This document shows, piece by piece, positions 1-64,000 of a stretch of 64,000 bases of DNA; the stretch's first letter is position 1, and each line of letters opens with the position of its first letter. The DNA is from Bilabrum cf. latius. Lineage: Eukaryota. The notes under the pieces are model-generated. The model made no database searches and had not been told where the DNA came from. It saw nothing but the letters and a program-made list of their open reading frames with translations. The translations under genes and the position numbers were made by a program. Location of the stretch: positions 1,364,001 through 1,428,000 of the forward strand of contig OZ237735.1 in the NCBI GenBank assembly GCA_965178125.1. Reading direction: 5' to 3'.

Positions 1-1360
1 CGTGGTCACAGAACCCCCGGTGCTTGAAGCCCTATCCGTTCAATGAAAAGCCCTTAGCGGCGTCGAAGTGCACAGCCCGGATACCGAACGGCTGGTCCAC
101 CTGGTCCACTGACTCGCCTGACGGCCCGCCGCGGAGTACCGTAGTTCGCAGTGTGTACAAGTAGGGGTCTTGGACGGACCACAGCCGCACCTGTGACACA
201 CTCATGTTCCCAGCCACAGTGAGAACCTCGCCAGGACTCACAGACACAGCGGGATTGACTGCGAGCCCAACCGCAGAGCCCGACCCGGACGTGTCCAGCA
301 GCTCCACCTTGAGCACGGCCTCCTGAGGCTGCGAGTAACCGGGCACGCTAGAGTTGGAGTCTAGCGTGACATCAATGGCAAATCCCACCGATGCGTCCGA
401 TGCCCGAAGCACGGATCGCCCAGGTGTAGACCTCTCCTGGTCCAGACGAACACGCGACACATCCACCTCCGACCACGCATCCACGCCGTCAAAGTCCACG
501 TGCAGCGGGGCCACAGCTACGAGGTTCACATCTGTGAATAGACCACCGCCCGTGTACCACCAGCTAGAAGTCTTGGTGGCATCAATGAACAGGGCCAGCA
601 CGTTTTCATCCTCAGGGTCAGTGCCGTACTGCACACTGCTGTCGTTGTCCAGCCGGATTTGGAATGGGGTGTAGCCCTACAAGTGGTGGGCAGACTGATT
701 TCCGTTCAAGAATGCGGTCGTGTCGTGAAACGCTCCCTCAAATCGCACGAATACGCTCTTGGTGCCTGCCAATGATCGTGGCAAAAAGAAGTGTTTTCTG
801 TACCAAGACACATTTCGTGGGAGGAATGCATTCCCCTCAGAGTTGCTGGCGCTAAAGTTGGCGTTCTCGATCATGAAATCGTGGGGCGCGCTGACAGTGG
901 ACCAAGCCCCGTCATTGAATCCCTTGCTGCCTGGCCAGTTCAGGTTGGGCTTGCCGGAGCTGTTCCTGCCCTGTCCGACCCACGGCGACTTGCTGTCGTA
1001 GCACTTGCTGGGCTGGCCGATCCAACAGCCACCGCCCTTGTACTTAATTGGATCGAGGTACTGCCAGACGAGACAGTCAGGGGCTGCGCAGCACGACTGC
1101 CTGCACTATTCGGCAGTGCTGGCTGCCGGCACGTCCCCTAGCCCGACGCACTACACGCCTGACCTATCAACTGGGAAGGCATCTGCAGGGCAAGAAGCGT
1201 TCATGTAGATGCCAGTGTACTGCTTCAGTCCAAAGTTGAACGCAATTATTTCGCGTGAAGCAGCGACCGTTGCAGTTGCAGTTGCGAGCATCAGCCCGAT
1301 CTTGGCGAGCCTGCGAATGAGGGCAAATTTGGATGTTGTTCTACCGCATGCTATCAACAT
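1..1360 (-). CDS. Glycoside hydrolase family 2 (beta-galactosidase-like), probably secreted; 3' end runs off the window
   Basis: One frame joins ORFs 1151-1360, 677-874 and 32-634 through TAGs at 1151, 1106, 677 and 32. GH2 motifs: PHDF, WYRKHF, VRFEG, GYTPF, LWSVQDPYLY, FGIR, FSLNG*GFKHRGFCDH. Cys-rich insert (SGV*CVGL...CRQSCC...WQY...CWIG). Start could be 1360 or 1291. Confidence 0.85.
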
Positions 1361-1700
1361 AACATAACTATAAGTAACAGTTTAGCAAGAGAAGCTTACA
1401 TGATCCCCTGAATTGGTTTTGCGCTGTCGGAATATGACGCGCAGCCCTTCTGTGATATACATAATACGGCACGCTACTAACACTCTAGACGCGCTCCTCG
1501 CCATGGCGGCCGCCAACGTCAAGACATGGTTGAACCAGAATGGGCAGTATGACGGGGTGCCGGCAGGGGGCGCCGGATGGAACGCGAACGCTGACGCTCT
1601 CCAGGGGGAAGTGGGTCCCTCTTTCGAACAAAATATCACATCCCCCATGCACTCCAGCCGCAAGCAAATCCAGTGGATAATCCTCAAGCTGTGGATCTTA

Positions 1701-3779
1701 TCAGTCAGCCCACACGAGCTCGTCGCTATCCCCGTGGCCATCTCCGGCATCTACCGACGACAGGTCGGGGGGATCGCTCACTCCCACTCGGAACGGCTTG
1801 AATCCGAACGTGCGATGACGAACCAAGGACTGCGACAAATCTCCGGCAGTTCCAGTTCCGTCAATTGGCGGGGTACCGCTCCTCTGATTGCGCTGTTGCG
1901 TGATTTGGTTGTGCATCCCGCGCACGCGGCGGATTGCTGCAGCTACCGAGTCAGCGCCGACAGTTATGCCATTCCGATTCCGAGTCGATGCGACCCCGGA
2001 TTTTCCTCGATGGAGGCTGCTGTCTAGACTCGCGGAAGCGGCGCCCGGGCGAACTGGGGAGCCGGGCGGACTGGCAGCGTCAGCCAGCTCCAGCTCCCCA
2101 GCGCCTCGGGCGTCCGCCTGCCCAGGTGCCTCGATCGATGCTGGTGCAGCAGCAGCAGCGCACAAGCTAGCCCTCACCAGGATCGAGCACCCAACCAGGG
2201 CCGCATCAACTTCAGATTCGGAGGGGGCGCCGATCCCAGACACGGCATCCATCGTGCTCTGCCGCACCGCCTCGATGTCGAGCTCCGTGACGCACACCAG
2301 ACGCTGTATGCTTACAGAGCCGCCCGCTGGGCCCCCGATCGGCTGCCCGTCCACGCGGGCTCTGGGCCTGGTCTTCACCCCAATCACAACGACGTCCTCG
2401 CCGAGGGCGCCGTCCGCTCTCAGGAGCTGCTGCAGCACACCGCCGTCCAGCGAGGAGTGGGCGATCAGCCGCAGGTCGAGGGATGGCTGTCTCCTGCCCG
2501 CGGCGCTCGAGGCAGACTAGCGACCCACGCGCATGCTAGGGGCCCGTCGAGACGCGGTGCGCCTCATGCCGCCCGCGAAATAGTACAGATTGGGATCCCT
2601 GCCAGCACCATGACCCGCATTGTGACCCGCATGGCCCTTCGCACCTGCACTGCCCAGGCCCAGGCCAAGATCAAGATCCTCTCCGGGACCGCCCTCCTTA
2701 CCGCTGTCTTCGTCTTCATCGTCTTCGCTACTATCTACTTCTACCAGAGTTGCCTCGGGAATGTGAAAGTTTCCCCCGCGACCCCGCGGCGAGCCAAGCA
2801 GGCTCGCCCGAACGCCCGCCCCGGCAGCTGCGGTCTTCGATCTCGTCATCGGCGACCCGTCCTTCTTTCGACCAAAGAGCATGCGCTCGAGGCTGTCTAG
2901 GCTGTCGGAACTCCTCGTTCGGCACAACATCCCATCGTCCGGCCCGAAGACGACATCAAATGCCCATACGTCTCCTCCCGTGAGCACCGGTTGCGCAAAG
3001 GATCCCAGCCTGAGGGACGAATGTCGAAAACTGTGACTTCCAGCTAATGCAGCCGCCTTCTAATCCGCGGTCTTTCCGAAATGAGAGCTATCTGAATCAT
3101 CGGGTGTTGGCCCAATGCCGAAGCTGCTAGAAGTATGCTTCGAGCTAGCCCAGCGCATCCGCCTTCCGGGTGGTTTCGATTTGCTGCCACCGTCAACGCT
3201 GTCTGGGGTGCCGTACCCGCTGGAAGATTCTGTTAGACCTTGCAACTGATCAGTCATAAGATAATGCCTCACAATGAATTGCCAGGCTGCTACTGCAAGC
3301 CACAAAACAGCAACGGAGCCAAGACTGCCAAGGAGCTCCACGCTGATATCCCGGACCCCAACTCTGTCTCCACGGCCCGTGGCTCGGCCCAAAATTGACA
3401 GAAGTATGAGCAAAATAGTAACTGAGCCTGCAACAAGAGGCATTATTGCAGCTACGAGGGAGTCTGCCTCGAGGCTTCTGAAGTATGTGCACGAACTGTC
3501 CTGCCCACGGGCTGCGCACAGCGCAACGATTTCGAGAGATAGAGCGCACAACGGCAGCCCACAAAGCGACCATAACAGGAAATCCATATCCTCCGGGACC
3601 AATATGAACAGAAGTGCGTTGCAGACTGCTCCTATCCCCGACAACAAAGTGCTTGAATAGCCTACAATCGTTTTGTCGCAGCAGCCAAGCAATGTCGCGG
3701 GTGAACGAGGCTCGGACGCTTCTTTCTTTTGGGACTGCCTTGTCGCGGAGAAGAGCAGGGAATCGCGAGGGGTCGACAT
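1701..3779 (-). CDS. Hypothetical membrane protein (about 4 N-terminal hydrophobic helices, long low-complexity C-terminal region)
   Basis: ORFs 3060-4070, 2517-2987 and 1701-2438 share a frame, joined by TAG at 3060 and 2517; ends in TGA at 1701. The ATG at 3779 is an inferred start. No family recognised. Confidence 0.6.
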
Positions 3780-3912
3780 TTTGTCGACCGCGAAAGAGTG
3801 GAATATTCCGCTAGCTGTGTGAGTCGGTCGCCAGATTTGGTCGCAACAAGTGTCCCAGGTGCAATGGTAGAGGTACAAGGCAGTAAACAGAGGGCAGTGC
3901 TGACTGCTGCAT

Positions 3913-6900
3913 TCATCGCACAATGTCCAAGACTCGAACAGCAGCAGCGCTGCCATCGAGCATGCTCGTGACGGCCGCGGCGTTGCGCACGAATGCAACA
4001 TCGCGAAGGCTGGCTGCTTTCGATCCAGACGCAAGCCTAGCCACGGCCGCGCACGCGGCCCCACCGGCAACGAGCACGTCCGCCCCCTTGCTAGCCGCAG
4101 ACGTCACCGCCTGCACGATCGCAGCAGTGCCCTCCTGCCAGTCCTCCACCTCTGCGATTCCCATCGTCCCGCCTAGCCACGCCAGCGTGCCCGCCCCTTC
4201 CACGGCTTCCGCCATCCCGTCGCGACTGGACGACCCCACGTCCACCACGCAGCCCTAGACGCGCCGCTGGGCCCCCGGCCCGTCCACTACGACCTCGTCG
4301 CTGCTGCCCTCATACTACCAAGACACTGCGCCCACTAGCTCGGCCCCGGCCCCCTCGTATCCCGCGCTAGCATGCGCACGCACGAGGGCACGGAGCGGTC
4401 GCCCCGCCCCCTGCCGCACACGCCGAGCCTCCGCCACAGCGACTGCCAGGGCCTCGTCTCGCTTGCGTCTCGCCCTGCGTCGTATATCCAGCCGGTCGTA
4501 TCCGTCGTCGTCATCGCTGTCCAGGTCCTCGAATGCCTCCTGCTCTGTCTCGAGTGGGTTCTCCTCCTCCTCGTACTCCTCCTCGTCCTCGTCCTCCATG
4601 CCGGGGATGCAGGGGCACCACGGCGACGGCGACACGACGAAATCGAAGGGGGCATAGCACCTCACGCCACGAGTGCGGCAGACCCCGAGGGCGTGCCTCA
4701 CAGCGGGCGCGAGGGACTGGAACTAGGAGGCGCCGACGGTCGACCGAGCCGTGTCTGGCATGCTGATGGACGCAGCGTGAGCGCGCCACGCGCAGCCAAC
4801 GAGCCCGCCTAGCACGATCGCATCGGCCACTGCAGCTACCCGGGGCAGCAACTACACCTGACGCTCCAGGGCGGCTGGACCCCCGCCCAGCACCACAACC
4901 ACAGGCCGCTTGATGCCGAGCTCGCACTGCGACGGCCCCTTGCCCCCGCCCGGCCCCAGCGAAGCCGAGGATGCCTGCACCAAGGAGCCACTCCCTGCAG
5001 ATCCAGTGCCCCCTGCTGCGCGGGCGGCACGTTCCGCCACGCGCGCCCTCTCCGAGTCTGCCGCCGTCCAGGCGGTGGTTCGTTTGCCTGCCTGGAGCAA
5101 GGCATGCACGGCTGACATCACGCCAGCCAGGCGAGGACCTGCCACCGCGCGTGGGCCCGTTTGAGCCACGCCAGCGGGACGTGCGCTGGTCGCAGGATCC
5201 GCCGAGTGCGCCGCGGCCGCGTCATCCACGACGAGTACGCTGCCAAGGGCAGCGATGGCTGCTTGCATCGCAGCGGCGCGCAGCGTCAGCGCATTCCGTT
5301 TCCTAGTCAGCGCCATCGCTGTGAGACCTGATGGTCCACTGGGAGGCGATGAAGCAAACCCTGCGTCGCTCGCCGGCGATGCCACAAGCTGTCCGCCGAT
5401 CGCTGCCACTCGGCTGCGCGATAGTTGCCTCGCCGGCGACAGAGCACCACCATCGGATGCCTAGGGCACAGCACTATCGGACCCGCTCTTCGCATGCAAA
5501 GGACTGCCAAGTGCCTCGGACCGCAGAAGCACCGCCTGTCTCTCCTGCCTGGCGCGCAGGGCAATGATTCCTTGGTGCACGGCGCCCGCCAAGGAACCGC
5601 TGAGGCCGAAGCGGCCCACTTCGTCTGCTTCCATTGCAAGAAGTTGCACGCCATCCACGCCCGCCTGCGCCATGCTAGCGGCTGCGAGGCCCAGGCGAGC
5701 GCCCTATACGCCGCTCCTTTCGCCGACGCCTCTAATCCACAGCGAAACTAGAGCCGGGGGCCAGTCTGCCACAGGCATAGCCTGCAGCACAGCAGGAGGG
5801 TAGAGGCCACCTGCTTGTGGGACCGCTGGCACGCCCCGCCGCGACCACCTCTGCTCCCGCCCCTGACTCACTGCCAGGTCAGCCCCGGTCCAAGACTCGT
5901 ACGAGGGTCCGGCTAGCTCGCCGATGGGCTGTGCTCCGCCAGCGGCCACAGGGTCCAGTAGGGCGAGGTTCTCAAGGAACACCACCTAGCAAGGCGGCAC
6001 GCTAGGAGACTCTTCGCCTTCAGCTGCCTACGCTGCTGCCCTCACCGCCGATTGGTGCTCAGACTGCAAGCCATTTGACAAGGAGCGCGCGTGATCCAGC
6101 ACGGCCGCGGCCAGCCTCGGGCCTGGCGTGGAATGCTGCCGCTATTCTGCACCCGCGCTGCCTTCCTGAGTCTCCTGCACGCCAACGAAGTGCACAGGCA
6201 GGGTAGACAGGCACGAGCCGAGGGCAGCAGCTACGGGTCGCAGACTGGCCGCTGGCACGGCAGTGCGACCCCCGCTGAAAGGCGACAGGTGTAGTGGCAG
6301 CGACACCGGTGCACCGAGGGCAACAGCATCCTCATGAGCTCCCGTGCCGGCTGCAGCCTAAACCAGCACATCCAAGGGATCGATTGAATTAACCTCGTTC
6401 CCCGCCGTGACTGTTGACTCGCCCGCTCCAGCACTACCCTCGTTGCCTTCAGCCTCCTGCTCGTCGGCTGCCCCGCTTGGTGCATCCCCACCGTCTCCAT
6501 CTCCAGCTCCTGAGGCTGGGGCTGCTGGAGGTGCTTCTGATGTGGCGCTCACACCAGCAATGAGAGACTAGCACATGGCCCCTCGCACGGCAGCACTGGC
6601 TGGGAGCCGGGCCAGCAGACCACCCGCCGACGCCTTGGACAGCAGCACGGTGGCAGGGAGGCCTGCTTGCCGCAGGGCCTGCGCGCGAGCTGCGCGGCGC
6701 TTGGCCCTGAACCGCACTGCGGCAGCCACACCGGCGGCCGTCTCGGCATACTTACTTGCCGACTCTTGGCCTGCCTTCTGCTCCACCTCTGCCTCCGCAC
6801 GATCCAGAGCCTCGGCAACAGCGGCTGCCGCGCCGTGCATGCCCGGTCTAAATTCCTTTGCGTCGAGCTGCCTGTGGGGCAGCGCGGGCTCAAAGGTGCC

Positions 6901-9900
6901 CTGCCTGCCCACCACCACCACGCACGCGGCACCCATGTCGGCGATCTCCTGCACGGTGCTCTGCAGCGTTCGGACGAGCGGGTGCCTCGCCAGCTGGGCT
7001 GCTTGCGGCTGCACGTAGGGCGTCTCTATGACCCCTGCACCGAACGCTGACTTGAGACCGCCCGCTACCGTGGCTGAAGTTCCAGCGGTCTTGGCGGTCC
7101 CCTTGGTCATTCCAGACACCACGCTCCTGCCGCCCGATCCCGGTCGCCTGCTGCCTCCCCCCATCAGAACCGAGGTTCCTTCCGCCCCTTCGAGGTCAGG
7201 CAGGTCGTCCTCAGCCTCCTCTTCGTATCCGCACTGCACACCCGCAGAGGACTGAGACCCTGCTGCACTAGCAGCAGTCGAATGCTCCGGGTGATCACTC
7301 CAGAACTGCTCTTGCTCCTCGCTGGCGGCAGGAAACAAGGGGAGGTCAAGGTCAGCCCGGAGCACTACAGTCTTCCCGCGAACATCCGCATGCTCCAGCA
7401 CGGCCCGGCGATTGAGTCGGAGGGCATCGGTGGCTCTTCCACCGCGCATGCTTGCTAGGTGTCCACCCGCGTCTCCCCTGTGCAAGTGCGCCAGCGCATG
7501 CGACACCACGGCGTCTCCAACGACTCGCTGGCTGTTGGGCTGCTTGGCAAAGAGTGAGGCAGCCCTGTGAATAACAGATGCCCCGTTTGACAAGAGCGCT
7601 GACACCGCTTTGGATGCTGCCTTACGAGCGGTGGCTTCTTCGGCAGTCGACAGGGGTGGCCCTGGTTCGGCTGGCTGTGGCTCCGGCGCATTGCTAGGCG
7701 GCTAACCAGCTGCCGCGGCGTCGTCCTTGCCCTTGCCTTTGCCCTTGTCTGCTTTGCTCTTCTTCCCTTTTCCGGCTGCAGCGGCCTCTGCTTCTTCTCT
7801 CTGGTGCCGCTGCCTATCCTCTTCTGCTTTTCTGGTCGCCTCTTCCCGTTCGTCGGCTTCCTGGATCGCCGCGGACCTGCTGGCATCGTAACCCTCAATG
7901 TCCCCGCCTTCCGGCTCCTCTGCCTCCTCCTCGCTGTCCTCGTCGTCGTCAAAGTCGTCATCGCTTTCATCGTCCTCCTCGTCGTCCTCGACTCCACGGG
8001 CCTCCTTGACCAACCGAAGCACCCGCCGCATCATCCTACCCTCGGGATCTTCGGCCCCGAACACCAAAGATTGCACCTCTGCTGCAACGCCATGGGAGGA
8101 GCCGGCCGACCCATCTGCATCGGCACCTCGCAGCCCCTGGCTTGAATGCCTTTCGTTCTCGCTTACCACGGGCAGCGTCCACTCGGCCACAGAATCTGCT
8201 TGGTGCCGCAGGGCCCACGCCTTGTGGGCCTTCTGCTCCGCCCTGGGAATGCGTCTGTCCTCGGCCTCCGACTGCCTCACGCGCTCCTGCCACCTCTCCT
8301 CCGCCTCTGCAGCCGCCCTGTCCATGATCTCCTCCGACCCTCGGGGAAGCATGCCAGCCCGCACCCTCGAGGCCTCGCTGGCGAGAGGGACAGCAGCTGC
8401 GATTCGGAGCACAAAGTCCCGCACCACGTCGTACAGAGGCGACTGCTCCGGACCGGGGCGGGCAGCGGGCACGGTTGGCAGCGGGACGAACGGGCCGTCC
8501 GGAACTGCCAGGCGAGGGCTTTCCTGTTCGGCCTCGGTCAGGTCCCCTTTCTTCCCTTTGCCTCCTTTGCCTTTCTTCTTGGACGCAGCAGCCTCTGCTG
8601 CTGCCTCCTCTTCCGCCTTGCGCCGCTCCTCGGCGGCTCTCTCGGCTGCGATGCGGCCCACCTCCCTCTCGAGTGTTGGCTCGGGGTCAGCGCGATCGCA
8701 GTCGGCGGCCGATGCAGGCTGCAGCTGCTCCAATTGGTGTGCAAGTGCATCGTCGACATTGCCCGACAGTGCAGCGGGTTCGCCAACATCATCAGCGTCA
8801 GGGCCTGCCGCTTCTGCCGCCGCACGCTCTGCCTCTGCTTCTGCGGCTGCTTCGTCCTGCAGGTGCTCGGCCTCTGCCACGAGCTCGTCCATGGAGCGGA
8901 TCTCCGAGCCAGCCGCTGCGGTTGCAACGAGAATCGCCAGGCGTCGTTGCGCCCACGCCTTCCACCGCGGCAGCAGGTCTTGCCTCGTGGGCGTGACGGT
9001 CGCTCGTTTCTCAGCCTCGATCTATAGCTCCTCCTCGTCCGGCTCCTCGTCCTCTGGAGCACCACCTTTTCCCTTCTTCTTGCCCCCTTTCGCTCCTCCC
9101 TTCTTGTCGGCCTTTTTCGCACCCTTCTTAACCCCCTTGCCTCCGCTGGATTCTGCCTCCGCTGCCTCCCGCTCCAGCCGGGCTGCGTGCGCCTAGCGCA
9201 GCCTAAGCAGCTCCTCTTCCTCCTCGCTGGGGTGTGGCGGCTGCAGCGCAGAGATGGCTCGGGATACTGATGCCACGTAGCAATCCCACGACCACTCGTC
9301 CCGGTTGTCCTCGCCCAGCTGCTCCAACAGGCGCTGGTGCGCTGAGTGGGCAAGCGCTTCGATGGCGGCATACACGTTGGGAGCGTAGTGCAGGCCACCG
9401 TTGCGACTCTCAAAGCGAGCCATCTGCAGTTCGAGCAAGGCCTCGCCCTCTGGCGGCCCGGGTATCTCTCGCGCCTCCTCCCTCGTGCGGTGGTTCTGCG
9501 CATCCCGCTCGCTGGCGGCCGCAGCGGCGTCCCGCAAGTGCCTCTCGATCCCGTCCCTCTTGGGCCCCGTCGTGTCGTCCTCCACCACGGTGGCTTTGAC
9601 ACGTACCACTGCGACAGGATCGGCGCCGTTATTTGCCACGGGCACGCTTCGAAGCTCCCAAGCCCCGGTGTGGACTCCAGGCACGGACCCATCCACAGCG
9701 AATCGGAAGGTCTTGGTGGCTCCCGGAGGGAACACTGACCCACGCTCCAGGGCGGCACCCACGAGCTGTACCGCCTCGCTGTCCGTGCCCCCTAGCTGCG
9801 TCTCTGGCGCTGGCTGCCGCCTCCATCGCAAGCGCACGGCACGCGTACCGGTGTTGACAAGGTCTACGGCGCCTGTGGTGCCCCCTCCTTGGTCGCACTG

Positions 9901-11904
9901 CAGCGTGACTTGCACTCCATCGCCGTTTCCCTCCCCACCGTGAACCACAAGCGAACCCTGCTGGTCCTGGGCGTGGCCCCACGCGGCCCTGCCCATGCTG
10001 GGCTCTCGCACGGAGCCCGCGCGCCTTGTCCCGGTTGCCCCGAACGAAGCCTCGATCGTAGCTGGGCCGCTCCGCTGGTCTCCAGCCCTGCTTGGGTGCG
10101 TGAATGCGTCCCGCGATACGCGAAGGAACAGGTTGGCACCCGGAAGCGGGCCAGCATCACCATCCTCCTCGTCCATTCCAGCCGCCCAGTAGCCGTCATT
10201 GCTTCCAGAGTCCACTCTCTGTCGGCCGATGCCCATCCCTCTGCCGCTAGGCTGGGCCTGTTGCATGGACGCTGGATCGGCACCCCTGGCCGCCTTGGTC
10301 CCGCTCAGTAGGTCATCGATCCCGTCCATCATTGCAGTAGCCTGCGCCATGTCTCCGTCCTCCTCGTCGCTGCCCTCGTCCAGCCCAAAATCACCCATGC
10401 GGCCGGACCCAGCCCTCCTCAGCCCGCCAAACCCGCTCGCGTTGGTTCCCCCGCCGGCGGCACCGCCGAGAGCCTTACCTTCCATGAGACCCTCCACCAC
10501 CCGCAAAGAGGGGCGGCGCGGCCGGTCCACTTCGTCCCCCCTCGCGCTGGGGCTCCCTGGGCGACCCACCACGCCATCTCGGGGACGGGTGGCCGTGAAA
10601 CCGCCAACTCCGACGCTGCGCCTGGCCCACTGCAGCAGGTCGCGGCCTTCGATCACCAGCCCGTCAGCGGCATCTGCCGATATCTCGTGCGGCCTGAGTT
10701 TTTTGATCCGATCCTCCAGCTGCCTGCGCTTCCTGCGCATGGCGGGCGCGTCCCTCCACGACTTGCCGTACGCGCTCTTGCCCACTGCTTCCGTCGAGGT
10801 AGTGGTGTGGGTGTGCACGGAACCCTCCGTGACGTGCACCCGCCTGCCTCCCGTGGCTCGCGCCGGGCGGCGCACCGTCTCTGCCACGGGTTTCGGCTTG
10901 GTCTTGATGGGCACGTACAGTGCGTTGAAGATGTTGCCGATCTGGATGAAGCGCTGGCCCCCACCTCGCAATGACATTTCCCAGCCGTCCGCGGACTTCT
11001 TCTCTTCGTCGGGAACCGCCTTGTCCAGCACATCGAGTTCCTCCTGGATTTCTCGCCACTCTTCGGATTTCGCCACGACGGTGGCCCCTTCCTCCCGCCC
11101 TACCTTGGCCGCCATCTTGGCCCGCACCCTCTCCCAGTCGCGCTGCTGCTTCTCCCAGCGGGCGCGGGCCCGTTCCTCCCTGCCTGCCCGCACCCTCTCG
11201 TGGATTAAAAGACCCTGCCTGTGCTTATCCTTGCGCTTCTTTTCCTCCTGCTTCAGGTGCCGGCTAGTCTCGGCCAGCGAGTCTGCGGTGCGAGCTCGCA
11301 CGTGCCTCTGCCTCGCTGCTCGCTGCGGGCCGGGCGCGATTCCGACCTGGCGCGGCGGAAGCCCGCGGGAAGATTGTTGGCTGCTTTCCCTCGGCTGGCC
11401 CTGGTGCGCAGGTGCTTGGGCGCCGGCCATGCCCACGCCTTGCCGAGTGGAGGAGTGGATCGGCGGCAGCCTGCTCGCTGTGCCCGACGCAACAGCAGCA
11501 GAGTCAGGGCGCTGGGAAACGCCCAGCAAGTTGGAATCAGCGTTAAATGCCCCGCCCTGCTTGGCACGGACCGGCGATGATCCACCACTGGCTAATGGCG
11601 GGGCTACTGCGCGAGCCCTGCTAAGGTCGTCGCCGTCTTGCACCGGCCTTGCAACGAGTATCCTGCGCCTGGCCTAGGAGCCTCCTCGTGCTGCCAAATG
11701 TCCAGTATCTGTGAGGGCGAAGGCATACATTTTGAGGCATTGGCATGGACTTTCAATGACTGAACGATGGGTACCTCGGTTGTGCGTGTGCTCACAAGTA
11801 GTATTCCCCGGCTAATCGTTCACGGAAGCAATTGAGTCTTCAGACTCAAGCACAAATCGCCGACTTCCATGGCGGATAGCGGTAAGTCTACCTGGAGCGG
11901 CCAT
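3913..11904 (-). CDS. MYCBP-associated-protein-like (ciliary) N-terminal region fused to a degenerate phosphoglycerate kinase-like C-terminal region, ~2660 aa
   Basis: Ten ORF-track fragments lie in one frame, joined by about 16 TAGs; ends in TGA at 3913. MYCBPAP-like motifs: WEMSLRG..IGNIFNALY, LVNTGTRAVRLRW, GSVFPPGATKTFRF..PGVHTGAWEL. PGK-like motifs in order: VRGKTVVLRADLDLP, SLRPVAAAL, VVFLENL, VVVLGGG, V*LL..VADAIVLGG, PFDFVV, VDVG...LAWLGGTMGIAE..W.EGT. The start is uncertain and a 5' intron is possible. Confidence 0.75.
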
Positions 11905-12034
11905 GGGAGGCCGGCAAAGACTTCTGTCTGTCCGTTGCAACTTTGCGGAACTTAAAAATTGCGCAGCGCCGCCGGCACTTTGTTGTGTGCGCTTTGTAGC
12001 ACCTGCTGCAGTCCCGTATTTTGTCGGCCCTAGC

Positions 12035-13395
12035 ATGGACGCAAGCGCGAGAAAGAGGTAGGCAGAGCTGTTGCTGAAAGTATGTACAGGTGCTAGTAGC
12101 CTGAGCACCGGAGAATCTGTTGAGCTGCTGAGATTGCTTCGCAAAAGTGGTCAGTCTGCTCACCACAACCATTTAGTCGCTGATATTGGATCAAAGGTCC
12201 TCAGTGGTTCCTGGCTTGGCGATGAATGTGAGGAAATCATGAATAGTTGTGCAACTAGTCAGTTTTTGAGCGCGTGAAACAGCATGCGTTACTGTGAAGC
12301 GTCGGCGAAGCATGTCCCCCATGGCTTTCATCCGCAGCTCTTTCGCTTTGTGAGCAAGTTGGGCTTGCCTTGGTTCGATGCCACAGATTATTTGCAGCTA
12401 CAGAGCTTCTCACGAAGATCAAGGAGTATGTTCCCAAGAGTTAGCGATCGGAAAGACTAGCGGTCGCCGTTACCACTGCGGTGCCCACCCCGCACGGTAG
12501 GAAGCGTACAGGCGACATCCTCGCGCAGTCCATGAGCAAGCTGGATGCCAACGTGGCAGTCAGCAGACGATCGGTAGGGGCAGCCATGGTCGGCTGCGGC
12601 GTGCCGGAGGAGTTCAAGGAACTAATCGACGTGGACATGTCCCAGCTCCCGGAGGGTACGCCCCAGCCGTCCAGGACAAAAGTTAGGATGTGCAGCCCAG
12701 GCTAGGGCGGCAGCTCTGCATCCGCTACCAGGATTAGCCGCGGCCGCGAGGAAGGCCTCGAGTTCACCTCGGATTCGATCTGCTCCGCTGACGGCGCTTT
12801 GGCTCTCAAGCGGCACCTGCAGACATATGCCGACGATCAGGCGGCATGGAAGGTACTCGCCGAGATGCAGGCCTCACAGGGCAACTACAGGGAAGCGTGC
12901 TTCTGCTTCGAAGAGCTGGTGATGCTCTCACCAGGCACGGCGCACTATCACTGCCGCCTTGCAGAGTGCCTCGCCTCCACCGGCCTGCCCGCCGACCGCG
13001 AGGCAGCGAGGAGGCACGCATCGGTTGCGGTGGAGCAGTCCAGAGGGAGGCTGCCGAGGGCGCTGGTGCTGGTAGCTGCGCTGGGGCCTTCGAGGGTCGC
13101 GCCGGAGGACGAGGGGGAGAAGGAGAAGAAGGGGGGCGAGTCCGAGGCGGCATGCGAGCTCAGCATGGCTGCACTCGAGGCGCAGATCGAGGCAGTGGAG
13201 GCGAAGGCGAGGGGACACTCCTCGCCGGCTGCCAAGGGTGCCCTGGTCTGCGCACAGGCGCTTCGATTGGCGGTGGGCGCGTACTCTGGTGCAGCGTCCT
13301 CTGCCTCTGCAGCGGCGGCAGGAGGAGAGGCTGGAGCTGCTGGCTCGGGTACTGCGTCTGCTGCCGTCCCGGCGCATGATGTGGATGAGGACTGA
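12035..13395 (+). CDS. EMC2: ER membrane protein complex subunit 2 (TPR protein)
   Basis: Motifs LGDE..LCEQV and L..HLQTYADDQAAWKVLAE...ACFCFEELVMLSP..HYHCRLAE. Intron 12228-12337 restores the frame. TAGs at 12059, 12442 and 12703; ends in TGA. Confidence 0.8.
12228..12337 (+). other. Spliceosomal intron (GT-AG) in EMC2
   Basis: GTGAGG...CCGCAG, phase 1; joins WLGDE to SLSLCEQV in frame. Confidence 0.7.
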
Positions 13396-13569
13396 ATGAA
13401 TGAATGGAACATGGAAAGCACGCCCCCTTTTGTAAAACGCGTGTCACGTAGAGAACGGACTCGAAGGTGCTGGGTGATGCTTTGGGTCTAATTTCGGATC
13501 AAGAGCGAGCTCTCGCGCGTTCCACACCACCTCATCCTGCCTACACCACGTGGAAGGGCTAGCATCACA

Positions 13570-15385
13570 TCAGCGCCCTCTTCTCCTTCCACCTCCCATG
13601 CCTCCACCCATGGCTCCAAACAACTCGCGAAGCATCTCCGGACTCATGCCGCCCATCCCGCCCATGCCGCCCATGCCCCCGAACCCGCCGCCACCTCTGC
13701 TGAACCTGTGCCTCCCAGCGTCCTCCGCGTCCACGATATCGTCGTCATCCTCGGGCATGCCAGTCTCCACGTCTAGCCCAGAGTCATGCCTGCGCCGCTT
13801 GGTAGGGTCCTTAAGCACCTCGAATGCGTTGTTGATGTCCTGCATCCTCGTTGCTGCCTTCTTCTTGTCCTCCTCGGAGGCCCCCGCCCACCTGTCCGGG
13901 TGCCAGGTGCGGGCCTGCGCCCTGTACCCCTTGATGATCTGAGCCTTGCTGGCGCCCCTGGGCACGTCGAGGATCTTGTAGAAGTCCTTCTTGGAGGCCT
14001 TCTTCAGCGCGATCCTGGCTTTCTTGAGCTCTGCCTTCATCTTTGCCTTGGTCGCATCGTCCGAGGCCATCTCCTTGGCATAGTGGTAGTCCTGCACGGC
14101 CTGCTCCAGGTCCTCCTTCTCCCCCAGCTTGATCATGCACTCCGCGCGACGGGCGTGGCACTTGAACACCAGTGCCTTGAGGGATTCCTTCTCCTTCTCG
14201 TCCAGGGACAGCACCTGCCCGCAGTCGGCCGCGGCCGCCCTGTAGTCCTTGCCCTTGAGGTGCGCAGCCGCACGGTTGGCCAGCAGCCTCGATCGGTAGG
14301 ACAGCGAGTCTGGCTCCATCTCAATGGCCTCCGTGTAGGCCGCAACAGCCTTGCCGGAGTCCCCTGCCTTGAATGCGGCATTGCCCGCCTCCCGCTTGGT
14401 TTCGAAGGATCGGAGCAGCCTGAGCATGGTCCTCGCCCTGGTGTTGTCGGGGTCGTACCGCATCGCCATGGTGAGGTGGTTGATGGCCTGGCCCATGTTG
14501 CCGTCCTTGTACAGCAGCTTGGCGCGCAGCAGCAGCAGCCGCGGGGAGGTGGACAGGCCCCTGCGACTGAGCAGGTCCCTGCTCTGTGCGAGCGCCTTCT
14601 CCCGGTCTTCCGACTTGCCTGTCGAGCCCATGCATTCCAATTCCAAGAGATCCAGCTGGTCGTTCTTCTTGACTTCTTTCTTGACATCAGCAACGAGTCG
14701 CAGGGCTGTGGCGGCGTCGCCATCCTGCAGCTGCCTACGCGCGGTGTCCCACTTTCTCCGTGTGAGCTCAGCCTTCGATCGATCCGCTCGGACTGTGTCG
14801 TCCATGGGATCTGCAAGCAGCGCCTAGCTGTACATGTCAAGAGATTCACTTATTCTTCCCTGCGCGCACAAAATTGAATCAGAGTAAGAGATTGCAAGGT
14901 GTCACCGCCTATGTTCTTCTGGAGTGTAGTGGGGTGGGAATCGAGCATACACCTGCAAGCCTCCGCAGCTCGGCCTCGGAACCATCCCAGCCACAAAAGT
15001 GTCAAAAATGAATAGCACTACCGGATAGCTAGTCGCTTGTTTGGGGTTGTACCTGGGCCAGTCTCACAATTCGAAGCAAGCTCTTGGCACCTCGCAAGTA
15101 CGCCTTGACGAACTTGGGGTTCAATTCTGAAGCTTTCTTGCAATCCACGATAGCGTTTTCCCAATCAGATACCATCATCCGGGCAGCAGCTCGGTTCGTG
15201 TAACATGCAACCTAGTCGGGGTCTTTCGCGATCGCGGCCGTATAGGCCTTGATCGCTCCGGGGTAGTCCTTGCCCTTGTACAGTCTGTTGCCCTCTGAGC
15301 GGAGCTCCTACGCCTCTTTCTTAATGGCTTCAGCTGACGGCTCTTTGCTGGGCACATCAGCCGACGTGCTCCCGATAGCAGCCAT
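13570..15385 (-). CDS. DNAJC7: DnaJ subfamily C member 7-like co-chaperone (TPR repeats plus C-terminal J domain)
   Basis: TPR motifs (EGNRLYKGKDY..AI..Y..AI, NRAAA). J domain KDFYKILDV...WHPDR with HPD, then a GGM-rich tail. Intron 14860-15067. TAGs at 15308, 15212 and 14824; ends in TGA. Confidence 0.88.
14860..15067 (-). other. Spliceosomal intron in DNAJC7-like gene
   Basis: GTGAGA...GCGCAG on the minus strand, phase 0; joins KSLLRI to GRISESLDMY, completing a TPR. Confidence 0.7.
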
Positions 15386-15481
15386 TTTCGTACAAGAGTG
15401 GCCTGGTTCCATCGGCGAATTGTCCAGTGTAGTTTTGAGCGTCTAGATCCGATTTATTTGAATTGCAATTCACAAAGTACG

Positions 15482-18400
15482 ATGAGTGAAGGCACCAAGG
15501 GGGTCCTTGTGGCATGGACTCGAAAATTTATATCCGAAACCGGTCGGAAACCAACCAAGCACGACGTGGAAGCCGCCGGAATGCTGGAGATGCTAGTTGC
15601 AGTTGGACCGCGAAGTGCGCGGCCATCATCTGCTCCAAAACAGGACGGACGACAGAGTTCACTCGGCCCGGGTTCTTTCATTTCAAGTTAGTAGAAGACT
15701 AAGCAGCTGCGCGGTCGTGGAATCTCTCCGCTCGGTGGCACGCCTGGCAAATCATTGATGCATCGTGGAATCCTTGCCGGTCTCATTCGAAGGTAGCAGG
15801 AGCTCAGAGACAAATCGAACTCAGTATCGGTCTCAAACTAGGGATCAATTTTGGATAATCCCGCCAAGAAGGTCGCGCCTCCCTCGCTTCCGAAGCCATA
15901 GGTGATGCAGGATGCCAAGCTGGACGAACCATATAGTTCAAGCTCAGACGACGAAGCGCAAGCCGAGGCATCTTCGTCACCAGCAGCAAGGGTAGACGAA
16001 AACGACCGCTTCCCAGGCTTGAATCCGGGTTCAGCTCAGGCTACCTTGCAGGAGACCCGGGTTGCCCCTCGCGCCGGGGCCAAGTCGCAGGCTAGGCACA
16101 CAAAGGAGCACTCGAATGAGAACTACGTCAAGCTAGACCTGCGGGGGAAGCGCTGGCGCAGGCATCGATAGAAAGGAGTTATTTCAGCTAGGCGGGGAGG
16201 CTACCGATTCGCCCGATCGAACGGCAGGGGCCCGTGGCTGGGCTCGATCCCCAAGCTGGACGACAGGGCATCGCTGGCTGTGCAGGGGGGCAGCAAGCAG
16301 CTTGGGAATGAAGAGGGGGATGAAGAGGGCGAGGGCGAGGGGGATGCAGACCTGCTGCCAGAGGGATAGGACGGGTCTTCAATCGACATGAACGCCCAGG
16401 CACCTGCATCTACGCAATTTTCTGGTCCTGGGCCGTCCGCAGCCTCCTCCAGTGCTTCCTCGTCTGCGTCGTCTGCTGCAACCAGAGGCCGATCCAGTGC
16501 CGGCGCTCTGCCAGCCGCTCTCAATGACCCGGTGGCCGTGACTCCGGCATCTGAAGGATTCATTGGCGGGAGGAGCCGCGTGGCGTGGGCCCCTGAGCGA
16601 GTGCTGGCGCAGGCCTCGGCGCCCCCTTTCCCGAAGCTCGACATGGTGGATGTTGTGCTGGAGGGTGCCGGGCTGGACACGCCACCTTACCAGATAGACC
16701 GGTCAGTTGGGGGCGACGCACCGTCACTGTCGCAGAGCAGCAGCAGCAGCAGCAGCAGCAAAAGCATGGCTTACGATTCACAGCAGCAGTAGCAACCACG
16801 GACAGGAGCCGGCCAAGCCACGCCCCGTCTTCCCTTGGTGCAGCAGGCGCTGGAGGCCAGCAGAAAGCGGTCTCGGGCCCTTCGAGAGAGGGCCGAGCTC
16901 ATTGCCAGGCGAGGTGCAGCAAGAAAGTCTGCGTCCGCCGGCAGCAGCACGTTAGTACCGATGAGCTCTGGTGACCTGGCGGCGATCCGCAGGATGAGCG
17001 GCGTGAAGGAAGGCCAGGCCATCAGTCGAAGCGAGGACCCGTTTGCGGACGCAGCCATTGCGGCCGGTGGATCCGTCACAGTGAGTAAGGGGAACCAAGC
17101 CAAGGCTGTCCAGAGTGCCCCTCGAATTGCAGGCCTGCCACCCACTGGGCCGAATGGGTGCCCTATCTGCTACGGGCATCACCTGGAGGCAAAGCTTCGC
17201 ACAGTCAGCCGCAAGGGCAGGAACAAGGGTAGGAAATTCTACTGCTGCCCCTTACCCAGGGAAGAACAATGCAAATTCTTCCTTTGGGAAGACGAGCACG
17301 CGTGAGGTACTGCTTGTGGATGCATTGCTTGCCGCCACGCTCGAGACACTCTCTTTGCTCTGCCGCCCCAGTTGGACACACCCACGCGTACTGCCCTTCC
17401 TCTTTGTTTCTTACGCACACCACAGGTAGACAGCCATCCGATTGTATCGCCGTGCCGCTGACATGGCCCTTAAGAAAGACGACAAGAAGGAGGCCTACGA
17501 CTTGTACGTCGAGGTCTCCCGGCGCAAATGGATGACTCGCACGTCGGCGCAGCTTCGGCAGGAGGCAAAGAGGAGGGGTCTGCGAGCTGACCAGCTAGGC
17601 AAGCTCAAGGAGGCCTCGGACCATGACTCGAGCAGCAGCGATGACTCGGAATCCGAAACGGAGGAAAAGGAAGCAGACCTGTCCGCAAAGAAGGACGTCG
17701 TCCGTGCAGCAGCCAGCGCAAGAGCTTCACCACAGAGTGCGCCATCTCCGGCTGGACCACGCGGCAGCTTGAAGGCCTCGGGGCACCCGCAGGGCGAAGA
17801 CCAGGGCTCCAGCTCTGAATCCTCCTCTGCTTCGTCCTCTGGGAGCGACCTATCCAGCTCGGATGAGGAGGCCATCCGCGATCTGCTTCGAGGGAAGAAG
17901 CGAACCGCGGGCAGGACCCGGCTCAGGCGACGTGGGGCTGCTGGTACTAGTTGGGGTGCAAAGCGGCTGAGACAGCGAGTTGTCGGAGCCTCAGGAAGCC
18001 AGAGGGCAAGCAGTCAGAGCATGGATGATGAGTCAACAGACAGCGGCGGCTGGTCCCCCGACGAAGACGTGCCCCTGTCGTCGTTGATTCCAGGGGCAGG
18101 GAGCAAGACCAAGAAGAAATCCAGAGCTCGGCAGTCGGGAGCGACAAAGAAGCGGCGTGGACACGGCTTGAGCACACTTCGGAAGGCCGATCTGGTGCTG
18201 CTGCTGGCTCAGAGCGACGCCAAGTGGTCGGTGCGAGAGCGAGGTATCCTAAAGCAGTAGAACGGCGGCAGGATCGGGGCCCGCAAAGACGACCAACCTG
18301 ATTTCGAAGTGGAGACTGAGCTACCAGCTGCAAAGAAAGCGCGCAAGAGCAGCAACGGCAACGATTCAGGGAAGGCCGGAGAATCGAAGGGTGTTGCAAC

Positions 18401-21400
18401 CGCGGATGACGAGGACGGAGACCACCTGGCCAGCGTGCTTGGCGAGTGGCAGGACGAGCTTGAAGCCAGCGCGCGAGCACCAGAGACGGGAGATGTGGTG
18501 CTCGACACGCTCAGGAGAGAGCTGCGCTACGATGCGTTCCGCGGACAGTAGGAGTGGGTAGTGCGCAGGGTGCTGGCGGGACAGTCCACGCTGATGGTCG
18601 CACCGACGGGCAGCGGAAAGTCCCTGACCTACCAGCTGCCGGCCCTGCTGCTTCGCAGGAACCTGGGCACGAAGACCAAGGGCTCATCCCGAAAGACTCG
18701 CGCCGGCATCACGGTGGTAGTGTCCCCGCTGGTGTCTCTCATGGAGGACCAGATGGCCAAGCTGCCGCCACCGCTGTGCGGCGTGGCCCTGACAGGCAGG
18801 CAGCCAGCCAAGGCGATAGCGGAGACGCTGGCCAGCCTCCGAGACGGTGCGGTGCACGTCATGTTCGTGAGTCCAGAGAGGCTTCTGTCGCCCGCGTTTG
18901 CCAGGCTGATGCGCAGTGGGACAGCCGCACCGCACGTGTCGCTAGTATGCATCGATGAGGCCCACTGCGTGACGGAATGGGGCCACGACTTCAGGCCAGC
19001 GTACCTTAGGCTGCGGTCGGCGTGCACACACATCTTCGGCGATGCGCCCCTGCTCGCCCTCACGGCGACTGCCACGCCGACCGCCGTGTCCGGCGTGCAG
19101 TCCGTCCTCGGCATCCCTGGTGAGGGCGTGTGCCTCTCAGGCTGGCACCGGCCCAACCTGAGGCTGACTGCCTCCAGCGAGGAAGGCGACGCGAGGGCCC
19201 GGGCACTCGTTGACATGATGACGGACCCGGCGTCTCCACTGGGTCCTACGCGTCCGAGGCAGGTGCGCAGCGGCATGCCGAAATAGGCGGATCCAGCCAA
19301 AGGCCCGTGCGTCATCGTGTACACGTCAACGCAAAAAGAGGCAGAGATTGCAGCCGATCTGCTCAAGCAGTCTGGCGTCCCGGCTGCCGCTTACCACGCA
19401 GGCATGTCGGACAAAGCCAGAAATTCCACGCAGCAGCGATTCATGTTCGGCAGCCTGCGCGTGGTGTGCGCGACCGTTGCCTTTGGCATGGGGATTGACA
19501 AGTCGGACGTGCGAGGAGTGGTGCATATTGGAGCGCCCAGGTCGGTGGAAGACTACGTGCAGTAGGTGGGTAGGGCAGGCCGCGACGGGGCACCGTCGTT
19601 CTGCCACGCTTTCATCGGGACAGAGGAGCTGCTCTTGCACAGAGCCAGGACGGCAGGGGCGTCCGGTGGTGGCATCGTGTCGGGGCGGCAAGTGCTGGGT
19701 CTTGTGGCCGCGCTCGCTGGGGCGGCAGAGTACGCTGCGGACGCCGAGGCCAGCTCCGGGCTGTACCAGAGCGACACCGATGATGCTTCGGGTGACGGCG
19801 TTCCAAACCCGACGAGAGGTCGTGACGTGGCAGTGGATGTCTCCTGGTGCGGCGCCGCTCTGGACCTGAGGCCCGAAGCTGTGGACACGGTGCTGGCGTA
19901 CGCAGAGGACGAGGGCGTGGCTGTACATGCGCCATCCAGGCACGGTGTATGCGACGTGGCACTGCGTAGGACTTCTCCCTCCTTCGTCTTCAAGTCATCT
20001 GGAATCTTGAGGTCGGCGGTGTGCGGAAAGCCGCCCCGAGCAAAACAAGGAGCCGCTGCTGGCCGCACTCACGTGCTGATGGCGCGCTGGCAGGCCGCCG
20101 CCCTCCTCGCCCTTGTGCAGCTGGAGTGTATCCCCTACAATCCAGTGTCTGAAGCCTCGCTCACGTTCGGGCCCAGCGACGATGGCAAATCTGGCACGTT
20201 CGGGGCTGCCAGAAGAGCCCCAGCCGCATCCAAAGACGCGGCTGGGCTCGGTGCGGCTACCCAGGAGAACAGGGTGGCACAGGCGCTGCGCACCGAGGCA
20301 ACAGCATTGCTGCTGCAAGATGACGGCAGCGGTTGGACTCCCGAGCAACTGCTATTGCAGGCCATGCAGAGCGTCACGAGTAGGGTGTGGAGAAACGCGA
20401 GCGGCTGCTGGGTGGTGCGGGTGTTTTTGAGTGAGGCGATGGCGCTTGGCGGCATGAGGCTATCCGAGGTGCAGAGGTACTTGCTTCAGCTGCAGTCCAC
20501 GGGACAAGTGGACACCAGCTGGAGCGGATGGAGCATCGGGGTGCTGCTGCAGCACCCGAGCGCGTGGCGCAGCACCATGGAGAAGCGTGATCGCGAGCAG
20601 CAGCTGCCCCAGCACGAGGACCAGATGACTGCGGAGCAGTTCGACCTGCTCTGCCAAGAGACCGGGGAGCACGCCCCTGGGCCAGGAGCCAAGGCAAGCG
20701 CCGGGAGCAGCAAGACGTCTCCGTCGATGCAAGGAGTAATGGCACTTGCGAGGCGCATCTGGGGCAGGATCTCTGTGCTGAGCAACCGACGCGTCAGCAG
20801 GGTGGAGCTGGCCTGGGGTATGCTCCGCAGAGCCACTACAAACAACTGGAAGGAAGCAATGGGGATGACCCGGCCGCGAGCGGTGCCGGCCTCCTCAGCG
20901 TCTGCACCCACTGCCACTGCCACTGCCACAGCTGTTGGTGTTGGCAGCGAGGACGAGAGCATCGAGTGGAGCGATGGCGAGGACGAGGACCTCGGCAGCA
21001 TCATCGGGTCCAGCGACGAAGGTGAGGACGACGACGATGAAGACGAGGAAGCGCCTGAGAAACGCACCAGGAAAGTGCCAAAGACAACCCAGCCAGCCAG
21101 CAGGGAGCTGACCGCGGCAGAGCGACTGAGCGCCGCCCTCGATGCATATTTTGAAGGCAAATTCGACAGGGACGGCGCGAGCGAAGCGGCAAAGCGGCGC
21201 ATGGAGGCTCTCGTGCACGAGGCGCCTCTCAAAAAACTGCCACAGTAGGGAGCCAGGGGGATCAGTGGCAGCAGCGAGGCTACGGCGTTGCGCCGAGACG
21301 CCCTGCAGGTGCTGCAAGAGCTCAGGCAGGCAGCCTCCCACAGGGATTCGGGCATGCGCGCCGCCCTCGAGCAGAGCACCGCTCACAAAGTGCGTGCTGC

Positions 21401-22028
21401 GCAGGTCAAGATGGACACACTGGATGCGGGGATCCGCTTGCCCACACCAGGGAAAGCAGGCGAGGACAGGATGGTGCCCCAAGTGGCGTGCGAGCGGCTC
21501 CTGTCGTCGTTGCAGCTGCCCGTGGGGGCGCCTGCTTGTGGGGCGGTGGCTGATCGCTCCGGCATTGCGGCTGCCACCGCTACAGCCAATGTGGCTGCTG
21601 CAACCGCCACTGCAGTGGCGTCGGGAGAGGCTGCTCCCGGGTCCCTTCTAGCTGCGGGTCTGGCTCGAGCCATTGGGGCGTGGACAGCTGCAGGCCGTGC
21701 CATGCCTCGTCCTCGCGGGATGTCAACGTCTGGGCTGCTCTCGTTCTGCCTCTGCGCCACGGCTTCGCCGCAGGCCGTGGCTCGCGTCATGCAGGGGGTT
21801 CCGTCCGTGTTGTTCCCTGCGAGGGAGTGGGGGGGTCATCTGCACTGGGCCAGGGCGAGAGAGTATCGGTTTGAGGAGGTGGCGGGGCTGGGGGCGGAGG
21901 CAGAGGCCAGGCTGGATGAAGGCAGAGTGATGGATGAGCTAGGGATGCTGGAGGGCAATGAGGGGGGAGAGAGTTAGGGGGGGGAGAGTTCGGGGTCATC
22001 TTCATCGGCAGCGGGGTCTTCCTCTTGA
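15482..22028 (+). CDS. RECQL4: RecQ4-type DNA helicase (Sld2-like N-terminus, GRF zinc finger, RecQ helicase core)
   Basis: N-terminal W..KF...GRKPTK.DV and NENYVKLDLR. GRF finger CYGH...VSRKGRNKGRKFYCC....QCKFFLWED. Helicase motifs FRGQ*E, APTGSGKSLTYQLP, IDEAHCVTEWGHDFRPAY, TATA, ATVAFGMGIDK, YVQ*VGRAGRDG. About 15 in-frame TAGs; intron 17302-17425; ends in TGA at 22026-22028. Confidence 0.9.
16736..16759 (+). repeat. (AGC)n trinucleotide microsatellite encoding poly-Ser within RECQL4
   Basis: About 8 tandem AGC units, seen directly. Confidence 0.8.
17302..17425 (+). other. Spliceosomal intron in RECQL4
   Basis: GTGAGG...pyrimidine tract...CCACAG, phase 2; removes an in-frame TGA and shifts into the helicase frame. 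Confidence 0.75.
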
Positions 22029-22217
22029 ACAATGCCGCAGCTAGAGCTAGGTCGTGCTGCAGAAATCATTGGATTGATCCTGGTACAATTTTAAATGAAA
22101 GCATGCAATCTTGGCGCCAGCAGCCTCACAAGAACAAGCCACAGGCTGTGCTCTGGAGCGGCTGCCAGCACCCTCACGAATCAAGCACCACTGAGCGAGC
22201 GCATCCTCTCAACTCTC

Positions 22218-23252
22218 TCACGCCTGCATGAGCCCCATGTCCTGGAGGCGCTTCTTGAGGACGGCCTTGTCAGCCGCCGGCATGGCCACAGAGGGCAGCC
22301 TGGGGGGGCCCAGCTCGATCCCGGAGATGAGGGTGCCGATCTCCTTGCCCACGTCATAGTTGCCCCACTCGGGGTTCTGCAGGAGCTCGGCAACCAGTCG
22401 CCCGCAGAGCGCCTGGATGTCCCGTGCCTTGTCCAGGTCGCCCTTGTTGAAGGCATCGATGAGGTCGTTCATCTGCCTGCCGATGTAGTTGTAGGTGCTC
22501 CCCACGGCGCCCTTGATGCCCATGGCCAGGGCTCCGAGGAGGGCCTCGTCCCTGCCGAACACGAGGTCGTACTTGCCTCCCACAGCAAGGTGCGAGAGCT
22601 GCAGCTGGTTCAGGTTGTAGTCGGTGAACTTGATGCCCGCAAGGTTCTTGACCACGGGGCCGTCCTTGCCGGCCTCGTTGGCCGCGATCAGGTCGGTCAT
22701 CTTAAAGCCCGACTTGGTGGGACCTGCCAGCGACATTTGTGGGATGTGATAGTACCAACTGGGCAGTTGGACCGCGTCCATGACGTACTTGAGCTCGGCC
22801 AGCAGCTGGTCCACGGTCTGCGGACGGAAGTAAGAGCCTGGCATCTGCACAATGCCGGTAGCGCCGATCCGCTCGGCGTGCTCGGCCAAGGCACGCGCGC
22901 TCTGGAGAGCATCTGTGCCGACGTGGATGTATATCTTGAGGCCAAGTCCGGGGCCGTGCTTCATCCACTCCTCAGCAAGCAGCTGGCGCTCCTCCTGCGT
23001 CAATTTGACGCTTTCGCCTGTAGTCCCTGCCACGAGCACGTGCTTGACTCCCGTGTCTGCCAGCCACTTTGCCTGGGCCGCAACCGCGTCATAGTTGACT
23101 CGGCCAGGGTCTGTTGCGTTGAAGGCGGTGTATGCAGCCGCCATGAGACCTTCCATTCTTACAAATTGGAGGGAATCTGCCTGTGCTGCGGCCTGATTAG
23201 CGCACACGGCCGCCGTAAGGGCGCATATTGCTGAAATTACTGCAGCTCGCAT
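22218..23252 (-). CDS. N-acetylneuraminate lyase / DHDPS-family aldolase with a predicted signal peptide
   Basis: Motifs GTTGES, YYHIP, GIKFTD (Schiff-base Lys), FGRDE, GAVGSTYN. Hydrophobic N-terminus MRAAVISAICALTAAVCANQAAA. No internal TAG; ends in TGA. Confidence 0.85.
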   Translation of the reverse strand: MRAAVISAICALTAAVCANQAAAQADSLQFVRMEGLMAAAYTAFNATDPGRVNYDAVAAQAKWLADTGVKHVLVAGTTGESVKLTQEERQLLAEEWMKHGPGLGLKIYIHVGTDALQSARALAEHAERIGATGIVQMPGSYFRPQTVDQLLAELKYVMDAVQLPSWYYHIPQMSLAGPTKSGFKMTDLIAANEAGKDGPVVKNLAGIKFTDYNLNQLQLSHLAVGGKYDLVFGRDEALLGALAMGIKGAVGSTYNYIGRQMNDLIDAFNKGDLDKARDIQALCGRLVAELLQNPEWGNYDVGKEIGTLISGIELGPPRLPSVAMPAADKAVLKKRLQDMGLMQA

Positions 23253-23450
23253 TGCTTTGTCAAACTTCTTAAGTTTCGAACCTGCCTGTGGCATCGGACT
23301 CCGACACGGATCCTCGTCGATATCCAATAATCAGATTAGTCGCAGAAGTACACGTAATGTTTAGCGACATGCCATAGGTGAAGATGAAGAGAGTCGCCAA
23401 ACTCCGATGAAAGTATTGTTTACTCAAGTGGCATTCATTGCTTTTGCGAC

Positions 23451-26400
23451 ATGGCGACTGTACAGACAGCGCTACTGTCAGAAGCGCTATTGCACCATTC
23501 CAAGTGCCGGCTAGATCTGAAGAGTTCACTTGAATTGCGCGATGAGCGCTCCACGACCGCGTGGTCGGTACTTCAGAAAGCCATGACGAGCCGTGATCCC
23601 ACCGCAGGAGTTGCATGGATTAAACGACTTCGCGACAGTCTCGGCATGAATCAAGGTGAACTTGCTTGTGGATATTTTGCGGTATTGCCTGCTATCATTC
23701 TAAGGTTCATGTGCCGTTTTGATTGTCTCCAACAGTATCATCCGTCGCAGAAATTGACCGAAGTTGGTGTTGTGGAGCGTGTGGAAGAACATGCGGGCTA
23801 CGAATAACTGGTCTTGTGCTGCTGATCATCGCTGCATTTGTTGTGAACCGAGATCAGACTCCTCTGGTGATCTTCACGACAGACCATGCATCCGCGGTTG
23901 GTAGAGCCCCGGAAGACGCCCCCACTTGGGACCTTAGGAGAAGGTGGATAGATTTTACCGGTTCAGCGTTTGTGCTTGTATTGTGCTTATTTCTGGCTGT
24001 TCAAACGGCTTCGCTGGAGACTTCATGGGGAGTCTCACGAGGACTATCCCGAGACAGGTGCCACCGCTTAGGTTGTTGCGCTGCTTGTTCGGGTACAGAG
24101 GGGTCTACACCAATGTTCACGTGCTGTCAAACTAAAGCAAGCAGCAGCTTGCTTAGCATTGGCTGCCTGCCGCAACAATTGGGCGGCCCTTTCGTGTTAG
24201 TGGTCTGCCTGGGCTTCGGCATAGGGGTCGACCTCGTCAACGGATTCCCCGGCGCGGGGGTATACATTGTTGGGGTCTTAGGACCCGCCGTAGCCGTTGC
24301 GGCCACAGCAAGCAATCCACTCTCAGTGATTCTGACGTACGCAACATGCCTGGGCGCCTACATCGGGTGGGTCGTGCTGGACACCTGGCTCGTTGGCCTA
24401 TGGCCCCGCGTGCTGTCCCCCAGTGGGGGCAATCTCCCAGGGATCTTGCTCGCGCTGGTGGGGACTGCCGTCCCTGTGCTCGTGCTACCCGCGGTCATGT
24501 CGTACGCCGCGGCTTTGTCCACGCGGAACTCCCGCAAGCAGCTGCAGAGCGCACTGAAAGTTAGCCAGGCTGCGGGCCGCAGCTACACGGCCGTGGTGCA
24601 GCTGCTCCGATCGTTGATGCCACCCTTCGCGATGCAGTGCCTCACGAACGGCGTGCCCGCGTTTGAAACCGAGGCCTGCATCGTGGTGGTGCACATCGCA
24701 GTGCTGCCACGGTCCCTCCTCGCGCTGCAGAAGGTGGCTCACCGGGTCCAGACCGTGATGGGCACTACAATGATGGGATCTAGAGGTATCGCTGCCGAGG
24801 CTGCATCCTCAGTGGGCGGTGGGGCTCCCAGTGCAGAGAGGTCGGAGCGAAGCTTTGCTCCCACCATGGAAGGGAGTGACACATCGGGGGGCACCAGGTC
24901 AAGCGGAGGCGTTGGCAAAGGCGCTGCATCTTCGTCCCAGAGCAGGAAGGGCGAGAGACGGCACTGGAATTCGCGACAGGGCAGCAGCAGCTGGGGAATA
25001 GGGAGCTAGGGTGGTCCCAGTCTGGCAAGCAATGCAAGGGGGGGTACCAGTGACGGCAGCAGCGCCTCTGATGCCGGCTTACGTATCCGACGAGGTCGGT
25101 CGAGGCCATCCACGTCCTCTTCGATGGGCGTGGATGTGGCAGGCGGAGGGTTCAACCAAGAAGAGGGCGAAGCACTAGGTGACCATGATGTTGCGATTGA
25201 TGTTGATGGTGTTCGGAATGCTGAACCCGCAACCGGCGCCGCGAAGGCGAGCTTGCCTGGCGATCTCTTGCGACATTGGGAAGACAGTCAAGAGGCAGCA
25301 GATGCGCTAGCTAGAGCGATCTCGGCAGTAGATGGCATCGTCATGCCTAGGAACGGCGTGACCAAAGTGTCATGCGTCGGCAGCAATTGGACCGCAGCTG
25401 TGGGTATGGTGACTCCCACTGGTGCGATCGATTCAGTGCGGGCGAGCCAGCTTCGAATTCCAGCAAAGCGCAGGTCAAAACAGGCTTCAACCCGCTGGAG
25501 GAACGAGGGTTGGCGAGCCGAGAGAGATGCAGCTGGGGACGCGGAAGAACGACGCAAGGCATCAAATGGGCGAAGCAAGACCAGGGAGAGAACCGGCGAT
25601 AGCGGTGCCAGTCGTTAGGCCAGCCTGCGCAACGCCGCGATTGATAGAGAGGCAAGTAAGCCCTAGACCAGCTAGGTCCGTGCCCTAGCTCATGATGGCG
25701 CAGACGACCGGAATTCTGCACGGCATAGAGGGGCACCGGGAGTCTCTTCTGAGACTCGCGGGAGTAGCCCCGGTGGCCCTCAGCGTGGCAGCGATCACGG
25801 AGGTGCAGCTTTTCGGCTGGAGATGCCCGCGCAAACGGTGGCTCTTGCGATAGAAATGGGCGCAGGACTACAGACAGCAATCGCTAGCTTGGATGCTTGC
25901 GGGTACTTTGGGCGTGATGCAAGGGTAGAGGTGGGCGTGGGCATATCGGCCGGGTCAGCCTCAGTGGTTGGATTCCTGGGCTAGGACGTATCAGCGCACG
26001 CGTGGTCCGTGCTTGGAGATGCTCACGGAGAGGCCCGGCTGCTAGCGGAATAGATCCCCTACAGAGTACGCATTGCCAGCAGTGCCATCCGAATGCTCAA
26101 GGACCCGCTGCAGTGGAGGCAGAAAATCGTGCAGGAGCATCTGCGGCCTCGTGCCGATGCCCCCAGCGATGCTTCCCTCGGTTTCCTGCAAGCCGGCGTC
26201 CATTAGCAGGATCTAGCTCAGTTGAAGGCGTAGAGGAAAAAGTCCTCCGCGGGGGATCCGTCAGACAGCTCGGTTGCAACGGGTGCTGCCACCGCGTCGG
26301 CGACACCAAGCGCCTCATCGCGCATGGCACAGCGAGTAGCAGCGGCTCACAACAATAAGCCATCGCCAGATCTTGCGGCGTCGTTCACCCAGCAGGCGCA

Positions 26401-29400
26401 AGCGAGGAAAGAGGCTGAGATGGACCGTGCGGTAGCCATTGGCCTTCACAAGGCCAGCAAGGAGCTCGACGAGCTGAGCACGAGGAGACCTATGCCAACT
26501 CTAGGGAAAGCCACCGTTGCAGTTGCATCCGAATGGTAGCTGATCTTGCCGCCAGCAGCCCCAGTGGTGTTTCGTGCCAGTACCGCTGCCGGCTCAAAGG
26601 ATGTTTCGCGGGCAGCCAAGACTGGTACTCGGCTCACGACTGATCTCATGCTTTGCATGCCAACTCAAAAGCACAAGCCGCAGTCGACGAGTCAAACTGC
26701 CGATAGCAACCCAGTGGCCCTGCGGTACTCCACAGAAACGGCAGAAGACTCTGCATCAGATGGCGGCTTGTCCCCAAGAATTGCGGTGGGCACTTTGACG
26801 TCCCCTCGGACCAGTCACGCCCAACTGCCTGACGTCCAGCTGAGCGGAACACCCGAACAATCTGTGACAAGCGCAGCTAAAGTGCGTCCTGATCCGCTTG
26901 CGCGCGTATGTGATGTTATCTAGACATTTAGAGTGACGGCCACGAAAACAAGGAAGCGCCCGGCCTCTGGAAGAACCAGCGCGCACAGCGGAGGTAGACT
27001 TTTTTCCGCTGAATCCCAGGAAGGCAAGTCGGCGAGCAGGCAGGCCAAGCACGAAGGATCCGCGGTGGGTCAGCCAGAACCGGGCCTGACATCATCGTCT
27101 GGACTGCTGAGTAGCATGGTGGACGATGCAATTCGGCTTGCTGCAGTTCACTCCGAGTCGATCCAAGTTGGGCCAGACGGGCACTTATCAATCGATAGAA
27201 ATGATGAAGCTGCCGGATCCGCGACGTCCAATGCAAACCATGATGACGGAGAGATCGAAAGGGCGTCATCCAGCAGCGAGTCGGTGATTTCTATCACGAA
27301 AACACCAGCTGAGTCAGGAGTGCCTCCCGGCATGAGTCGCTCCGATATGCCGGCTGGTGCAGCCACCACAATGGATCGTGCGTGGGATGGGAGCGACAGT
27401 TCGGCTGGTAGGCTGGCCAAAGTTCTACATGTGTCGTCTGGGGTATCAGACAGCGTCTTGCTGTTATTTTAGCAGCACGTAGACGCTCAAGCGTATCCTT
27501 TGGTGGCGAAATAGGCAGCTGCAAGCCCATCAGTAGCTCCACCCACTCCGGTCAGTGCTGCAATCGACTCAGCGCATTCCGCTGGTTTCCCTGCCGAAAC
27601 CCCTCTACCGGGGATTCATAGACGGCCCAGCCATGCTCTCCCCGGGCGAGCACGTGGCGTTGGCTCGGTCTTGCCAACTTCAATGAGTCGCCATGGGAGC
27701 CACGCAAGCATGAACCCGAGAAGCGCAACGCACGGACCTAGAATCGCTGGAGCTGCGCACCCAGAGATGGTTGCTCAGATTTCTGCAGAGGGCCAGGCAC
27801 AGCTAGGCAACTTATCTGCTAGTAGTAGTACACCAGCGGCTGTCGAGCAGTCAGGCTTAGCCTCATGTTGCAGACCCTCGGGTATTCCTAAATTGCGCGC
27901 AAACCCAACCTTCTTGCATCTGGTCGTAGGAACTCCATGGTTACTTCTAGTTCTAATCATCATCGTGGTTGTGGAGTCGCTTTTGTCGTTTTGGAGGCGG
28001 TACGAATTTGCTCTTGCGGCTGGAGCCGATTCAATCTAGGCTGTTGAAGACACGCTCCAACCACTCATAGTCACCCTGATTGCATCGGGAACTTCGTTCG
28101 TTGGACTTGCTATCGTCTTCATACTGCCGCAGCTGAGCGTCTGGCTTGGCTGTTCCAGCCGTGCCGAGTACGTGCTTGACCTGTGCTGCGATTGCGATCA
28201 CTCTGACCGCTCGCATCATGGCTGGTTTACCCGACTCTTCGACATGTACGGGTTTTGCAACGGTGGTCGCGGCACCTGGCATTCATGGACTGTACTCTGG
28301 GCCAATGTGCTCGTGATTACTGCAATCCTCCTGACAAATGTGCTTTCTTTTGAGCTGAAGCTGCGAGACGATACCACTGGCTGTCTTTCAGTCCTTCTGC
28401 TCGATGGCATGTCCATCGTATGGATGTGCATATACTATCTTGAGCTGGTCATTGTGTGTTCTCCGGCACTGTGGGGCCACCAATTCGCTTCGCCGCCGGT
28501 GATTGCTGTTGCAGTTGCTATTTGCCACGGGTTCGCAATCATCAATGTACTTCTTAGGACTGACGTTGACCGTGCCGATGATTCGCGCCAGTGCCTCGAG
28601 ACAGCCTTTGCACCCTCCACAGGACGGACGCTGCGAGGACCACTGGCATTTCAGGCACTTCGTGTTGGTCTTCTTCCAGCCATTGCAGCCGTGTGGAGGT
28701 TTGCCACGTGGAGCGAGGTGCAGGGTATTGAAGAGAAGGCACTTCCGGCTCTGGAGCGGCTGCGTGAAGCAATTCTTGAAAAAGCGGGCACAGTGCAGGC
28801 AGCAGTTGACATGATGCTTCCAAGGCGATTGCTGGATCACTGGAATACGCAGCTTTAGACAATATCAGATGGGCTTGGCGGTTCCAAAAGCATACTTCGC
28901 TCACCATCCCAGCTGCTTCTGCTACCACGTAGGCACACCTAGGACAGGCTAGGGATATCTGTTGAGACTCCCACTATCGCCGTTCTGGCCGTGCATCTGA
29001 ATCATGTGAAGGACCTATTATCCCTCATCGGCCCTGTTGCATTGTTTCGCATCACTCGGGAGGTGTGTGCCGCCGTAGAGGGAGCGTGCATCAGGCGTAA
29101 AGGCCGTCGAGTTCGAGTGTCGCAGGAGGGCGTGCTAACTGCTTTCGGGCTTGACAATTGGACAGATCACCATGCTGATCACGATGTCTCCATGCAGCGG
29201 GCTTCAACCCGGAAAAGCTCGAACGGAGTTGAGGAAGCAATCGGGGACCCCAGGAGCAGGGCTTCCTCCGGAGCAGCCCGCCTGAGGGCAAATGACCCTC
29301 AGCTACTGGCTACGCGAGCGCTGTTATCCGCATCGGATGTATCTGCGGCACTCTTTCTCCTATCTCGTCGCCTCAAGGTTGAACTGTCTGTGTCATGCTC

Positions 29401-32400
29401 GCTGCATATTGGTCCGACGTAGCTAGTAGCGGCAGGCGGACATTAGGCCTGGGACCTGCACGGCAGCACCGTGGACGACTCGCTGGCAATTGCAGCGAGG
29501 GCTGCAATCGAGGTGCCTCGGCGTTCGGGCTCTGTCATCGTGTGCTCCAGCAGGGCGATGATGTCGCTCACTTCGGCCGAGCCTTCGTTCGAGGCAGTCT
29601 TTGCAGAACGGCTACCATCGTAGCCGGAGGGTCTCTCGAGCCGGGTACTGGCCGGAGTCTCCACTGCAAGCCAGGTACGCTTGACGTCTGGAGCGGGTTT
29701 TGCGCTGAGCACGGCAGCGCAGGGTGACGAGGCACGCACTCGGACCGGTTAGAGCCGGTCAGCGGAGGGAAGCGCTGGTACCCGCAACAACGCTGCTGAT
29801 TTTGATTCCGGGCGTTTTCTGCCGAAACGACAAACTCGCCGAACGGATGCTGCTGCTGCTTTGCATTGGTTTGGGTGGACCACGCACGCCCACGAGCAGC
29901 TGCTTCGGATCAGTTTACGGGTGTCTGGCATGCAAAATTCGGTGCATGGCAGCCTGCATCCCTCAGGAGGTGCACCACACGAAGATGCCACATCTAGGAA
30001 CAACAATCGAAGCAGAGGCAGGCATAGGATCCATTAGGACACCCTGACTGCCTTGTTGCAACTAGTCGGCGAATCCACATGTACCCGAATCGAATCTTGC
30101 GCAGATCGTCTTTCAAGGCAGCACCCCGACTCGAGCTCAGTGGGAGAACGGCTCGTTTAGACCCTTGCCTTAGTATTACAGGCTGTGCATTCGACTGAAG
30201 GAACCACGATGATATGTGTGCACGACGTGGATACAGAGGCCACCAGCTTATTCGTGAGTGACGAGTGCTGGTACTTGGCTCGATGCTCGCCCGAAGCGCT
30301 TGAAGGCAAGAGCGCATACAAGCTTTTGTTCAAAGACGACCTGGCGCGTGTGTCCGAGGCGCATGACGTCAACCTTGAATCAGATGAGGTCATAACTGCT
30401 GATGTACAGTACCGCGTTTTGGTGGGCTACACAACGCTTAGCGCGGTAGCCGCATGTGCTGGTGTCTCACTTGGTCATATCGCTGAGGACATTAGCAGGG
30501 AGTCTTCGGATGGAACAGCAGAGTCAAGCAATGCAGGCGGGACAAGTAGTCAGGCATATTCTGCCGATAATGGTACCAGGTCAGGTCTGCGCGCACGCAA
30601 TACCCAGCCTTTTCGCGAGATGCAAACGGCGAAGATCCCGTGGCACGGTCGAGATACAGCGATCCTCGGCACTGTGTGTCGCAGCGCCAGCCAGGCTTTG
30701 CCTGGCGAGTTGGTCAGACCACTTGCAGAGATCAAGTAGCTGCTGCAGGAATAGGAGACTAGTCAGGAGCACCTGCAATTTGAGCGAATGAAGGATCTGC
30801 CCGTGCCCGTTTGCCGATGGGTGTCAGCTCGCACCCTTCGTGATCGGGGTGGCAAGTTCCTCATTAGCATCTGGCGGCCGATGTTGGAGGACCAAGAAGA
30901 AATACAAGAGAGTCTTGGAGTACCTGCCTGGGACTACGTTACGATTCCGCAAAGTGAAACCATGCAGCCGTTGCCCGATGGCAAGAGTGCTGGCACCGAT
31001 GAGGTGCCGCCTGGGGGTGCTGGATCACCTAGTGCCATCGACCCGCTTAGCTGGAATCGCAAGGTGTCTGAGCTTCGAGAGAAGGCTCAAAGACTCTAGG
31101 CCAAGCCGTAGGTAGTTGCCCCCGCTACTCCACTGATTGCTGGCGGTGATGAGAATGACGACGCAATGCAAGTCTAGCAAGCCAAGGCTGATCTTCTCAG
31201 CATTCCCATATCCTTCGCTGAATTCAAGCTGCTGCGTCTGCTAGGAAAGGGGGCATTCGGCACTGTGTACCAGGCGTGCCACCTGCCCTCTGGCACCAGC
31301 ATGGCACTCAAGATCCTGAGGGCGAAGCGAGTGAGGAGGAGGCACCTGCGGGCAGAGCTCAACGTGCTCTCCCAGCTACCCGTCCACCCTTGCTTGCCTC
31401 GATTCTTCTGCTGTATCTCTAGCCAGAAACGTATTTTCATCGCTACTGAATACATCGATGGGCCAACTTTGAGCGACGTGGTGTAGAATCGTGGGCGCAT
31501 GTCAGAGGACGCGTTGAGGGTTCTCATTGCGTAGCTGGTTTGCGCGCTTCAGGAGCTGCACAGCAACGGCATTGTGCACAGAGACATTAAACCAGGTAAT
31601 GTGATGATCAGAGCATCCAACGGTCAGCCTGTACTCATTGATTTTGGATTATCCGAGGTCATGTATGGCGTGTCAGTTCCTGCGACAATGGGGTCCGACT
31701 TGGGACGGGACGAGGCTCGCCTGTCTAAACCATAGCCTGGTGCCTTAAGCGTTGCGGCTACATCATCTCTGGCAAAACAGGCGGCTTCAACGTCTGCTGT
31801 GTCGGTAAAGCCAAACTCGTCAGTGCGTTTTCTCCGGGAGTACAGGCATGAGCTTGAATCTGCCGGGCTCGTGCCGCTCCTGAAGCAGCTCTCGCCCTCC
31901 ATGAGCCTGCAGGCGTCATCTGCTCGAACCAGCATTTTCTCGATGGGACCTCTGGTCTTCGATGGCAGTGGAAATCCAAAGGAGGCGTGGAATGCGTTTC
32001 GAGACGTGGTGGCTGCAAGAGCTGGACATCGGGCCGCGGGACGGTTCGGACCGATGTGGGCGAAAGGGCAGAGCGCAGTCCAGCCGAGGGTCGCGTCGGT
32101 TCTTGTGTTTGATTCCAGGGATGACGAGTTTCTGGCGCAAGCCCGCATGAAAGCGCTGCAGATGCAGGCAAGGCGCACAGCGTTCCTTCGAGAAACCCGG
32201 AAGGGCGCCGCAGACCCTCTTGCCGAACCAGAGCCACCCGCTTCGCCGAGCGACGGATACCACTCGCTTGTAACCAGAATGAGGCTGCAAGGGTCTCTAT
32301 CCGAGTGCCCAGGGCCTGATGATATGCCCACACCCGAGCCAATCGGCGGAACAGTCGATGCAGCAAAGAAGCTGAAGCATGCGATCTACCAATGGAGGTC

Positions 32401-35400
32401 CTTATTCTGGTTTCTTGATCACGCTACAAATATTGTGCCCTCGATGGTGCAGGGCTCGATCGACTTTCACAGTGCCATCAAAGGAGAGGGCTGGCTCTTC
32501 GATTCGATCATTGTCACGGATGTCGACAGCCCAGAAGTCGCAGAGGCTTTGTGTGCAGAGCTCATGCCGATGTTGGCAGATTGGGAGCGTGTCATGGAGG
32601 GCCACGTCAGACGAGCTGCAAAGCAGGCAAGCCGGAACGCAGCAAAACTGCGCAGCCGTAGCAGAACCAACTTGGTGCAGCCTCATGTCGACCTGACCGC
32701 TGGTAGGAATAGCTTGCCAAGTCAGATACAGTCTCAGATTTCGGCTAGGTCATCATGGTACTCTGCGCAGAAGTGCATTGCGAAAGTGGTTCTTGTGACG
32801 CCAGCAGGCGTATCCCCGGCCACGAGACATAGGATCTTTGCGGCCGCTGCCAAGTATAGCAGTTCGGTGGAAGTTTTACCAGAGGTTGCACCCGTGATGG
32901 GTTTCATGGAGCTGGTGGACAAGCCCGCCACCGAGAGAGCTGCTGCACTGCACATGCACGACGTGCAGCTAGACCCAGCTCTCATTCGATTCCGAACAAT
33001 GAGCAGGTAGACGTCAAAGATCGCCGGCTCTGCCCCTGAGGCTATGTCCAGCGGAGCTCTGCGCAACTCAACTGCACGGGAGGTCGCTGAATCTAGTGCA
33101 TCAATACGATTGCAAGTAGCAACAGAGCTTGGCCTGTAGCCGATGCCTGTGATCTATGCTGACATTCTAAAGCGTTTAGGCAAGGGGACGGGCAGTCGGG
33201 GGACAGGTGGTGTCATTACGAGCGAGGTTCTTCGGAAGCAGCTGATGACAGGGCAAGTGCCTATGGCGTCGATGCACGTGTTCGATGACCACTAGAACAG
33301 CGTTCCACCAGCAGCAAGAGCCGGCAAGGGGACCGGCGCGGCCATTCTGAAGCACATGCAGTCGCTGCTACCTGTTGAGGAGGACTTACGTGATGAGGGT
33401 GGAGAGCATGACAAAATGGGCCTTGTGGTTCGGACAGCACAGCGTGCCCCCGGGCCTGCACGTGCGTCCAGCGCGAGGGCAACTGGCAGCCACGGCGAGG
33501 TATTCGACGATAATGCTCAGGGGACGGAAGAAGAGGATGATGATCGAATGCAGTCATACGAACAATTGCAAGGGATGGAGAGGGGCGTGACGTTCGAGGT
33601 GGTTGATTTTGACCTTGCCAAAGCCAGAGAAATGCCCCGCGCAGAGTCGACAACCCCCGAGGAGAGGATGGCGCAGATGCTGGTCAAGAAATCTAGCGGT
33701 AAATTTCGTGCAAAACGCAAGCAAAAGTTAGCTAGATCATCTCGGAGATAGCGTGCGGCTGCCCCTGGCCTGTCAGGGTTTCAGAGTGAGGTGGCTGGGG
33801 ATAGCCTCGGTGCTGGTGAGCTTGGGATGTCGTCCACTCAGCAGAGGAGTGACCCAAGTGTTGCTTCCAGCGCTAGCTAGCAACGGGCGCCGCTGCAACA
33901 GGACCGCAAGAAGCGCAAGGTAGACCACGCTTCTAGGTTGTTCTTCCACGCATCCGTGTATCGGCTGGAGCGCCCATTCATCAACCAGGTGGCTGGCACG
34001 CCAGCTTACCTTGCACCCGAAGTGATGCTGCGAAAGGCATCGTTCGATTCGGACCTCTGGTCGCTCGGCGTCCTTGCGTTCCGCTGTTTGGCGGGGCGCA
34101 TTCCTTTTGCGGGGGAATCCAGGGAGGAGGTCACAGCTGCCATTCTTCGAGGCGACATCAGGTGGGAGCGCTTGCCCCGGAGCACCAAGCCAGAGACGCT
34201 CGATTTCTTGCGGGGGCTACTGCAGGTCGTGCCACAAGAGAGGACAGGCTCCGTGCAAAGAGGTGGTGTGGAGACGCTGAGGGCGCACCCTTTCTTGTGT
34301 GGGAGAGTGAAGTGGGAGACTCTGTTCAACGGCAGCGCACCACTGAGTCGAATGGCAAAGCACCTCACGCAAAAGAAGCCTACAACCTTCGACTCGCACG
34401 AGACCGCCAAGATTCAGATCAATTTCGCGGGGAAAAGCGTCCCTGCCATGACGGACGATGTGGTTCGCGCCAACGTGCAAAGGTCGTAGATCCAGTTAAA
34501 TGACAGCATCGAAAGGATGAGGCCGATCGTCATCCAACGGATCGTGGCAAAGCTCCCCCAAGAGCAATCGGGATCCCAATCGTCCAGGACAGGCGCGACG
34601 AGCAGCTCTGACATCGCGGGCCAGAGCAGCTTGGGTGGCTCCAACCGGCTCAAGTCATCCAAACGCGACCTCGCGAGCGACTTGTCGGAGTCTGGCAGCC
34701 CAGATCTCAGCATGCCCGAGCCTGCGAAGGGCATCAGAGGAGGAGATCATGCGCCGGCGTCCGGGGCAGGGGCAGATGAAACAGTCCACTAGAAGCATGC
34801 ATCGAAGAGAAAGGCGCAGAAGGAGCCTCGCATGCAGAGGGGCAACACCCATGGCCAGTCCATGCCTCTTGCAATGTCAGCCTCCATCAGCCGCCGCAGG
34901 GAGGCAGAGGCTACTGATGAGGAAGTATCTGGGCGGGCGGGCGATGGAGCATCCGGTGCCGCCCAGGAGAAGCCTCCTAGGCCCAACGAGATGCATTCCG
35001 TGCGGTTGCTGGGCCGCATGTCTTCGATGCGATCTCGGTCCAGGCGGGACGGACACGCCTCAATGCTCGCTTCTGGGTCGGTGGAGCACAGGGGTGGCTC
35101 CATGGTGAGGGACGAATTGGATGAGACCTTGGACGAGGCGAGGGAGGGCGCGAGCAAGCAGGGGCGCCGGAGGGAGGAGGGCAGCAAGGCCGGGATGGGC
35201 AGGGATTCGGGCACTAAGCTAGGGGGTGGCGGAACCGGCGCCGCCGCGCACTGGCAGACGCACGGCAGGCGCAACGTGGCGAGCAAGCTCAAGTCCCGCG
35301 AGTTCCAGGAGCAGCTCGAGTTCATGTCGGGGGCCTCCTAGCAGGACATTGGCAGGATGCAGCAGGCTGTAAGCGCTGACCCCAGGTTTAGGGCGAGGGA

Positions 35401-35809
35401 AGCCCACGAGGCGCGCAGGAAGGAGATGGCCAAGCTAGCGAGGAGCGGGTTCGACATGGATGCGATCAAGGAGGGCTTCGGGAGAGTCGGCGGCGGGGCT
35501 GGTGCGGCTGCTAGTCCGGACAGCGGGCGGCTCGACAGCGGGAATCGCTGGGGAGGGAGCGCGGGGAGGAGGCGCTCCTCTGAGATGAACAACGCAAGCC
35601 TCGTCGTAGACGCGGAAGAAGGCATCAGTGTGCAGTTTGAAGGGGGTTTGCTAGGTCTTGGCGGCGGAACAGGCAGGGGTGGCGGCGGATCTCAGGCCGC
35701 TGAGCAGCGCGACCGCGAAGGTCGCAGCCCGAGGGAGGCTGGTTCGAGCTTTGCTCTGGGCGGTGAGTCTGACGACGACTACGAGGATGGAGAGTCCGAG
35801 GGTTTGTGA
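23451..35809 (+). CDS. Giant (~4090 aa) signalling protein: TM cluster, degenerate class III cyclase, TM cluster, degenerate cyclase, PAS, AGC-like Ser/Thr kinase with a very large activation-segment insert
   Basis: Exon 23451-23655, intron 23656-23735, then a 12,074-nt frame with about 37 TAGs and no TAA/TGA until TGA at 35807. Cyclase-like: [59 protein letters not shown]...[30 protein letters not shown]. Kinase: [24 protein letters not shown]...[20 protein letters not shown]...VKW. Confidence 0.8.
23656..23735 (+). other. Spliceosomal intron
   Basis: GTGAAC...CAACAG, phase 1; links ORF 23451 to the long downstream frame. Confidence 0.6.
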
Positions 35810-36344
35810 ATCATGTGGTTGTTAGTTGCGCATGTTTCACAGCTGAACGACTGCGCGCCGAAAATATGATTTGCCTCTGGATTCAAACGTTACTATGGAA
35901 TTGTACAGTGCTGATATGTATAACTGAGCGGCCGGAATCCAATTTTCAACTCCCACGAGCGCGAATACCGTTTCGCACAGTACAGCAATTGCTATAGAAT
36001 ATATATAACAAGTATGGTAAGGCAGCACCGCAGATATATGCAGCTTCATCTATATTTGGGGCGGCTGTTGTACATGCAATAATTGAAATTTGGATTGCCG
36101 TTCGACAGCGAGATCTACCGCGCCTTATCTCTTTATCTCGCTTTTGGGTGCTGAATATTCGTGACAGAAGGGCGTCAAAAGTTGTCACAAGAGTATTTTA
36201 GCTTTTTGTTCTTCGAGCATGCAATGGCTAGCGGGCCTTGGTGGAGGACCTGGTACAGCCGGGCACTTGCCGGTCTGGTGGGACAAGTTTGGCTGCATGG
36301 CGCACACTTCCACGGAAATTCATGCATTACTTACCTATTCGCAG

Positions 36345-38031
<1,687 letters not shown>

Positions 38032-38303
38032 GGCGAGCAAATTCGCGTCTGCAAGCCGTGCTGCGGGCGTTATCTTGGAGTATCAGCCCGTTTTTGGGCA
38101 GAATCAATAATTGCGCCCGACTTTGCGCGTGTGCGCACAAGTATGTCAGCCACACCATACCTATGCACAAGTGCATGCTATTGCCAGAGGCTGCCAAGTT
38201 CCGTTGCGTGCTCCTTGCGCCGCGTTCCGGAGCTGAAACGATCCGGTCTGGCCGCGAAACCATACCGTAGAGAAGCAGGCAAACGAACCGAGCTAGCTTA
38301 GGC

Positions 38304-40793
38304 ATGGAGGCTAGGACTGCGGCTGGGGAAGTGGTGATACAGTTTGAACAAGAGGATCCCGCAAACGATGCGTAGGTTATGAAAGTGTAGTCGCAGCTGC
38401 TCAGCAGGATCGAGGACGTATCCGACCTCGACCTGGAGATTAGCGACGAGACGTTCACAGAAGAGTAGCTTGCTTCAATTGCTGCAGCGGTGCGTTGCGC
38501 AAGCAATCTGATGGAGCTCAGATGCCGCGGTGCGCTGCGGTCGGCACCGCTGCTGCAGCGCGGCACCTAGCTCCTGCAGGCTGTCCGACCAGCCTCGCTG
38601 CGAGGTCTCTGGCTGGAGTCGTGCCCTTTTCTTGATAGCGACTTGCATGCTAAGTTGCTAGGAGCAAGTATCAAACAGCAGTCGCGTCTGGTTGAGCTCG
38701 AAATAGTTTACCCCGGTTCCGATCAATGCTCCGATGCGGCGGTCCTTCATTTCGCCCACGCACTGAAGACTCTGCCGCTCCTGGAGTCGCTACAGCTAGA
38801 GTAGTTCCAAGCTGCCACTACCCATGGCCTGGATGCCCTCGTAGACAGCATTGCAGCCATCCCGAAGCTGTCCAAGCTACGGCTTTTTTGCTGCTAGTTT
38901 AGCGCAGAGAGAGTTGCGTCTGTTCTGTCAAAGTCCAGAGCGCTGGAAGTTTTATCCATCGGTTTGGAAGGATCGCACCGCAGCCGCACCGAACACCTTT
39001 GGAAGGCCGTCGGGGAGTCTCCGAGCATCCGGGAAGTCTCGTGCAATCTCCTGCCGCAGGAAGACACGCGTGGCATCGGGGCTCTGGAGCACGCGCTGGC
39101 ATCGAGCTCCAGCCTGACCAAGCTCGCCCTTTGCACATTCGAAGAAGACGAGCAGAATCCGCTTGGGGGTGGCGGCGGCGGCGGCGGTGGCGACGACGAC
39201 GAGGGAGGCGGGTTCGAATGCGCCGCCGTCTGCGGGCCGATCGCCGACGGCGTCCGACGGAATCCCAATTCGCGCCTGCGCAAGCTTACGCTGGAGCGGC
39301 TTCCCTCTGGCAAGTCCTACAGCGAAGGTGAGCACCTGGCCCGCCTGCTGAGCAGCTGCTCCACGCTCCGAAGGCTCTGCGTGGGCGGTCCCACGGCCAA
39401 CGAGGCCTCCGGCGACGACGCCTGGATGATGTCTCAGCCAGGGGAAATGTCCGCTCTGCTTGAGTCCCTGGCGTCTCCGCTCTGCGCGCTGGAAGAACTC
39501 CGCCTGTGGGTGGGCTGGCTGGACGACGAAGCCGACGCGGCGTTCGAGCAAGTGCTCGCTTCGCCGGGGAGCACCCTGCGAACGATCGAGCTGGGTCGTT
39601 GCAACGCCGATGCAACGACGCTCGCGTGCATCGCGCGGGGCCTGAAACGAAACAGCACGCTACAAACCCTCAAGATCGTGGAGAGTCACATTACCTCGGA
39701 CGCGAAAGGCATGGTGGCGCTGGCAGACGCCCTCGCGACCAACGACACACTCACCTGCCTAGACCTCAGCAACAACGGCATCGCGGACTACCCCCCGCTG
39801 GGCCTCCCCGCCGCAGAGGCTCTATCCAGCGCTCTAGCCGCGAACCACTCCCTGGTCCAACTAGACATGAGCAGCACCCCCTTTACGGGCGGCGCGGAGG
39901 ACGCCATCGCAGACGGGGTGGGAGAGAACATGGGGCTCGTGGTGGCCGACCTGGCCGTGGGCTCGGGTCCTGCCATCTGGCACCACTGTGCCAGGGTTGT
40001 GCAGTCCAACGTGGGGCTGGCCTCACTCGGCCTGGCTCCCGCGGGGCAGCGGGTGCCCAAGGTGGTGGCGAGCGGGCTGATCAGCGCCATTCGGTCTGCT
40101 CCCGGCCTACTGCAGCTGCAGGGCGCCGATTCGGAGTCGCTGGCACCTGGAGTGCCCGCTGCTCTCGCCTCCGATCGCAGTGCGGCGGTGCGCAAGTGGC
40201 TGGGGCAGACCCCCAGGGTGGACCGGGCGGCTTGTTCCCTGAGGATGCTGGCGGGACCGCACAGGGGCGGGCTGGAGGCGGGGGCCGTGCTGGGGTATGC
40301 CACGCGCGCGCTGCAGCATGCCGCCGGGGCGGGGAGCGCGGGGGAGTGCCTGGTGGTGCTGCAGGCCGTGCTGGAGGGGGAGCGAAGGGAACTGTTCCCT
40401 CGGGAGGTGTGCCTGGACACGGGCGTGCATGAGGTGGTGCGCGCTGTGGGGGCCCATGGGGAGGGTCGGGATGGCTGGGGCGGCTGCGTGAGTCGGTGCG
40501 AGGCAGTGCTGGGGCTCGAGGCGGGCAGGAGAAGGGGGTGGCTGGCGCGGTGGAGGAGGGCGTGGCGGGCGCACGAGGACGCCTCGAGGGTGTTCGCAGC
40601 GGCGTCGGAGGGACGGCATCTGGAGCTGGCAAAGAGGCTCGAGGTGGGCAGGCACGCTGGCGGGGCGCGTGCTAGAGGCATGATCCGGCACGGCGGCCGC
40701 AAGATCGACCTGGCTGCCATCGAGGCCGCGCTGATTCGGGGACACTGGAACTGCGTGAAAGTCCTCCACGACGTGCATGCCATGGGGTACTGA
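38304..40793 (+). CDS. Ribonuclease-inhibitor-like leucine-rich repeat protein
   Basis: Repeated LxxNxTLxxLxLxxNxI units (e.g. ALATNDTLTCLDLSNNGI). The frame extends 5' of ORF 38964 through 6 TAGs to ATG 38304, possibly earlier; ends in TGA. Confidence 0.78.
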
Positions 40794-41530
40794 CGCAGAA
40801 CTGCTGGTTTGGTGGCCGTGGGGGTTCCCTTGCTTGTTGCGCTGCAGTGCTTGCACCCGAAATGGACAATGTTTGGTTTTGGTTGTCAGCACTTCCGCGA
40901 CTCCGTTTGGGCACCATGGCAGATCGATAGCGAGCTGCAAGAGAAGAATTGAAGGCGGGGGCGTTTAGGTAGCTGATGGTAAGCTGAGAACAGGCTCACA
41001 AGGCTATGTCTAGGTCGAGAACGTGTCGCAATAATTTCGATCGGTCCGGCTCCATCTCCCATCTTTTTGCGCTTTCGCAGTACGTCAGAATCAAAGTAAA
41101 GAAATAGGATGACCCTGAGTCTGCATCTGCGGCTGACATGGCTGCACTGCAAACCATTTCAGTCCCGGCAAAACTGGAGAGACCGAGTGGACTGAGCGAC
41201 TACAACTATTCCAAGGATGTCCAGATGCTCAGTGACATGGAAGACACCTTGACACGACTGAGCAGATAATAGTGGGACTGTCTCGCGCGTGCTGGTGCAG
41301 CTGTCTGCATGGAGGTTGCGTGTTTTTCTTCAGGAACTTGCCTTGTCAGTATCTCTATTCTCCTCATGTATTTGAGCCAGTTTGGGCGTCGTGTCGGCGC
41401 ATCATAATACAAGAATCAAGACAACACTAATCTATCGGATTCGTACAAAGCATGAATTCGACAAGGAGCAACGGATTGCAGTTGCGGTTTCGCGCACCAT
41501 CCCACTGCCGAATCATATCGTGCAGGCAAA

Positions 41531-42799
41531 ATGAGCTTCCGACCGAGCCTGCTTTGTATTCTCTTAGCTGTCGTGACATATTAGTCTGACTCTCATCCTG
41601 TCTCGCGCCATGTACAGTCCTTGAAAACTCCTGGAGTGCTCATTGTGAACCTAAACCGAGATGTTGAGCGCGGAGAAGGCACGCGCATGGCTCTGCAGAA
41701 GGCACTGCAACCCAGAAGTTTGAATGAAGGAAGAAATCCAGTTAGCCCCTCCTGCGACCTGGCTCGCTTGGTGTGGTCCAGTTCTTCAGACCCCATGCGG
41801 ATGCTGCCATTCACCGCTGAAGACAACACAACTGCGTGCATGGCGATATCTAAACTGAAGGACTCCCTTGCCAAGAGTGATGCATCAGATATGGAAGGCA
41901 AAGTCTTGCGGTGGCCTGCTACGGACGCAAGCCACCCGGTGGGCCGACACATGTTGCTTCGGCAGGCAGACGTTCACACCCGATTCATGATTTAGAACCA
42001 TGGGGTGGTGGTGCGGGGTTCCGATCACGAAATTGATTCGATGGGACCGTTAGGTTGCTCGTCAAGTCACTACTAGATCTGGTCTGTGATGGAAGACCTT
42101 CAGATCCCCTACGCCATCGTGGTGGAGGACGACGTCCGGCCGACGGGGCGGCTGCAACGAGATCTGGCTTCCATCGACAGCGAGCTCGAGTCTTTGCACG
42201 CATACCCAGAGAGGTTTGACATGCTCCTGCTTGGCTGGAGGTTCTTGCACTCAAGTCGCACGGCTGGGGAGCTCGGCCCGGAGGGCGAAGTGCGCGCCCC
42301 TTCGGCTGGCAGCAGCACAGGCATGCGCCGCGTGCTGGGGATCTGGCACGGGACGCATGCGTATTTAATCACGCTGAGGGGTGCCAAGCGATTGCGCGAG
42401 CTGATGAGGAGGGAAGGGATCGGGGAGCACCTTGACCACTGGGCGGGGGAGGCCAATGCCGTGGAGGAGGACATGGTCGTGCTCGCTCCTGCAAAGCAAG
42501 TGTTTCGCACCGTCGGAGCGAGCACCCTGGGGCACGGGCTCGGCTGCTTTAGCTGCAAGTACAAGGATATCATGCCGTACGTGTTGATGGTGCTGGCGTT
42601 GACTTGGACTTGCATCTTGGTCGAGGCAGTGTGCGGCCTACGGGCCTGCGGGTCATCCATTGCAGCAGCGGCGCGGTCTGGAGTATCACTGGTCTCCGGC
42701 GCTGCAGGCGGTGGGCCGGCCGCGGTGGGCTCGATCGCGGCACGAACGGGTGCAAGCCGCTTACCGCTGCCCGGATAGGCTAACAGGCATGCGTAGTAA
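41531..42799 (+). CDS. Glycosyltransferase family 25 protein with signal peptide and C-terminal TM helix
   Basis: Motifs VLIVNLNRDVER, GPLGCSSSHY*IW, YAIVVEDD, DMLLLG, GTHAYLITLRGAKRL, HLD. In-frame TAGs near 41582, 41993, 42074, 42776 and 42794; first non-TAG stop is TAA at 42797-42799. Confidence 0.82.
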
Positions 42800-42882
42800 A
42801 AGGCAATCTAGATCAGATGATGCACTCAACATCAAGCTGTACTCCAAGCATCATCATCAACCACTCGCATGACGCTGCGCGA

Positions 42883-45800
42883 TCAGTCGTCTTTCTCGTC
42901 CTCATCCACGAACAGCACGTCCGCCACAGCCACCAGGAACTCCGACCCCGGCTCAAGCCCGAAGCGCTGCAGCGCAACGCTCAATTCATCATCTGGAATC
43001 TCGTCCAACACCGCCGGCGAGAAACGGCCCGTCGATCGGGTCGCCGAGGAGCCCAGCTGGCCGCTATCGCCGAGCGCGCTCCCCGCCTCCCCCTCCCTTG
43101 CCATGCCGCCACGAGAGGGCGTGCTGCTGCTGCTGCTCCCAGGCACGATTCGCCGAAGCACCTTCCTAACCTGCCCGACGACGACAGAGGGCCAGGAGCC
43201 CCCCGCCATGGTGACGGCCTGGTCAGCGCATCGAGCCCGGAGAAGCATTCTCGTGGGCTTGCCATTCGCACCCGCTGCCGCCGGCTGCGCGCCGGCCCTG
43301 CGGTCCTGGATGGCCTCGTACACGAAGGCAGGCACACTGGCCTTCGATGACTCGGAGCTCCGGTCGGACTCGCCCCTCGGCCGGCCGTCTCCACCTGCCT
43401 CCTGCCCCGCGCCACCTTTGCCCTTGCCCTTGCCCTTGCCTTTCCCCTTGCTGCCTCGCCCCTTCTTGCCTCGGGAGTCACCCTCATGCTCCTTTCGCTT
43501 GCTCTTCCGGCCCGCTGACACCATGGTGTGGGCCTCGGCCGGGTGAGACATCAAGGACCCGCTGTACCCGGCGGCCTCGGGCACGTGCCTCGCATGGAAC
43601 ACCACGACGTCCTGCGGATTCACAGAACCGTACAGCACCGCGCGCTCCCTGCGGTCCTGGTCCAGGGCGATGATCCTGTTGTTCAGGTCCACGTTGGAGT
43701 GCTGCAGTGCAGCGAGGTACCGAAGGACCTTGCGAAGCTGCTCGACAACACGCCCCGGCCGCAGGTTCGCAAGACCGGCAACGTCTCGACGGGTGGTGGG
43801 GGTCTGTGACTTGGATCGTCTCGCCGAAGCGCTTCGGCTGCCGATTGCTTCAATGTCAGTGCTGATCACCCTGGCATCTGCCGACTATGGGGCACCTGCT
43901 TGGGTCTTCTCGGTCGGCTTCGGAGTCGAGCTATCCGCCAGCACCAGGCCGAGTGGGCCTGGCGTGCTCGCTCCATCCTCTCCTTCGGCATCCGTGTCGT
44001 CGTGGGAGTCCACATCAAAATGCGAAATCATGCCCAGCCCCTTAAGAAGCGCCTCGGGCACTTCCCCCTCAGAGTGTGAGGGGCGCAGAGTGGCGGCGGC
44101 AACCGCAGCAGCAGTGGCAGCGCCACCAGCCCGCCGACCCCCTCCAGCCCCAAGCCAGCGAGGCGCCCCGCCTGCGATACCACCCTGCGCTCCGTGCACC
44201 TGCAGCGCGTTTTCAGCAGCGTCCACGGCCCTGGAGTCGCGCAGCAGAGACAGAACCTTCCAAAGCGCCTGCCCTGCGGTCAGCTTCCCCCGGGGCTAGG
44301 AATTCGACAGAAGCCGCATGGCTTGGCCGCCCTCGATCCCGTGCCTAGCAATGCTCCCAGCACTGGCCCCGTGCTGCAGCCTACGGACCACCCTCGAGCC
44401 CCGATCGGCCGAGGCGGCGGACATCGATCGACCGATCGGCCCGCCCGAGTCTCGCACCGCATCGTCTGACACTGGAGTCGTTGCCGCCGCCGGTGAACCC
44501 GACCTGGACACGGACTCCGACGCAGCGCTGGAGCTGCTGCCGTGAGGCGCCAGAAGCCCAGTGGGCAGTCTTCGCTCGGAGCCGACCACGGGCGATACAA
44601 CGAAATCGAAGACGCTGTCGTCCCCCGTGTCGCTCGCGTTCAACGAGGACGCAGACTCGCCGGCCGTAGCCTGGGGTACCTGGATGGACACGCCAGCGGG
44701 CAGCCCCATCCCCGCCGGCACCGGTGATGCCGCGAGAGCAGTCCCGGCGGGCACGATGCCAGGCTCCCCTGCTGCCCCTGGTTGAGCACCGTGCGCTAGC
44801 TGCGCCTCATCCGCGTCGTCGTATCCTACACCCGCGAGAATGTGTTCACTGAGCGAGTAGCCCGCGGTGGGGATGCGGTTCGAGGTCCACGGGAGCGTGT
44901 CGGGCAGTCCTTCCGGGCTGGTCGCCAGCGAGTCTGGCTGTGCTGCGGTGAGTCCCTGCCCAAAGCCATCCTGATGAGCTTGCTCCAGCAGCGGCGGCCC
45001 TGCTCCGGTCGGACTGGAGGTGCGAGAGGCCGCCAGCACGTGGCCGTCCAAGTATTCCTTCAGGGCCTCTTCTCCGAGGCCTGACCCCTGCCCATACCAT
45101 TGCGCCATCTGTGCCAGCTCTGCCTTAAGACCGGCCACCTCTGCCTCAAGGCCGAGCTTCCTGACCATGCCATTGGCAGCCAAGTCCTCCTCCTAGTCCA
45201 GAGTAACCTCGGCCAGCCGCAGCTCTCGCACCCTTTGCCCTGCGGAGTCATCACTGCCATCGCTTACATTCTGCCGGTTCCCGTCGACCCTTCCATCTTT
45301 CGGGCTAGCAGAAGCGGATGCTCGATCCTTCTAGCCTACACCAGCACTGGCGCTGGCATCGACAGCAGCAGCCGAGATGGCGGGGTCGCTGACCTCGTCC
45401 TACGCGTCTGCTTCAGGCCCAGCCACGAAATCAGCAATGTTGTCGATGCGCGGGAGCTTGGACACGATGCCCTCCCAGCGCACCTCGAACACGGGCGCCT
45501 TTTCCTCCATTCCAGGGAACAGGCCCGCCGGCAGCACCCCCCCGTGCATGCGGTCGAAGTGCGCGCGGCGCTGCGACTCCCTCGTCCGGGCACGCTCCAG
45601 GCTGTCCCACACGTGCTGCACCTGCGCGACGTAGTGCCGCGCGAATGCCCTACGCCGAGATACCTCGCGCAAAGCAGTCGTGTAGGCAGCCGGCATGCCT
45701 CTGACCCGCCGAATGTGCGCGACCGCGCCCCTCTGCATCTTGTCTGCCTGTGCCAGCTGCTGCATCCTCCTGTTCAGCGAGGCGATCTCGCGGTGGAGCC

Positions 45801-47527
45801 CGCTCACCTTTGCCATCCCGCGCCTGAGACGATCCAGGACGAAGCTCTCTGCCGCGCATATGCCCCTGGCCCTAGTCCTGAGCGGGTCATCGTCCGCCAT
45901 GACCGCGGGCAGCAGCTCGTCCTCTAGCTTCTTCTGCAGTGCGTCAAGGGCATCCCTCGAGTCCGACCCGCTGGGCGAGCCGGACCCCGCGCTCGCCTGC
46001 TTCGCCAGTGCTGCGATGTTTGCGTGCAGCAGCGTCACAGCCTCCTCGCTGGCACGCAGCGCCTCGTCAGCCGCCTGCCAGCCCACCTCCGCCCTGGATT
46101 CCAGTGCCTGCACCCGCTCTCTGATGCCGGTTGCAACGGCCTGTGGCACGGGCGGCTCCTTGGCGGCTTCTTCGCAGCGCCGGAAGAACTCTGTGACGTC
46201 ACTGTGCAATGACTTGGCGAGGGCCGCCAGCCTTGTCTCGCTGGAGGTGCACTTCTGCGCCCAGTCGAGCGTGCCGCGCTCGTCCACGTGATCAAGCAGC
46301 GTGCCAGTTCCGACTGCTTTGGACTCATCACGATCTGTGCCTGCGGCGGCAGCGGCAGCGGCTCGTCGCTTGAGCTTCTTCCTGTGGAGCCTGGCAAGTT
46401 CCGGGTGCAAGGTGACTTCCGCGAGCCTAGAGCAATACTCGGGAGCCCTTGACAAGATCTGCTTCCTCTCGGCGCTTTCGCGGCCAAACCGTCTATAGAA
46501 CGCCTCGAAGCGTCTCAAGCTGCCTGCAGCTACGTCAACAAGGTTGGACATGGCCGCGTCCAGCGCGCGAGCCCTCACACCGGCCCGCTGCGCCGCGGCC
46601 ACGCCCCCATTCACACGCTCGCGGAGCACTCTGGGCGCCACTTTGGCCATCCTGTGCCACCCCACAATCCTTGCAAATCTAGAGCGCATGGCGTGGAACA
46701 CCGCAAGCGCAGGCCCCTGCAGCTTCTCCGCGGGCGCGCTCGGCCCGCTTGCACCAGAGTGCCCTGCACCCTGCGAGCCACCGGTTGCCGGACCAGAGCC
46801 GCCTTCGCCAGACCCCTTCGATCCAGAGTGATCGGAGGAACCCCCCGGGTCGGAGCCGCTGGCCCCGCTGCTGCCGCCCCCTGCGATGGCGGCCGATAAC
46901 CTGGCTGCAGCCAGGCGGGCTCGTTCCGGCAGCTCGCCATCGAGCGCGCGCAGCAGTCCGAATGGTTCGTCGGGGGTGTCGCGCAGAGGTTGGGACAATG
47001 AGTGCAACGATTCTCCTCCTATCGACTTGAGCTGCTCTTTGGTGGGCCAAAAAGTCGAGCTAGGCGCAGGATCGAACACGCCACCCGTGGATGGTGCCGA
47101 TTCAGAGCTGCCAGATGCCAAAGATTTGCGGGCAGCATCGATCTCTCGCCTATCGTACAGAAACATATTTCGTCTCTGCGCATCGACTCGCGCCAGCTCT
47201 TCTTGGATGTCTGTATCTGGGCGGTCGCGAGGATGCTTGTACGGCTTCCCGATCAGCACGATCTAGCTGGCAGGCGGAACTCCGCATTCCTTTGCGAGCA
47301 AGCTCTTCAGGTCCTTAATCCTGTAAGTATGGTAAAGATTGTGCGATGAATGGCTGAATGACAACTGGAGCAGGAGCAAGATACGAGAATCCTAGTCATT
47401 GATCTGTGTCTTACTTCCGGATCCCTGCAAGGTTGCAAGGTCGCTCCAAGCCCGTAAAAGCAACTTCTACGGTCTATCGGGACTCATTTTTGGTTGCAAC
47501 TCCGGCACGTTCACCGGACTTGGCCAT
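42883..47527 (-). CDS. ATG11: Autophagy-related protein 11 / FIP200 (RB1CC1)-like scaffold
   Basis: Ubiquitin-like N-terminus IKDLKSLLAKECGVPPAS*IVL. ATG17-like MPAAYTTALREVSRRR...ESQRR..F...HGGVLPAGLFPGM. Coiled coil and claw-like C-terminus (DVVVF...VVVGQV...FGLEPGSEFLVA). Intron 47321-47414. TAGs include 47263, 45400, 45331, 45193, 44296 and 43885; ends in TGA. Confidence 0.78.
47321..47414 (-). other. Spliceosomal intron in ATG11-like gene
   Basis: GTAAGA...TTACAG on the minus strand, phase 2; restores the frame. Confidence 0.7.
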
Positions 47528-47725
47528 AATTTGCCAATATTGTCGCCAATATTTCAATGCGCAATGAACGAATCGGCATCGAACCTGGACGAAGAACGGA
47601 ACCACCACACGGCGAATGCGCGGCGACCGCGGTGTCGGGTGATGAATCCGCATTCGGCACTAGCATATTCACATTGCGTTTCGCTGGCGATACTACCATC
47701 CATTATTGTAATGAGCTAAGCAGGT

Positions 47726-50700
47726 ATGGCGGGTGCAGGCGAGTGGAGGCCAGATAAGCCCAAATTGGACCGAATCTTTGCGCTTATTCGTGATGCCACC
47801 AGCCCAGGAAAGGCAGGGGAGGAGCACAAGCAAGCCGCTGCCGTGTCAAGGCTCCGCGAGCTATCTGAGTAGACACCTGATGCGGGCTTGTATGCTCTCT
47901 TGGTTTTGAGATCTCCTCCAGCTCCAAACGCTGAGTCTGCTGACCAAATGGCATGCAGCATGGTGCAGGCGGCCATCCGGAGATCAGCGAGAGACCGTGC
48001 CTCTGTTCTACCGGAACTTGTGAGACGGGCAAAGTTGGTGTGCCTGCAGGAGTCTGTTGTGAAACCGACCCGGCCCCACGGACCTCGGGCGATGCAATCA
48101 CTCGCTGCAACTGTAGCTCTCCTCGCACGAAGCGGTGGGGTAAACACCTGGCCAGAAGCTGTCCACGCATGCAGAAATGGCCTTAAGCCCACGGCACCGC
48201 CAGGACTGCGGCAATTATCTGCGTCGCTGGCCTCCATGCTGCTCGAGGACGCGAGCGCAGCAGCTGCCGGCGAGTAGCAGAGCTACGGAGCCGCGAGCGC
48301 CGCGCCCGGCAGGAAGTCTCGCTGGGGCCCATCAGTGGGGGAACAGCAAAGCGAGGGAGGATTAGAGGCGGCGCTGCCAAGGCTCGCCACCGCCATGCCA
48401 ACGCTAGACACGACCGGGCTAGACGGACCAGTCGGCGCAGTTCCAGGGTTTGACAAGCTGCTTGAGCCGCCCGGCCGCGAGTTCAACCTCGGTCCGAGCC
48501 TGAGCCCGAGCCTGGGATCGGGTCCCGCCGCCGGTGACGGCAGCTTCTCCGGGGACGAGTACGTCTCTGCTGTGGAGAGGGGGAGGCTGGCGGTGCAGTC
48601 ACTCGGGCCCCTGGCACTCGACCTGGCCCGATGGGCCGAAGCCGGGTGCCAGGCACTCAAGACGAAAGGCAGCAGCGCCGGTGCTGGGGCTCCCGTGAGT
48701 CTGCCGACGGGTGTCTCTGCAGACGAGGCGATCGCGATGCTCCCCGTTGCCTTGGAGGCCATCAAGAAGTGCCCCCACGCGGTGGTGTCCAGCCCAGAGC
48801 TCAGGGAACACATCGTCAAGATGGTAGGCGGGCTGGCCCTGTGCTTGAGGGCAGCTGCGTCGGCCGCCAAGTCTGGGTTCTCGGCCTCGGGCCCGAGAAG
48901 CTCGCAGGGCAACCAGGTGCTGTCGGCTGGCGTGCACGCCGCCGGGCTGCTCAAGGAGGTCGTGCACGACCACGGGAGGTAGATGTGGCCATCGATCGGG
49001 CACATCTGGGACGGCGTTGTAGCCGCCCTGCAGCAGAACAAGTGCGTCCAGCTGCAGAAGGCTGTCATCGAGATCTGGCTGGAGGTGTGGGTCACCGCTC
49101 GGTCTGGGTTTGGGGGAGATGAGGTGCGCGCGCAGACCCAGGCAATGGCAGGCCGGCTGTCTCCCTTGCTCGTGCCCTTGTGCATGCTCCACGAGGAAGA
49201 CGAGGCGGGCGGTCACCTGCCCACCACGGACGTTGCAGATGCCCGGGTCCCTGACACGCTTGCTGACCTGCACCCGTCCTGGAAGCACAGACTAGAGGAG
49301 ACATCAGAGGGCGGAGCCACGGGTGGTAGTTTCATGGGAGGAGGGGATGCAGCCATGCAGGACGTCGACGACGGTCTCAGCATAGACGCTGCTGCAGCGT
49401 GCGGGGCGAGTACGGAGAGCGGCGGGCTGATGTGGACCCTAAGGCGCAGTGCGGCCCTCGGCCTCGAAGCGGCAGCCTACGCCGGTATGAAGGATGCCTT
49501 GGCGCCCATCATGCCGATCATTGCCAAGGGAGCGGCATAGATGGAGAATTGGAAGAGACGCGAAGCCTGCGTGCTGTGCGCGGGCATCGTTGCGCCGCCC
49601 TTGGGGAAGGCACAGGGCTACTCGCCCGCCGTCGACGGCTTGCTCAAGCGGGTGCTGCATCTTCTGCGGCACGACGCCCAGCCTCTCGTTAGAAGAGCGG
49701 CTGCCTGGGCAGTAGCACGCGTCGCCACATCGACTCTGGCAACTGCCGCAAGCGACGCTCGGTTCGAAGCCAACGCGGCTGCCCTTGAGGCAGCCAGGGA
49801 CGGAAGCGCGGCGCGCGGCATGAGCTCGTTTGCGACTGCAGCGACTGCAGCGGTGCCAGAGTCACGGCGGTCGACCCAAATCAGGCAAGCTGTGGACGCC
49901 TGTTTTCGCGGTCTCATCCAAGCAATGGGAGACCGCAACAAACTGGTGTAGCGAGGCGTGATTGCGTCCCTGCAGTCGTGCCTGCAGCAGGTCAGCAGCG
50001 AATCCTCCGAGAGCGTCCTCGTGCCAGCGCTCATCACCGGCATCCAGAAGGGCCTGGCCTCGTACCAGCTGAGGTCCTACCTGGCGACCTGCAGACTGGG
50101 CACCGTCATGTGCCTCGTGTACGGTAGGGGTGACCGCATGCGGGAGGTAGGCAGAGCTTGGCTTCCCGAGCTTCTCCGGCGATGGGGCCTCCTGAGTCGA
50201 AGCAACGCGTCCGTGGGCGCCTCGTCCCAGCTGCAGTCCGGTCCGCTTCGAGCCGCTTACGCAAAGGTGCTCGGGCCTGGGGGGCCTCCTGGTGCCGCCA
50301 TGCCCGTGCCTAGCGCGCAGTAGGTGGCTCGATACGCGCTGATGTCAACAATGGCGGCGGTGGTCGAGGCGTGCGGCGACTCGGCCGCTCCCGTGGCCCC
50401 GCAGCTCTCCGCCCTCGCCTGCTTGGCTGCTCACGACGAGCTGTCGCGATACGAGCGGGCAATGGAACAGGGCCGAAGCAACGGGTTGGCTCGGGTACCC
50501 TTCCCGGCGGAAGACTACGTACGGTCGGCGCTGCGCCTGCTCTCGTCTTGTGCCCGGGCGGCGAACGACGGAGCCGGCTCGCCTCCCGGCTCCGGTGCGT
50601 TTCTCCCCGCAGTCGACCAGCCCGACGTGTTTCGGCTGCTGCCGCGGACCCTGAGCCACGCCAGCGCCAGCATCCGCACGGCTGCCTTCCGGCTGGCCTC

Positions 50701-51412
50701 CAGTCTGATGAGCTCTTGCGCGGCGAGGACCCTTGGCAGTGCTCGAGGCATCACCAAGTCGCTGGTGGCTGCCATGCGCGCCACTGCGGGCAGCAGCGAG
50801 GTAGCCATGGCCACGAGTGCGGTGGCAACTGCCTGCAAGCTGCTTAGAGTTGCCAGGCGAGATGACCGCACGCTAGCCCAGGAAGTGGCCGGGGAGCTCG
50901 CCCCACCGCTGCTCGCCAACGTGAAGTCCGGTGGGCTGCTGCAGTCGCAGCCCATCCTGCTGCAAGCGCAGGCAGAGGCGATAGCGTGGTGCTGCGTGTG
51001 CGCGCCAGCACGAACAGCAGCGTCCATGCGTCCCGAGACACTGGGGCTCGTGGCGTTGCACGGCACGGGGATGCAGGCCCTGTCCCTGTCCTCGAGCGAG
51101 ACGCCTGCAGGTGAGCTGAGGGAGGTGACAGCCAGGGGCTGCATGGCGGCAGTGACTGCCAACGAGAGGCTGCTTCAGCCGCAGGTCGGTCCCAGCCTGG
51201 CCATGCTGGTGTACATGTGCCACCAGCAGGTGCCTAGGGCCAACAGCCCTGGGGTGCTTGAGCCGCCCACATCAGGGTGTATTGAGGCTGCCAATGCGTT
51301 GCTGCGGAGGCTCAAGGCAGCAGCCAGCGGGATGGACGGCTTGAAGCGGCTGCTGGCCCGAATGCCGGAGGACCAGCGGGACTTCTTGCTGAAGCTCGCG
51401 GCACCGATGTGA
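47726..51412 (+). CDS. Divergent transportin-1 (karyopherin beta-2)-like HEAT-repeat protein
   Basis: Motifs WRPD...IFALIRDATSP, WTLRRSAALGLE, WKRREACVL..G.VA, PLVRRAAAWAVAR and DRNKLV*, matching TNPO1 WKPD, WNLRKCSAAALD and DSNKRVQ. Six in-frame TAGs; ends in TGA. Confidence 0.75.
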
Positions 51413-51541
51413 CCCTAGCAAAATGAGTAGAATTATTCACGGATCTATTTTATCGCAAGGTCAGTCGCACAAATGTCAAAGCCCCAAAACACGGGAACGC
51501 GCCGGAAACGGCACGGCTGCGATACCCCCCATGCACTTGGC

Positions 51542-53047
51542 TCACGACCCTCCGCCACCTGTCTTGCCCTTCATCTCTCCAGCGAGCTTGTCCGCCACTG
51601 CCCTGGCTCCCTTGGGGTGGTAAGAGGAAGCCTCCTTGAGGATCTCCATGCGCATGGCGTCGTCCGAGTCCATGCCCTTCTCGAAGGAGAAATCAAAGGT
51701 CTCTTTGCACACTGGCTCGTCATCGGGCGAGTGCAAGGACGCCAGGTAGGGGTGCGCCAGGGCCTCGTCCACCGAGATGCGCTTGGCGGGGTTGAAGGAC
51801 AGCATCCTGTCGAGGAGGTCGAGGGCAAGCGGGGAGGCGCCCGGGAAGATCTTCTCGAAGGGCTGCTTGGGGTAGTGGCTGTGCCGCTTGATGAACTCCC
51901 TGGCCCTGGGGTTGGTCACGAACTCGTAGTCGTCTGGCTTCGGAGCGCCCAGCTTCTTGAAGATGAGCTCCAGCTGGTCCATGTAATTCCTCCCCGCAAA
52001 GAGGACCTTCCGTCGCAGCAGCTCTCCCATGATGCAACCCACGCTCCACACGTCCGCTGCCACGTCGTACTTGCAGTCCAGCATGATCTCCGGGGCGCGG
52101 TACCAGCGCGTTACCACGTAGGCCGTCATGTCCAGATCGTCGTCCACGCCGCGGGCCAGACCGAAGTCGCACACCTTGAGGTCGCAGTTCGAGTTCACGA
52201 GGATGTTGCTCGGTTTCAAGTCGCGGTGAATCACGTTGGCGCTGTGCATGTACTTGAGCCCCCGGAGAACCTGGTAGACAAAGTACTGGACGTGATCGTC
52301 GGAGAGAGCCTGCTTTGAGTGAATGATTCTGTGCAGGTCCGTCTCCATCAGGGCCGTGTACATGTAGATCTGGTTGAAATCAGACGCCTTTGGGCATTCC
52401 ATGTAATACAGCGAGATGAGGTTCTCGTGGCCCTCAAAGTGCTTCATGAGCTTGATTTCGCGTACTATCCGAAGAGCATCGACCTTATCACGGAATACGT
52501 CCGGAATCTTCTTTACCGCCAGCCCAGCGCCGGTTTTTGTATCTTTCACCTGACTGCAGACATGTATGATAGCTTTTATGACGAAATACTCGCGGTGGCA
52601 GCTCACAGCAAGAATAGATACCACTTCAACGCACCGGCCAATGCACAGTAGATCAGGAAGCCTCGTTTGGAACCTTCGCAGGCGACCATTGAAACTTTAT
52701 GGCTACATGTATAAATTAATTGCTAAGTAGCAACTGCTCCAAGGCAAGCGGCCGGCACAAACCCCAGCGGATGACCCAAACGGTACTGTTGCACAATGCG
52801 CAGCGGCGAGGCAGACCTTGCTACCTGTGGAGCGGCAGCGTAAAAATCATTTGCTCACGCTACAACGCCATAAGCTCCCTTTCCAAGCTACTTCTCGTAC
52901 TTGAAGCGACCGTCGATGCTGCGACACAATTTCTGTGGTGCGTACGGGGTCGTGAATCGTTAACGTATTCAGCACAGCCGGCTGCTCGTATACCATAGCT
53001 CACTCAAAGGGCTCTAATTTCTTCGCGCCTGAAGCAACAGAAGCCAT
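51542..53047 (-). CDS. Mitogen-activated protein kinase (TAY activation motif), 3 exons
   Basis: Exons 53047-53004, 52918-52859 and 52553-51542 give MASVASGAKKLEPFDIDGRFKYEK*LGKGAYGVVAQVKD..AVKK..LRIVREI..HRDLKPSN..CDFGLAR..MTAYVVTRWYRAPE. TAG at 52888; ends in TGA. Confidence 0.93.
52554..52858 (-). other. Spliceosomal intron 2 of the MAPK
   Basis: GTGAGC...CTGCAG on the minus strand; joins the Gly-rich loop exon to the kinase body. Confidence 0.8.
52919..53003 (-). other. Spliceosomal intron 1 of the MAPK
   Basis: GTGAGC...TCGCAG on the minus strand, phase 2. Confidence 0.7.
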
Positions 53048-53249
53048 ATTCGTGCGTGAGCGTTGCAAGGATGAGCAGCATTCAACTCGTCGCCAGTTTT
53101 TGTGCGTTCCGGTTCGCAGAGAACCTGGCCGAACCGCGAAACCTCTAGACTGTCTAGATTGGCGAGGGCTCTCATCTGATCAGTGGCTCAGCTGGCTCGG
53201 TGATCGGGAGCATGGGAGTTAAAGCAATGCGAGTACACTATCACGAAAA

Positions 53250-56200
53250 TCATGAAGGTTTCCCAGAGGTCGTCGAGCCCGCCACGGTGCTAATCACCAG
53301 GGGACTCAGGCGATGCATCTTGCGGCACCTGGTGCAACGCACGAGCAGCCGCCCGTCGTGCAGGTGCGTCTGCTGCCAGCCGAACCTCTGAGCCGTCTTG
53401 CGCATTGACGATGCCGCACTCAGCGGAGAAGCTGGCACCCTGAACACGAACCCGCACCGCATGCAGTAGGTCTCGGTGCGGCTGCCCCAGACCCTCCTGT
53501 CGGGATAGTAAATCCGCCTCGCCGAGCAAACCGGCAGCGCCCGCTGCAGAGGGTATTCCCTGTCCCTGTCCTGGTCGTCCAGCGATCCCTTGATCCCCGT
53601 AGCAGCCCCTGGGCCGCTTCCAACAGTGCCAGCGCACGGGTCACCATCCTTACTCGCCTCGACAAGGTCATCGCCCCCGCCCAGCCAGTCGATGGATCCT
53701 TTGAGCGTGAACCCCTCCTCGTGCCGAAGCAGATCCACGTTGCCCAGTGCATCTCCCATCACCACATGGCTGCCAGACGCGGAGAATGACATGCTCGTGG
53801 CCACGCTGGTCCGAGGCAGCCAGATAGAGCAAACACGTAGCTTGGCCTGAACGAAGGTGCTCTGGTGGGTATTCAGAAGCACAAACACCCGGTGGTCCGC
53901 CGTGCCCACGACGATCCGAACGCCGTCCGTGCTCCATTCCACCTTTGTCGGGCTAGGAATGTTCGCTTCAGCAATCACCTCTCGGGTGGGCACATGGAAC
54001 ACCACCAAGCTGTCTTCTGCCCGGCTGCAGCTTACCACCCTCTGACCGTGCGGACCCCACGCAGCGTCGTCTGGGGCCACAGCGTGCCCTTCAATGTACT
54101 GGCACTGGCCGATCCCTATCCCGCGCTTGCGGCCGTCCTTCCCACGCACGGCTCCCTTGGAGTCGCCGCTGCCCTCCACCAGCTCTTCCAGCGTGATGCG
54201 CCGCCTGGCAGCAGCGGGGAGGCTCGAGCCCGGGGGCGCGTACAGCTGCAGAGTGGTGGCAACGGATGGCCTCGACTGAGGCCTGCCGCTGGAAGTCTTC
54301 CACTGTGTCGAACCAAGCTTGCCTTCTCCGTACAGCTGCACCATCGATGCATCCTTTGGCTTCTCTCTGTCGCCCTCCGATGACTTGAGCCTGACGTGCT
54401 CCAGCGTGTCCGCAGCGGCTGCCTTGGCCCTTCCAATGGCCTCCGCGTGCGTCACATCGGGCTCTCCTCGCCCCGAGGACTGTCTCTGATGGAAAAGCAT
54501 CATGGATCCTCGCCTTGCACCAACAGACGCATCTGACGTCTCCTGTCTCTGCCTCTCCACCTCGCGAGGATCCACGTCGTCGGGCTCCTCCGTCTGTGCA
54601 AACCTCCAGACGGCGATCCGCGGGGAGGAGGAGAGGCACATGAGGTAGTTCGCCGTGGGAGAGAAGGAGCAGAACCGCACTGCATGATCTGCCACCGATG
54701 CAGCGCTGGCCAGGCCGCTCGTGGCACTCCTGACGTCCCCTAGCACCAGCACGTTGGGCCCCTCTGCCCAGCTCGACTGGCCCGGGGCGAAGGCGGAGGA
54801 ACCCCCTGCCGTCCTTGCACCGCTCGCCGTGGCTCGTCGGGAGAGGAGCTCGTGCAGGATGACGCACCGCAGAGTGCCGTCGTTGCACGCTGCGACTAGG
54901 ATGGTACCGTCGGGAGAGAACGCAAGTGCTCTCGCGCGGATGCTGGGGTCGGGCTTAGCGCCAGCTCCACTCGCATCTGTGCTGACACCGGGAGGCAGCA
55001 GAACTTCAATCCGTTTGCCGTTGATGGTTTCAAACAACTCAATGATCTGACCCGCGTCAGAGTCCCCGCTCCCGCCCGCGCCGAGCTGGCGATTCCTCCC
55101 TGCGAACACCCGATCCCTGTCGGTCTTGAGGCTGGCAGCAGCGGCGGCATCCGGCCGCTTCGCGCTAAAAGCCTTCGACGAGGGCGCCCAGGGCTGGTCG
55201 TCCGCAGACCGAGCAATTGCCACCGTTCCACCGTCTTCGCTCACGGTCCAGCAGTCGACGGATGAGCGGCACAGGACGTGCGCCTTCCGCAGCTGGCCCC
55301 CGATCTGCACCGTACCTCCAAGGTCTCTGATGCCCGAGCTCTTACCCTGAAGTGGCATCCCTTTTCCCTACTGCGACGAGCTGGACCCAGCTTCTAGTCG
55401 TTGGAGCGCCGGTGGAAGGGCGGGCGTAATGGCCAGAATTCTCGACTCGGACGAAACCACCGATCGAGAGAACGCAGCCGCTTTGGCGTTGGATCCGCTG
55501 GCCTTCTTTTGGTTGTCCCGCGACCTGATAGTCCCTCTGGTCTGCAGGGAGGACAGCACGGACTTTGTGACTTGAGCCTTCTGCGAGGGCCCGCTGTCCT
55601 CCTTGCCCCTTTGAACCCCGTCCGCTGGCTTCTTGCCGTGGGCAGCGTCCTTTCGGAAGGTCCTCGAGCGGACGCGCTGCTTGGCCCGGTCGAGCCCGGC
55701 ATGCTTCCCATAGAACTCGGGGTCCTCTAGAATCTGAGCGTCCTTGGCGCCTTGCGTCTGAGAGGACCGGGAGATATACGGCAGGGGCCACACCGCCGCA
55801 CCCGAAGCGCTGACGGTGACCAGCCGCGTGCCGCCGTGCACAAATTCTAGGCTGACGGATCGCTCCGGGGCCACGGGTACCTTTCCCTCCGCGGTGCTGC
55901 GAGAGGCTCCAGACGCAGCGTACTTCGACTTGGCCAGAGCACGCTCGGCTGCATCGGCAGCTGCAGTGCTAACACCGCCTAGCTTGCTCCCAAACGCGGA
56001 CCGGATGGAGAGAGTGGCAATCTTGCGACCATCCAGGTCAACCACCTTAATGTTGCCCCGCTCGTCCGCAGTGGCTGCCTTGTACACGTTGGGATATTTG
56101 GCAATGCCGCTGCCACGAACCGCAGCCGAGTGTGGCAATTCGCGGAGTCCGTGAGCAAGCAACCCGGGCTGCCACACCTTTGCAAGCCCATCGATGGAAG

Positions 56201-59200
56201 TAGTCAGCATCAGCTTGCCGGAAGGCGAGTAGGCCAGGTGCACAACGGCGTCACGATGGCCAGCTAGGATGCCGCACGACATTCCAGTGTCCACCCGGAA
56301 CACCCTCGCTTTGCCGTCTGAGCAGCCGATCGTCACGCGACCGCGTCCAGAGAAAGCAGCGCAAACTGGAATTGCTCCCAGCTGTTCCAGCGCCGATGCG
56401 CCCAGCATGGAGCCGGTGGGCAGCGACAGCGAGCTGATTCCATCGCTCGAATCGCCCCTGCTGCCAGTGGAAGACCTCGCCAGCGTGGACTGCTGCCTGA
56501 TCCAGGCGGCCCCTTGCTCCGCGTCCTGGGCCACCCCTCGCGCACCCACCTTGCTTCGCCTAAGCCGCACCGCACGCGCAGATGCGCCCAGCGTGCCCTC
56601 GATTCCCGTCTGCATGGCCCCTCCAGGCATCTCCTCCCCAATGCTTTCGTCGAAGCTGGCGGGTGGCAGCACGTCCGCGCTGCCATTTGCCCTGCTGCCC
56701 AAGCTGCCTTTGAGCTGGGGTCCGACGGCATGAATGGCGTCGTATCTTGCAGCCGGGTCCGACGTGGGTGGACGAGACATCCCCGGGACCTAGTCGTGTC
56801 TCAGCACACTCCCTTTACCCACTCTTCCCTGCCGGGATCCGATGATCGGCCGAAGCGTTGCTGCCTGGGCCTGCTCTACCGTCTGCTTGCCCTCCCGCTA
56901 GCCCGCAAGTGCTGGCGGTAGGCGTCGTACAGGCGACCGAAACCTCTGCTCGGATTTGAGCTGCCTTCTGATCGCGCTCTGCTCCTCCTCATCCGTGACG
57001 GCTGCCTGCTCCCGTGCCGCGGCCCTCAGATGCTAGATGGTGCTGGCGCTACTATCACGGCTGAGAATACTGCTCCTTTGTTGGCTAATATTCCCAGCTG
57101 GGGTTCCAGACCGCGCGGCTGCTGTCAACTCCTTCAACGACCGTTGAACGAACGCTGGTGTGGAAGACCGGGCCCGGACGGGGTCATCCATGCGACCGAC
57201 AGTACTTCCCCTTGAGCCTAGCACGCGGACATCCCTGCCACTGCTCCTTGCAAGGGCAGGGGTAGACCGAGACAGGGACAAGCTGCCATTGGATTGTTGT
57301 GAGACAATCGACTGGCTCACCGGACTCGAAGATCGCTTCGATTCCACAGAACCGTGAGTGCCGTGCCCTTGGTGCAGCAGCCCCAGTCCTGTCCCGCTTG
57401 GGAAAGGGCTCGCCCTGGTTGCTAGAGACAGGCTCTGCTAGGATTGCACCATCCCAGCCATTGGATGGCCCAGTCTGCTGAAGGAGCGAGACGCACCAAG
57501 TCCGGCCGAGTTGGGCTTTGCCCCTAGCGTTATCTTCGAGTCAGCAGTAACCGCATCAAGCACGCTGCTTTGCTACGACTCCGCCATGCTAGCAGCCAGT
57601 GACGGTGCATGGTTTGACTTAAGCAGCATGGACCCGACCAGTATATCATTCTTGCAGTCAGCACTGGTGCCCTCGGTGACAGCACGCACGATCGCTTTGG
57701 ACCCACGATCACGGGTGGTGAGCGTCTTGGCGGCAGCGAGCTCTGCCATGGATCGAGACGTGTCAGAAATCTCTGCGATGCGTCTTCGGTCCGCAGGAGT
57801 GGTACGCCCCATGATAGACTGGGCAAGGAGAGCAGCAGCCGCATCCCTGGGCAACCCTTTCTGCTTTGACAGGGCAAGGGATGCCTGCTCAGGGTGGTCG
57901 AGGAGCAGGCGCGGCCTGCTGATTCCCGCTGGAAGCTGCAGAATGTAATCAAGACCGACTGCGTCTAGCCCCCCATGACTCGGCTACAGCATCGCCATGA
58001 AGATTGGAGTACCGTCTGGCAGTGTCTACCGCGTTGCTGGGGTATGGACGGCCCGAGACTGGAGAAGAAAGTCGAGGTGCTGCGAGGGCAGGTCGCTGAG
58101 CCACTCGGTGTTGATCAAATTTTCCACGCTGTCCCAGTTGATGCTCGGCTCATCGCCGCCTTCGTTTTGTAACGACACGCTGTGCGCACCGTCGAACATG
58201 GAGGGGCTCTGAGGGCCTTCGCTCGTCATGGTAAACACAGACGGCCCAGCGATCAAAGGAGCAGACGGCGGCGAGACTAGCTGCAGCGACTGCTGCAAGC
58301 CAGGTTGCTGCTGGACTTTGGGAGCGCCGATTGCCGGTGTTACAGTAGTGGCATGCAGCGTGCGGATCATGGTCGCCGACACGAGCCGGACCTGCCCCGA
58401 TCGAGGAAACCCGCCCCCTCGCGAGAACTCGTGAAGCTACTTGACCCGATCCCTTCGAGAGAGCCTGGACCGTGGGCGCGACTGGGTAGAATCCTGGCTT
58501 CTGGTATGCTGCCCCGGCTAGGGAAGCAGCTGGTCGTGGCTCTGTTTTCGTAGAAAGTGCCTTGACACCGGACTCATCATGCCGGCGGCCGACACCCCGG
58601 CCGCCTGGTCGATATCGGCCGAGGCGAACTGAAACGAAACGTGGGCTGCGTCTCGCGCAGAATCCTGCTGTGACGCATCGTCCTCCGATGAAGACGAATC
58701 CGAGTCTGAGTCTGCCAGGGCAGGGCCTCGCGTAGCGCGCATCGCCGTCTCTCCGAGGGCGCCATCATCCGTCTCGCCGGGCTGCAGAGGGATGAACCCC
58801 GGCCTCCACTCTCCATCCCACACCCTCATCTGCCGATGGCCAGCCACAATTATCAGCCGATCCAGCAGGTGTGGGTTGGGCGGCTGCGTTGCTTCCGCCG
58901 ATCCAGGCATGTATCCGCTGCCGCTCTCTCTCGCAGGACGCAAAGGTGACATGGGTCCGACGAAGCTGATGTTCCTGACAGAATCGCGCAAGCCGGCGCC
59001 GCTGCGAACGCTAGGACGCGGCAAAGCGTTAGATTCCGCTAGATCGCGCACCTTGGATCCTCTCGGTACAGACTTTGAATCGGTCGCCATAGACATTCGC
59101 TCCATTCGAGATAGCGGCCTGGCACCATCTTCAACGCTGTGCTGCTTGAGACCACCCCCAACTGCCCGCCAGGATGCGATTGGCAGCGGCTGGTCCTCGG

Positions 59201-62200
59201 CCTGCGCAAAGCTCAGTGCACCCTCTGTGTTGAAGGACCAGAGCACGACCCGACCCTCTGCATCCCCGCTGCACAGGTGCGACCCGTCATCGGACCACTC
59301 CAGCGCGGTGACAGAGGCCGAGTGCGAGGGCAGGTGCATTGCTGCCAGCAGCTTGAGGCTTGGGGATACCTCACCAGACCCTGCGGTTGACTTTTCCACG
59401 GAAGGGCGACGTTGGCGGCGGTGCCCGCCAGATTGCTGTGACCTTTGCGGCTGCTAGTGTCTGCGATTGCTGCCTGCACCGCGCGACTAGAACGCGCCCC
59501 CAGTCCTCTATCCCACTGTAGGTCTAGGAGAGGCACTGAATATGCTCTTGCGCTTTAGCACGTCTGTGGAATTTCCAGGCCGCACTGGACCGTACATGAC
59601 CTTGCTGAGCAGCTGTGAGTAGTCCCACAGGACCAGCCGGCCATCCGATAGCCCGAGAGCGACGATGTTGGTACTGGATGGCCGAATCCGGCAAGCAGTC
59701 ACACCAACCCGGGCCAAGATCCGCGTGGCTATGCTCAGTCGCCTCACACCCCTCGATCCGCCCCCCGCGCCCGTTCCTGTCCGCCGGTGCCTGCCACCGG
59801 CACTCTGCGGTGACGGCACACGAGCAGCTCTCACGGACGGACTGATCATCCCTGACAGGCCGCCGCTAGCGTGCCTTGCCTTGCTTGGCGACGCTCTTGG
59901 GCGCGAAGCCGGGCCTCTCCCACTGACCTCCACTGCGGGTGCGTGCTCTGCGCTATCCCACAGAGCCACGCAGTCACCGCTTCGCACGTCCCAGAGACGC
60001 GCCCTGCCGTCCATGCTGCCGGTGACGATGTACTGGGCCCCGCTCGGGTCGAACTGGCCTGCCACCACGGGGGCCCAGTGCCCCGACAGGGTGGCCAAAC
60101 ATGGGTCGCGCTACTCCGGCTTGTTAAGGTGGCGAAAGAAGGAGCGTCCTTCCGATAGGAGCCTCCAGCTGGCGTCCGAGGCTTCCGTCAACGGGTGGCT
60201 TGAGGGCAGATTTGCAGCCATCTGGAACAGGCTCTGAGGCAACTCAGCGATCATGGCAGCATTGGCGGCAATGAACTGCGACGTAGCCACCACACGGAGA
60301 ATATCCTGCCGGCGAGGAGCCTGTTTTCTCTCCGGAAGGAACACAGAGCCGCTTGATGTGGTTCCCAATCCGCCCGTGAGACCGCTCCGCTGCGAGTGGA
60401 AGCTGCCTTGCGCGTGGATACCCGTCGCCCCGGTCTGGAAGCCAGTGACCCCGAGGATGCTGCTCTCGGGTGACAGCGGTGTCATCGCGGCGCCGCCCTG
60501 CTAAGCGGCTCCACCCGCAGCCTTGCGCGCCTGATTAGCATTTGCAAGCCACGATTTGAGCAGGTCGCTGACCAGGAACAGATTGCCAGTCGTCGCCATG
60601 GCCTCGATGTAGGGCAGGCTCGTGAGAATGGAAGCAGCGTCTCTGTACCTTGCGGCGTACATCAGCTGCACCGGGAGCGCCCGGAGCGCCCTCACCGATG
60701 CCGCGCTGCCCATGTCCCAGGTACCAATCAGACTGCGAGCCGGAGCATCGACCGAGCCACCGCCCCCGCTCGGATGGTCTAATCGCATTGCCTGTGCCAG
60801 CCAGCTCTTCACGTTATCTCTCTGCTCCTCCGAGGTCTTTGAGCCGTCAGATTGTTCTCGCTGTGCAGCAGAGGCAGTCGCAACTTCGTTCAGAATGGAG
60901 CCTCGCCGCTCCCGCCGGATTCGCCTCGAAGTGTCGGTCTCCAGCACGCTGGTTAATGTGGCCATGGAGCCCACCGCACCCTTCTACCCCGCATGGTCCT
61001 AGAGATTCATGAGGAGCTGGCTGCCTGCCGATAGTCCCACGCCCGGCTCACCCTGGTTGCTGATAGAGGCGCGCCTAGACCTCGCTGGGCTCTGCTGCGC
61101 CGCAGCCACCGTGGAGCCCTGCTCGCCCTCCTTGGCCGTCTTTAACTTTGCAGAGAAAAACCAATCGATGCTATCGTCGCTGTCGCTACTATCAGACTCG
61201 CTTGATTCGCCTGCTTTGCCTTCCAGCAGCGCGCGGGCCTCGGCCACCTTAGCTTCATGGCTCCCGGGCTCCGGCTTCTTCTTCCTGCCGTCAGCACCTG
61301 TCTCGTCTCCCCATCTATGCTTGGCAGCCATCGATTTTTCTTTGTTCTCTACTGCAATGGAGGCCTCATGCACGGCTCTCGCCCTCGCCTCCGCCGCAGC
61401 TCGCATGGTCGCGCTGGGTGACACGATAGCCTTCAACGTGCTGGTGAGGTCAGGCAGCGTGGCGTTCATCGCGCTTTCGGCTACTCCGTGGCCTAGAGCA
61501 CGCTGCAACATGAAGCCCGCAAGGAATAAATGGACCGCCCTGGGATACGGCGCCGAGTTCACCAGCAGGCGGCCTAGCTGGCCGATCCGTCCAGGGAGCG
61601 ATCGAGTCGCGGAGGAGACCACCGAGCGGCCCGCCAAGCCGGAGGGCTGCACCTTGCCGGCACCGTACCTATCGTCCTGATGGCCAATTTCCCCAATGGA
61701 GCTCAGCCCGACTGACGCCGCGCCATCGTCCTCCCTCTCCGCCAGCTCGGCAGAGTCCTCCTCGAGCAGCCGGAAGCGCCTGGATCCAGCCTCCCTGCTG
61801 CCCATTTTGTTGCCATGCGCAAGATCATCGCCTCCGAGATCTGCTTCCATTTGGACAGCGGAGGGGATGTACTCGGGCTCCAGTGCACTGGCTCTGTAGT
61901 GGCCCCAGTATCTTCGTCTCACAGCGCGAGCCAGCGGCCCCACTGCAATCGCCACGAGCTCCTCACCGACCCCATCCGATGCGATGGAACCTGCGAGATA
62001 GGGCCGCAGGGCCAGCCGTAGTGAGGTCCACACTAAAGGAGGGAACGCCATGATCCCCTGCAGCTCCTCCTCGGATAGCCTGCCTCCCCCCGGCTCATTG
62101 CTTGCCACCAACAGCGTCACCACGGTGCTCACGACTGCCTTGCCGTGGTCGATCTCGAGGCGTTCGAGGTACTGATCAAACAGAAGGGTCAGCGAGTCCG

Positions 62201-64000
62201 GCAGCGCCTTGATCCTTGCCAAGACTTTCTCGTAGACTCCAAACACCCTGAGCTCCTCGGTGCTCACAGCCAGCCACAGCGGCAGACGAGAGCACTCTCT
62301 GGACGAGATGGCATCGAGCTGCGCCGACTCCATTCGTTTTCCGTGGCGCCGAAGCATTGCAATTGTGGCTCGCCTCGCGGCCGCTTGGGTCAGTGGCTGC
62401 AGCGACATTGGCGTGTATCCTCGCGCCTCGAGCGATGCTAGGCTCTCGTTCCCCTCTGTCCACGCCGACTCTCGCAGGGCATCGCTCTCCTGCTCCGGGT
62501 CACTGGAAGCCACGTCAGTCCTGACAGACACAACCAGATGCACGCGTGCCGGCAGCATTTGCTTGTGTGGCAGCACATCCAGTACGGACTGGCTCGCCAC
62601 AACGGAGCCCGGGCCTTGTGGTCCTGCGGCCGCTGAAGGGTTCGCCATGTTCACGCGCTGACCCAGCACCACGTCTTGCATGTCGTCTACCGCATCGATG
62701 ATCAGAAGCACGGGGCGCCTGGCAGCAGCCAACTCAAGGAGACCAGTCACGATCGATCTGAGCTCGCGCGGGTCGTCAGGTAGTGGGGGTGGGTCGTACT
62801 CCCACTCTTGCTCCGCCAGCAGCTCGTCTACACTCTGCGAGGTTGGAAAATCGGCACCGTATCGCGTGCGCTTCATGCCGGCAGAATCAAACGACGACTG
62901 GCGCCCCCTGTCTCCGCCATCGGAGTCCTCGCTCGAGCTTGATGACGCATACTCAACGTGCTGGGCCTGCAGTGCGGATCCTCTCCTCTTCAGCTCCGGG
63001 GCTCTGCTTGTAGCACCCTGCTTGCACTGCTGCTTGGCCTCTACTTCCAATGCGTCTTGGGAATGCTCGTCCGTGGCCAGCCAGCTGAGCGCACATTCCA
63101 CCTCTCTGCCTCCAGTGGTCCGCCCGCGGATCTGCGGAGAGGGCAGACCAGGCCCGGTAACCCGGCGAAGTTCGACGCACAGCCGCTGCATGACATCGCG
63201 CACCTGCACGGAGCTGCCGCCGCCCATGCCAACTAGGTGCGTTATGACGGCCGGGGGCTCGGTGTGCAGCATACCGTCCTCGCCGTCAGCCGCTGTCCCG
63301 CTCACTGGGTCAAGCCGGTCTAGCAGAGACGGTGCTCGCCAGGCGCCCGCGCGCGCTGGTCCCACTGCCAGCTCCACAGAGCGCCTGAGCCCATGCGCCA
63401 TGGCTGCTAGCAGCGAGGTCTTGCCTACTCCAGGAGGCCCGTACATGACCGAAGCGGACGCGATGCCAATCGTCGGTCGCTTGAGCCCCCCATCCATGTC
63501 GGGAATGCCTGTGCGGCCGCCTGCTGTGCGCACATGTCCGTTCGGCTCGCTCAGCACCCGGAACCTTCCGGAGCTCCACTCGGGCGCACTCCCACCGGGA
63601 GAGCTGGGAGAGACGGGGCTGGCCTTGACCAGGTCACTCCATTCGGTTGCGTGCCAGAGAGGCACTGGCTGCGACTATGCCAGGCAGTTGATAGCAGCCT
63701 TGACCATGCTGGAACGACCGACCGTTCGCACGCTGAGCAGGGCGCAAACCTGTTCCGATGCCCGCCTGGCCTATCTCCACGCGGATGCCTCCGCCTCCCT
63801 ATGGATGGAAATCGGGCTCACACTGGTTTCAATGCTGGTCTTGGACGACTGCCGCTGCAGCATGTCAGGACCTTTGGAACTGCTGTGGCTGCTTGACTTG
63901 CTCTGGAGCAGCTGGCCGCTCGATTCCTTGATTTCCAATCGCCGCGAAGACTTCAGAGCGCCCCTGGTGCGAAGCAGCGAGGCCCGGCCGCCCCCCGCCA
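53250..64000 (-). CDS. Giant NACHT/STAND NTPase with WD40 repeats (TEP1/NWD-like), over 3500 aa; 5' end runs off the window
   Basis: Ten ORF fragments in one frame; the junctions I checked are TAG. Walker A MYGPPGVGKTSLL, Walker B PVLLIIDAVD, TEP1-like LPLWL...ELRVFGVYEKV..RIKALP. WD40 repeats (GHWAPV..WD, HSASVTALEWS, GHRDAVVHLAYS). C-terminal CxxC...CxxC; ends in TGA at 53250. Confidence 0.8.

Follow-up and report, generated by a model that had tools for sequence, protein, structure and literature searches.

TAG in place of the motif-0 glutamine codon of a RecQ4-type helicase gene and its probable reading as glutamine in a GC-rich protist

Nuclear genetic codes in which UAG alone has come to mean glutamine are described for the fornicate Iotanema spirale, the ciliate Protocruzia tuzeti and two phyllopharyngean ciliate lineages, as treated in PMC11687900. 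The same source records the joint reading of UAA and UAG (UAR) as glutamine, translation table 6, for many ciliates, Ulvophyceae, Hexamita, Streblomastix and Amoeboaphelidium (PMC11687900). In Blastocrithidia nonstop, as described, UAR encodes glutamate and UGA tryptophan. In-frame stops in that species are scarcer in highly expressed genes, and the meaning UAG = Gln is that of NCBI table 15. Changes confined to UAG, with UAA kept as a stop, are rare and probe the idea that UAA and UAG evolve jointly. For stramenopiles, our search of the literature, which covered articles without their supplements, found no report of nuclear stop-codon reassignment. On the protein side, RecQ helicases share a motif 0 of the pattern Lx3(F/Y/W)Gx3F(R/K)x2Q, the Gln of which binds adenine N6 and N7, and a Gln-to-Arg change in BLM inactivates the enzyme, in the account given by PMC1616949.

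The window analyzed here, a 64-kb stretch of DNA, has a G+C content of about 60%. Judged from its sequence, it comes from the nuclear genome, rich in G+C and poor in introns, of a protist that probably belongs to the stramenopiles, close to the bicosoecids; TAG very probably encodes glutamine there, with TGA and apparently TAA acting as stops. The 16 long frames comprise 20,139 codons, among which TAG occurs in frame 122 times and neither TAA nor TGA occurs internally; 14 frames end in TGA, one ends in TAA and one runs off the window, and since the frames were delimited by reading TAG through, any TAG terminator would escape detection in this count. Eukaryotic Pfam families were found in 13 of the 20 frames submitted. 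The density of in-frame TAG, 6.1 per 1000 codons, is near the 7.4–7.8 per 1000 of non-coding frames, indicating no strong overall avoidance of TAG, and the absence of internal TAA compares with about 36 expected if TAA were read at the CAA/CAG ratio of 170/581. Recoding of the selenocysteine or pyrrolysine type was set aside, as 122 TAGs in nearly all long genes would be unlike site-specific recoding; the selenocysteine codon is UGA, not TAG. In the 64-kb window, a tRNA scan returned no tRNA genes and Rfam gave no matches. CAG-to-TAG transitions are frequent in this GC-rich genome.

The gene that bears most directly on the assignment encodes a RecQ4-type helicase and spans 15482-17301 plus 17426-22028, with one 124-nt intron. 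Translation table 11 breaks its helicase frame into pieces of 276, 244, 560, and 242 aa. With TAG read through there is a single frame at 17085-22028 of 1647 codons, containing seven TAG, no internal TAA or TGA, and a terminal TGA; were TAA and TGA as frequent as in those genes' non-coding frames, a run of 1647 codons lacking both would have a probability of ∼4e-14. The seven TAGs of the second exon begin at 17427, 18258, 18549, 19284, 19563, 21246, and 21975. The parts of the gene are as follows.

15482-17301, + strand: upstream exon with 8 TAG, its start placed at the first ATG (predicted), GRF zinc finger (PF06839) at its end; from a spliced contig and collinearity with homolog P0002
17302-17425, + strand: GT..AG intron of 124 nt, its removal linking the GRF and helicase exons in frame; joint 17301->17426 present in a run X5 contig
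17426-22028, + strand: second exon, helicase and C-terminal part, ending in TGA; from sequence and homolog alignment
18471-19907, + strand: helicase core, aligned to human RECQL4 (5lst) residues 37-505; from PDB alignment
18510-18551, + strand: RecQ motif 0 (translation not shown), located by the pattern Lx3(F/Y/W)Gx3F(R/K)x2Q
18549-18551, + strand: TAG codon at the motif-0 Gln, equivalent to E. coli RecQ Gln30; from sequence, homolog and profile alignment
18600-18623, + strand: motif I (Walker A), APTGSGKS; from sequence
18954-18965, + strand: motif II, DEAH; from sequence
19563-19565, + strand: second alignable TAG, directly after the motif-VI Gln (YVQ-TAG-VGRAGRDG); from alignment and a run X5 contig

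Motifs I (GxGKS), II (DExH), and VI (QxxGRAGRDG) are all present, with TGSGKS at 18606-18623 and GRAGRDG at 19569-19589. Pfam assigns DEAD and Helicase_C domains, and residues 476-850 match NCBIfam TIGR00614 (recQ_fam) at 282.3 bits, above its cut-off of 219.8, which places the protein within the family; the score for the bacterial equivalog TIGR01389, 290 bits, falls short of the 640 required, as expected for a eukaryotic paralog. The best PDB match is human RECQL4 (5lst, E 7.6e-63, the alignment reaching residue 941). In a single-gene FastTree phylogeny the query groups with RecQ4-type sequences, its nearest named relative being the stramenopile Cafeteria, and the helicase thus appears nearer to RECQL4 than to RECQ1, BLM, WRN, or RECQ5. 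Core identity is 56–57% to the stramenopile RecQ4 homologs P0002 and P0004 (Cafeteria roenbergensis). The query resembles these and human RECQL4 in its motifs I, II, and VI, in a motif 0 that conforms in part, and in having no RQC or HRDC domain (no Pfam match to PF16124, PF09382, or PF00570), and most of its closest homologs also have the GRF zinc finger. It differs from them in carrying L-R in place of the aromatic-Gly pair of motif 0, long low-complexity inserts, 15 TAG codons, and no Pfam Sld2-like domain: at E ≤ 0.001, the GRF zinc finger is the sole Pfam match in the N-terminal exon. PF11719 is present in some homologs, and the N-terminal region is collinear with P0002. The RecQ4 TAGs outside the core (spliced positions 118–933, 1275, and 1929) fall in insertions or unconserved stretches with mixed partner residues and were not used.

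Bases 18549-18551 read TAG, in frame in this gene, and our translation of 18525-18640 is identical to that of the earlier note, which had aligned this TAG without gaps to the adenine-recognizing Gln of RecQ motif 0 and had called it the best single-site evidence for Gln. A profile HMM of 120 homologs, from which the query was left out, agrees with that placement: F-R-G-Q-X-E-W runs along the profile F-r-e-g-q-e-e without gaps and in the highest posterior class at all these residues, which sets the TAG (X) against Gln and the CAG before it against Gly. The placement that the earlier note had named as refuting its reading, with this CAG on the invariant Gln and the TAG on a column closed to Gln, is not the one obtained. 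In the MAFFT alignment of the 120 homologs, the motif-0 column holds Q in 118, H in one, and a gap in one, with no E, L, or Y; the column preceding it holds G in 104 of 120. In the query, the L, F, R, and spacing of motif 0 conform to the pattern, L stands at the aromatic position and R at the Gly position, and the last position is Gln only if TAG is Gln. Four of the five PDB alignments shown (RECQL4 5lst; RecQ 1oyw, at Gln30; 4tmu; 4q47) set X489 against Gln in FRPGQE; for human RECQ5, the remaining one (FKTPLQE, the motif one residue longer), HMMER pairs X with Leu and treats Gln as an insertion. In pairwise BLAST comparisons with the 24 nearest homologs, X faces Q in 17 of 23 rows; the other six (S, K, L, R, L, or E) come from displaced local alignments or unusual gene models. 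The description as best single site is a fair one, this being the sole one of six alignable TAG sites with a column more than 90% one residue, and the Gln assignment is better founded when the motif-0 site is combined with the remaining sites and the ortholog data. The site also ties the assignment to a residue of known chemistry, adenine recognition, at which a Gln-to-Arg change in BLM is described as causing disease. Compared with E. coli RecQ, where the aligned residue is Gln30, the adenine N6/N7 binder, the sole difference at this position is the codon, here a reassigned stop instead of CAG or CAA.

The motif-0 site would be uninformative about Gln if the alignment were shifted, so that CAG at 18546-18548 supplied the motif-0 Gln and TAG fell on the next, variable column (L/E/K). 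A one-residue gap against FRPGQLE homologs does yield G=G, Q=Q, X∼L, and E=E, BLAST placed P0024 and P0025 in that way, and the HMMER alignment to RECQ5 is comparable. Such a shift is nevertheless highly improbable, as it requires a deletion and a compensating insertion inside ten residues where the profile alignment is gapless at top posterior, and the spacing F-R-x-x-Q is satisfied only with X as Gln. Furthermore, roughly one homolog in four has E (27 of 120) and then W (25 of 120) after the Gln, and the closest have Q-E-W where the query has X-E-W, their FR(E/P/G)GQEW(A/V)I.RRV standing against FRGQXEWVVRRV.

The column of the second alignable RecQ TAG contains, in the 120 homologs, E in 82, Q in 36, a gap in two, and nothing else, and all nine closest homologs (9/9) have Q, leaving Q as the one residue acceptable at both of these RecQ TAGs. 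Across the RecQ core, Q reaches at least 25% in only eight of 348 well-occupied columns; the query has CAG or CAA at six of these and TAG at the other two, and the chance of two random columns both being Q-rich is 4.6e-4.

Beyond the helicase, two further genes contributed alignable sites.

31532-31534, + strand: kinase-domain TAG (LIA-TAG-LV) in a 4028-codon gene; Q in the four closest relatives, CAG in ortholog L001/L002
677-679, - strand: TAG in a GH2 sugar-binding domain (HHL-TAG-GYTPF), GH2 position 235; the only site with Tyr in most homologs

At the kinase site, Q is found in relatives of 91, 83, 59, and 40% identity and is the plurality residue among the best matches (49 of 147); MSK1 has E. 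A second kinase TAG, at 31484, counts against Gln, with His in the ortholog, in a column that is variable. The GH2 site at 677-679, taken alone, favors Tyr (Y in 74 and Q in two of 120 homologs). The Tyr belongs to a bacterial subfamily, and the 16 closest, eukaryote-like sequences (P0122–P0137) have C, A, or Q; the best match, P0122, has Q at both GH2 sites. In GH2 column 450, E occurs in 37 of 120. Gln is the dominant, plurality or closest-homolog residue at three of the six alignable TAG sites, and the log2 odds summed over the six are +11.2 for Q, −3.7 for E, −10.4 for R, −10.6 for H, −19.4 for Y, and −22.8 for L; these figures derive from homologs that are not independent, and the usable material amounts to the six sites and four clean ortholog pairs. 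TAGs in poorly conserved contexts face many partner residues and are uninformative. The TAG in the ubiquitin-like N-terminal stretch of an ATG11-like gene (42883-47553) was left out of the tabulation because the gene has no homolog at E ≤ 1e-5 and only one chance PDB match (E 0.13). Two TAGs of a transportin-like gene (47720-51412), which has weak PDB matches, also went unused; one lies beside a gap and the other pairs with Phe where the match to human transportin-1 is weak.

Metagenome contigs L001 and L002 are orthologous to window positions 29061-32526 and contain seven and four in-frame TAGs, respectively; both coding frames are free of TAA and TGA. Clean pairs were defined as those with TAG in only one genome and with identity at no fewer than 9 of the 12 flanking residues. 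At the four such pairs the partner codon is CAG in three (TAG being in the window twice and in the relative once) and CAC in one. Two of them illustrate exchange in both directions.

29444-29446, + strand: TAG in the window, CAG in L002, 10/12 flanking residues identical; from ortholog comparison
31271-31273, + strand: CAG (Gln) in the window, TAG in L001/L002, 12/12 flanking residues identical; from ortholog comparison

A third contig, L003 (35% identity), proved to be an unrelated kinase and was rejected. The database entries P0243, P0244, and P0338 are apparent fragments of genes broken by standard-code gene calling, and the contig of P0338 itself was not among the matches of the related-locus search.

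These pairs also bear on glutamate, the meaning of UAR in Blastocrithidia and of UAG in one ciliate. Glu is the second-best residue overall in the summed odds, and E occupies the motif-VI column in 82 of 120 homologs, GH2 column 450 in 37, and the kinase site of MSK1. We consider it very unlikely here, given that E is found at motif 0 in none of the 120 homologs, that motif VI and the kinase site both carry Q rather than E in the closest homologs, that conserved-context ortholog partners are CAG and never GAG, and that E scores 15 bits below Q.

Sequencing runs X1–X7 are identical in sequence, and hence show no strain variation at TAG sites. A DNA contig from run X1 has no differences from window 17000-26032; since the window could itself derive from this contig, the match is not counted as independent support. 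Four GT..AG introns lie in the 20-kb stretch compared with run contigs, and from spliced GT..AG joints and uneven depth we infer that X5 and X7 are RNA-derived. Spliced X5 contigs span the TAGs at 17427, 19563, and 21246 with no differences, so that TAG is not edited away at these three, and RNA editing was rejected for them; X5 depth in the bin of 18549 is 4.99. Pseudogenes, assembly or sequencing errors, and unrecognized introns spanning the TAGs were likewise considered and rejected. To treat the TAGs as such defects is scarcely credible in view of 122 TAGs against no TAA or TGA in the same codons, gapless alignments across the TAGs, their retention in RNA-derived contigs, and the same pattern in an independent relative (L001/L002).

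If TAG is glutamine, the codon at 18549-18551 would be translated as the motif-0 Gln of the RecQ4-type helicase, whose side chain makes hydrogen bonds to N6 and N7 of the ATP adenine, so that the helicase would be intact. The decoder of UAG would be a CUA-anticodon tRNA-Gln, which differs from the CUG isoacceptor by a single base, and eRF1 would no longer recognize UAG. A looser arrangement is conceivable, with decoding that is ambiguous or lacks a dedicated tRNA: either eRF1 has lost UAG recognition and near-cognate tRNAs read UAG as mostly Gln with some Tyr or Lys, or UAG is sense within genes and a stop close to mRNA ends, as in Condylostoma or karyorelict ciliates. Three short conserved genes, RuvBL, MAPK, and DHDPS (1221 codons, probably highly expressed), contain no TAG against 7.4 expected, as if reading TAG were costly; TAG lies within 16 codons of the end in two genes, RecQ4 (21975) and GT25 (...X ANRHA X TAA); and the GH2 TAG sits on a Tyr-rich column. 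We nonetheless regard this arrangement as unlikely, since TAG on a catalytically essential Gln and its exchange with CAG between orthologs call for faithful Gln insertion, and the window-wide TAG density shows little avoidance. If UAG is read as Gln, its absence from the most conserved genes could reflect a lingering cost of decoding or a regulatory use of the codon.

Gene calling with the standard code fragments nearly all long genes in this organism and its relatives, so the right table is needed for annotation, phylogenomics and proteomics of the lineage. Taken together, and put forward tentatively at not quite an even chance, the findings would represent the first nuclear stop-codon reassignment in stramenopiles, in a bicosoecid-related lineage and at least one uncultured metagenome relative (L001/L002), with UAG uncoupled from UAA, read as Gln, and absent from the most conserved genes, which are probably also those with the highest expression. 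Such a case, in a lineage new at about supergroup level, would add an independent origin for comparison of tRNA and eRF1 changes.

The change from UAG alone to Gln is already known elsewhere, in Iotanema and some ciliates. With the Iotanema, Protocruzia, and phyllopharyngean codes, as described, the window shares TAG alone as Gln, TAA kept separate, and TGA as stop; it differs from them in lineage, with Cafeteria the nearest named RecQ4 relative, and in its GC-rich composition. With the UAR = Gln codes it has the amino acid in common and presumably the route through a mutated tRNA-Gln anticodon, but TAA in the window is not read through and ends one gene. Blastocrithidia nonstop is likewise a flagellate with in-frame stops, and its scarcity of such codons in highly expressed genes has a counterpart in the three short conserved genes without TAG; it differs in the amino acid inserted (Glu), in having all three stops affected, and in lineage.

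Within a RecQ4-type helicase gene, an in-frame TAG occupies positions 18549-18551, as the earlier note had read from the sequence, and the frame around it reads [40 protein letters not shown]. Read with the standard code, the helicase frame falls into pieces of 276, 244, 560, and 242 residues; with TAG read through, it is a single frame (17085-22028, 1647 codons) that contains seven TAG and no other internal stops and ends in TGA. If TAA and TGA occurred as often as in the non-coding frames of the same set of genes, a run of 1647 codons with neither would have P ∼ 4e-14. The frame contains Pfam DEAD and Helicase_C domains and scores 282 bits with the NCBIfam RecQ family model, whose cut-off is 220. 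Among solved structures, its closest match is human RECQL4 (5lst, E 7.6e-63), with bacterial RecQ, RECQ5, BLM, WRN, and RECQ1 coming next. Judged by these sequence matches, the frame is a RecQ helicase.

The helicase frame forms part of a longer gene, with the following features:

15338-22028, plus strand, RecQ4 gene, split by a single intron (from the spliced contig and homolog collinearity)
15338-17301, plus strand, upstream frame with a GRF zinc finger (Pfam) at its end, spliced in frame to the helicase frame
17302-17425, plus strand, GT..AG intron of 124 nt in the RecQ4 gene (from the spliced X5 contig)

A contig from sequencing run X5 joins 17301 directly to 17426, omitting 124 bases that start with GT and end with AG. 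No run was recorded as RNA; X5 and X7 were taken as RNA-derived because their contigs have four GT..AG joints in the 20 kb examined (17302-17425, 23654-23748, 36016-36343, and 36631-36754) and very uneven depth, whereas the X1 DNA contig is collinear with the window. The spliced RecQ4 product has 2188 residues, 15 of them encoded by TAG, and the closest homolog, database protein P0002, is collinear with it over both halves; the GRF finger also occurs in most of the closest RecQ4 homologs. Given the splice joint, this collinearity, and the shared finger, we conclude that this is one RecQ4-type gene, to which the TAG at 17427-17429, the first full codon past the splice acceptor, is internal. In the standard code, the gene would look like a GRF-finger protein ending at a TAG plus a separate helicase. 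X5 contigs among the pieces listed (17426-17849 and 19509-21745) match the window with no differences, and the TAGs at 17427, 19563, and 21246 are thus present in transcripts.

The claim that the TAG at 18549, residue X489 of the helicase frame, aligns without gaps to the adenine-recognising Gln of RecQ motif 0 was borne out. Four of the five PDB alignments listed (RECQL4 and three bacterial RecQ chains) set X489 opposite the Gln of FRPGQE, which is residue 30 in E. coli RecQ; in the fifth, human RECQ5, with a motif one residue longer, HMMER set X against Leu and made an insertion of the Gln. When the best 120 homologs from 5.8 billion proteins (7863 at E ≤ 1e-20 among 8000 scored) were aligned with MAFFT, the X489 column held Q in 118 sequences, H in one, and a gap in one, and the preceding column, where the query has Q from CAG, held G in 104 of 120. 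A query-free profile was ungapped over this stretch, with F, R, G, Q, X, E, and W in the top posterior class, and placed the TAG, not the preceding CAG, on the invariant Gln. A shifted alignment, with the CAG on the Gln column and the TAG off it, could draw on the six of 23 pairwise BLAST rows that set X against S, K, L, R, L, or E, but it requires two indels and is contradicted by the closest relatives, which read Q-E-W-(A/V) against X-E-W-V in the query; we consider it highly improbable. On the aligned sequences, then, the placement of TAG on the motif-0 Gln is correct, and is useful as a site-level finding. As described in PMC1616949, motif 0 has the pattern Lx3(F/Y/W)Gx3F(R/K)x2Q, its Gln30 forms hydrogen bonds to adenine N6 and N7, and a Gln-to-Arg change in BLM removes both ATPase and helicase activity and causes Bloom's syndrome. 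Of this pattern, the query retains the L, F, R, and spacing, but L-R replaces the aromatic-Gly pair.

Across the RecQ core, Q reaches at least 25% in only eight of 348 well-occupied columns; the window codons there are CAG or CAA in six cases and TAG in the remaining two, for which the chance with two random columns is 4.6e-4. The other core TAG is:

19563-19565, plus strand, second RecQ core TAG, directly past the motif-VI Gln

Its column in the MAFFT alignment of the best 120 homologs holds only E (82) or Q (36), with Q in all nine closest homologs, including Cafeteria, and Gln is the sole residue accepted at both core sites.

Further TAG sites could be compared in two other genes, the larger of which is:

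23723-35809, plus strand, 4028-codon gene with a split protein kinase domain, 37 TAG

The kinase domain is interrupted by a ∼700-residue insert between the N-lobe (residues 2502-2649, Pfam) and the C-lobe (near 3330-3420, by eye). Transmembrane-like stretches were judged by eye at the N-terminus, and the intron at 23654-23748 lies at the 5′ end. In X1 and X5, a second contig, 12-18% different, covers 31276-31644 and 33956-34069 of this gene; it is a paralog or second haplotype from the same sample. At the kinase TAG 31532, Q is found in CIPK23, CIPK24, and EGFR (E in MSK1), in the four closest relatives (91, 83, 59, and 40% identity), and as the plurality residue in 49 of the 147 best matches from 1.84 billion representatives. 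The column at TAG 31484 is variable (R 35, A 19, K 16, E 13, S 9, Q 9).

The second gene, GH2 beta-galactosidase-like (2-1381, minus strand), carries a PAN/Apple domain at its N-terminus, and the subfamily closest to it and the bacterial subfamily differ at the HP-Y-GY motif. Its TAG at 32-34 falls in a K/E/R/Q column, where these residues number 40, 37, 16, and 11, respectively. The TAG at 677-679 runs against a Gln reading, its column holding Y in 74 of the 120 homologs and Q in just two; the Tyr belongs to the bacterial subfamily, and the 16 sequences closest to the query (P0122-P0137), which are eukaryote-like, carry C, A, or Q. The best match, P0122 (40% identity), a protist transcriptome protein, has Q at both TAG sites. 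Summed over six sites with a pseudocount of five, log2 odds were +11.2 for Q, −3.7 for E, −10.4 for R, −10.6 for H, −19.4 for Y, and −22.8 for L, figures that rank the candidates and do not measure probability, the sites being few and the homologs interrelated.

The window has a G+C content of ∼60%, and 13 of the 20 long frames submitted matched Pfam families, all typically eukaryotic (RuvB-like TIP49, MAP kinase, ATG17/ATG11-like, DnaJ-TPR, WD40 giants, GH2 glycosidase, and a MYCBP-associated protein fused to a phosphoglycerate kinase domain). This last, a 2745-codon frame (3913-12150, minus strand) with the MYCBP-associated-protein domain at residues 329-503 and a C-terminal phosphoglycerate-kinase-like piece at residues 2633-2706, may encode a flagellar protein with a glycolytic-enzyme domain. 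Sixteen frames, taken from stop to stop and so including some 5′ non-coding sequence, hold 122 in-frame TAG and no internal TAA or TGA in 20,139 codons; 14 end in TGA, one in TAA, and one runs off the window edge. If TAA were read like TAG, ∼36 internal TAA would be expected (CAA/CAG = 170/581); none is present, so only TAG acts as a sense codon. If it encodes Gln, TAG makes up ∼14% of Gln codons. No TAG occurs in three short, highly conserved genes, whose 1221 codons would be expected to hold 7.4:

36637-38031, plus strand, RuvB-like TIP49 gene
51542-52696, minus strand, MAP kinase gene
22218-23330, minus strand, DHDPS-family gene

Their GC3 (0.77-0.83) is the window maximum, and genes that are conserved and probably highly expressed seem to avoid TAG. 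The introns at 36016-36343 and 36631-36754, upstream of and within the RuvB-like gene, appear in both X5 and X7 contigs; since the Pfam match begins at profile position 63, the N-terminus lies in upstream exons. A GT25-type glycosyltransferase frame (41456-42799, plus strand) is the sole one ending in TAA and has two TAG among its last seven codons, making it a candidate place where TAG might still terminate.

Three short database proteins (P0243, P0244, and P0338), 82-91% identical to the window kinase, appear to be pieces left by a gene caller that used the standard code. When one of these proteins served as query against metagenome contigs, two contigs came up, 99.7% identical where they overlap and orthologous to window 29061-32526 (∼77% DNA identity in the kinase domain, ∼50% protein identity overall). 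The two contig stretches are:

L001, 1-1910
L002, 1-2390

Their coding frame holds seven and four TAG, respectively, and no TAA or TGA, with many of each in the other five frames; a second, uncultured organism therefore has the same code.

Ortholog sites where TAG occurs in a single genome of the pair and 9 or more of the 12 flanking residues are the same
29444: window TAG, relative CAG, flanks 10/12
31532: window TAG, relative CAG, flanks 9/12
31271: window CAG, relative TAG, flanks 12/12
31484: window TAG, relative CAC (His), flanks 9/12

Site 29420 has TAG in both; in poorly conserved contexts the residues opposite TAG vary (E, L, P, F, A, R, T, N, G, S, V) and are uninformative. TAG as a sense codon is common to more than one lineage.

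Nearly all long genes read through TAG, which falls on Gln positions, is exchanged with CAG in the relative, and is kept in RNA. By analogy with established knowledge of other reassigned codes, decoding would involve a tRNA-Gln in which CUA has replaced the CUG anticodon and an eRF1 no longer able to recognise UAG but still recognising UGA and UAA; no tRNA genes were found in the 64-kb window. With CAG as the main Gln codon, C-to-T transitions would then yield TAG freely.

A FastTree phylogeny built on the RecQ4 core places the query as sister to Cafeteria roenbergensis and a metagenomic protein, followed outward by further sequences and then a clade including the labyrinthulomycete Hondaea; this single-gene tree, given without branch support, offers a lead toward a stramenopile placement. 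The genetic-code literature searched here gave no nuclear reassignment in a stramenopile; with source runs from 2025, there may be a recent description. More broadly, finding a UAG = Gln code in such a stramenopile-like lineage and its environmental relative is moderately surprising. The code itself is already known as a kind: PMC11687900 lists UAG-only reassignment to Gln in Iotanema spirale, Protocruzia tuzeti, and two phyllopharyngean ciliate lineages, and elsewhere lineages in which UAG alone has become Leu, Ser, or Glu, along with several groups that have UAR = Gln.

What the first reader, a model, noticed from the sequence alone, without database searches (positions are those of the whole stretch)
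23451..35809. Hidden ~4090-aa membrane pseudo-cyclase/PAS/kinase fusion
Invisible under the standard code, where it breaks into about 20 small ORFs. Architecture: TM cluster (~23800-24520), cyclase-like domain 1 split by low-complexity inserts (~24610-26100), TM cluster (~27915-28700), cyclase-like domain 2 (~28800-29560), PAS (~30206-30370), kinase (31210-34330). The M1-C1-M2-C2 layout mirrors transmembrane adenylyl cyclases. The metal-binding Asp motifs (FADI, IGD) and NxASR look lost (VVHIA, LAVHL, CVGS, VSQE), while kinase catalytic motifs are intact. Inference: a one-chain sensor in which dead cyclase and PAS domains regulate a kinase. I do not know a characterised protein with this architecture.
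Basis: partly seen in the sequence, partly recalled or inferred. Interest (0 to 1): 0.8.

Follow-up and report, generated by a model that had tools for sequence, protein, structure and literature searches.

The report
Dead-cyclase twelve-helix membrane kinase family
A protist that reads TAG as glutamine carries a family of giant membrane proteins in which a 12-helix adenylyl-cyclase-type scaffold has lost its catalytic residues and is fused to an intact-looking protein kinase, probably a new kind of receptor kinase that is missed when genes are read with the standard code.

Summary
Confirmed and extended. Window 23451-35809 (+) is one 4092-aa gene: a 68-codon exon, an inferred 80-nt intron, then a 4028-codon frame with 37 TAG and no TAA/TGA. 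TAG behaves as Gln. Layout: 6 TM, cyclase C1, 5-6 TM, cyclase C2, PAS, AGC-like kinase. Pfam misses cyclase and PAS, but family profiles recover C1 and C2 (probability 96), and the C2 model matches adenylyl cyclases (Z 19.5). Neither pseudo-symmetric active site is intact, yet the C1 core is 96% identical to a paralog at divergent synonymous sites. Kinase catalytic motifs are intact. New here: the genome holds at least 24 members (one broken); PAS is in only 3 of 12 analysed; the kinase is split between DFG and APE by 372-1437 aa, with a conserved unclassified alpha/beta domain in two subfamilies, and mostly lacks the AGC activation-loop Thr. RNA contigs cover the gene without edits; one 75-nt hole remains, so a single transcript is likely, not proven. 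Close homologs are only unnamed TAG-broken metagenome fragments. Best reading: a multi-pass receptor kinase using a dead cyclase as its signal relay. Architecture is shown; regulation is inferred.

The parts
23451..23655 (+). Exon 1 (68 codons + 1 nt), start ATG; no TM segment
   Evidence: homologous exon in the C27 paralog. Inferred, not seen in listed RNA joints.
23656..23735 (+). Inferred 80-nt phase-1 GT..AG intron
   Evidence: paralog intron of 103 nt at the same position and phase.
23736..35809 (+). Exon 2: one frame with 37 TAG (Gln) codons, ending TGA
   Evidence: RNA contigs of run X1 match 26044-29477, 29553-31282, 31276-34069, 34042-35887 with 0 differences and 0 gaps.
23789..24499 (+). 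Membrane domain M1, six hydrophobic segments
   Evidence: Kyte-Doolittle scan; 41% identity to paralog.
24518..26140 (+). Helical linker and pseudo-cyclase C1, in three conserved blocks split by two low-complexity inserts
   Evidence: hhalign vs the genome's active cyclases: probability 89 for the pair, 96.3 for the 12-member family, shuffle maximum 17-22 vs score 44-63. Catalytic positions H388, S614, S618, S826, G833, L837 in spliced numbering. Blocks 82-96% identical to C27, inserts 26-35%.
27917..28711 (+). Membrane domain M2, five clear and one weaker hydrophobic segment
   Evidence: (sixth segment 1.47, just under the 1.5 cut).
28760..29617 (+). Helical linker and pseudo-cyclase C2
   Evidence: AF2 model pLDDT 68.8; Foldseek E 1.8e-7 to Rv1625c; VIA Z 19.5, rmsd 2.7 over 173 aa to mammalian AC 1cs4_A; family hhalign 95.9. 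Positions H1822, R1862, E1866, D1975, D1982, A1986.
30170..30880 (+). PAS domain: N-half 30170-30472; probable last strands near 30800-30880 after an insert
   Evidence: Profile search of 1.84 billion proteins hit 6 Pfam-PAS proteins at E 1.7e-5 to 5.6e-4 over this part; hhalign 98 over 73 columns (partly circular). C-terminal strands by eye only; hhalign 0.43.
31202..31660 (+). Kinase subdomains I-VII (G-loop, K, alpha[13 protein letters not shown])
   Evidence: Pfam PF00069 E 3.2e-46; best PDB hits are AGC kinases; 90% identity to paralog.
31661..33949 (+). Activation-segment insert (782 aa DFG to GTP), holding a conserved unclassified alpha/beta domain at about 31820-32992
   Evidence: 54% identity to paralog vs 33% for the low-complexity part; fold unresolved.
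33950..34417 (+). Kinase subdomains VIII-XI and start of the AGC-like tail
   Evidence: (AGC kinases top, E 6e-15).
34418..35806 (+). C-terminal tail, low complexity with conserved patches
   Evidence: 47% identity to paralog; no Pfam hit.

Best explanation
One polypeptide of about 4090 aa, made by reading UAG as Gln, belonging to a lineage-specific family of at least 24 multi-pass membrane kinases. Shown from sequence and models: the 12-helix/C1/C2 layout of a membrane class III cyclase, no complete catalytic site in either orientation, strong conservation of the dead domains, an intact-looking AGC-like kinase on the same chain. Inferred: M1/M2, the helical linkers and the C1-C2 pseudo-heterodimer still pass a membrane or extracellular cue inward as in a membrane cyclase, but the output is a conformational change that switches the tethered kinase, not cyclic nucleotide. 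The kinase mostly lacks the activation-loop phospho-Thr and carries a large insert there, so release of an inhibitory contact is the likeliest switch. PAS adds a second input in this subfamily.
For: Open frame and RNA cover. Three of four breaks between the listed X1 contigs fall on the only three stretches of 31 nt or more shared with the expressed paralog. Same order of modules in 24 loci and in two metagenome contigs. Folds. Catalytic table for 12 members: 0 of 12 canonical at C1 Asp1, C1 Asp2, C1 Asn, C1 Arg and C2 Asp1; kinase K, E, HRD-D, K, N, DFG-D and subdomain IX D in 12 of 12, APE-E in 11 of 12. C1c dN 0.028 vs dS 0.94, lower than the kinase N-lobe (0.080); 82% identity to a metagenome homolog at saturated dS. 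Ser/Thr at the activation-loop site in 1 of 12 (read). In all 12 loci found by a C2 search the dead cyclase is fused to the kinase.
Against: No biochemical or structural test of coupling. About 57% of the chain lies outside conserved blocks and long low-complexity linkers separate modules, which could decouple them. A 75-nt RNA hole at 29478-29552 is not explained by the paralog. An Asp/Glu sits one place after the C1 second-Asp position in 8 of 12 members and the window gene has Glu at C2 Asp2, so odd residual chemistry is not excluded. C1c shares a 71-nt exact stretch with C27, so some gene conversion may inflate that identity. The conserved insert domain was not detected in the 12 further members. 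C1 was not folded.
Confidence: 0.55

Rival explanations
1. Anchor or scaffold only: the dead cyclase half places the kinase in a given membrane or docks it on partners (for example the cell's active cyclases) without controlling its activity.
For: Long low-complexity linkers; the genome keeps about ten cyclase genes with canonical motifs as possible partners.
Against: A mere anchor does not need two cyclase cores conserved as tightly as the kinase, nor retention in 24 loci.
Confidence: 0.2
2. Nucleotide sensor: the C1-C2 cleft binds ATP, a cyclic nucleotide or another purine without turnover, and this binding regulates the kinase. A specific form of the best explanation.
For: C2 keeps the base-specifying Asp in 9 of 12 members (Glu in one more) and Arg at the Lys/Glu position in 5 of 12. 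A solved 'class III adenylyl cyclase-like ATP-binding protein' (6yii) is among the fold matches, Z 15.4 (title only).
Against: Metal Asps and the phosphate-binding Arg are gone; C4 and C25 lack the Asp. No binding test was run.
Confidence: 0.15
3. Atypical but active cyclase, using shifted acidic residues or a partner chain, feeding its own kinase.
For: Asp/Glu one residue after C1 Asp2 in 8 of 12; Glu at C2 Asp2 in 2 of 12; Asn at the C2 position in 1 of 12; fold intact.
Against: First metal Asp absent from both domains in 12 of 12; no member has Asn and Arg together; Pfam finds no cyclic-nucleotide-binding domain.
Confidence: 0.05
4. Not one protein: UAG terminates part of the time, or the mRNA or chain is split, so cyclase-like and kinase parts act separately.
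For: No long read spans the gene; 75-nt hole in RNA contigs; no tRNA with a CUA anticodon was found by one narrow pattern.
Against: TAG faces Gln or TAG at 16 of 23 conserved sites, like CAG/CAA (62 of 88); 581 TAG inside 58 long frames; RNA depth rises smoothly from about 6 to 26 along the gene; the hole lies inside the C2 fold with no stop codon; 22 of 24 loci keep the modules in one frame, one has an intron and one is broken.
Confidence: 0.05

Closest known systems
Membrane class IIIa cyclases (mammalian ADCY1-9; cyclase module of alveolate/oomycete/bicosoecid P4-ATPase-GC)
   Same: 6TM-C1-6TM-C2 order with helical linkers and the class III fold; 12-helix pseudo-heterodimer described in PMC13466520 (passages).
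   Different: No intact catalytic site; C-terminal kinase fused; no P4-ATPase; large low-complexity inserts.
Receptor guanylyl cyclases (GC-A, GUCY2)
   Same: Kinase and cyclase domains on one membrane protein (PMC10463195 passage).
   Different: Single-pass, kinase before cyclase; there the kinase-homology domain is the dead regulator of an active cyclase (recalled). Here the logic is inverted.
MAST / Greatwall / Rim15 AGC kinases
   Same: MAST4 and a fungal Rim15-like kinase are the best named eukaryotic hits (the Rim15-like label is my reading). Insert between DFG and APE and no T-loop Thr; Rim15 has a PAS domain and Greatwall a long insert (both recalled).
   Different: The family forms its own long-branch clade outside the MAST/Rim15-like group; no DUF1908 or PDZ; membrane-embedded.
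Bacterial TOMM kinase/cyclase fusion (TIGR03903); giant-virus, amoebal and green-algal kinase-cyclase fusions (recalled)
   Same: Ser/Thr kinase and class III cyclase domains in one chain.
   Different: TIGR03903 matches only the kinase part, 74 bits vs cut-off 706. The recalled fusions have one cyclase domain and no 12-TM twin layout; not tested here.
UAG=Gln with UAA kept as stop (Iotanema, Protocruzia tuzeti, Hartmannula, Trochilia)
   Same: Same code variant (PMC11687900 passages).
   Different: This genome is GC-rich and holds a P4-ATPase-GC, suggesting a SAR lineage, probably a bicosoecid (inference); the passages read list no stramenopile.

Membership tests
Class III nucleotidyl cyclase, membrane type (IIIa) | Class III cyclase fold in C1 and C2 | tested here: met
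   C2: Foldseek E 1.8e-7, Z 19.5. C1: profile only, probability 96.3, E 1.6e-9; not folded.
Class III nucleotidyl cyclase, membrane type (IIIa) | Two bundles of six TM helices before C1 and C2 | tested here: met
   6 + 5 clear (+1 weak) by hydropathy; 3-8 and 4-7 segments in the 12 members; no dedicated topology predictor.
Class III nucleotidyl cyclase, membrane type (IIIa) | Two metal-binding Asp on one domain plus Asn and Arg on the other | tested here: not met
   Neither orientation complete in 12 of 12 members; the genome's other twin cyclases keep DxxGFT/IGD in C2 and NxASRM in C1.
Class III nucleotidyl cyclase, membrane type (IIIa) | Pfam PF00211 above cut-off | tested here: not met
   No hit at E<=0.1; locus absent from the 26 genome matches; one homolog fragment scores E 0.006, below cut-off.
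Class III nucleotidyl cyclase, membrane type (IIIa) | cNMP synthesis | not testable with these tools
   Needs an assay.
PAS domain | Sequence similarity to PAS_3/PAS domains | tested here: met
   for the N-terminal 73 columns; no direct Pfam hit.
PAS domain | Complete five-strand fold and cofactor or ligand | tested here: inconclusive
   Last strands placed by eye after an insert (hhalign 0.43); not folded; ligand unknown.
Eukaryotic protein kinase, AGC group | Catalytic motifs (G-loop, K, E, HRD, DFG, APE, IX-D) | tested here: met
Eukaryotic protein kinase, AGC group | Placement with AGC kinases | tested here: inconclusive
   Top PDB hits are AGC; on the AGC side of a 94/91 branch, unstarred, long stem, few references.
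Eukaryotic protein kinase, AGC group | Activation-loop phospho-Thr and FxxF[S/T] hydrophobic motif | tested here: not met
   Ser/Thr at the site in 1 of 12; no clear hydrophobic motif in the aligned tail (read).
MAST/Greatwall/Rim15 | Kinase nested in that clade | tested here: not met
   MAST + Rim15-like + L087 form a 97/94 branch that excludes the family; long branch and only three reference rows, so not final; no one-clade test run.
MAST/Greatwall/Rim15 | DUF1908 and PDZ (MAST; PMC10419289 passages) | tested here: not met
   No Pfam hit.
Receiver (REC) domain, for the kinase insert | Profile similarity to REC domains | tested here: inconclusive
   hhalign score 12.9 vs shuffle mean 12.9 against 31 REC domains; strand/helix order looks compatible by eye; model pLDDT 37.5.
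UAG=Gln nuclear code | In-frame TAG aligned to Gln; TAA still a stop | tested here: met
   (58 long frames end TGA 50, TAA 8; some ends may be intron-side stops). Prp8's 4 TAGs were uninformative.
UAG=Gln nuclear code | Cognate tRNA(CUA) or peptide evidence | tested here: inconclusive
   One narrow pattern gave 3 sites, none a tRNA; it found no ordinary Gln tRNA either.

The most novel reading that the evidence does not exclude
A new class of multi-pass receptor Ser/Thr kinase: a membrane cyclase lost catalysis and was rewired so that its 12-helix domain and C1-C2 pair signal directly to a fused kinase whose activation loop was replaced by a regulatory domain, then expanded to two dozen or more receptors. 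This inverts the receptor guanylyl cyclase design and would be direct evolutionary evidence that the cyclase membrane anchor is itself a sensor.
Probability: 0.4. Interest if true: 0.8.

Novelty: new variant of a known kind. Interest (0 to 1): 0.66.

Why it matters
Whether the 12-helix anchor of membrane cyclases senses ligands is an open question (own knowledge). A family that dropped catalysis but kept the anchor, linkers and C1/C2 cores under strong constraint, wired to a kinase, offers a kinase read-out for that question and 24 natural variants. It also shows a whole signalling family hidden from protein databases: every close homolog found is a fragment, several ending where this gene has Gln. 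The UAG=Gln code in a probable stramenopile may be a further independent reassignment.

Tried and rejected
Pfam, NCBIfam and PDB sequence searches did not detect C1, C2 or PAS directly (one search gave E 0.15 to Cya2). Word search with the C2 pair among 505-2000 aa proteins: 0 of 8000 candidates (weak). Full-length search, 2215-7049 aa: 5 hits among 1798 candidates, none with this layout. Receiver-domain idea for the insert: not above shuffles (with a flawed REC alignment, 100 corrected). Insert fold search on a pLDDT 37.5 model: best Z 5.9, generic alpha/beta. ESM Atlas on a database fragment of the insert: unnamed bacterial clusters at 0.90-0.92, Mrr-type restriction endonuclease clusters at 0.88-0.89 (14-22% of members), a lead only. 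Greatwall/MAST membership: not supported by the tree. Recalled idea that Toxoplasma UGO is a dead twin cyclase: not supported by passages of PMC9600588 and PMC10275601; dropped. TAG against distant-paralog column majorities was noisy (Q 2 of 21) but had the same spread as Gln codons. tRNA(CUA) pattern search found nothing. No run was on record as RNA; X1-X3 behave as RNA because they splice the neighbouring RuvB-like gene. Earlier scan notes: none in 3 look-ups. Ten paper searches showed no description of this architecture or of this code in stramenopiles; the library is open-access only and no supplement was read. No complex prediction was run. The Atlas look-alike search for C2 itself was not obtained.
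Full report
Observation. The window is G000:C1:1364001-1428000 of a 48.6-Mb eukaryotic assembly. With TAG read as sense, 23723-35809 (+) is a single frame of 4028 codons with 37 TAG and no TAA or internal TGA; the other five frames over the span have 54-113 TAA+TGA each, and the standard code cuts it into 38 pieces, 18 of at least 100 aa. Other genes in the window need the same reading, and making TAA sense instead lengthens nothing. A paralog on contig C27 (686349-698264, 3971 codons, 36 TAG) has a homologous first exon and an intron at the same place and phase.

Genetic code. In locally conserved pair alignments with C27 and two metagenome contigs, TAG faces Gln 12 times and TAG 4 times of 23 sites; CAG/CAA face Gln or TAG 62 of 88 times. 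Several database fragments stop exactly where this gene has Gln (for example P0008, P0030, P0041, P0042). Among 58 long frames in the fetched DNA, 50 end in TGA and 8 in TAA, with 581 internal TAG. Prp8 was uninformative and no tRNA(CUA) was found by one narrow pattern. UAG=Gln with UAA as stop is listed for Iotanema and three ciliates in PMC11687900 (passages). The genome has a P4-ATPase-guanylyl cyclase, a fusion reported only from alveolates, oomycetes and bicosoecids (PMC13466520 passages); a bicosoecid host is my inference, not tested.

Expression. Runs X1-X3 splice the neighbouring RuvB-like gene and X4 is flat, so X1-X3 behave as RNA. Listed X1 contigs cover 26044-29477, 29553-31282, 31276-34069 and 34042-35887 with no differences or gaps, so TAGs are unedited and exon 2 shows no intron there; depth rises from about 6 to 26 towards the 3' end. 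Breaks at 26044, 31276 and 34042 coincide with the only three stretches of at least 31 nt shared with C27, and 37 of 37 listed 'other letters' in the kinase equal the C27 base, so the paralog is expressed too. The hole at 29478-29552 is unexplained and the 5' intron is not among the listed joints. One transcript is likely, not proven.

Domains. Pfam finds only the kinase. A profile of 14 cyclase domains from this genome recovers C1 in order across its inserts; with 12 family members, C1 and C2 score probability 96.3 and 95.9 against a shuffle maximum of 17 (scores 63 and 60). The C2 model (pLDDT 68.8) matches class III cyclases by Foldseek (E 1.8e-7) and VIA (Z 19.5, rmsd 2.7 over 173 aa, above GGDEF at Z 13.3 or less). 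C1 was not folded. A search of 1.84 billion proteins with the C2-PAS alignment gave 22 hits: 16 unnamed fragments without a Pfam family above cut-off (13 scanned) and 6 Pfam-PAS proteins matching the PAS part. Hydropathy gives 6 and 5(+1) segments.

Catalysis. The genome's other twin cyclases carry the metal Asp pair in C2 and Asn/Arg in C1, so both orientations were checked. In 12 members none has C1 Asp1, C1 Asp2, C1 Asn, C1 Arg or C2 Asp1; C2 Asp2 is Glu in 2, C2 Asn is kept in 1 and C2 Arg in a different 1. C2 keeps the base-specifying Asp in 9 of 12; an Asp/Glu lies one residue after C1 Asp2 in 8 of 12. The dead domains are constrained: against C27 the C1 blocks are 82-96% identical (C1c dN 0.028, dS 0.94), C2 71%, kinase halves 90% and 79%, linkers 26-35%; against metagenome contig L025 C1c is 82% and C2 65% at saturated synonymous sites. 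Seven kinase catalytic positions are invariant in 12 of 12 and APE-Glu in 11 of 12.

The kinase. Best PDB matches of both halves are AGC kinases. DFG and the P+1 loop are 782 aa apart here, 624-1437 aa in the first 12 members and 372-648 aa in 11 further ones. The usual activation-loop Thr site holds Ser/Thr in 1 of 12 (read). The insert contains a conserved alpha/beta domain in two subfamilies, not detected in the further members. It resembles a receiver domain by eye but scores no better than shuffles; the model is poor and fold and Atlas searches give only leads. In trees the family is one clade (100/100) on a long stem, on the AGC side (94/91) but outside the MAST/Rim15-like branch (97/94), with few references (11 rows were left out). 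Unrelated soluble kinases in this genome also have long inserts, so insert length alone is a genome habit, as are inserts in cyclase domains.

The family. A C2 search of the genome gave 14 matches at 12 loci; all 12 hold M1-C1-M2-C2-split kinase, 11 in one frame of 3415-5288 codons and one across a 139-nt intron. Of 15 further loci fetched from a kinase search (33 matches), 12 show C1a, C1c, C2a and both kinase halves in order (M1 profile in 11; second half of C2 in only 1), one of them broken; 3 loci are soluble kinases. That makes at least 24 loci in three subfamilies. PAS is clear in the window gene and C27 and visible by eye in C15: 3 of 12. Outside this genome, two metagenome contigs show the C1-M2-C2 or M2-C2 run in one TAG-read-through frame; 20 protein clusters looked up gave no names for family fragments; a full-length search found none among 1798 candidates, with MAST4 on top.

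Mechanism. Shown: one frame, layout, folds, loss of both catalytic sites, constraint, intact kinase motifs. Inferred: the membrane domains, helical linkers and C1-C2 pair still relay a cue, now to the kinase, probably by releasing an inhibitory contact involving the insert; PAS adds an input in this subfamily. I put this at 0.55, anchor or scaffold only at 0.2, a nucleotide-binding version at 0.15, residual catalysis at 0.05 and split products at 0.05.

Comparison and novelty. It works like a receptor kinase built on a membrane-cyclase chassis, the inverse of receptor guanylyl cyclases (their dead-kinase role is recalled). It is not a member of the active class IIIa cyclases (catalytic test not met) nor shown to be MAST/Greatwall. 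A cross-kingdom survey of transmembrane kinases describes protist Ser/Thr/Tyr kinases as mainly single-pass (PMC10463195 passages). Ten searches of the open-access library showed no such architecture. Papers seen as passages: PMC10463195, PMC10120064, PMC10275601, PMC9600588, PMC13466520, 10.1101/168187, PMC10419289, PMC11687900; PMC5304391 as listing only; no supplements, which could list such proteins. All parts are known folds and domain fusion is common in protists, so I rate it a new variant of a known kind with a real chance of being a new receptor class. Interest 0.66.

Noticed in passing
whole genome G000: UAG read as Gln with UAA/UGA as stops in a GC-rich protist, probably a stramenopile; not among the lineages listed in the passages read.
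   Followed up: partly
G000:C16:31003-39279 (L008): P4-ATPase-guanylyl cyclase fusion with two cyclase domains.
   Followed up: partly
G000:C95:6099-7900 (L027) vs C12 rDNA array (L028): A second 18S gene, about 78-83% identical to the 1700-nt main array; possible contaminant eukaryote.
   Followed up: no
L087, L111-L113 (C5, C37, C29, C9): A separate clade of soluble AGC-like kinases with inserts of about 700-1000 aa between DFG and APE, tandem on C9.
   Followed up: partly
L109 (G000:C5:1440001-1450000): Family member broken between C1 and C2; pseudogene or assembly error.
   Followed up: partly
G000 contigs C42, C12, C19, C29: At least 50 receiver-domain matches, many in local clusters of near-duplicates.
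   Followed up: no
window 3913-12150 (-): 2745-codon frame with a MYCBP-associated domain and a degenerate phosphoglycerate-kinase-like C-terminal part.
   Followed up: no
window 15338-22028 (+): GRF zinc-finger frame overlapping a RecQ-like helicase frame; probably one intron-joined RecQ4-like gene (name is my reading).
   Followed up: no
window 22218-23330 (-) and 23451: DHDPS-family gene transcribed divergently about 200 bp from the target's ATG, at far higher RNA depth.
   Followed up: no
window 53250-63998 (-): 3582-codon WD40 protein with a P-loop motif upstream, TEP1/NACHT-WD-like by my reading.
   Followed up: no
window 36015-36344: A spliced 5' segment upstream of the RuvB-like 2 gene begins about 100 nt after the end of the target's RNA contig.
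   Followed up: no

Follow-up and report, generated by a model that had tools for sequence, protein, structure and literature searches.

The codons UAG and UAA nearly always change meaning jointly, and the exceptions to this rule inform the evolution of genetic codes through tRNA wobble and eRF1 specificity. The closest described systems are those in which only UAG has been reassigned, to glutamine. In the fornicate Iotanema spirale, UAG encodes Gln and both UAA and UGA are stops, UAA being the predominant one (Panek et al. 2017, PMC5304391), with a proposed mechanism that combines an eRF1 T32G change in the GTS motif and a UAG-specific tRNA (PMC5304391). The ciliates Hartmannula sinica, Trochilia petrani, and Protocruzia tuzeti also read UAG as Gln (McGowan et al. 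2024, PMC11687900). According to the cited text of the latter work, UAA ends 87-98% of genes in UAG-reassigned phyllopharyngean genomes, UGA ends no more than 13% of genes in each of the genomes that it covers, and heavy UAA use has been argued to lock UAA as a stop. UAA is the dominant stop in the published cases of UAG=Gln only that we compared, as they are presented in these two reports (PMC5304391, PMC11687900). Other decoupled codes include those of the rhizarian exLh (UAG=Leu), Scotinosphaera (UAG=Ser), and the ciliate PL0344, in which UAA=Lys and UAG=Glu (PMC5304391, PMC11687900, PMC10553269). The decoupling of UAG and UAA is, therefore, not new in itself, since UAG=Gln with UAA as a stop has been published for I. 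spirale and several ciliates. Here we describe a GC-rich, intron-poor, Cafeteria-related eukaryote whose code is likely that of NCBI table 15, with UAG as a glutamine codon and UAA and UGA as stops, and in which termination relies almost entirely on UGA.

The window, namely the whole 64-kb stretch of DNA analysed, corresponds to nuclear DNA of an intron-poor eukaryote with a GC content of 62%. It is filled by 16 genes (the main ones are listed in Table 1), which leave a non-coding remainder of 4,851 b; the convergent GT25 and ATG17-like genes are separated, stop to stop, by a gap of only 83 b. The longest ORF delimited by the standard stops has 892 codons. By contrast, reading through TAG produces ORFs of 4029, 3583, 2746, 1648, 1557, and 1229 codons, and the ORFs of 1229-4029 codons are open solely under TAG read-through. 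The Pfam matches, the giant kinase among them, are to eukaryotic genes, and their domains are intact in the TAG-carrying genes. Several spliced contigs came from three sequencing runs that were presumed to be RNA by guess, none of them being on record as such. These RNA-like contigs display GT..AG joints at 36016-36343 and 36631-36754 (the two introns upstream of the last RuvB-like 2 exon), 40978-41079, 47320-47413 (-), and 52554-52858 (-), and the poly(A) site of the MAP kinase gene is placed by a poly(T) loose end at position 51433. Long antisense ORFs, such as one at 1413-3047(+) ending in TAA, were discarded as genes, having no Pfam match and a garbage-like composition. Homologue searches with the 1228-aa protein and with the GT25 protein gave no matches, and an exact look-up of 10 standard-code ORF fragments of the window in a protein collection retrieved none of them (0/10). 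The search of a protein atlas with the TAG-free DHDPS protein recovered the family but no lineage signal.

Table 1. Genes and termination codons of the window (positions are those of the 64-kb stretch)
Feature	Position	Strand	Family evidence	In-frame TAG	3' end and remarks
Membrane-protein gene	1701-4070	-			Tandem TGA TAA at end: TGA 1701-1703, TAA 1698-1700
MYCBPAP + PGK-like giant protein gene, 2743 codons	3913..12144	-	Pfam	16	TGA
RecQ4-like helicase gene	17115..22028	+	Pfam DEAD/Helicase_C, PDB alignments	7	TGA
DHDPS / N-acetylneuraminate-lyase family gene	22218..23327	-	Pfam PF00701, E 2.1e-31	0	TGA
Giant membrane/kinase protein gene, 4028 codons	23723..35809	+		37	TGA
RuvB-like 2 (TIP49), last exon	36757..38031	+	Pfam PF06068, E 3.8e-129	0	TGA
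GT25-family glycosyltransferase gene	41531..42799	+	Pfam PF01755, E 4.6e-10	5	TAA; sole window gene with this end
TAA, putative GT25 stop	42797..42799	+			Only in-frame TAA of any window gene; sense TAG 42794-42796 directly 5'
First in-frame TGA past the GT25 TAA	42818..42820	+			GT25 frame, 7 codons downstream
ATG17-like autophagy gene	42883..47545	-	Pfam PF04108	7 in spliced mRNA	TGA 42883-42885; intron 47320-47413
Gene without family match, 1228 codons	47726..51412	+		6	TGA
MAP kinase, last exon	51542..52552	-	Pfam	0	TGA; intron 52554-52858
Giant WD40 protein gene, at least 3582 codons	53250..63998	-	Pfam	19	TGA
GH2 glycosidase with PAN domain	3' end beyond window		Pfam
DnaJ-TPR protein gene	in window		Pfam

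The RecQ4-like helicase provides evidence on the amino acid inserted at TAG. Its segment 18399-20000 contains three TAG codons, at 18549-18551, 19284-19286, and 19560-19562. The first one occupies the Q of an FRPGQ-type motif, which is also Q in human RECQL4 and bacterial RecQ structures in the PDB alignments and in all of the 119 aligned database homologues (119/119, with one gap). The top database match, P0001 (from a Logan assembly), which is 97% identical, has Q at both the first and second TAG sites, and its standard-code ORF ends in ...EDYVQ, exactly 5' of the third one. At this third site, Q is found in Cafeteria roenbergensis P0002 (49% identical) and two further close homologues, P0003 and P0006, whereas the remaining 116 sequences, for the most part RecQ of bacteria, have E. 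In the giant kinase, the TAG at 31532-31534 falls in a column with Q in four of the five PDB alignments shown, the remaining one having E. Judging from these alignments, glutamine is the sole residue that fits both the invariant RecQ column and the near-identical relative. Some TAG columns are not Q in distant homologues: besides the E of RecQ, a second TAG of the giant kinase (X99) aligns to S/H/E and those of GH2 to Y and E of bacterial enzymes that are only distantly related. They were counted against the Gln assignment, but these are variable columns, uninformative in the cases of the kinase and GH2. The behaviour of P0001 also illustrates a practical consequence, as standard-code gene callers shatter the genes of such organisms at every TAG, and its ORF is cut in precisely this way; annotation should be done with table 15.

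A second, independent contig with sense TAG was found in metagenomes. A scan with RuvBL2 recovered 80 loci, the best of them 80-87% identical and none from the same organism, with most in-frame stops coming from TAR-reassigned, low-GC (ciliate-like) contigs, and a scan with the GT25 protein gave 238 pattern matches with no locus confirmed. Among the fetched loci, L079, a contig with a GC content of 55% matched as a RuvBL1 paralogue, encodes Topo VI-B, ARPC2, SGT1, a GH18-like protein, RuvBL1, a citrate synthase fragment, and a 940-codon ORF (ORF940). Its frames contain 34 TAG and 0 TAA in 3,855 codons, and seven of its ends are TGA and one, that of ORF940, is TAA, with a TGA 9 codons later. 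P0175, a database fragment 77% identical to L079, has Q at one of the L079 TAG sites and ends just before another. The TAG of the L079 ARPC2 falls in a column with a conserved H where Q is the second commonest residue (6 Q vs 136 H). L079 probably uses the same code as the window.

Of the 16 genes in the window, 15 have complete 3' ends, the GH2 gene being excluded because it runs off the window, and they finish with TGA in 14 cases, TAA in one (GT25), and TAG in none. The first-pass annotation of this DNA had reported 13 TGA ends; the dominance of TGA holds, but the recount raises the number to 14 of 15. It had also singled out GT25 as the only gene with a TAA terminus, followed by a TGA 7 codons on, and both codons are indeed there (Table 1). 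In addition to these codons, GT25 carries in-frame TAG at 41582, 41993, 42074, 42776, and 42794, and the region 42770-42820 reads in its frame ...CCC GGA TAG GCT AAC AGG CAT GCG TAG TAA AAG GCA ATC TAG ATC AGA TGA. The final TGA may have arisen by chance, serve as a back-up stop or, if TAA is read through, be the true one. UAA is probably a stop because its only in-frame occurrence sits at the end of a gene: by rough arithmetic, a lone sense TAA would land among the closing 7 codons of any of the 15 genes with a probability of about 0.005, and, with the window and L079 pooled, two such codons would both land among the final 9 with a probability of about 8e-5. The evidence therefore favours a stop in the choice that the first-pass annotation had left open between a stop and a very rare sense codon, and the likeliest role of UAA is that of a seldom used stop.

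A more radical possibility is that UGA is the sole working stop, with UAA unassigned or barely functional, avoided throughout, and neither read by any tRNA nor well recognised by eRF1, the GT25 TAA being a slow or leaky one backed by the downstream TGA. Such a code would agree with the 14 TGA among 15 ends and with the fact that the two TAA-ended ORFs, GT25 and the L079 ORF940, have an in-frame TGA within 7-9 codons. A further TGA at 10 codons or less past the stop is found in only 2 of the 14 TGA-ended genes of the window and within 10 codons in 4 of 21 when those of L079 are pooled with them, and the probability that two TAA stops each have a TGA within 9 codons is about 0.04 (again by rough arithmetic). 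Two out of two is, hence, mildly unusual, and could reflect either selection for a back-up stop behind a leaky UAA or TAA not being the true end. Nevertheless, no expressed gene would tolerate, in frame at its end, a codon without any assignment, and the TGA TAA tandem at 1698-1703, which we counted in support of a stop role for UAA, also speaks against the exclusive use of UGA. Moreover, a sample of 15 ends, which fits zero functional use as well as a share of a few per cent, is compatible with TAA ending as many as about 30% of genes, so that GC pressure would by itself yield such rarity, and UAA remains a stop in the published UAG-only codes compared, as far as their cited descriptions go (PMC5304391, PMC11687900). 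We consider termination by UGA alone to be improbable, although it is the most serious competitor of the reading of UAA as a rare but genuine stop.

The coding frames of the window lack TAA. Its 16 genes (19,819 codons) contain in frame 120 TAG, 165 CAA, and 577 CAG, with 0 TAA and 0 TGA; the tally before intron trimming was 122 TAG and 0 TAA in 19,562 codons of 15 ORFs. This count is not circular because the largest ORFs keep their size when they are delimited by TGA alone: those of 4029, 3583, 2746, 1648, and 1557 codons do not change. In the gene ORFs delimited in this way, TAA is confined to 5' UTRs (1384; 47324, 47333, 47717), to introns revealed by the RNA-like contigs (36634, 52699), and to the GT25 end. 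In the 1228-codon gene, in particular, in-frame TAA exists only 5' of the ATG, in 5' UTR and intergenic DNA. These results bear out the first-pass observations that TAA is absent in frame where TAG and CAA are common, and that UAG is a sense (Gln) codon while UAA is not and UGA is nearly always the stop, as seen in the Gln columns, the zero TAA, and the 14/15 TGA ends.

One could argue that TAA is missing merely from GC bias and small sample size, and that the window uses in fact the ciliate-type code in which both UAR codons encode Gln (table 6). The genome is certainly GC-rich, and in every frame TAA is less frequent than either TAG or TGA. However, CAA, GAA, AAA, and TTA each account for 18-26% of the A/G pair to which they belong (A share of 0.222 in CAR, 0.263 in GAR, 0.216 in AAR, and 0.18 in TTR), and the share of A at the third position in the other 14 NNR boxes ranges from 0.114 to 0.447. 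The probability of finding 0 TAA among about 120 TAR is 2.6e-6 even if the A share were only 0.10, and 3.7e-14 at the Gln share of about 0.22. Position-specific base frequencies predict 94 TAA; the sense-strand frames +1 and +2 contain 39 and 54, respectively, per 19,803 codons each, and the non-coding DNA (4,851 b) has 7.1 TAA per 1000 positions. L079, with a CAA share of 0.33, has no TAA either against its 34 TAG (P = 1.4e-6), and the lone in-frame TAA of the window sits at a gene end. GC bias fails to account for the missing in-frame TAA and, therefore, UAA is decoupled from UAG. With 0 TAA vs 120 TAG in frame, the code is unlike the ciliate-type UAR=Gln one, as the first-pass annotation had claimed, and a reading of both codons as Gln is very improbable.

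The TAG codons behave as ordinary synonymous codons along the genes and in their transcripts. They are present in frame in 13 of the 16 genes and represent about 14% of the Gln-type codons, with a share that varies from 0% (RuvBL2, MAPK, and DHDPS) up to 42% (GT25). They are spread evenly, the ten deciles of gene length holding 11, 13, 12, 11, 18, 11, 14, 11, 7, and 8 of them. There is no depletion in the last 20-50 codons, the last 20 having 3 TAG observed vs 1.8 expected, and TAG is found 1, 7, and 17 codons 5' of real stops (the first two in GT25) as well as in frame past real stops, at +2, +4, and +6 codons. One of the spliced contigs (X5 record 13) corresponds to 43454-47319 joined to 47414-47545, with 0 mismatches, and includes the 7 in-frame TAG of the ATG17-like mRNA; another contig from the presumed RNA runs (X5 record 14) is collinear over 47662-51413. 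Since the spliced contig is identical to the DNA across seven TAG, the codon is present, unedited, in the mature mRNA. A dual meaning of UAG set by context, as in Condylostoma or Blastocrithidia, or TAG codons that are artefacts of pseudogenes, assembly errors, or RNA editing, can be dismissed as having hardly any likelihood, given that nothing specific speaks for them beyond the existence of ambiguous codes elsewhere (as reported in PMC5304391), while TAG ends 0/15 genes and shows no avoidance 1, 7, and 17 codons before stops, the spliced contigs of the three presumed-RNA runs match the DNA across TAG, the close relative P0001 has CAR-encoded Q at TAG sites, and the Pfam domains are intact.

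A code with UAG as Gln and UAA as a seldom used stop could operate through a tRNA-Gln with the anticodon CUA that would decode UAG. C34 of this anticodon cannot pair with the A of UAA, which would consequently escape capture; a tRNA(CUA) reads UAG only, while UAA and UAG would both be accepted by a tRNA(UUA) (PMC11687900, PMC5304391). In parallel, eRF1 would have lost the recognition of UAG and kept that of UAA and UGA, a discrimination that the first-pass annotation had likewise called for and that is reasonable and matches hypotheses advanced in PMC5304391. GC pressure would then favour UGA and make of UAA a legitimate but rare stop, and, if this is so, GT25 would end at its TAA codon. A search with ARAGORN found no tRNA gene within the 64-kb window, which also lacks an eRF1 gene, and, in the 27 fetched metagenome loci, no tRNA except a tRNA-Phe in L038.

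The nearest named relative of this organism is the stramenopile Cafeteria, with one named match, at 49% identity, in one gene, and on this sequence similarity the host is probably a stramenopile. In the literature searched, which included few subscription journals, we came across no reassigned nuclear stop codon in stramenopiles or bicosoecids; the apparent leads concerned organelles or other taxa. Within this literature, the combination of a stramenopile-like host and UGA-dominated termination with UAG=Gln appears to be unreported. It is conceivable, if rather doubtful, that we are dealing with the first nuclear stop reassignment in a stramenopile (Cafeteria-related) and with a UAG=Gln code that, for the first time, relies on UGA instead of UAA for termination. 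In such a code, UAA would be almost vacated, at no time sense and seldom a stop, and possibly leaky in view of the TGA found within 9 codons of both TAA-ended ORFs; the code could be intermediate between the standard one and either UAR=Gln or UGA-only termination, and L079 hints that it may extend to a wider environmental clade.

How this code relates to the known ones, as these are described in the cited parts of the literature, can be summarized starting from the most distant. Condylostoma, Parduczia, and Blastocrithidia also have stop codons inside genes (PMC5304391), but in them the reassigned codon also terminates, whereas in the window no gene ends in TAG and there is no avoidance of this codon near the ends. 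exLh, Scotinosphaera, and PL0344 resemble the window in that UAG and UAA differ in meaning, the amino acid in the window being Gln instead. The UAR=Gln codes (table 6), known in Tetrahymena and other ciliates, Hexamita, Streblomastix, Amoeboaphelidium, and ulvophyte algae, share with it the Gln reading and the UGA stop; in contrast, they use both UAA and UAG for Gln, whereas UAA accounts for 0 of the 19,819 codons here. Iotanema is much closer, as only UAG is reassigned, and to Gln, with no in-frame UAA or UGA in its published description and in a host that is not a ciliate, but it is a metamonad with UAA-led stops, whereas the window comes from a Cafeteria-related, probably stramenopile, organism with UGA at 14/15 ends. 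The likeness is also strong with H. sinica, T. petrani, and P. tuzeti, in which UAG is spread as a synonymous Gln codon, UAA is kept as a stop, and UAG has no dual meaning. Compared with these UAG=Gln ciliates, the window has reversed stop proportions and a GC content of 62%. A lock of UAA by heavy usage is weak in the window, and a GC-rich lineage in which UAA is scarce in either role, stop or sense, separates UAA dominance from UAA lock. This suggests that, here, the decoupling of the two codons is kept by the decoding machinery (a putative CUA tRNA and eRF1) rather than by the heavy use of UAA that has been invoked for the ciliates.

Use of TAG differs among the genes of the window: it is absent from the three most conserved ones, which encode RuvBL2, a MAPK and a member of the DHDPS family, and accounts for 5 of the 12 Gln-type codons of the glycosyltransferase gene GT25. 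Lower conservation or expression seems to go with TAG use in these genes. GT25 converges with the ATG17-like autophagy gene, and their stop codons lie so close together that the 3' UTRs, unless very short, must overlap; both gene ends are covered by a contig (42416-43408) from an RNA-like run. At its other end, the GT25 mRNA appears to carry a leader of ~450 nt past a 5' UTR intron, with several TAA and short upstream ATGs. The MYCBPAP domain of the protein encoded at 3913-12144 is near the N-terminus and the C-terminal domain resembles phosphoglycerate kinase; this protein may be a flagellum-associated PGK fusion.

Features of the window and of two metagenome contigs (L079, L044)
Feature	Position	Strand	Size	Remark
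Tandem TGA TAA	1698-1703	-		end of membrane-protein gene 1701-4070
MYCBPAP and PGK-like protein gene	3913-12144	-	2743 codons	
DHDPS family gene	22218-23327			
RuvBL2	36757-38031			
GT25 apparent 5' leader	41080-41530			AT-richer; downstream of intron 40978-41079
GT25/ATG17-like gap between stops	42800-42882		83 b	convergent genes
MAPK	51542-52552			
L079	1-16353			eukaryotic, intron-poor, 55% GC
L044			1258 b	RuvBL2 locus, 62% GC; one in-frame TAG, codon 112 of match

Besides the window, L079 is a second eukaryotic contig reading TAG as a sense codon. Its genes contain 34 TAG and no TAA in frame (3,855 codons counted) and end in TGA (seven) or TAA (one); at one TAG site, a relative's fragment, 77% identical, has glutamine. 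The lone in-frame TAG of L044 stands opposite a lysine of the window's RuvBL2 and could reflect either an organism giving TAG a different sense meaning or an error. Unlike the window, several low-GC metagenome RuvBL loci (L015, L020, L041, L056, L057, L071 and others) have in-frame TAA as well as TAG, in many cases on glutamine or glutamate columns, which fits the pattern expected of ciliate-type UAR codes.
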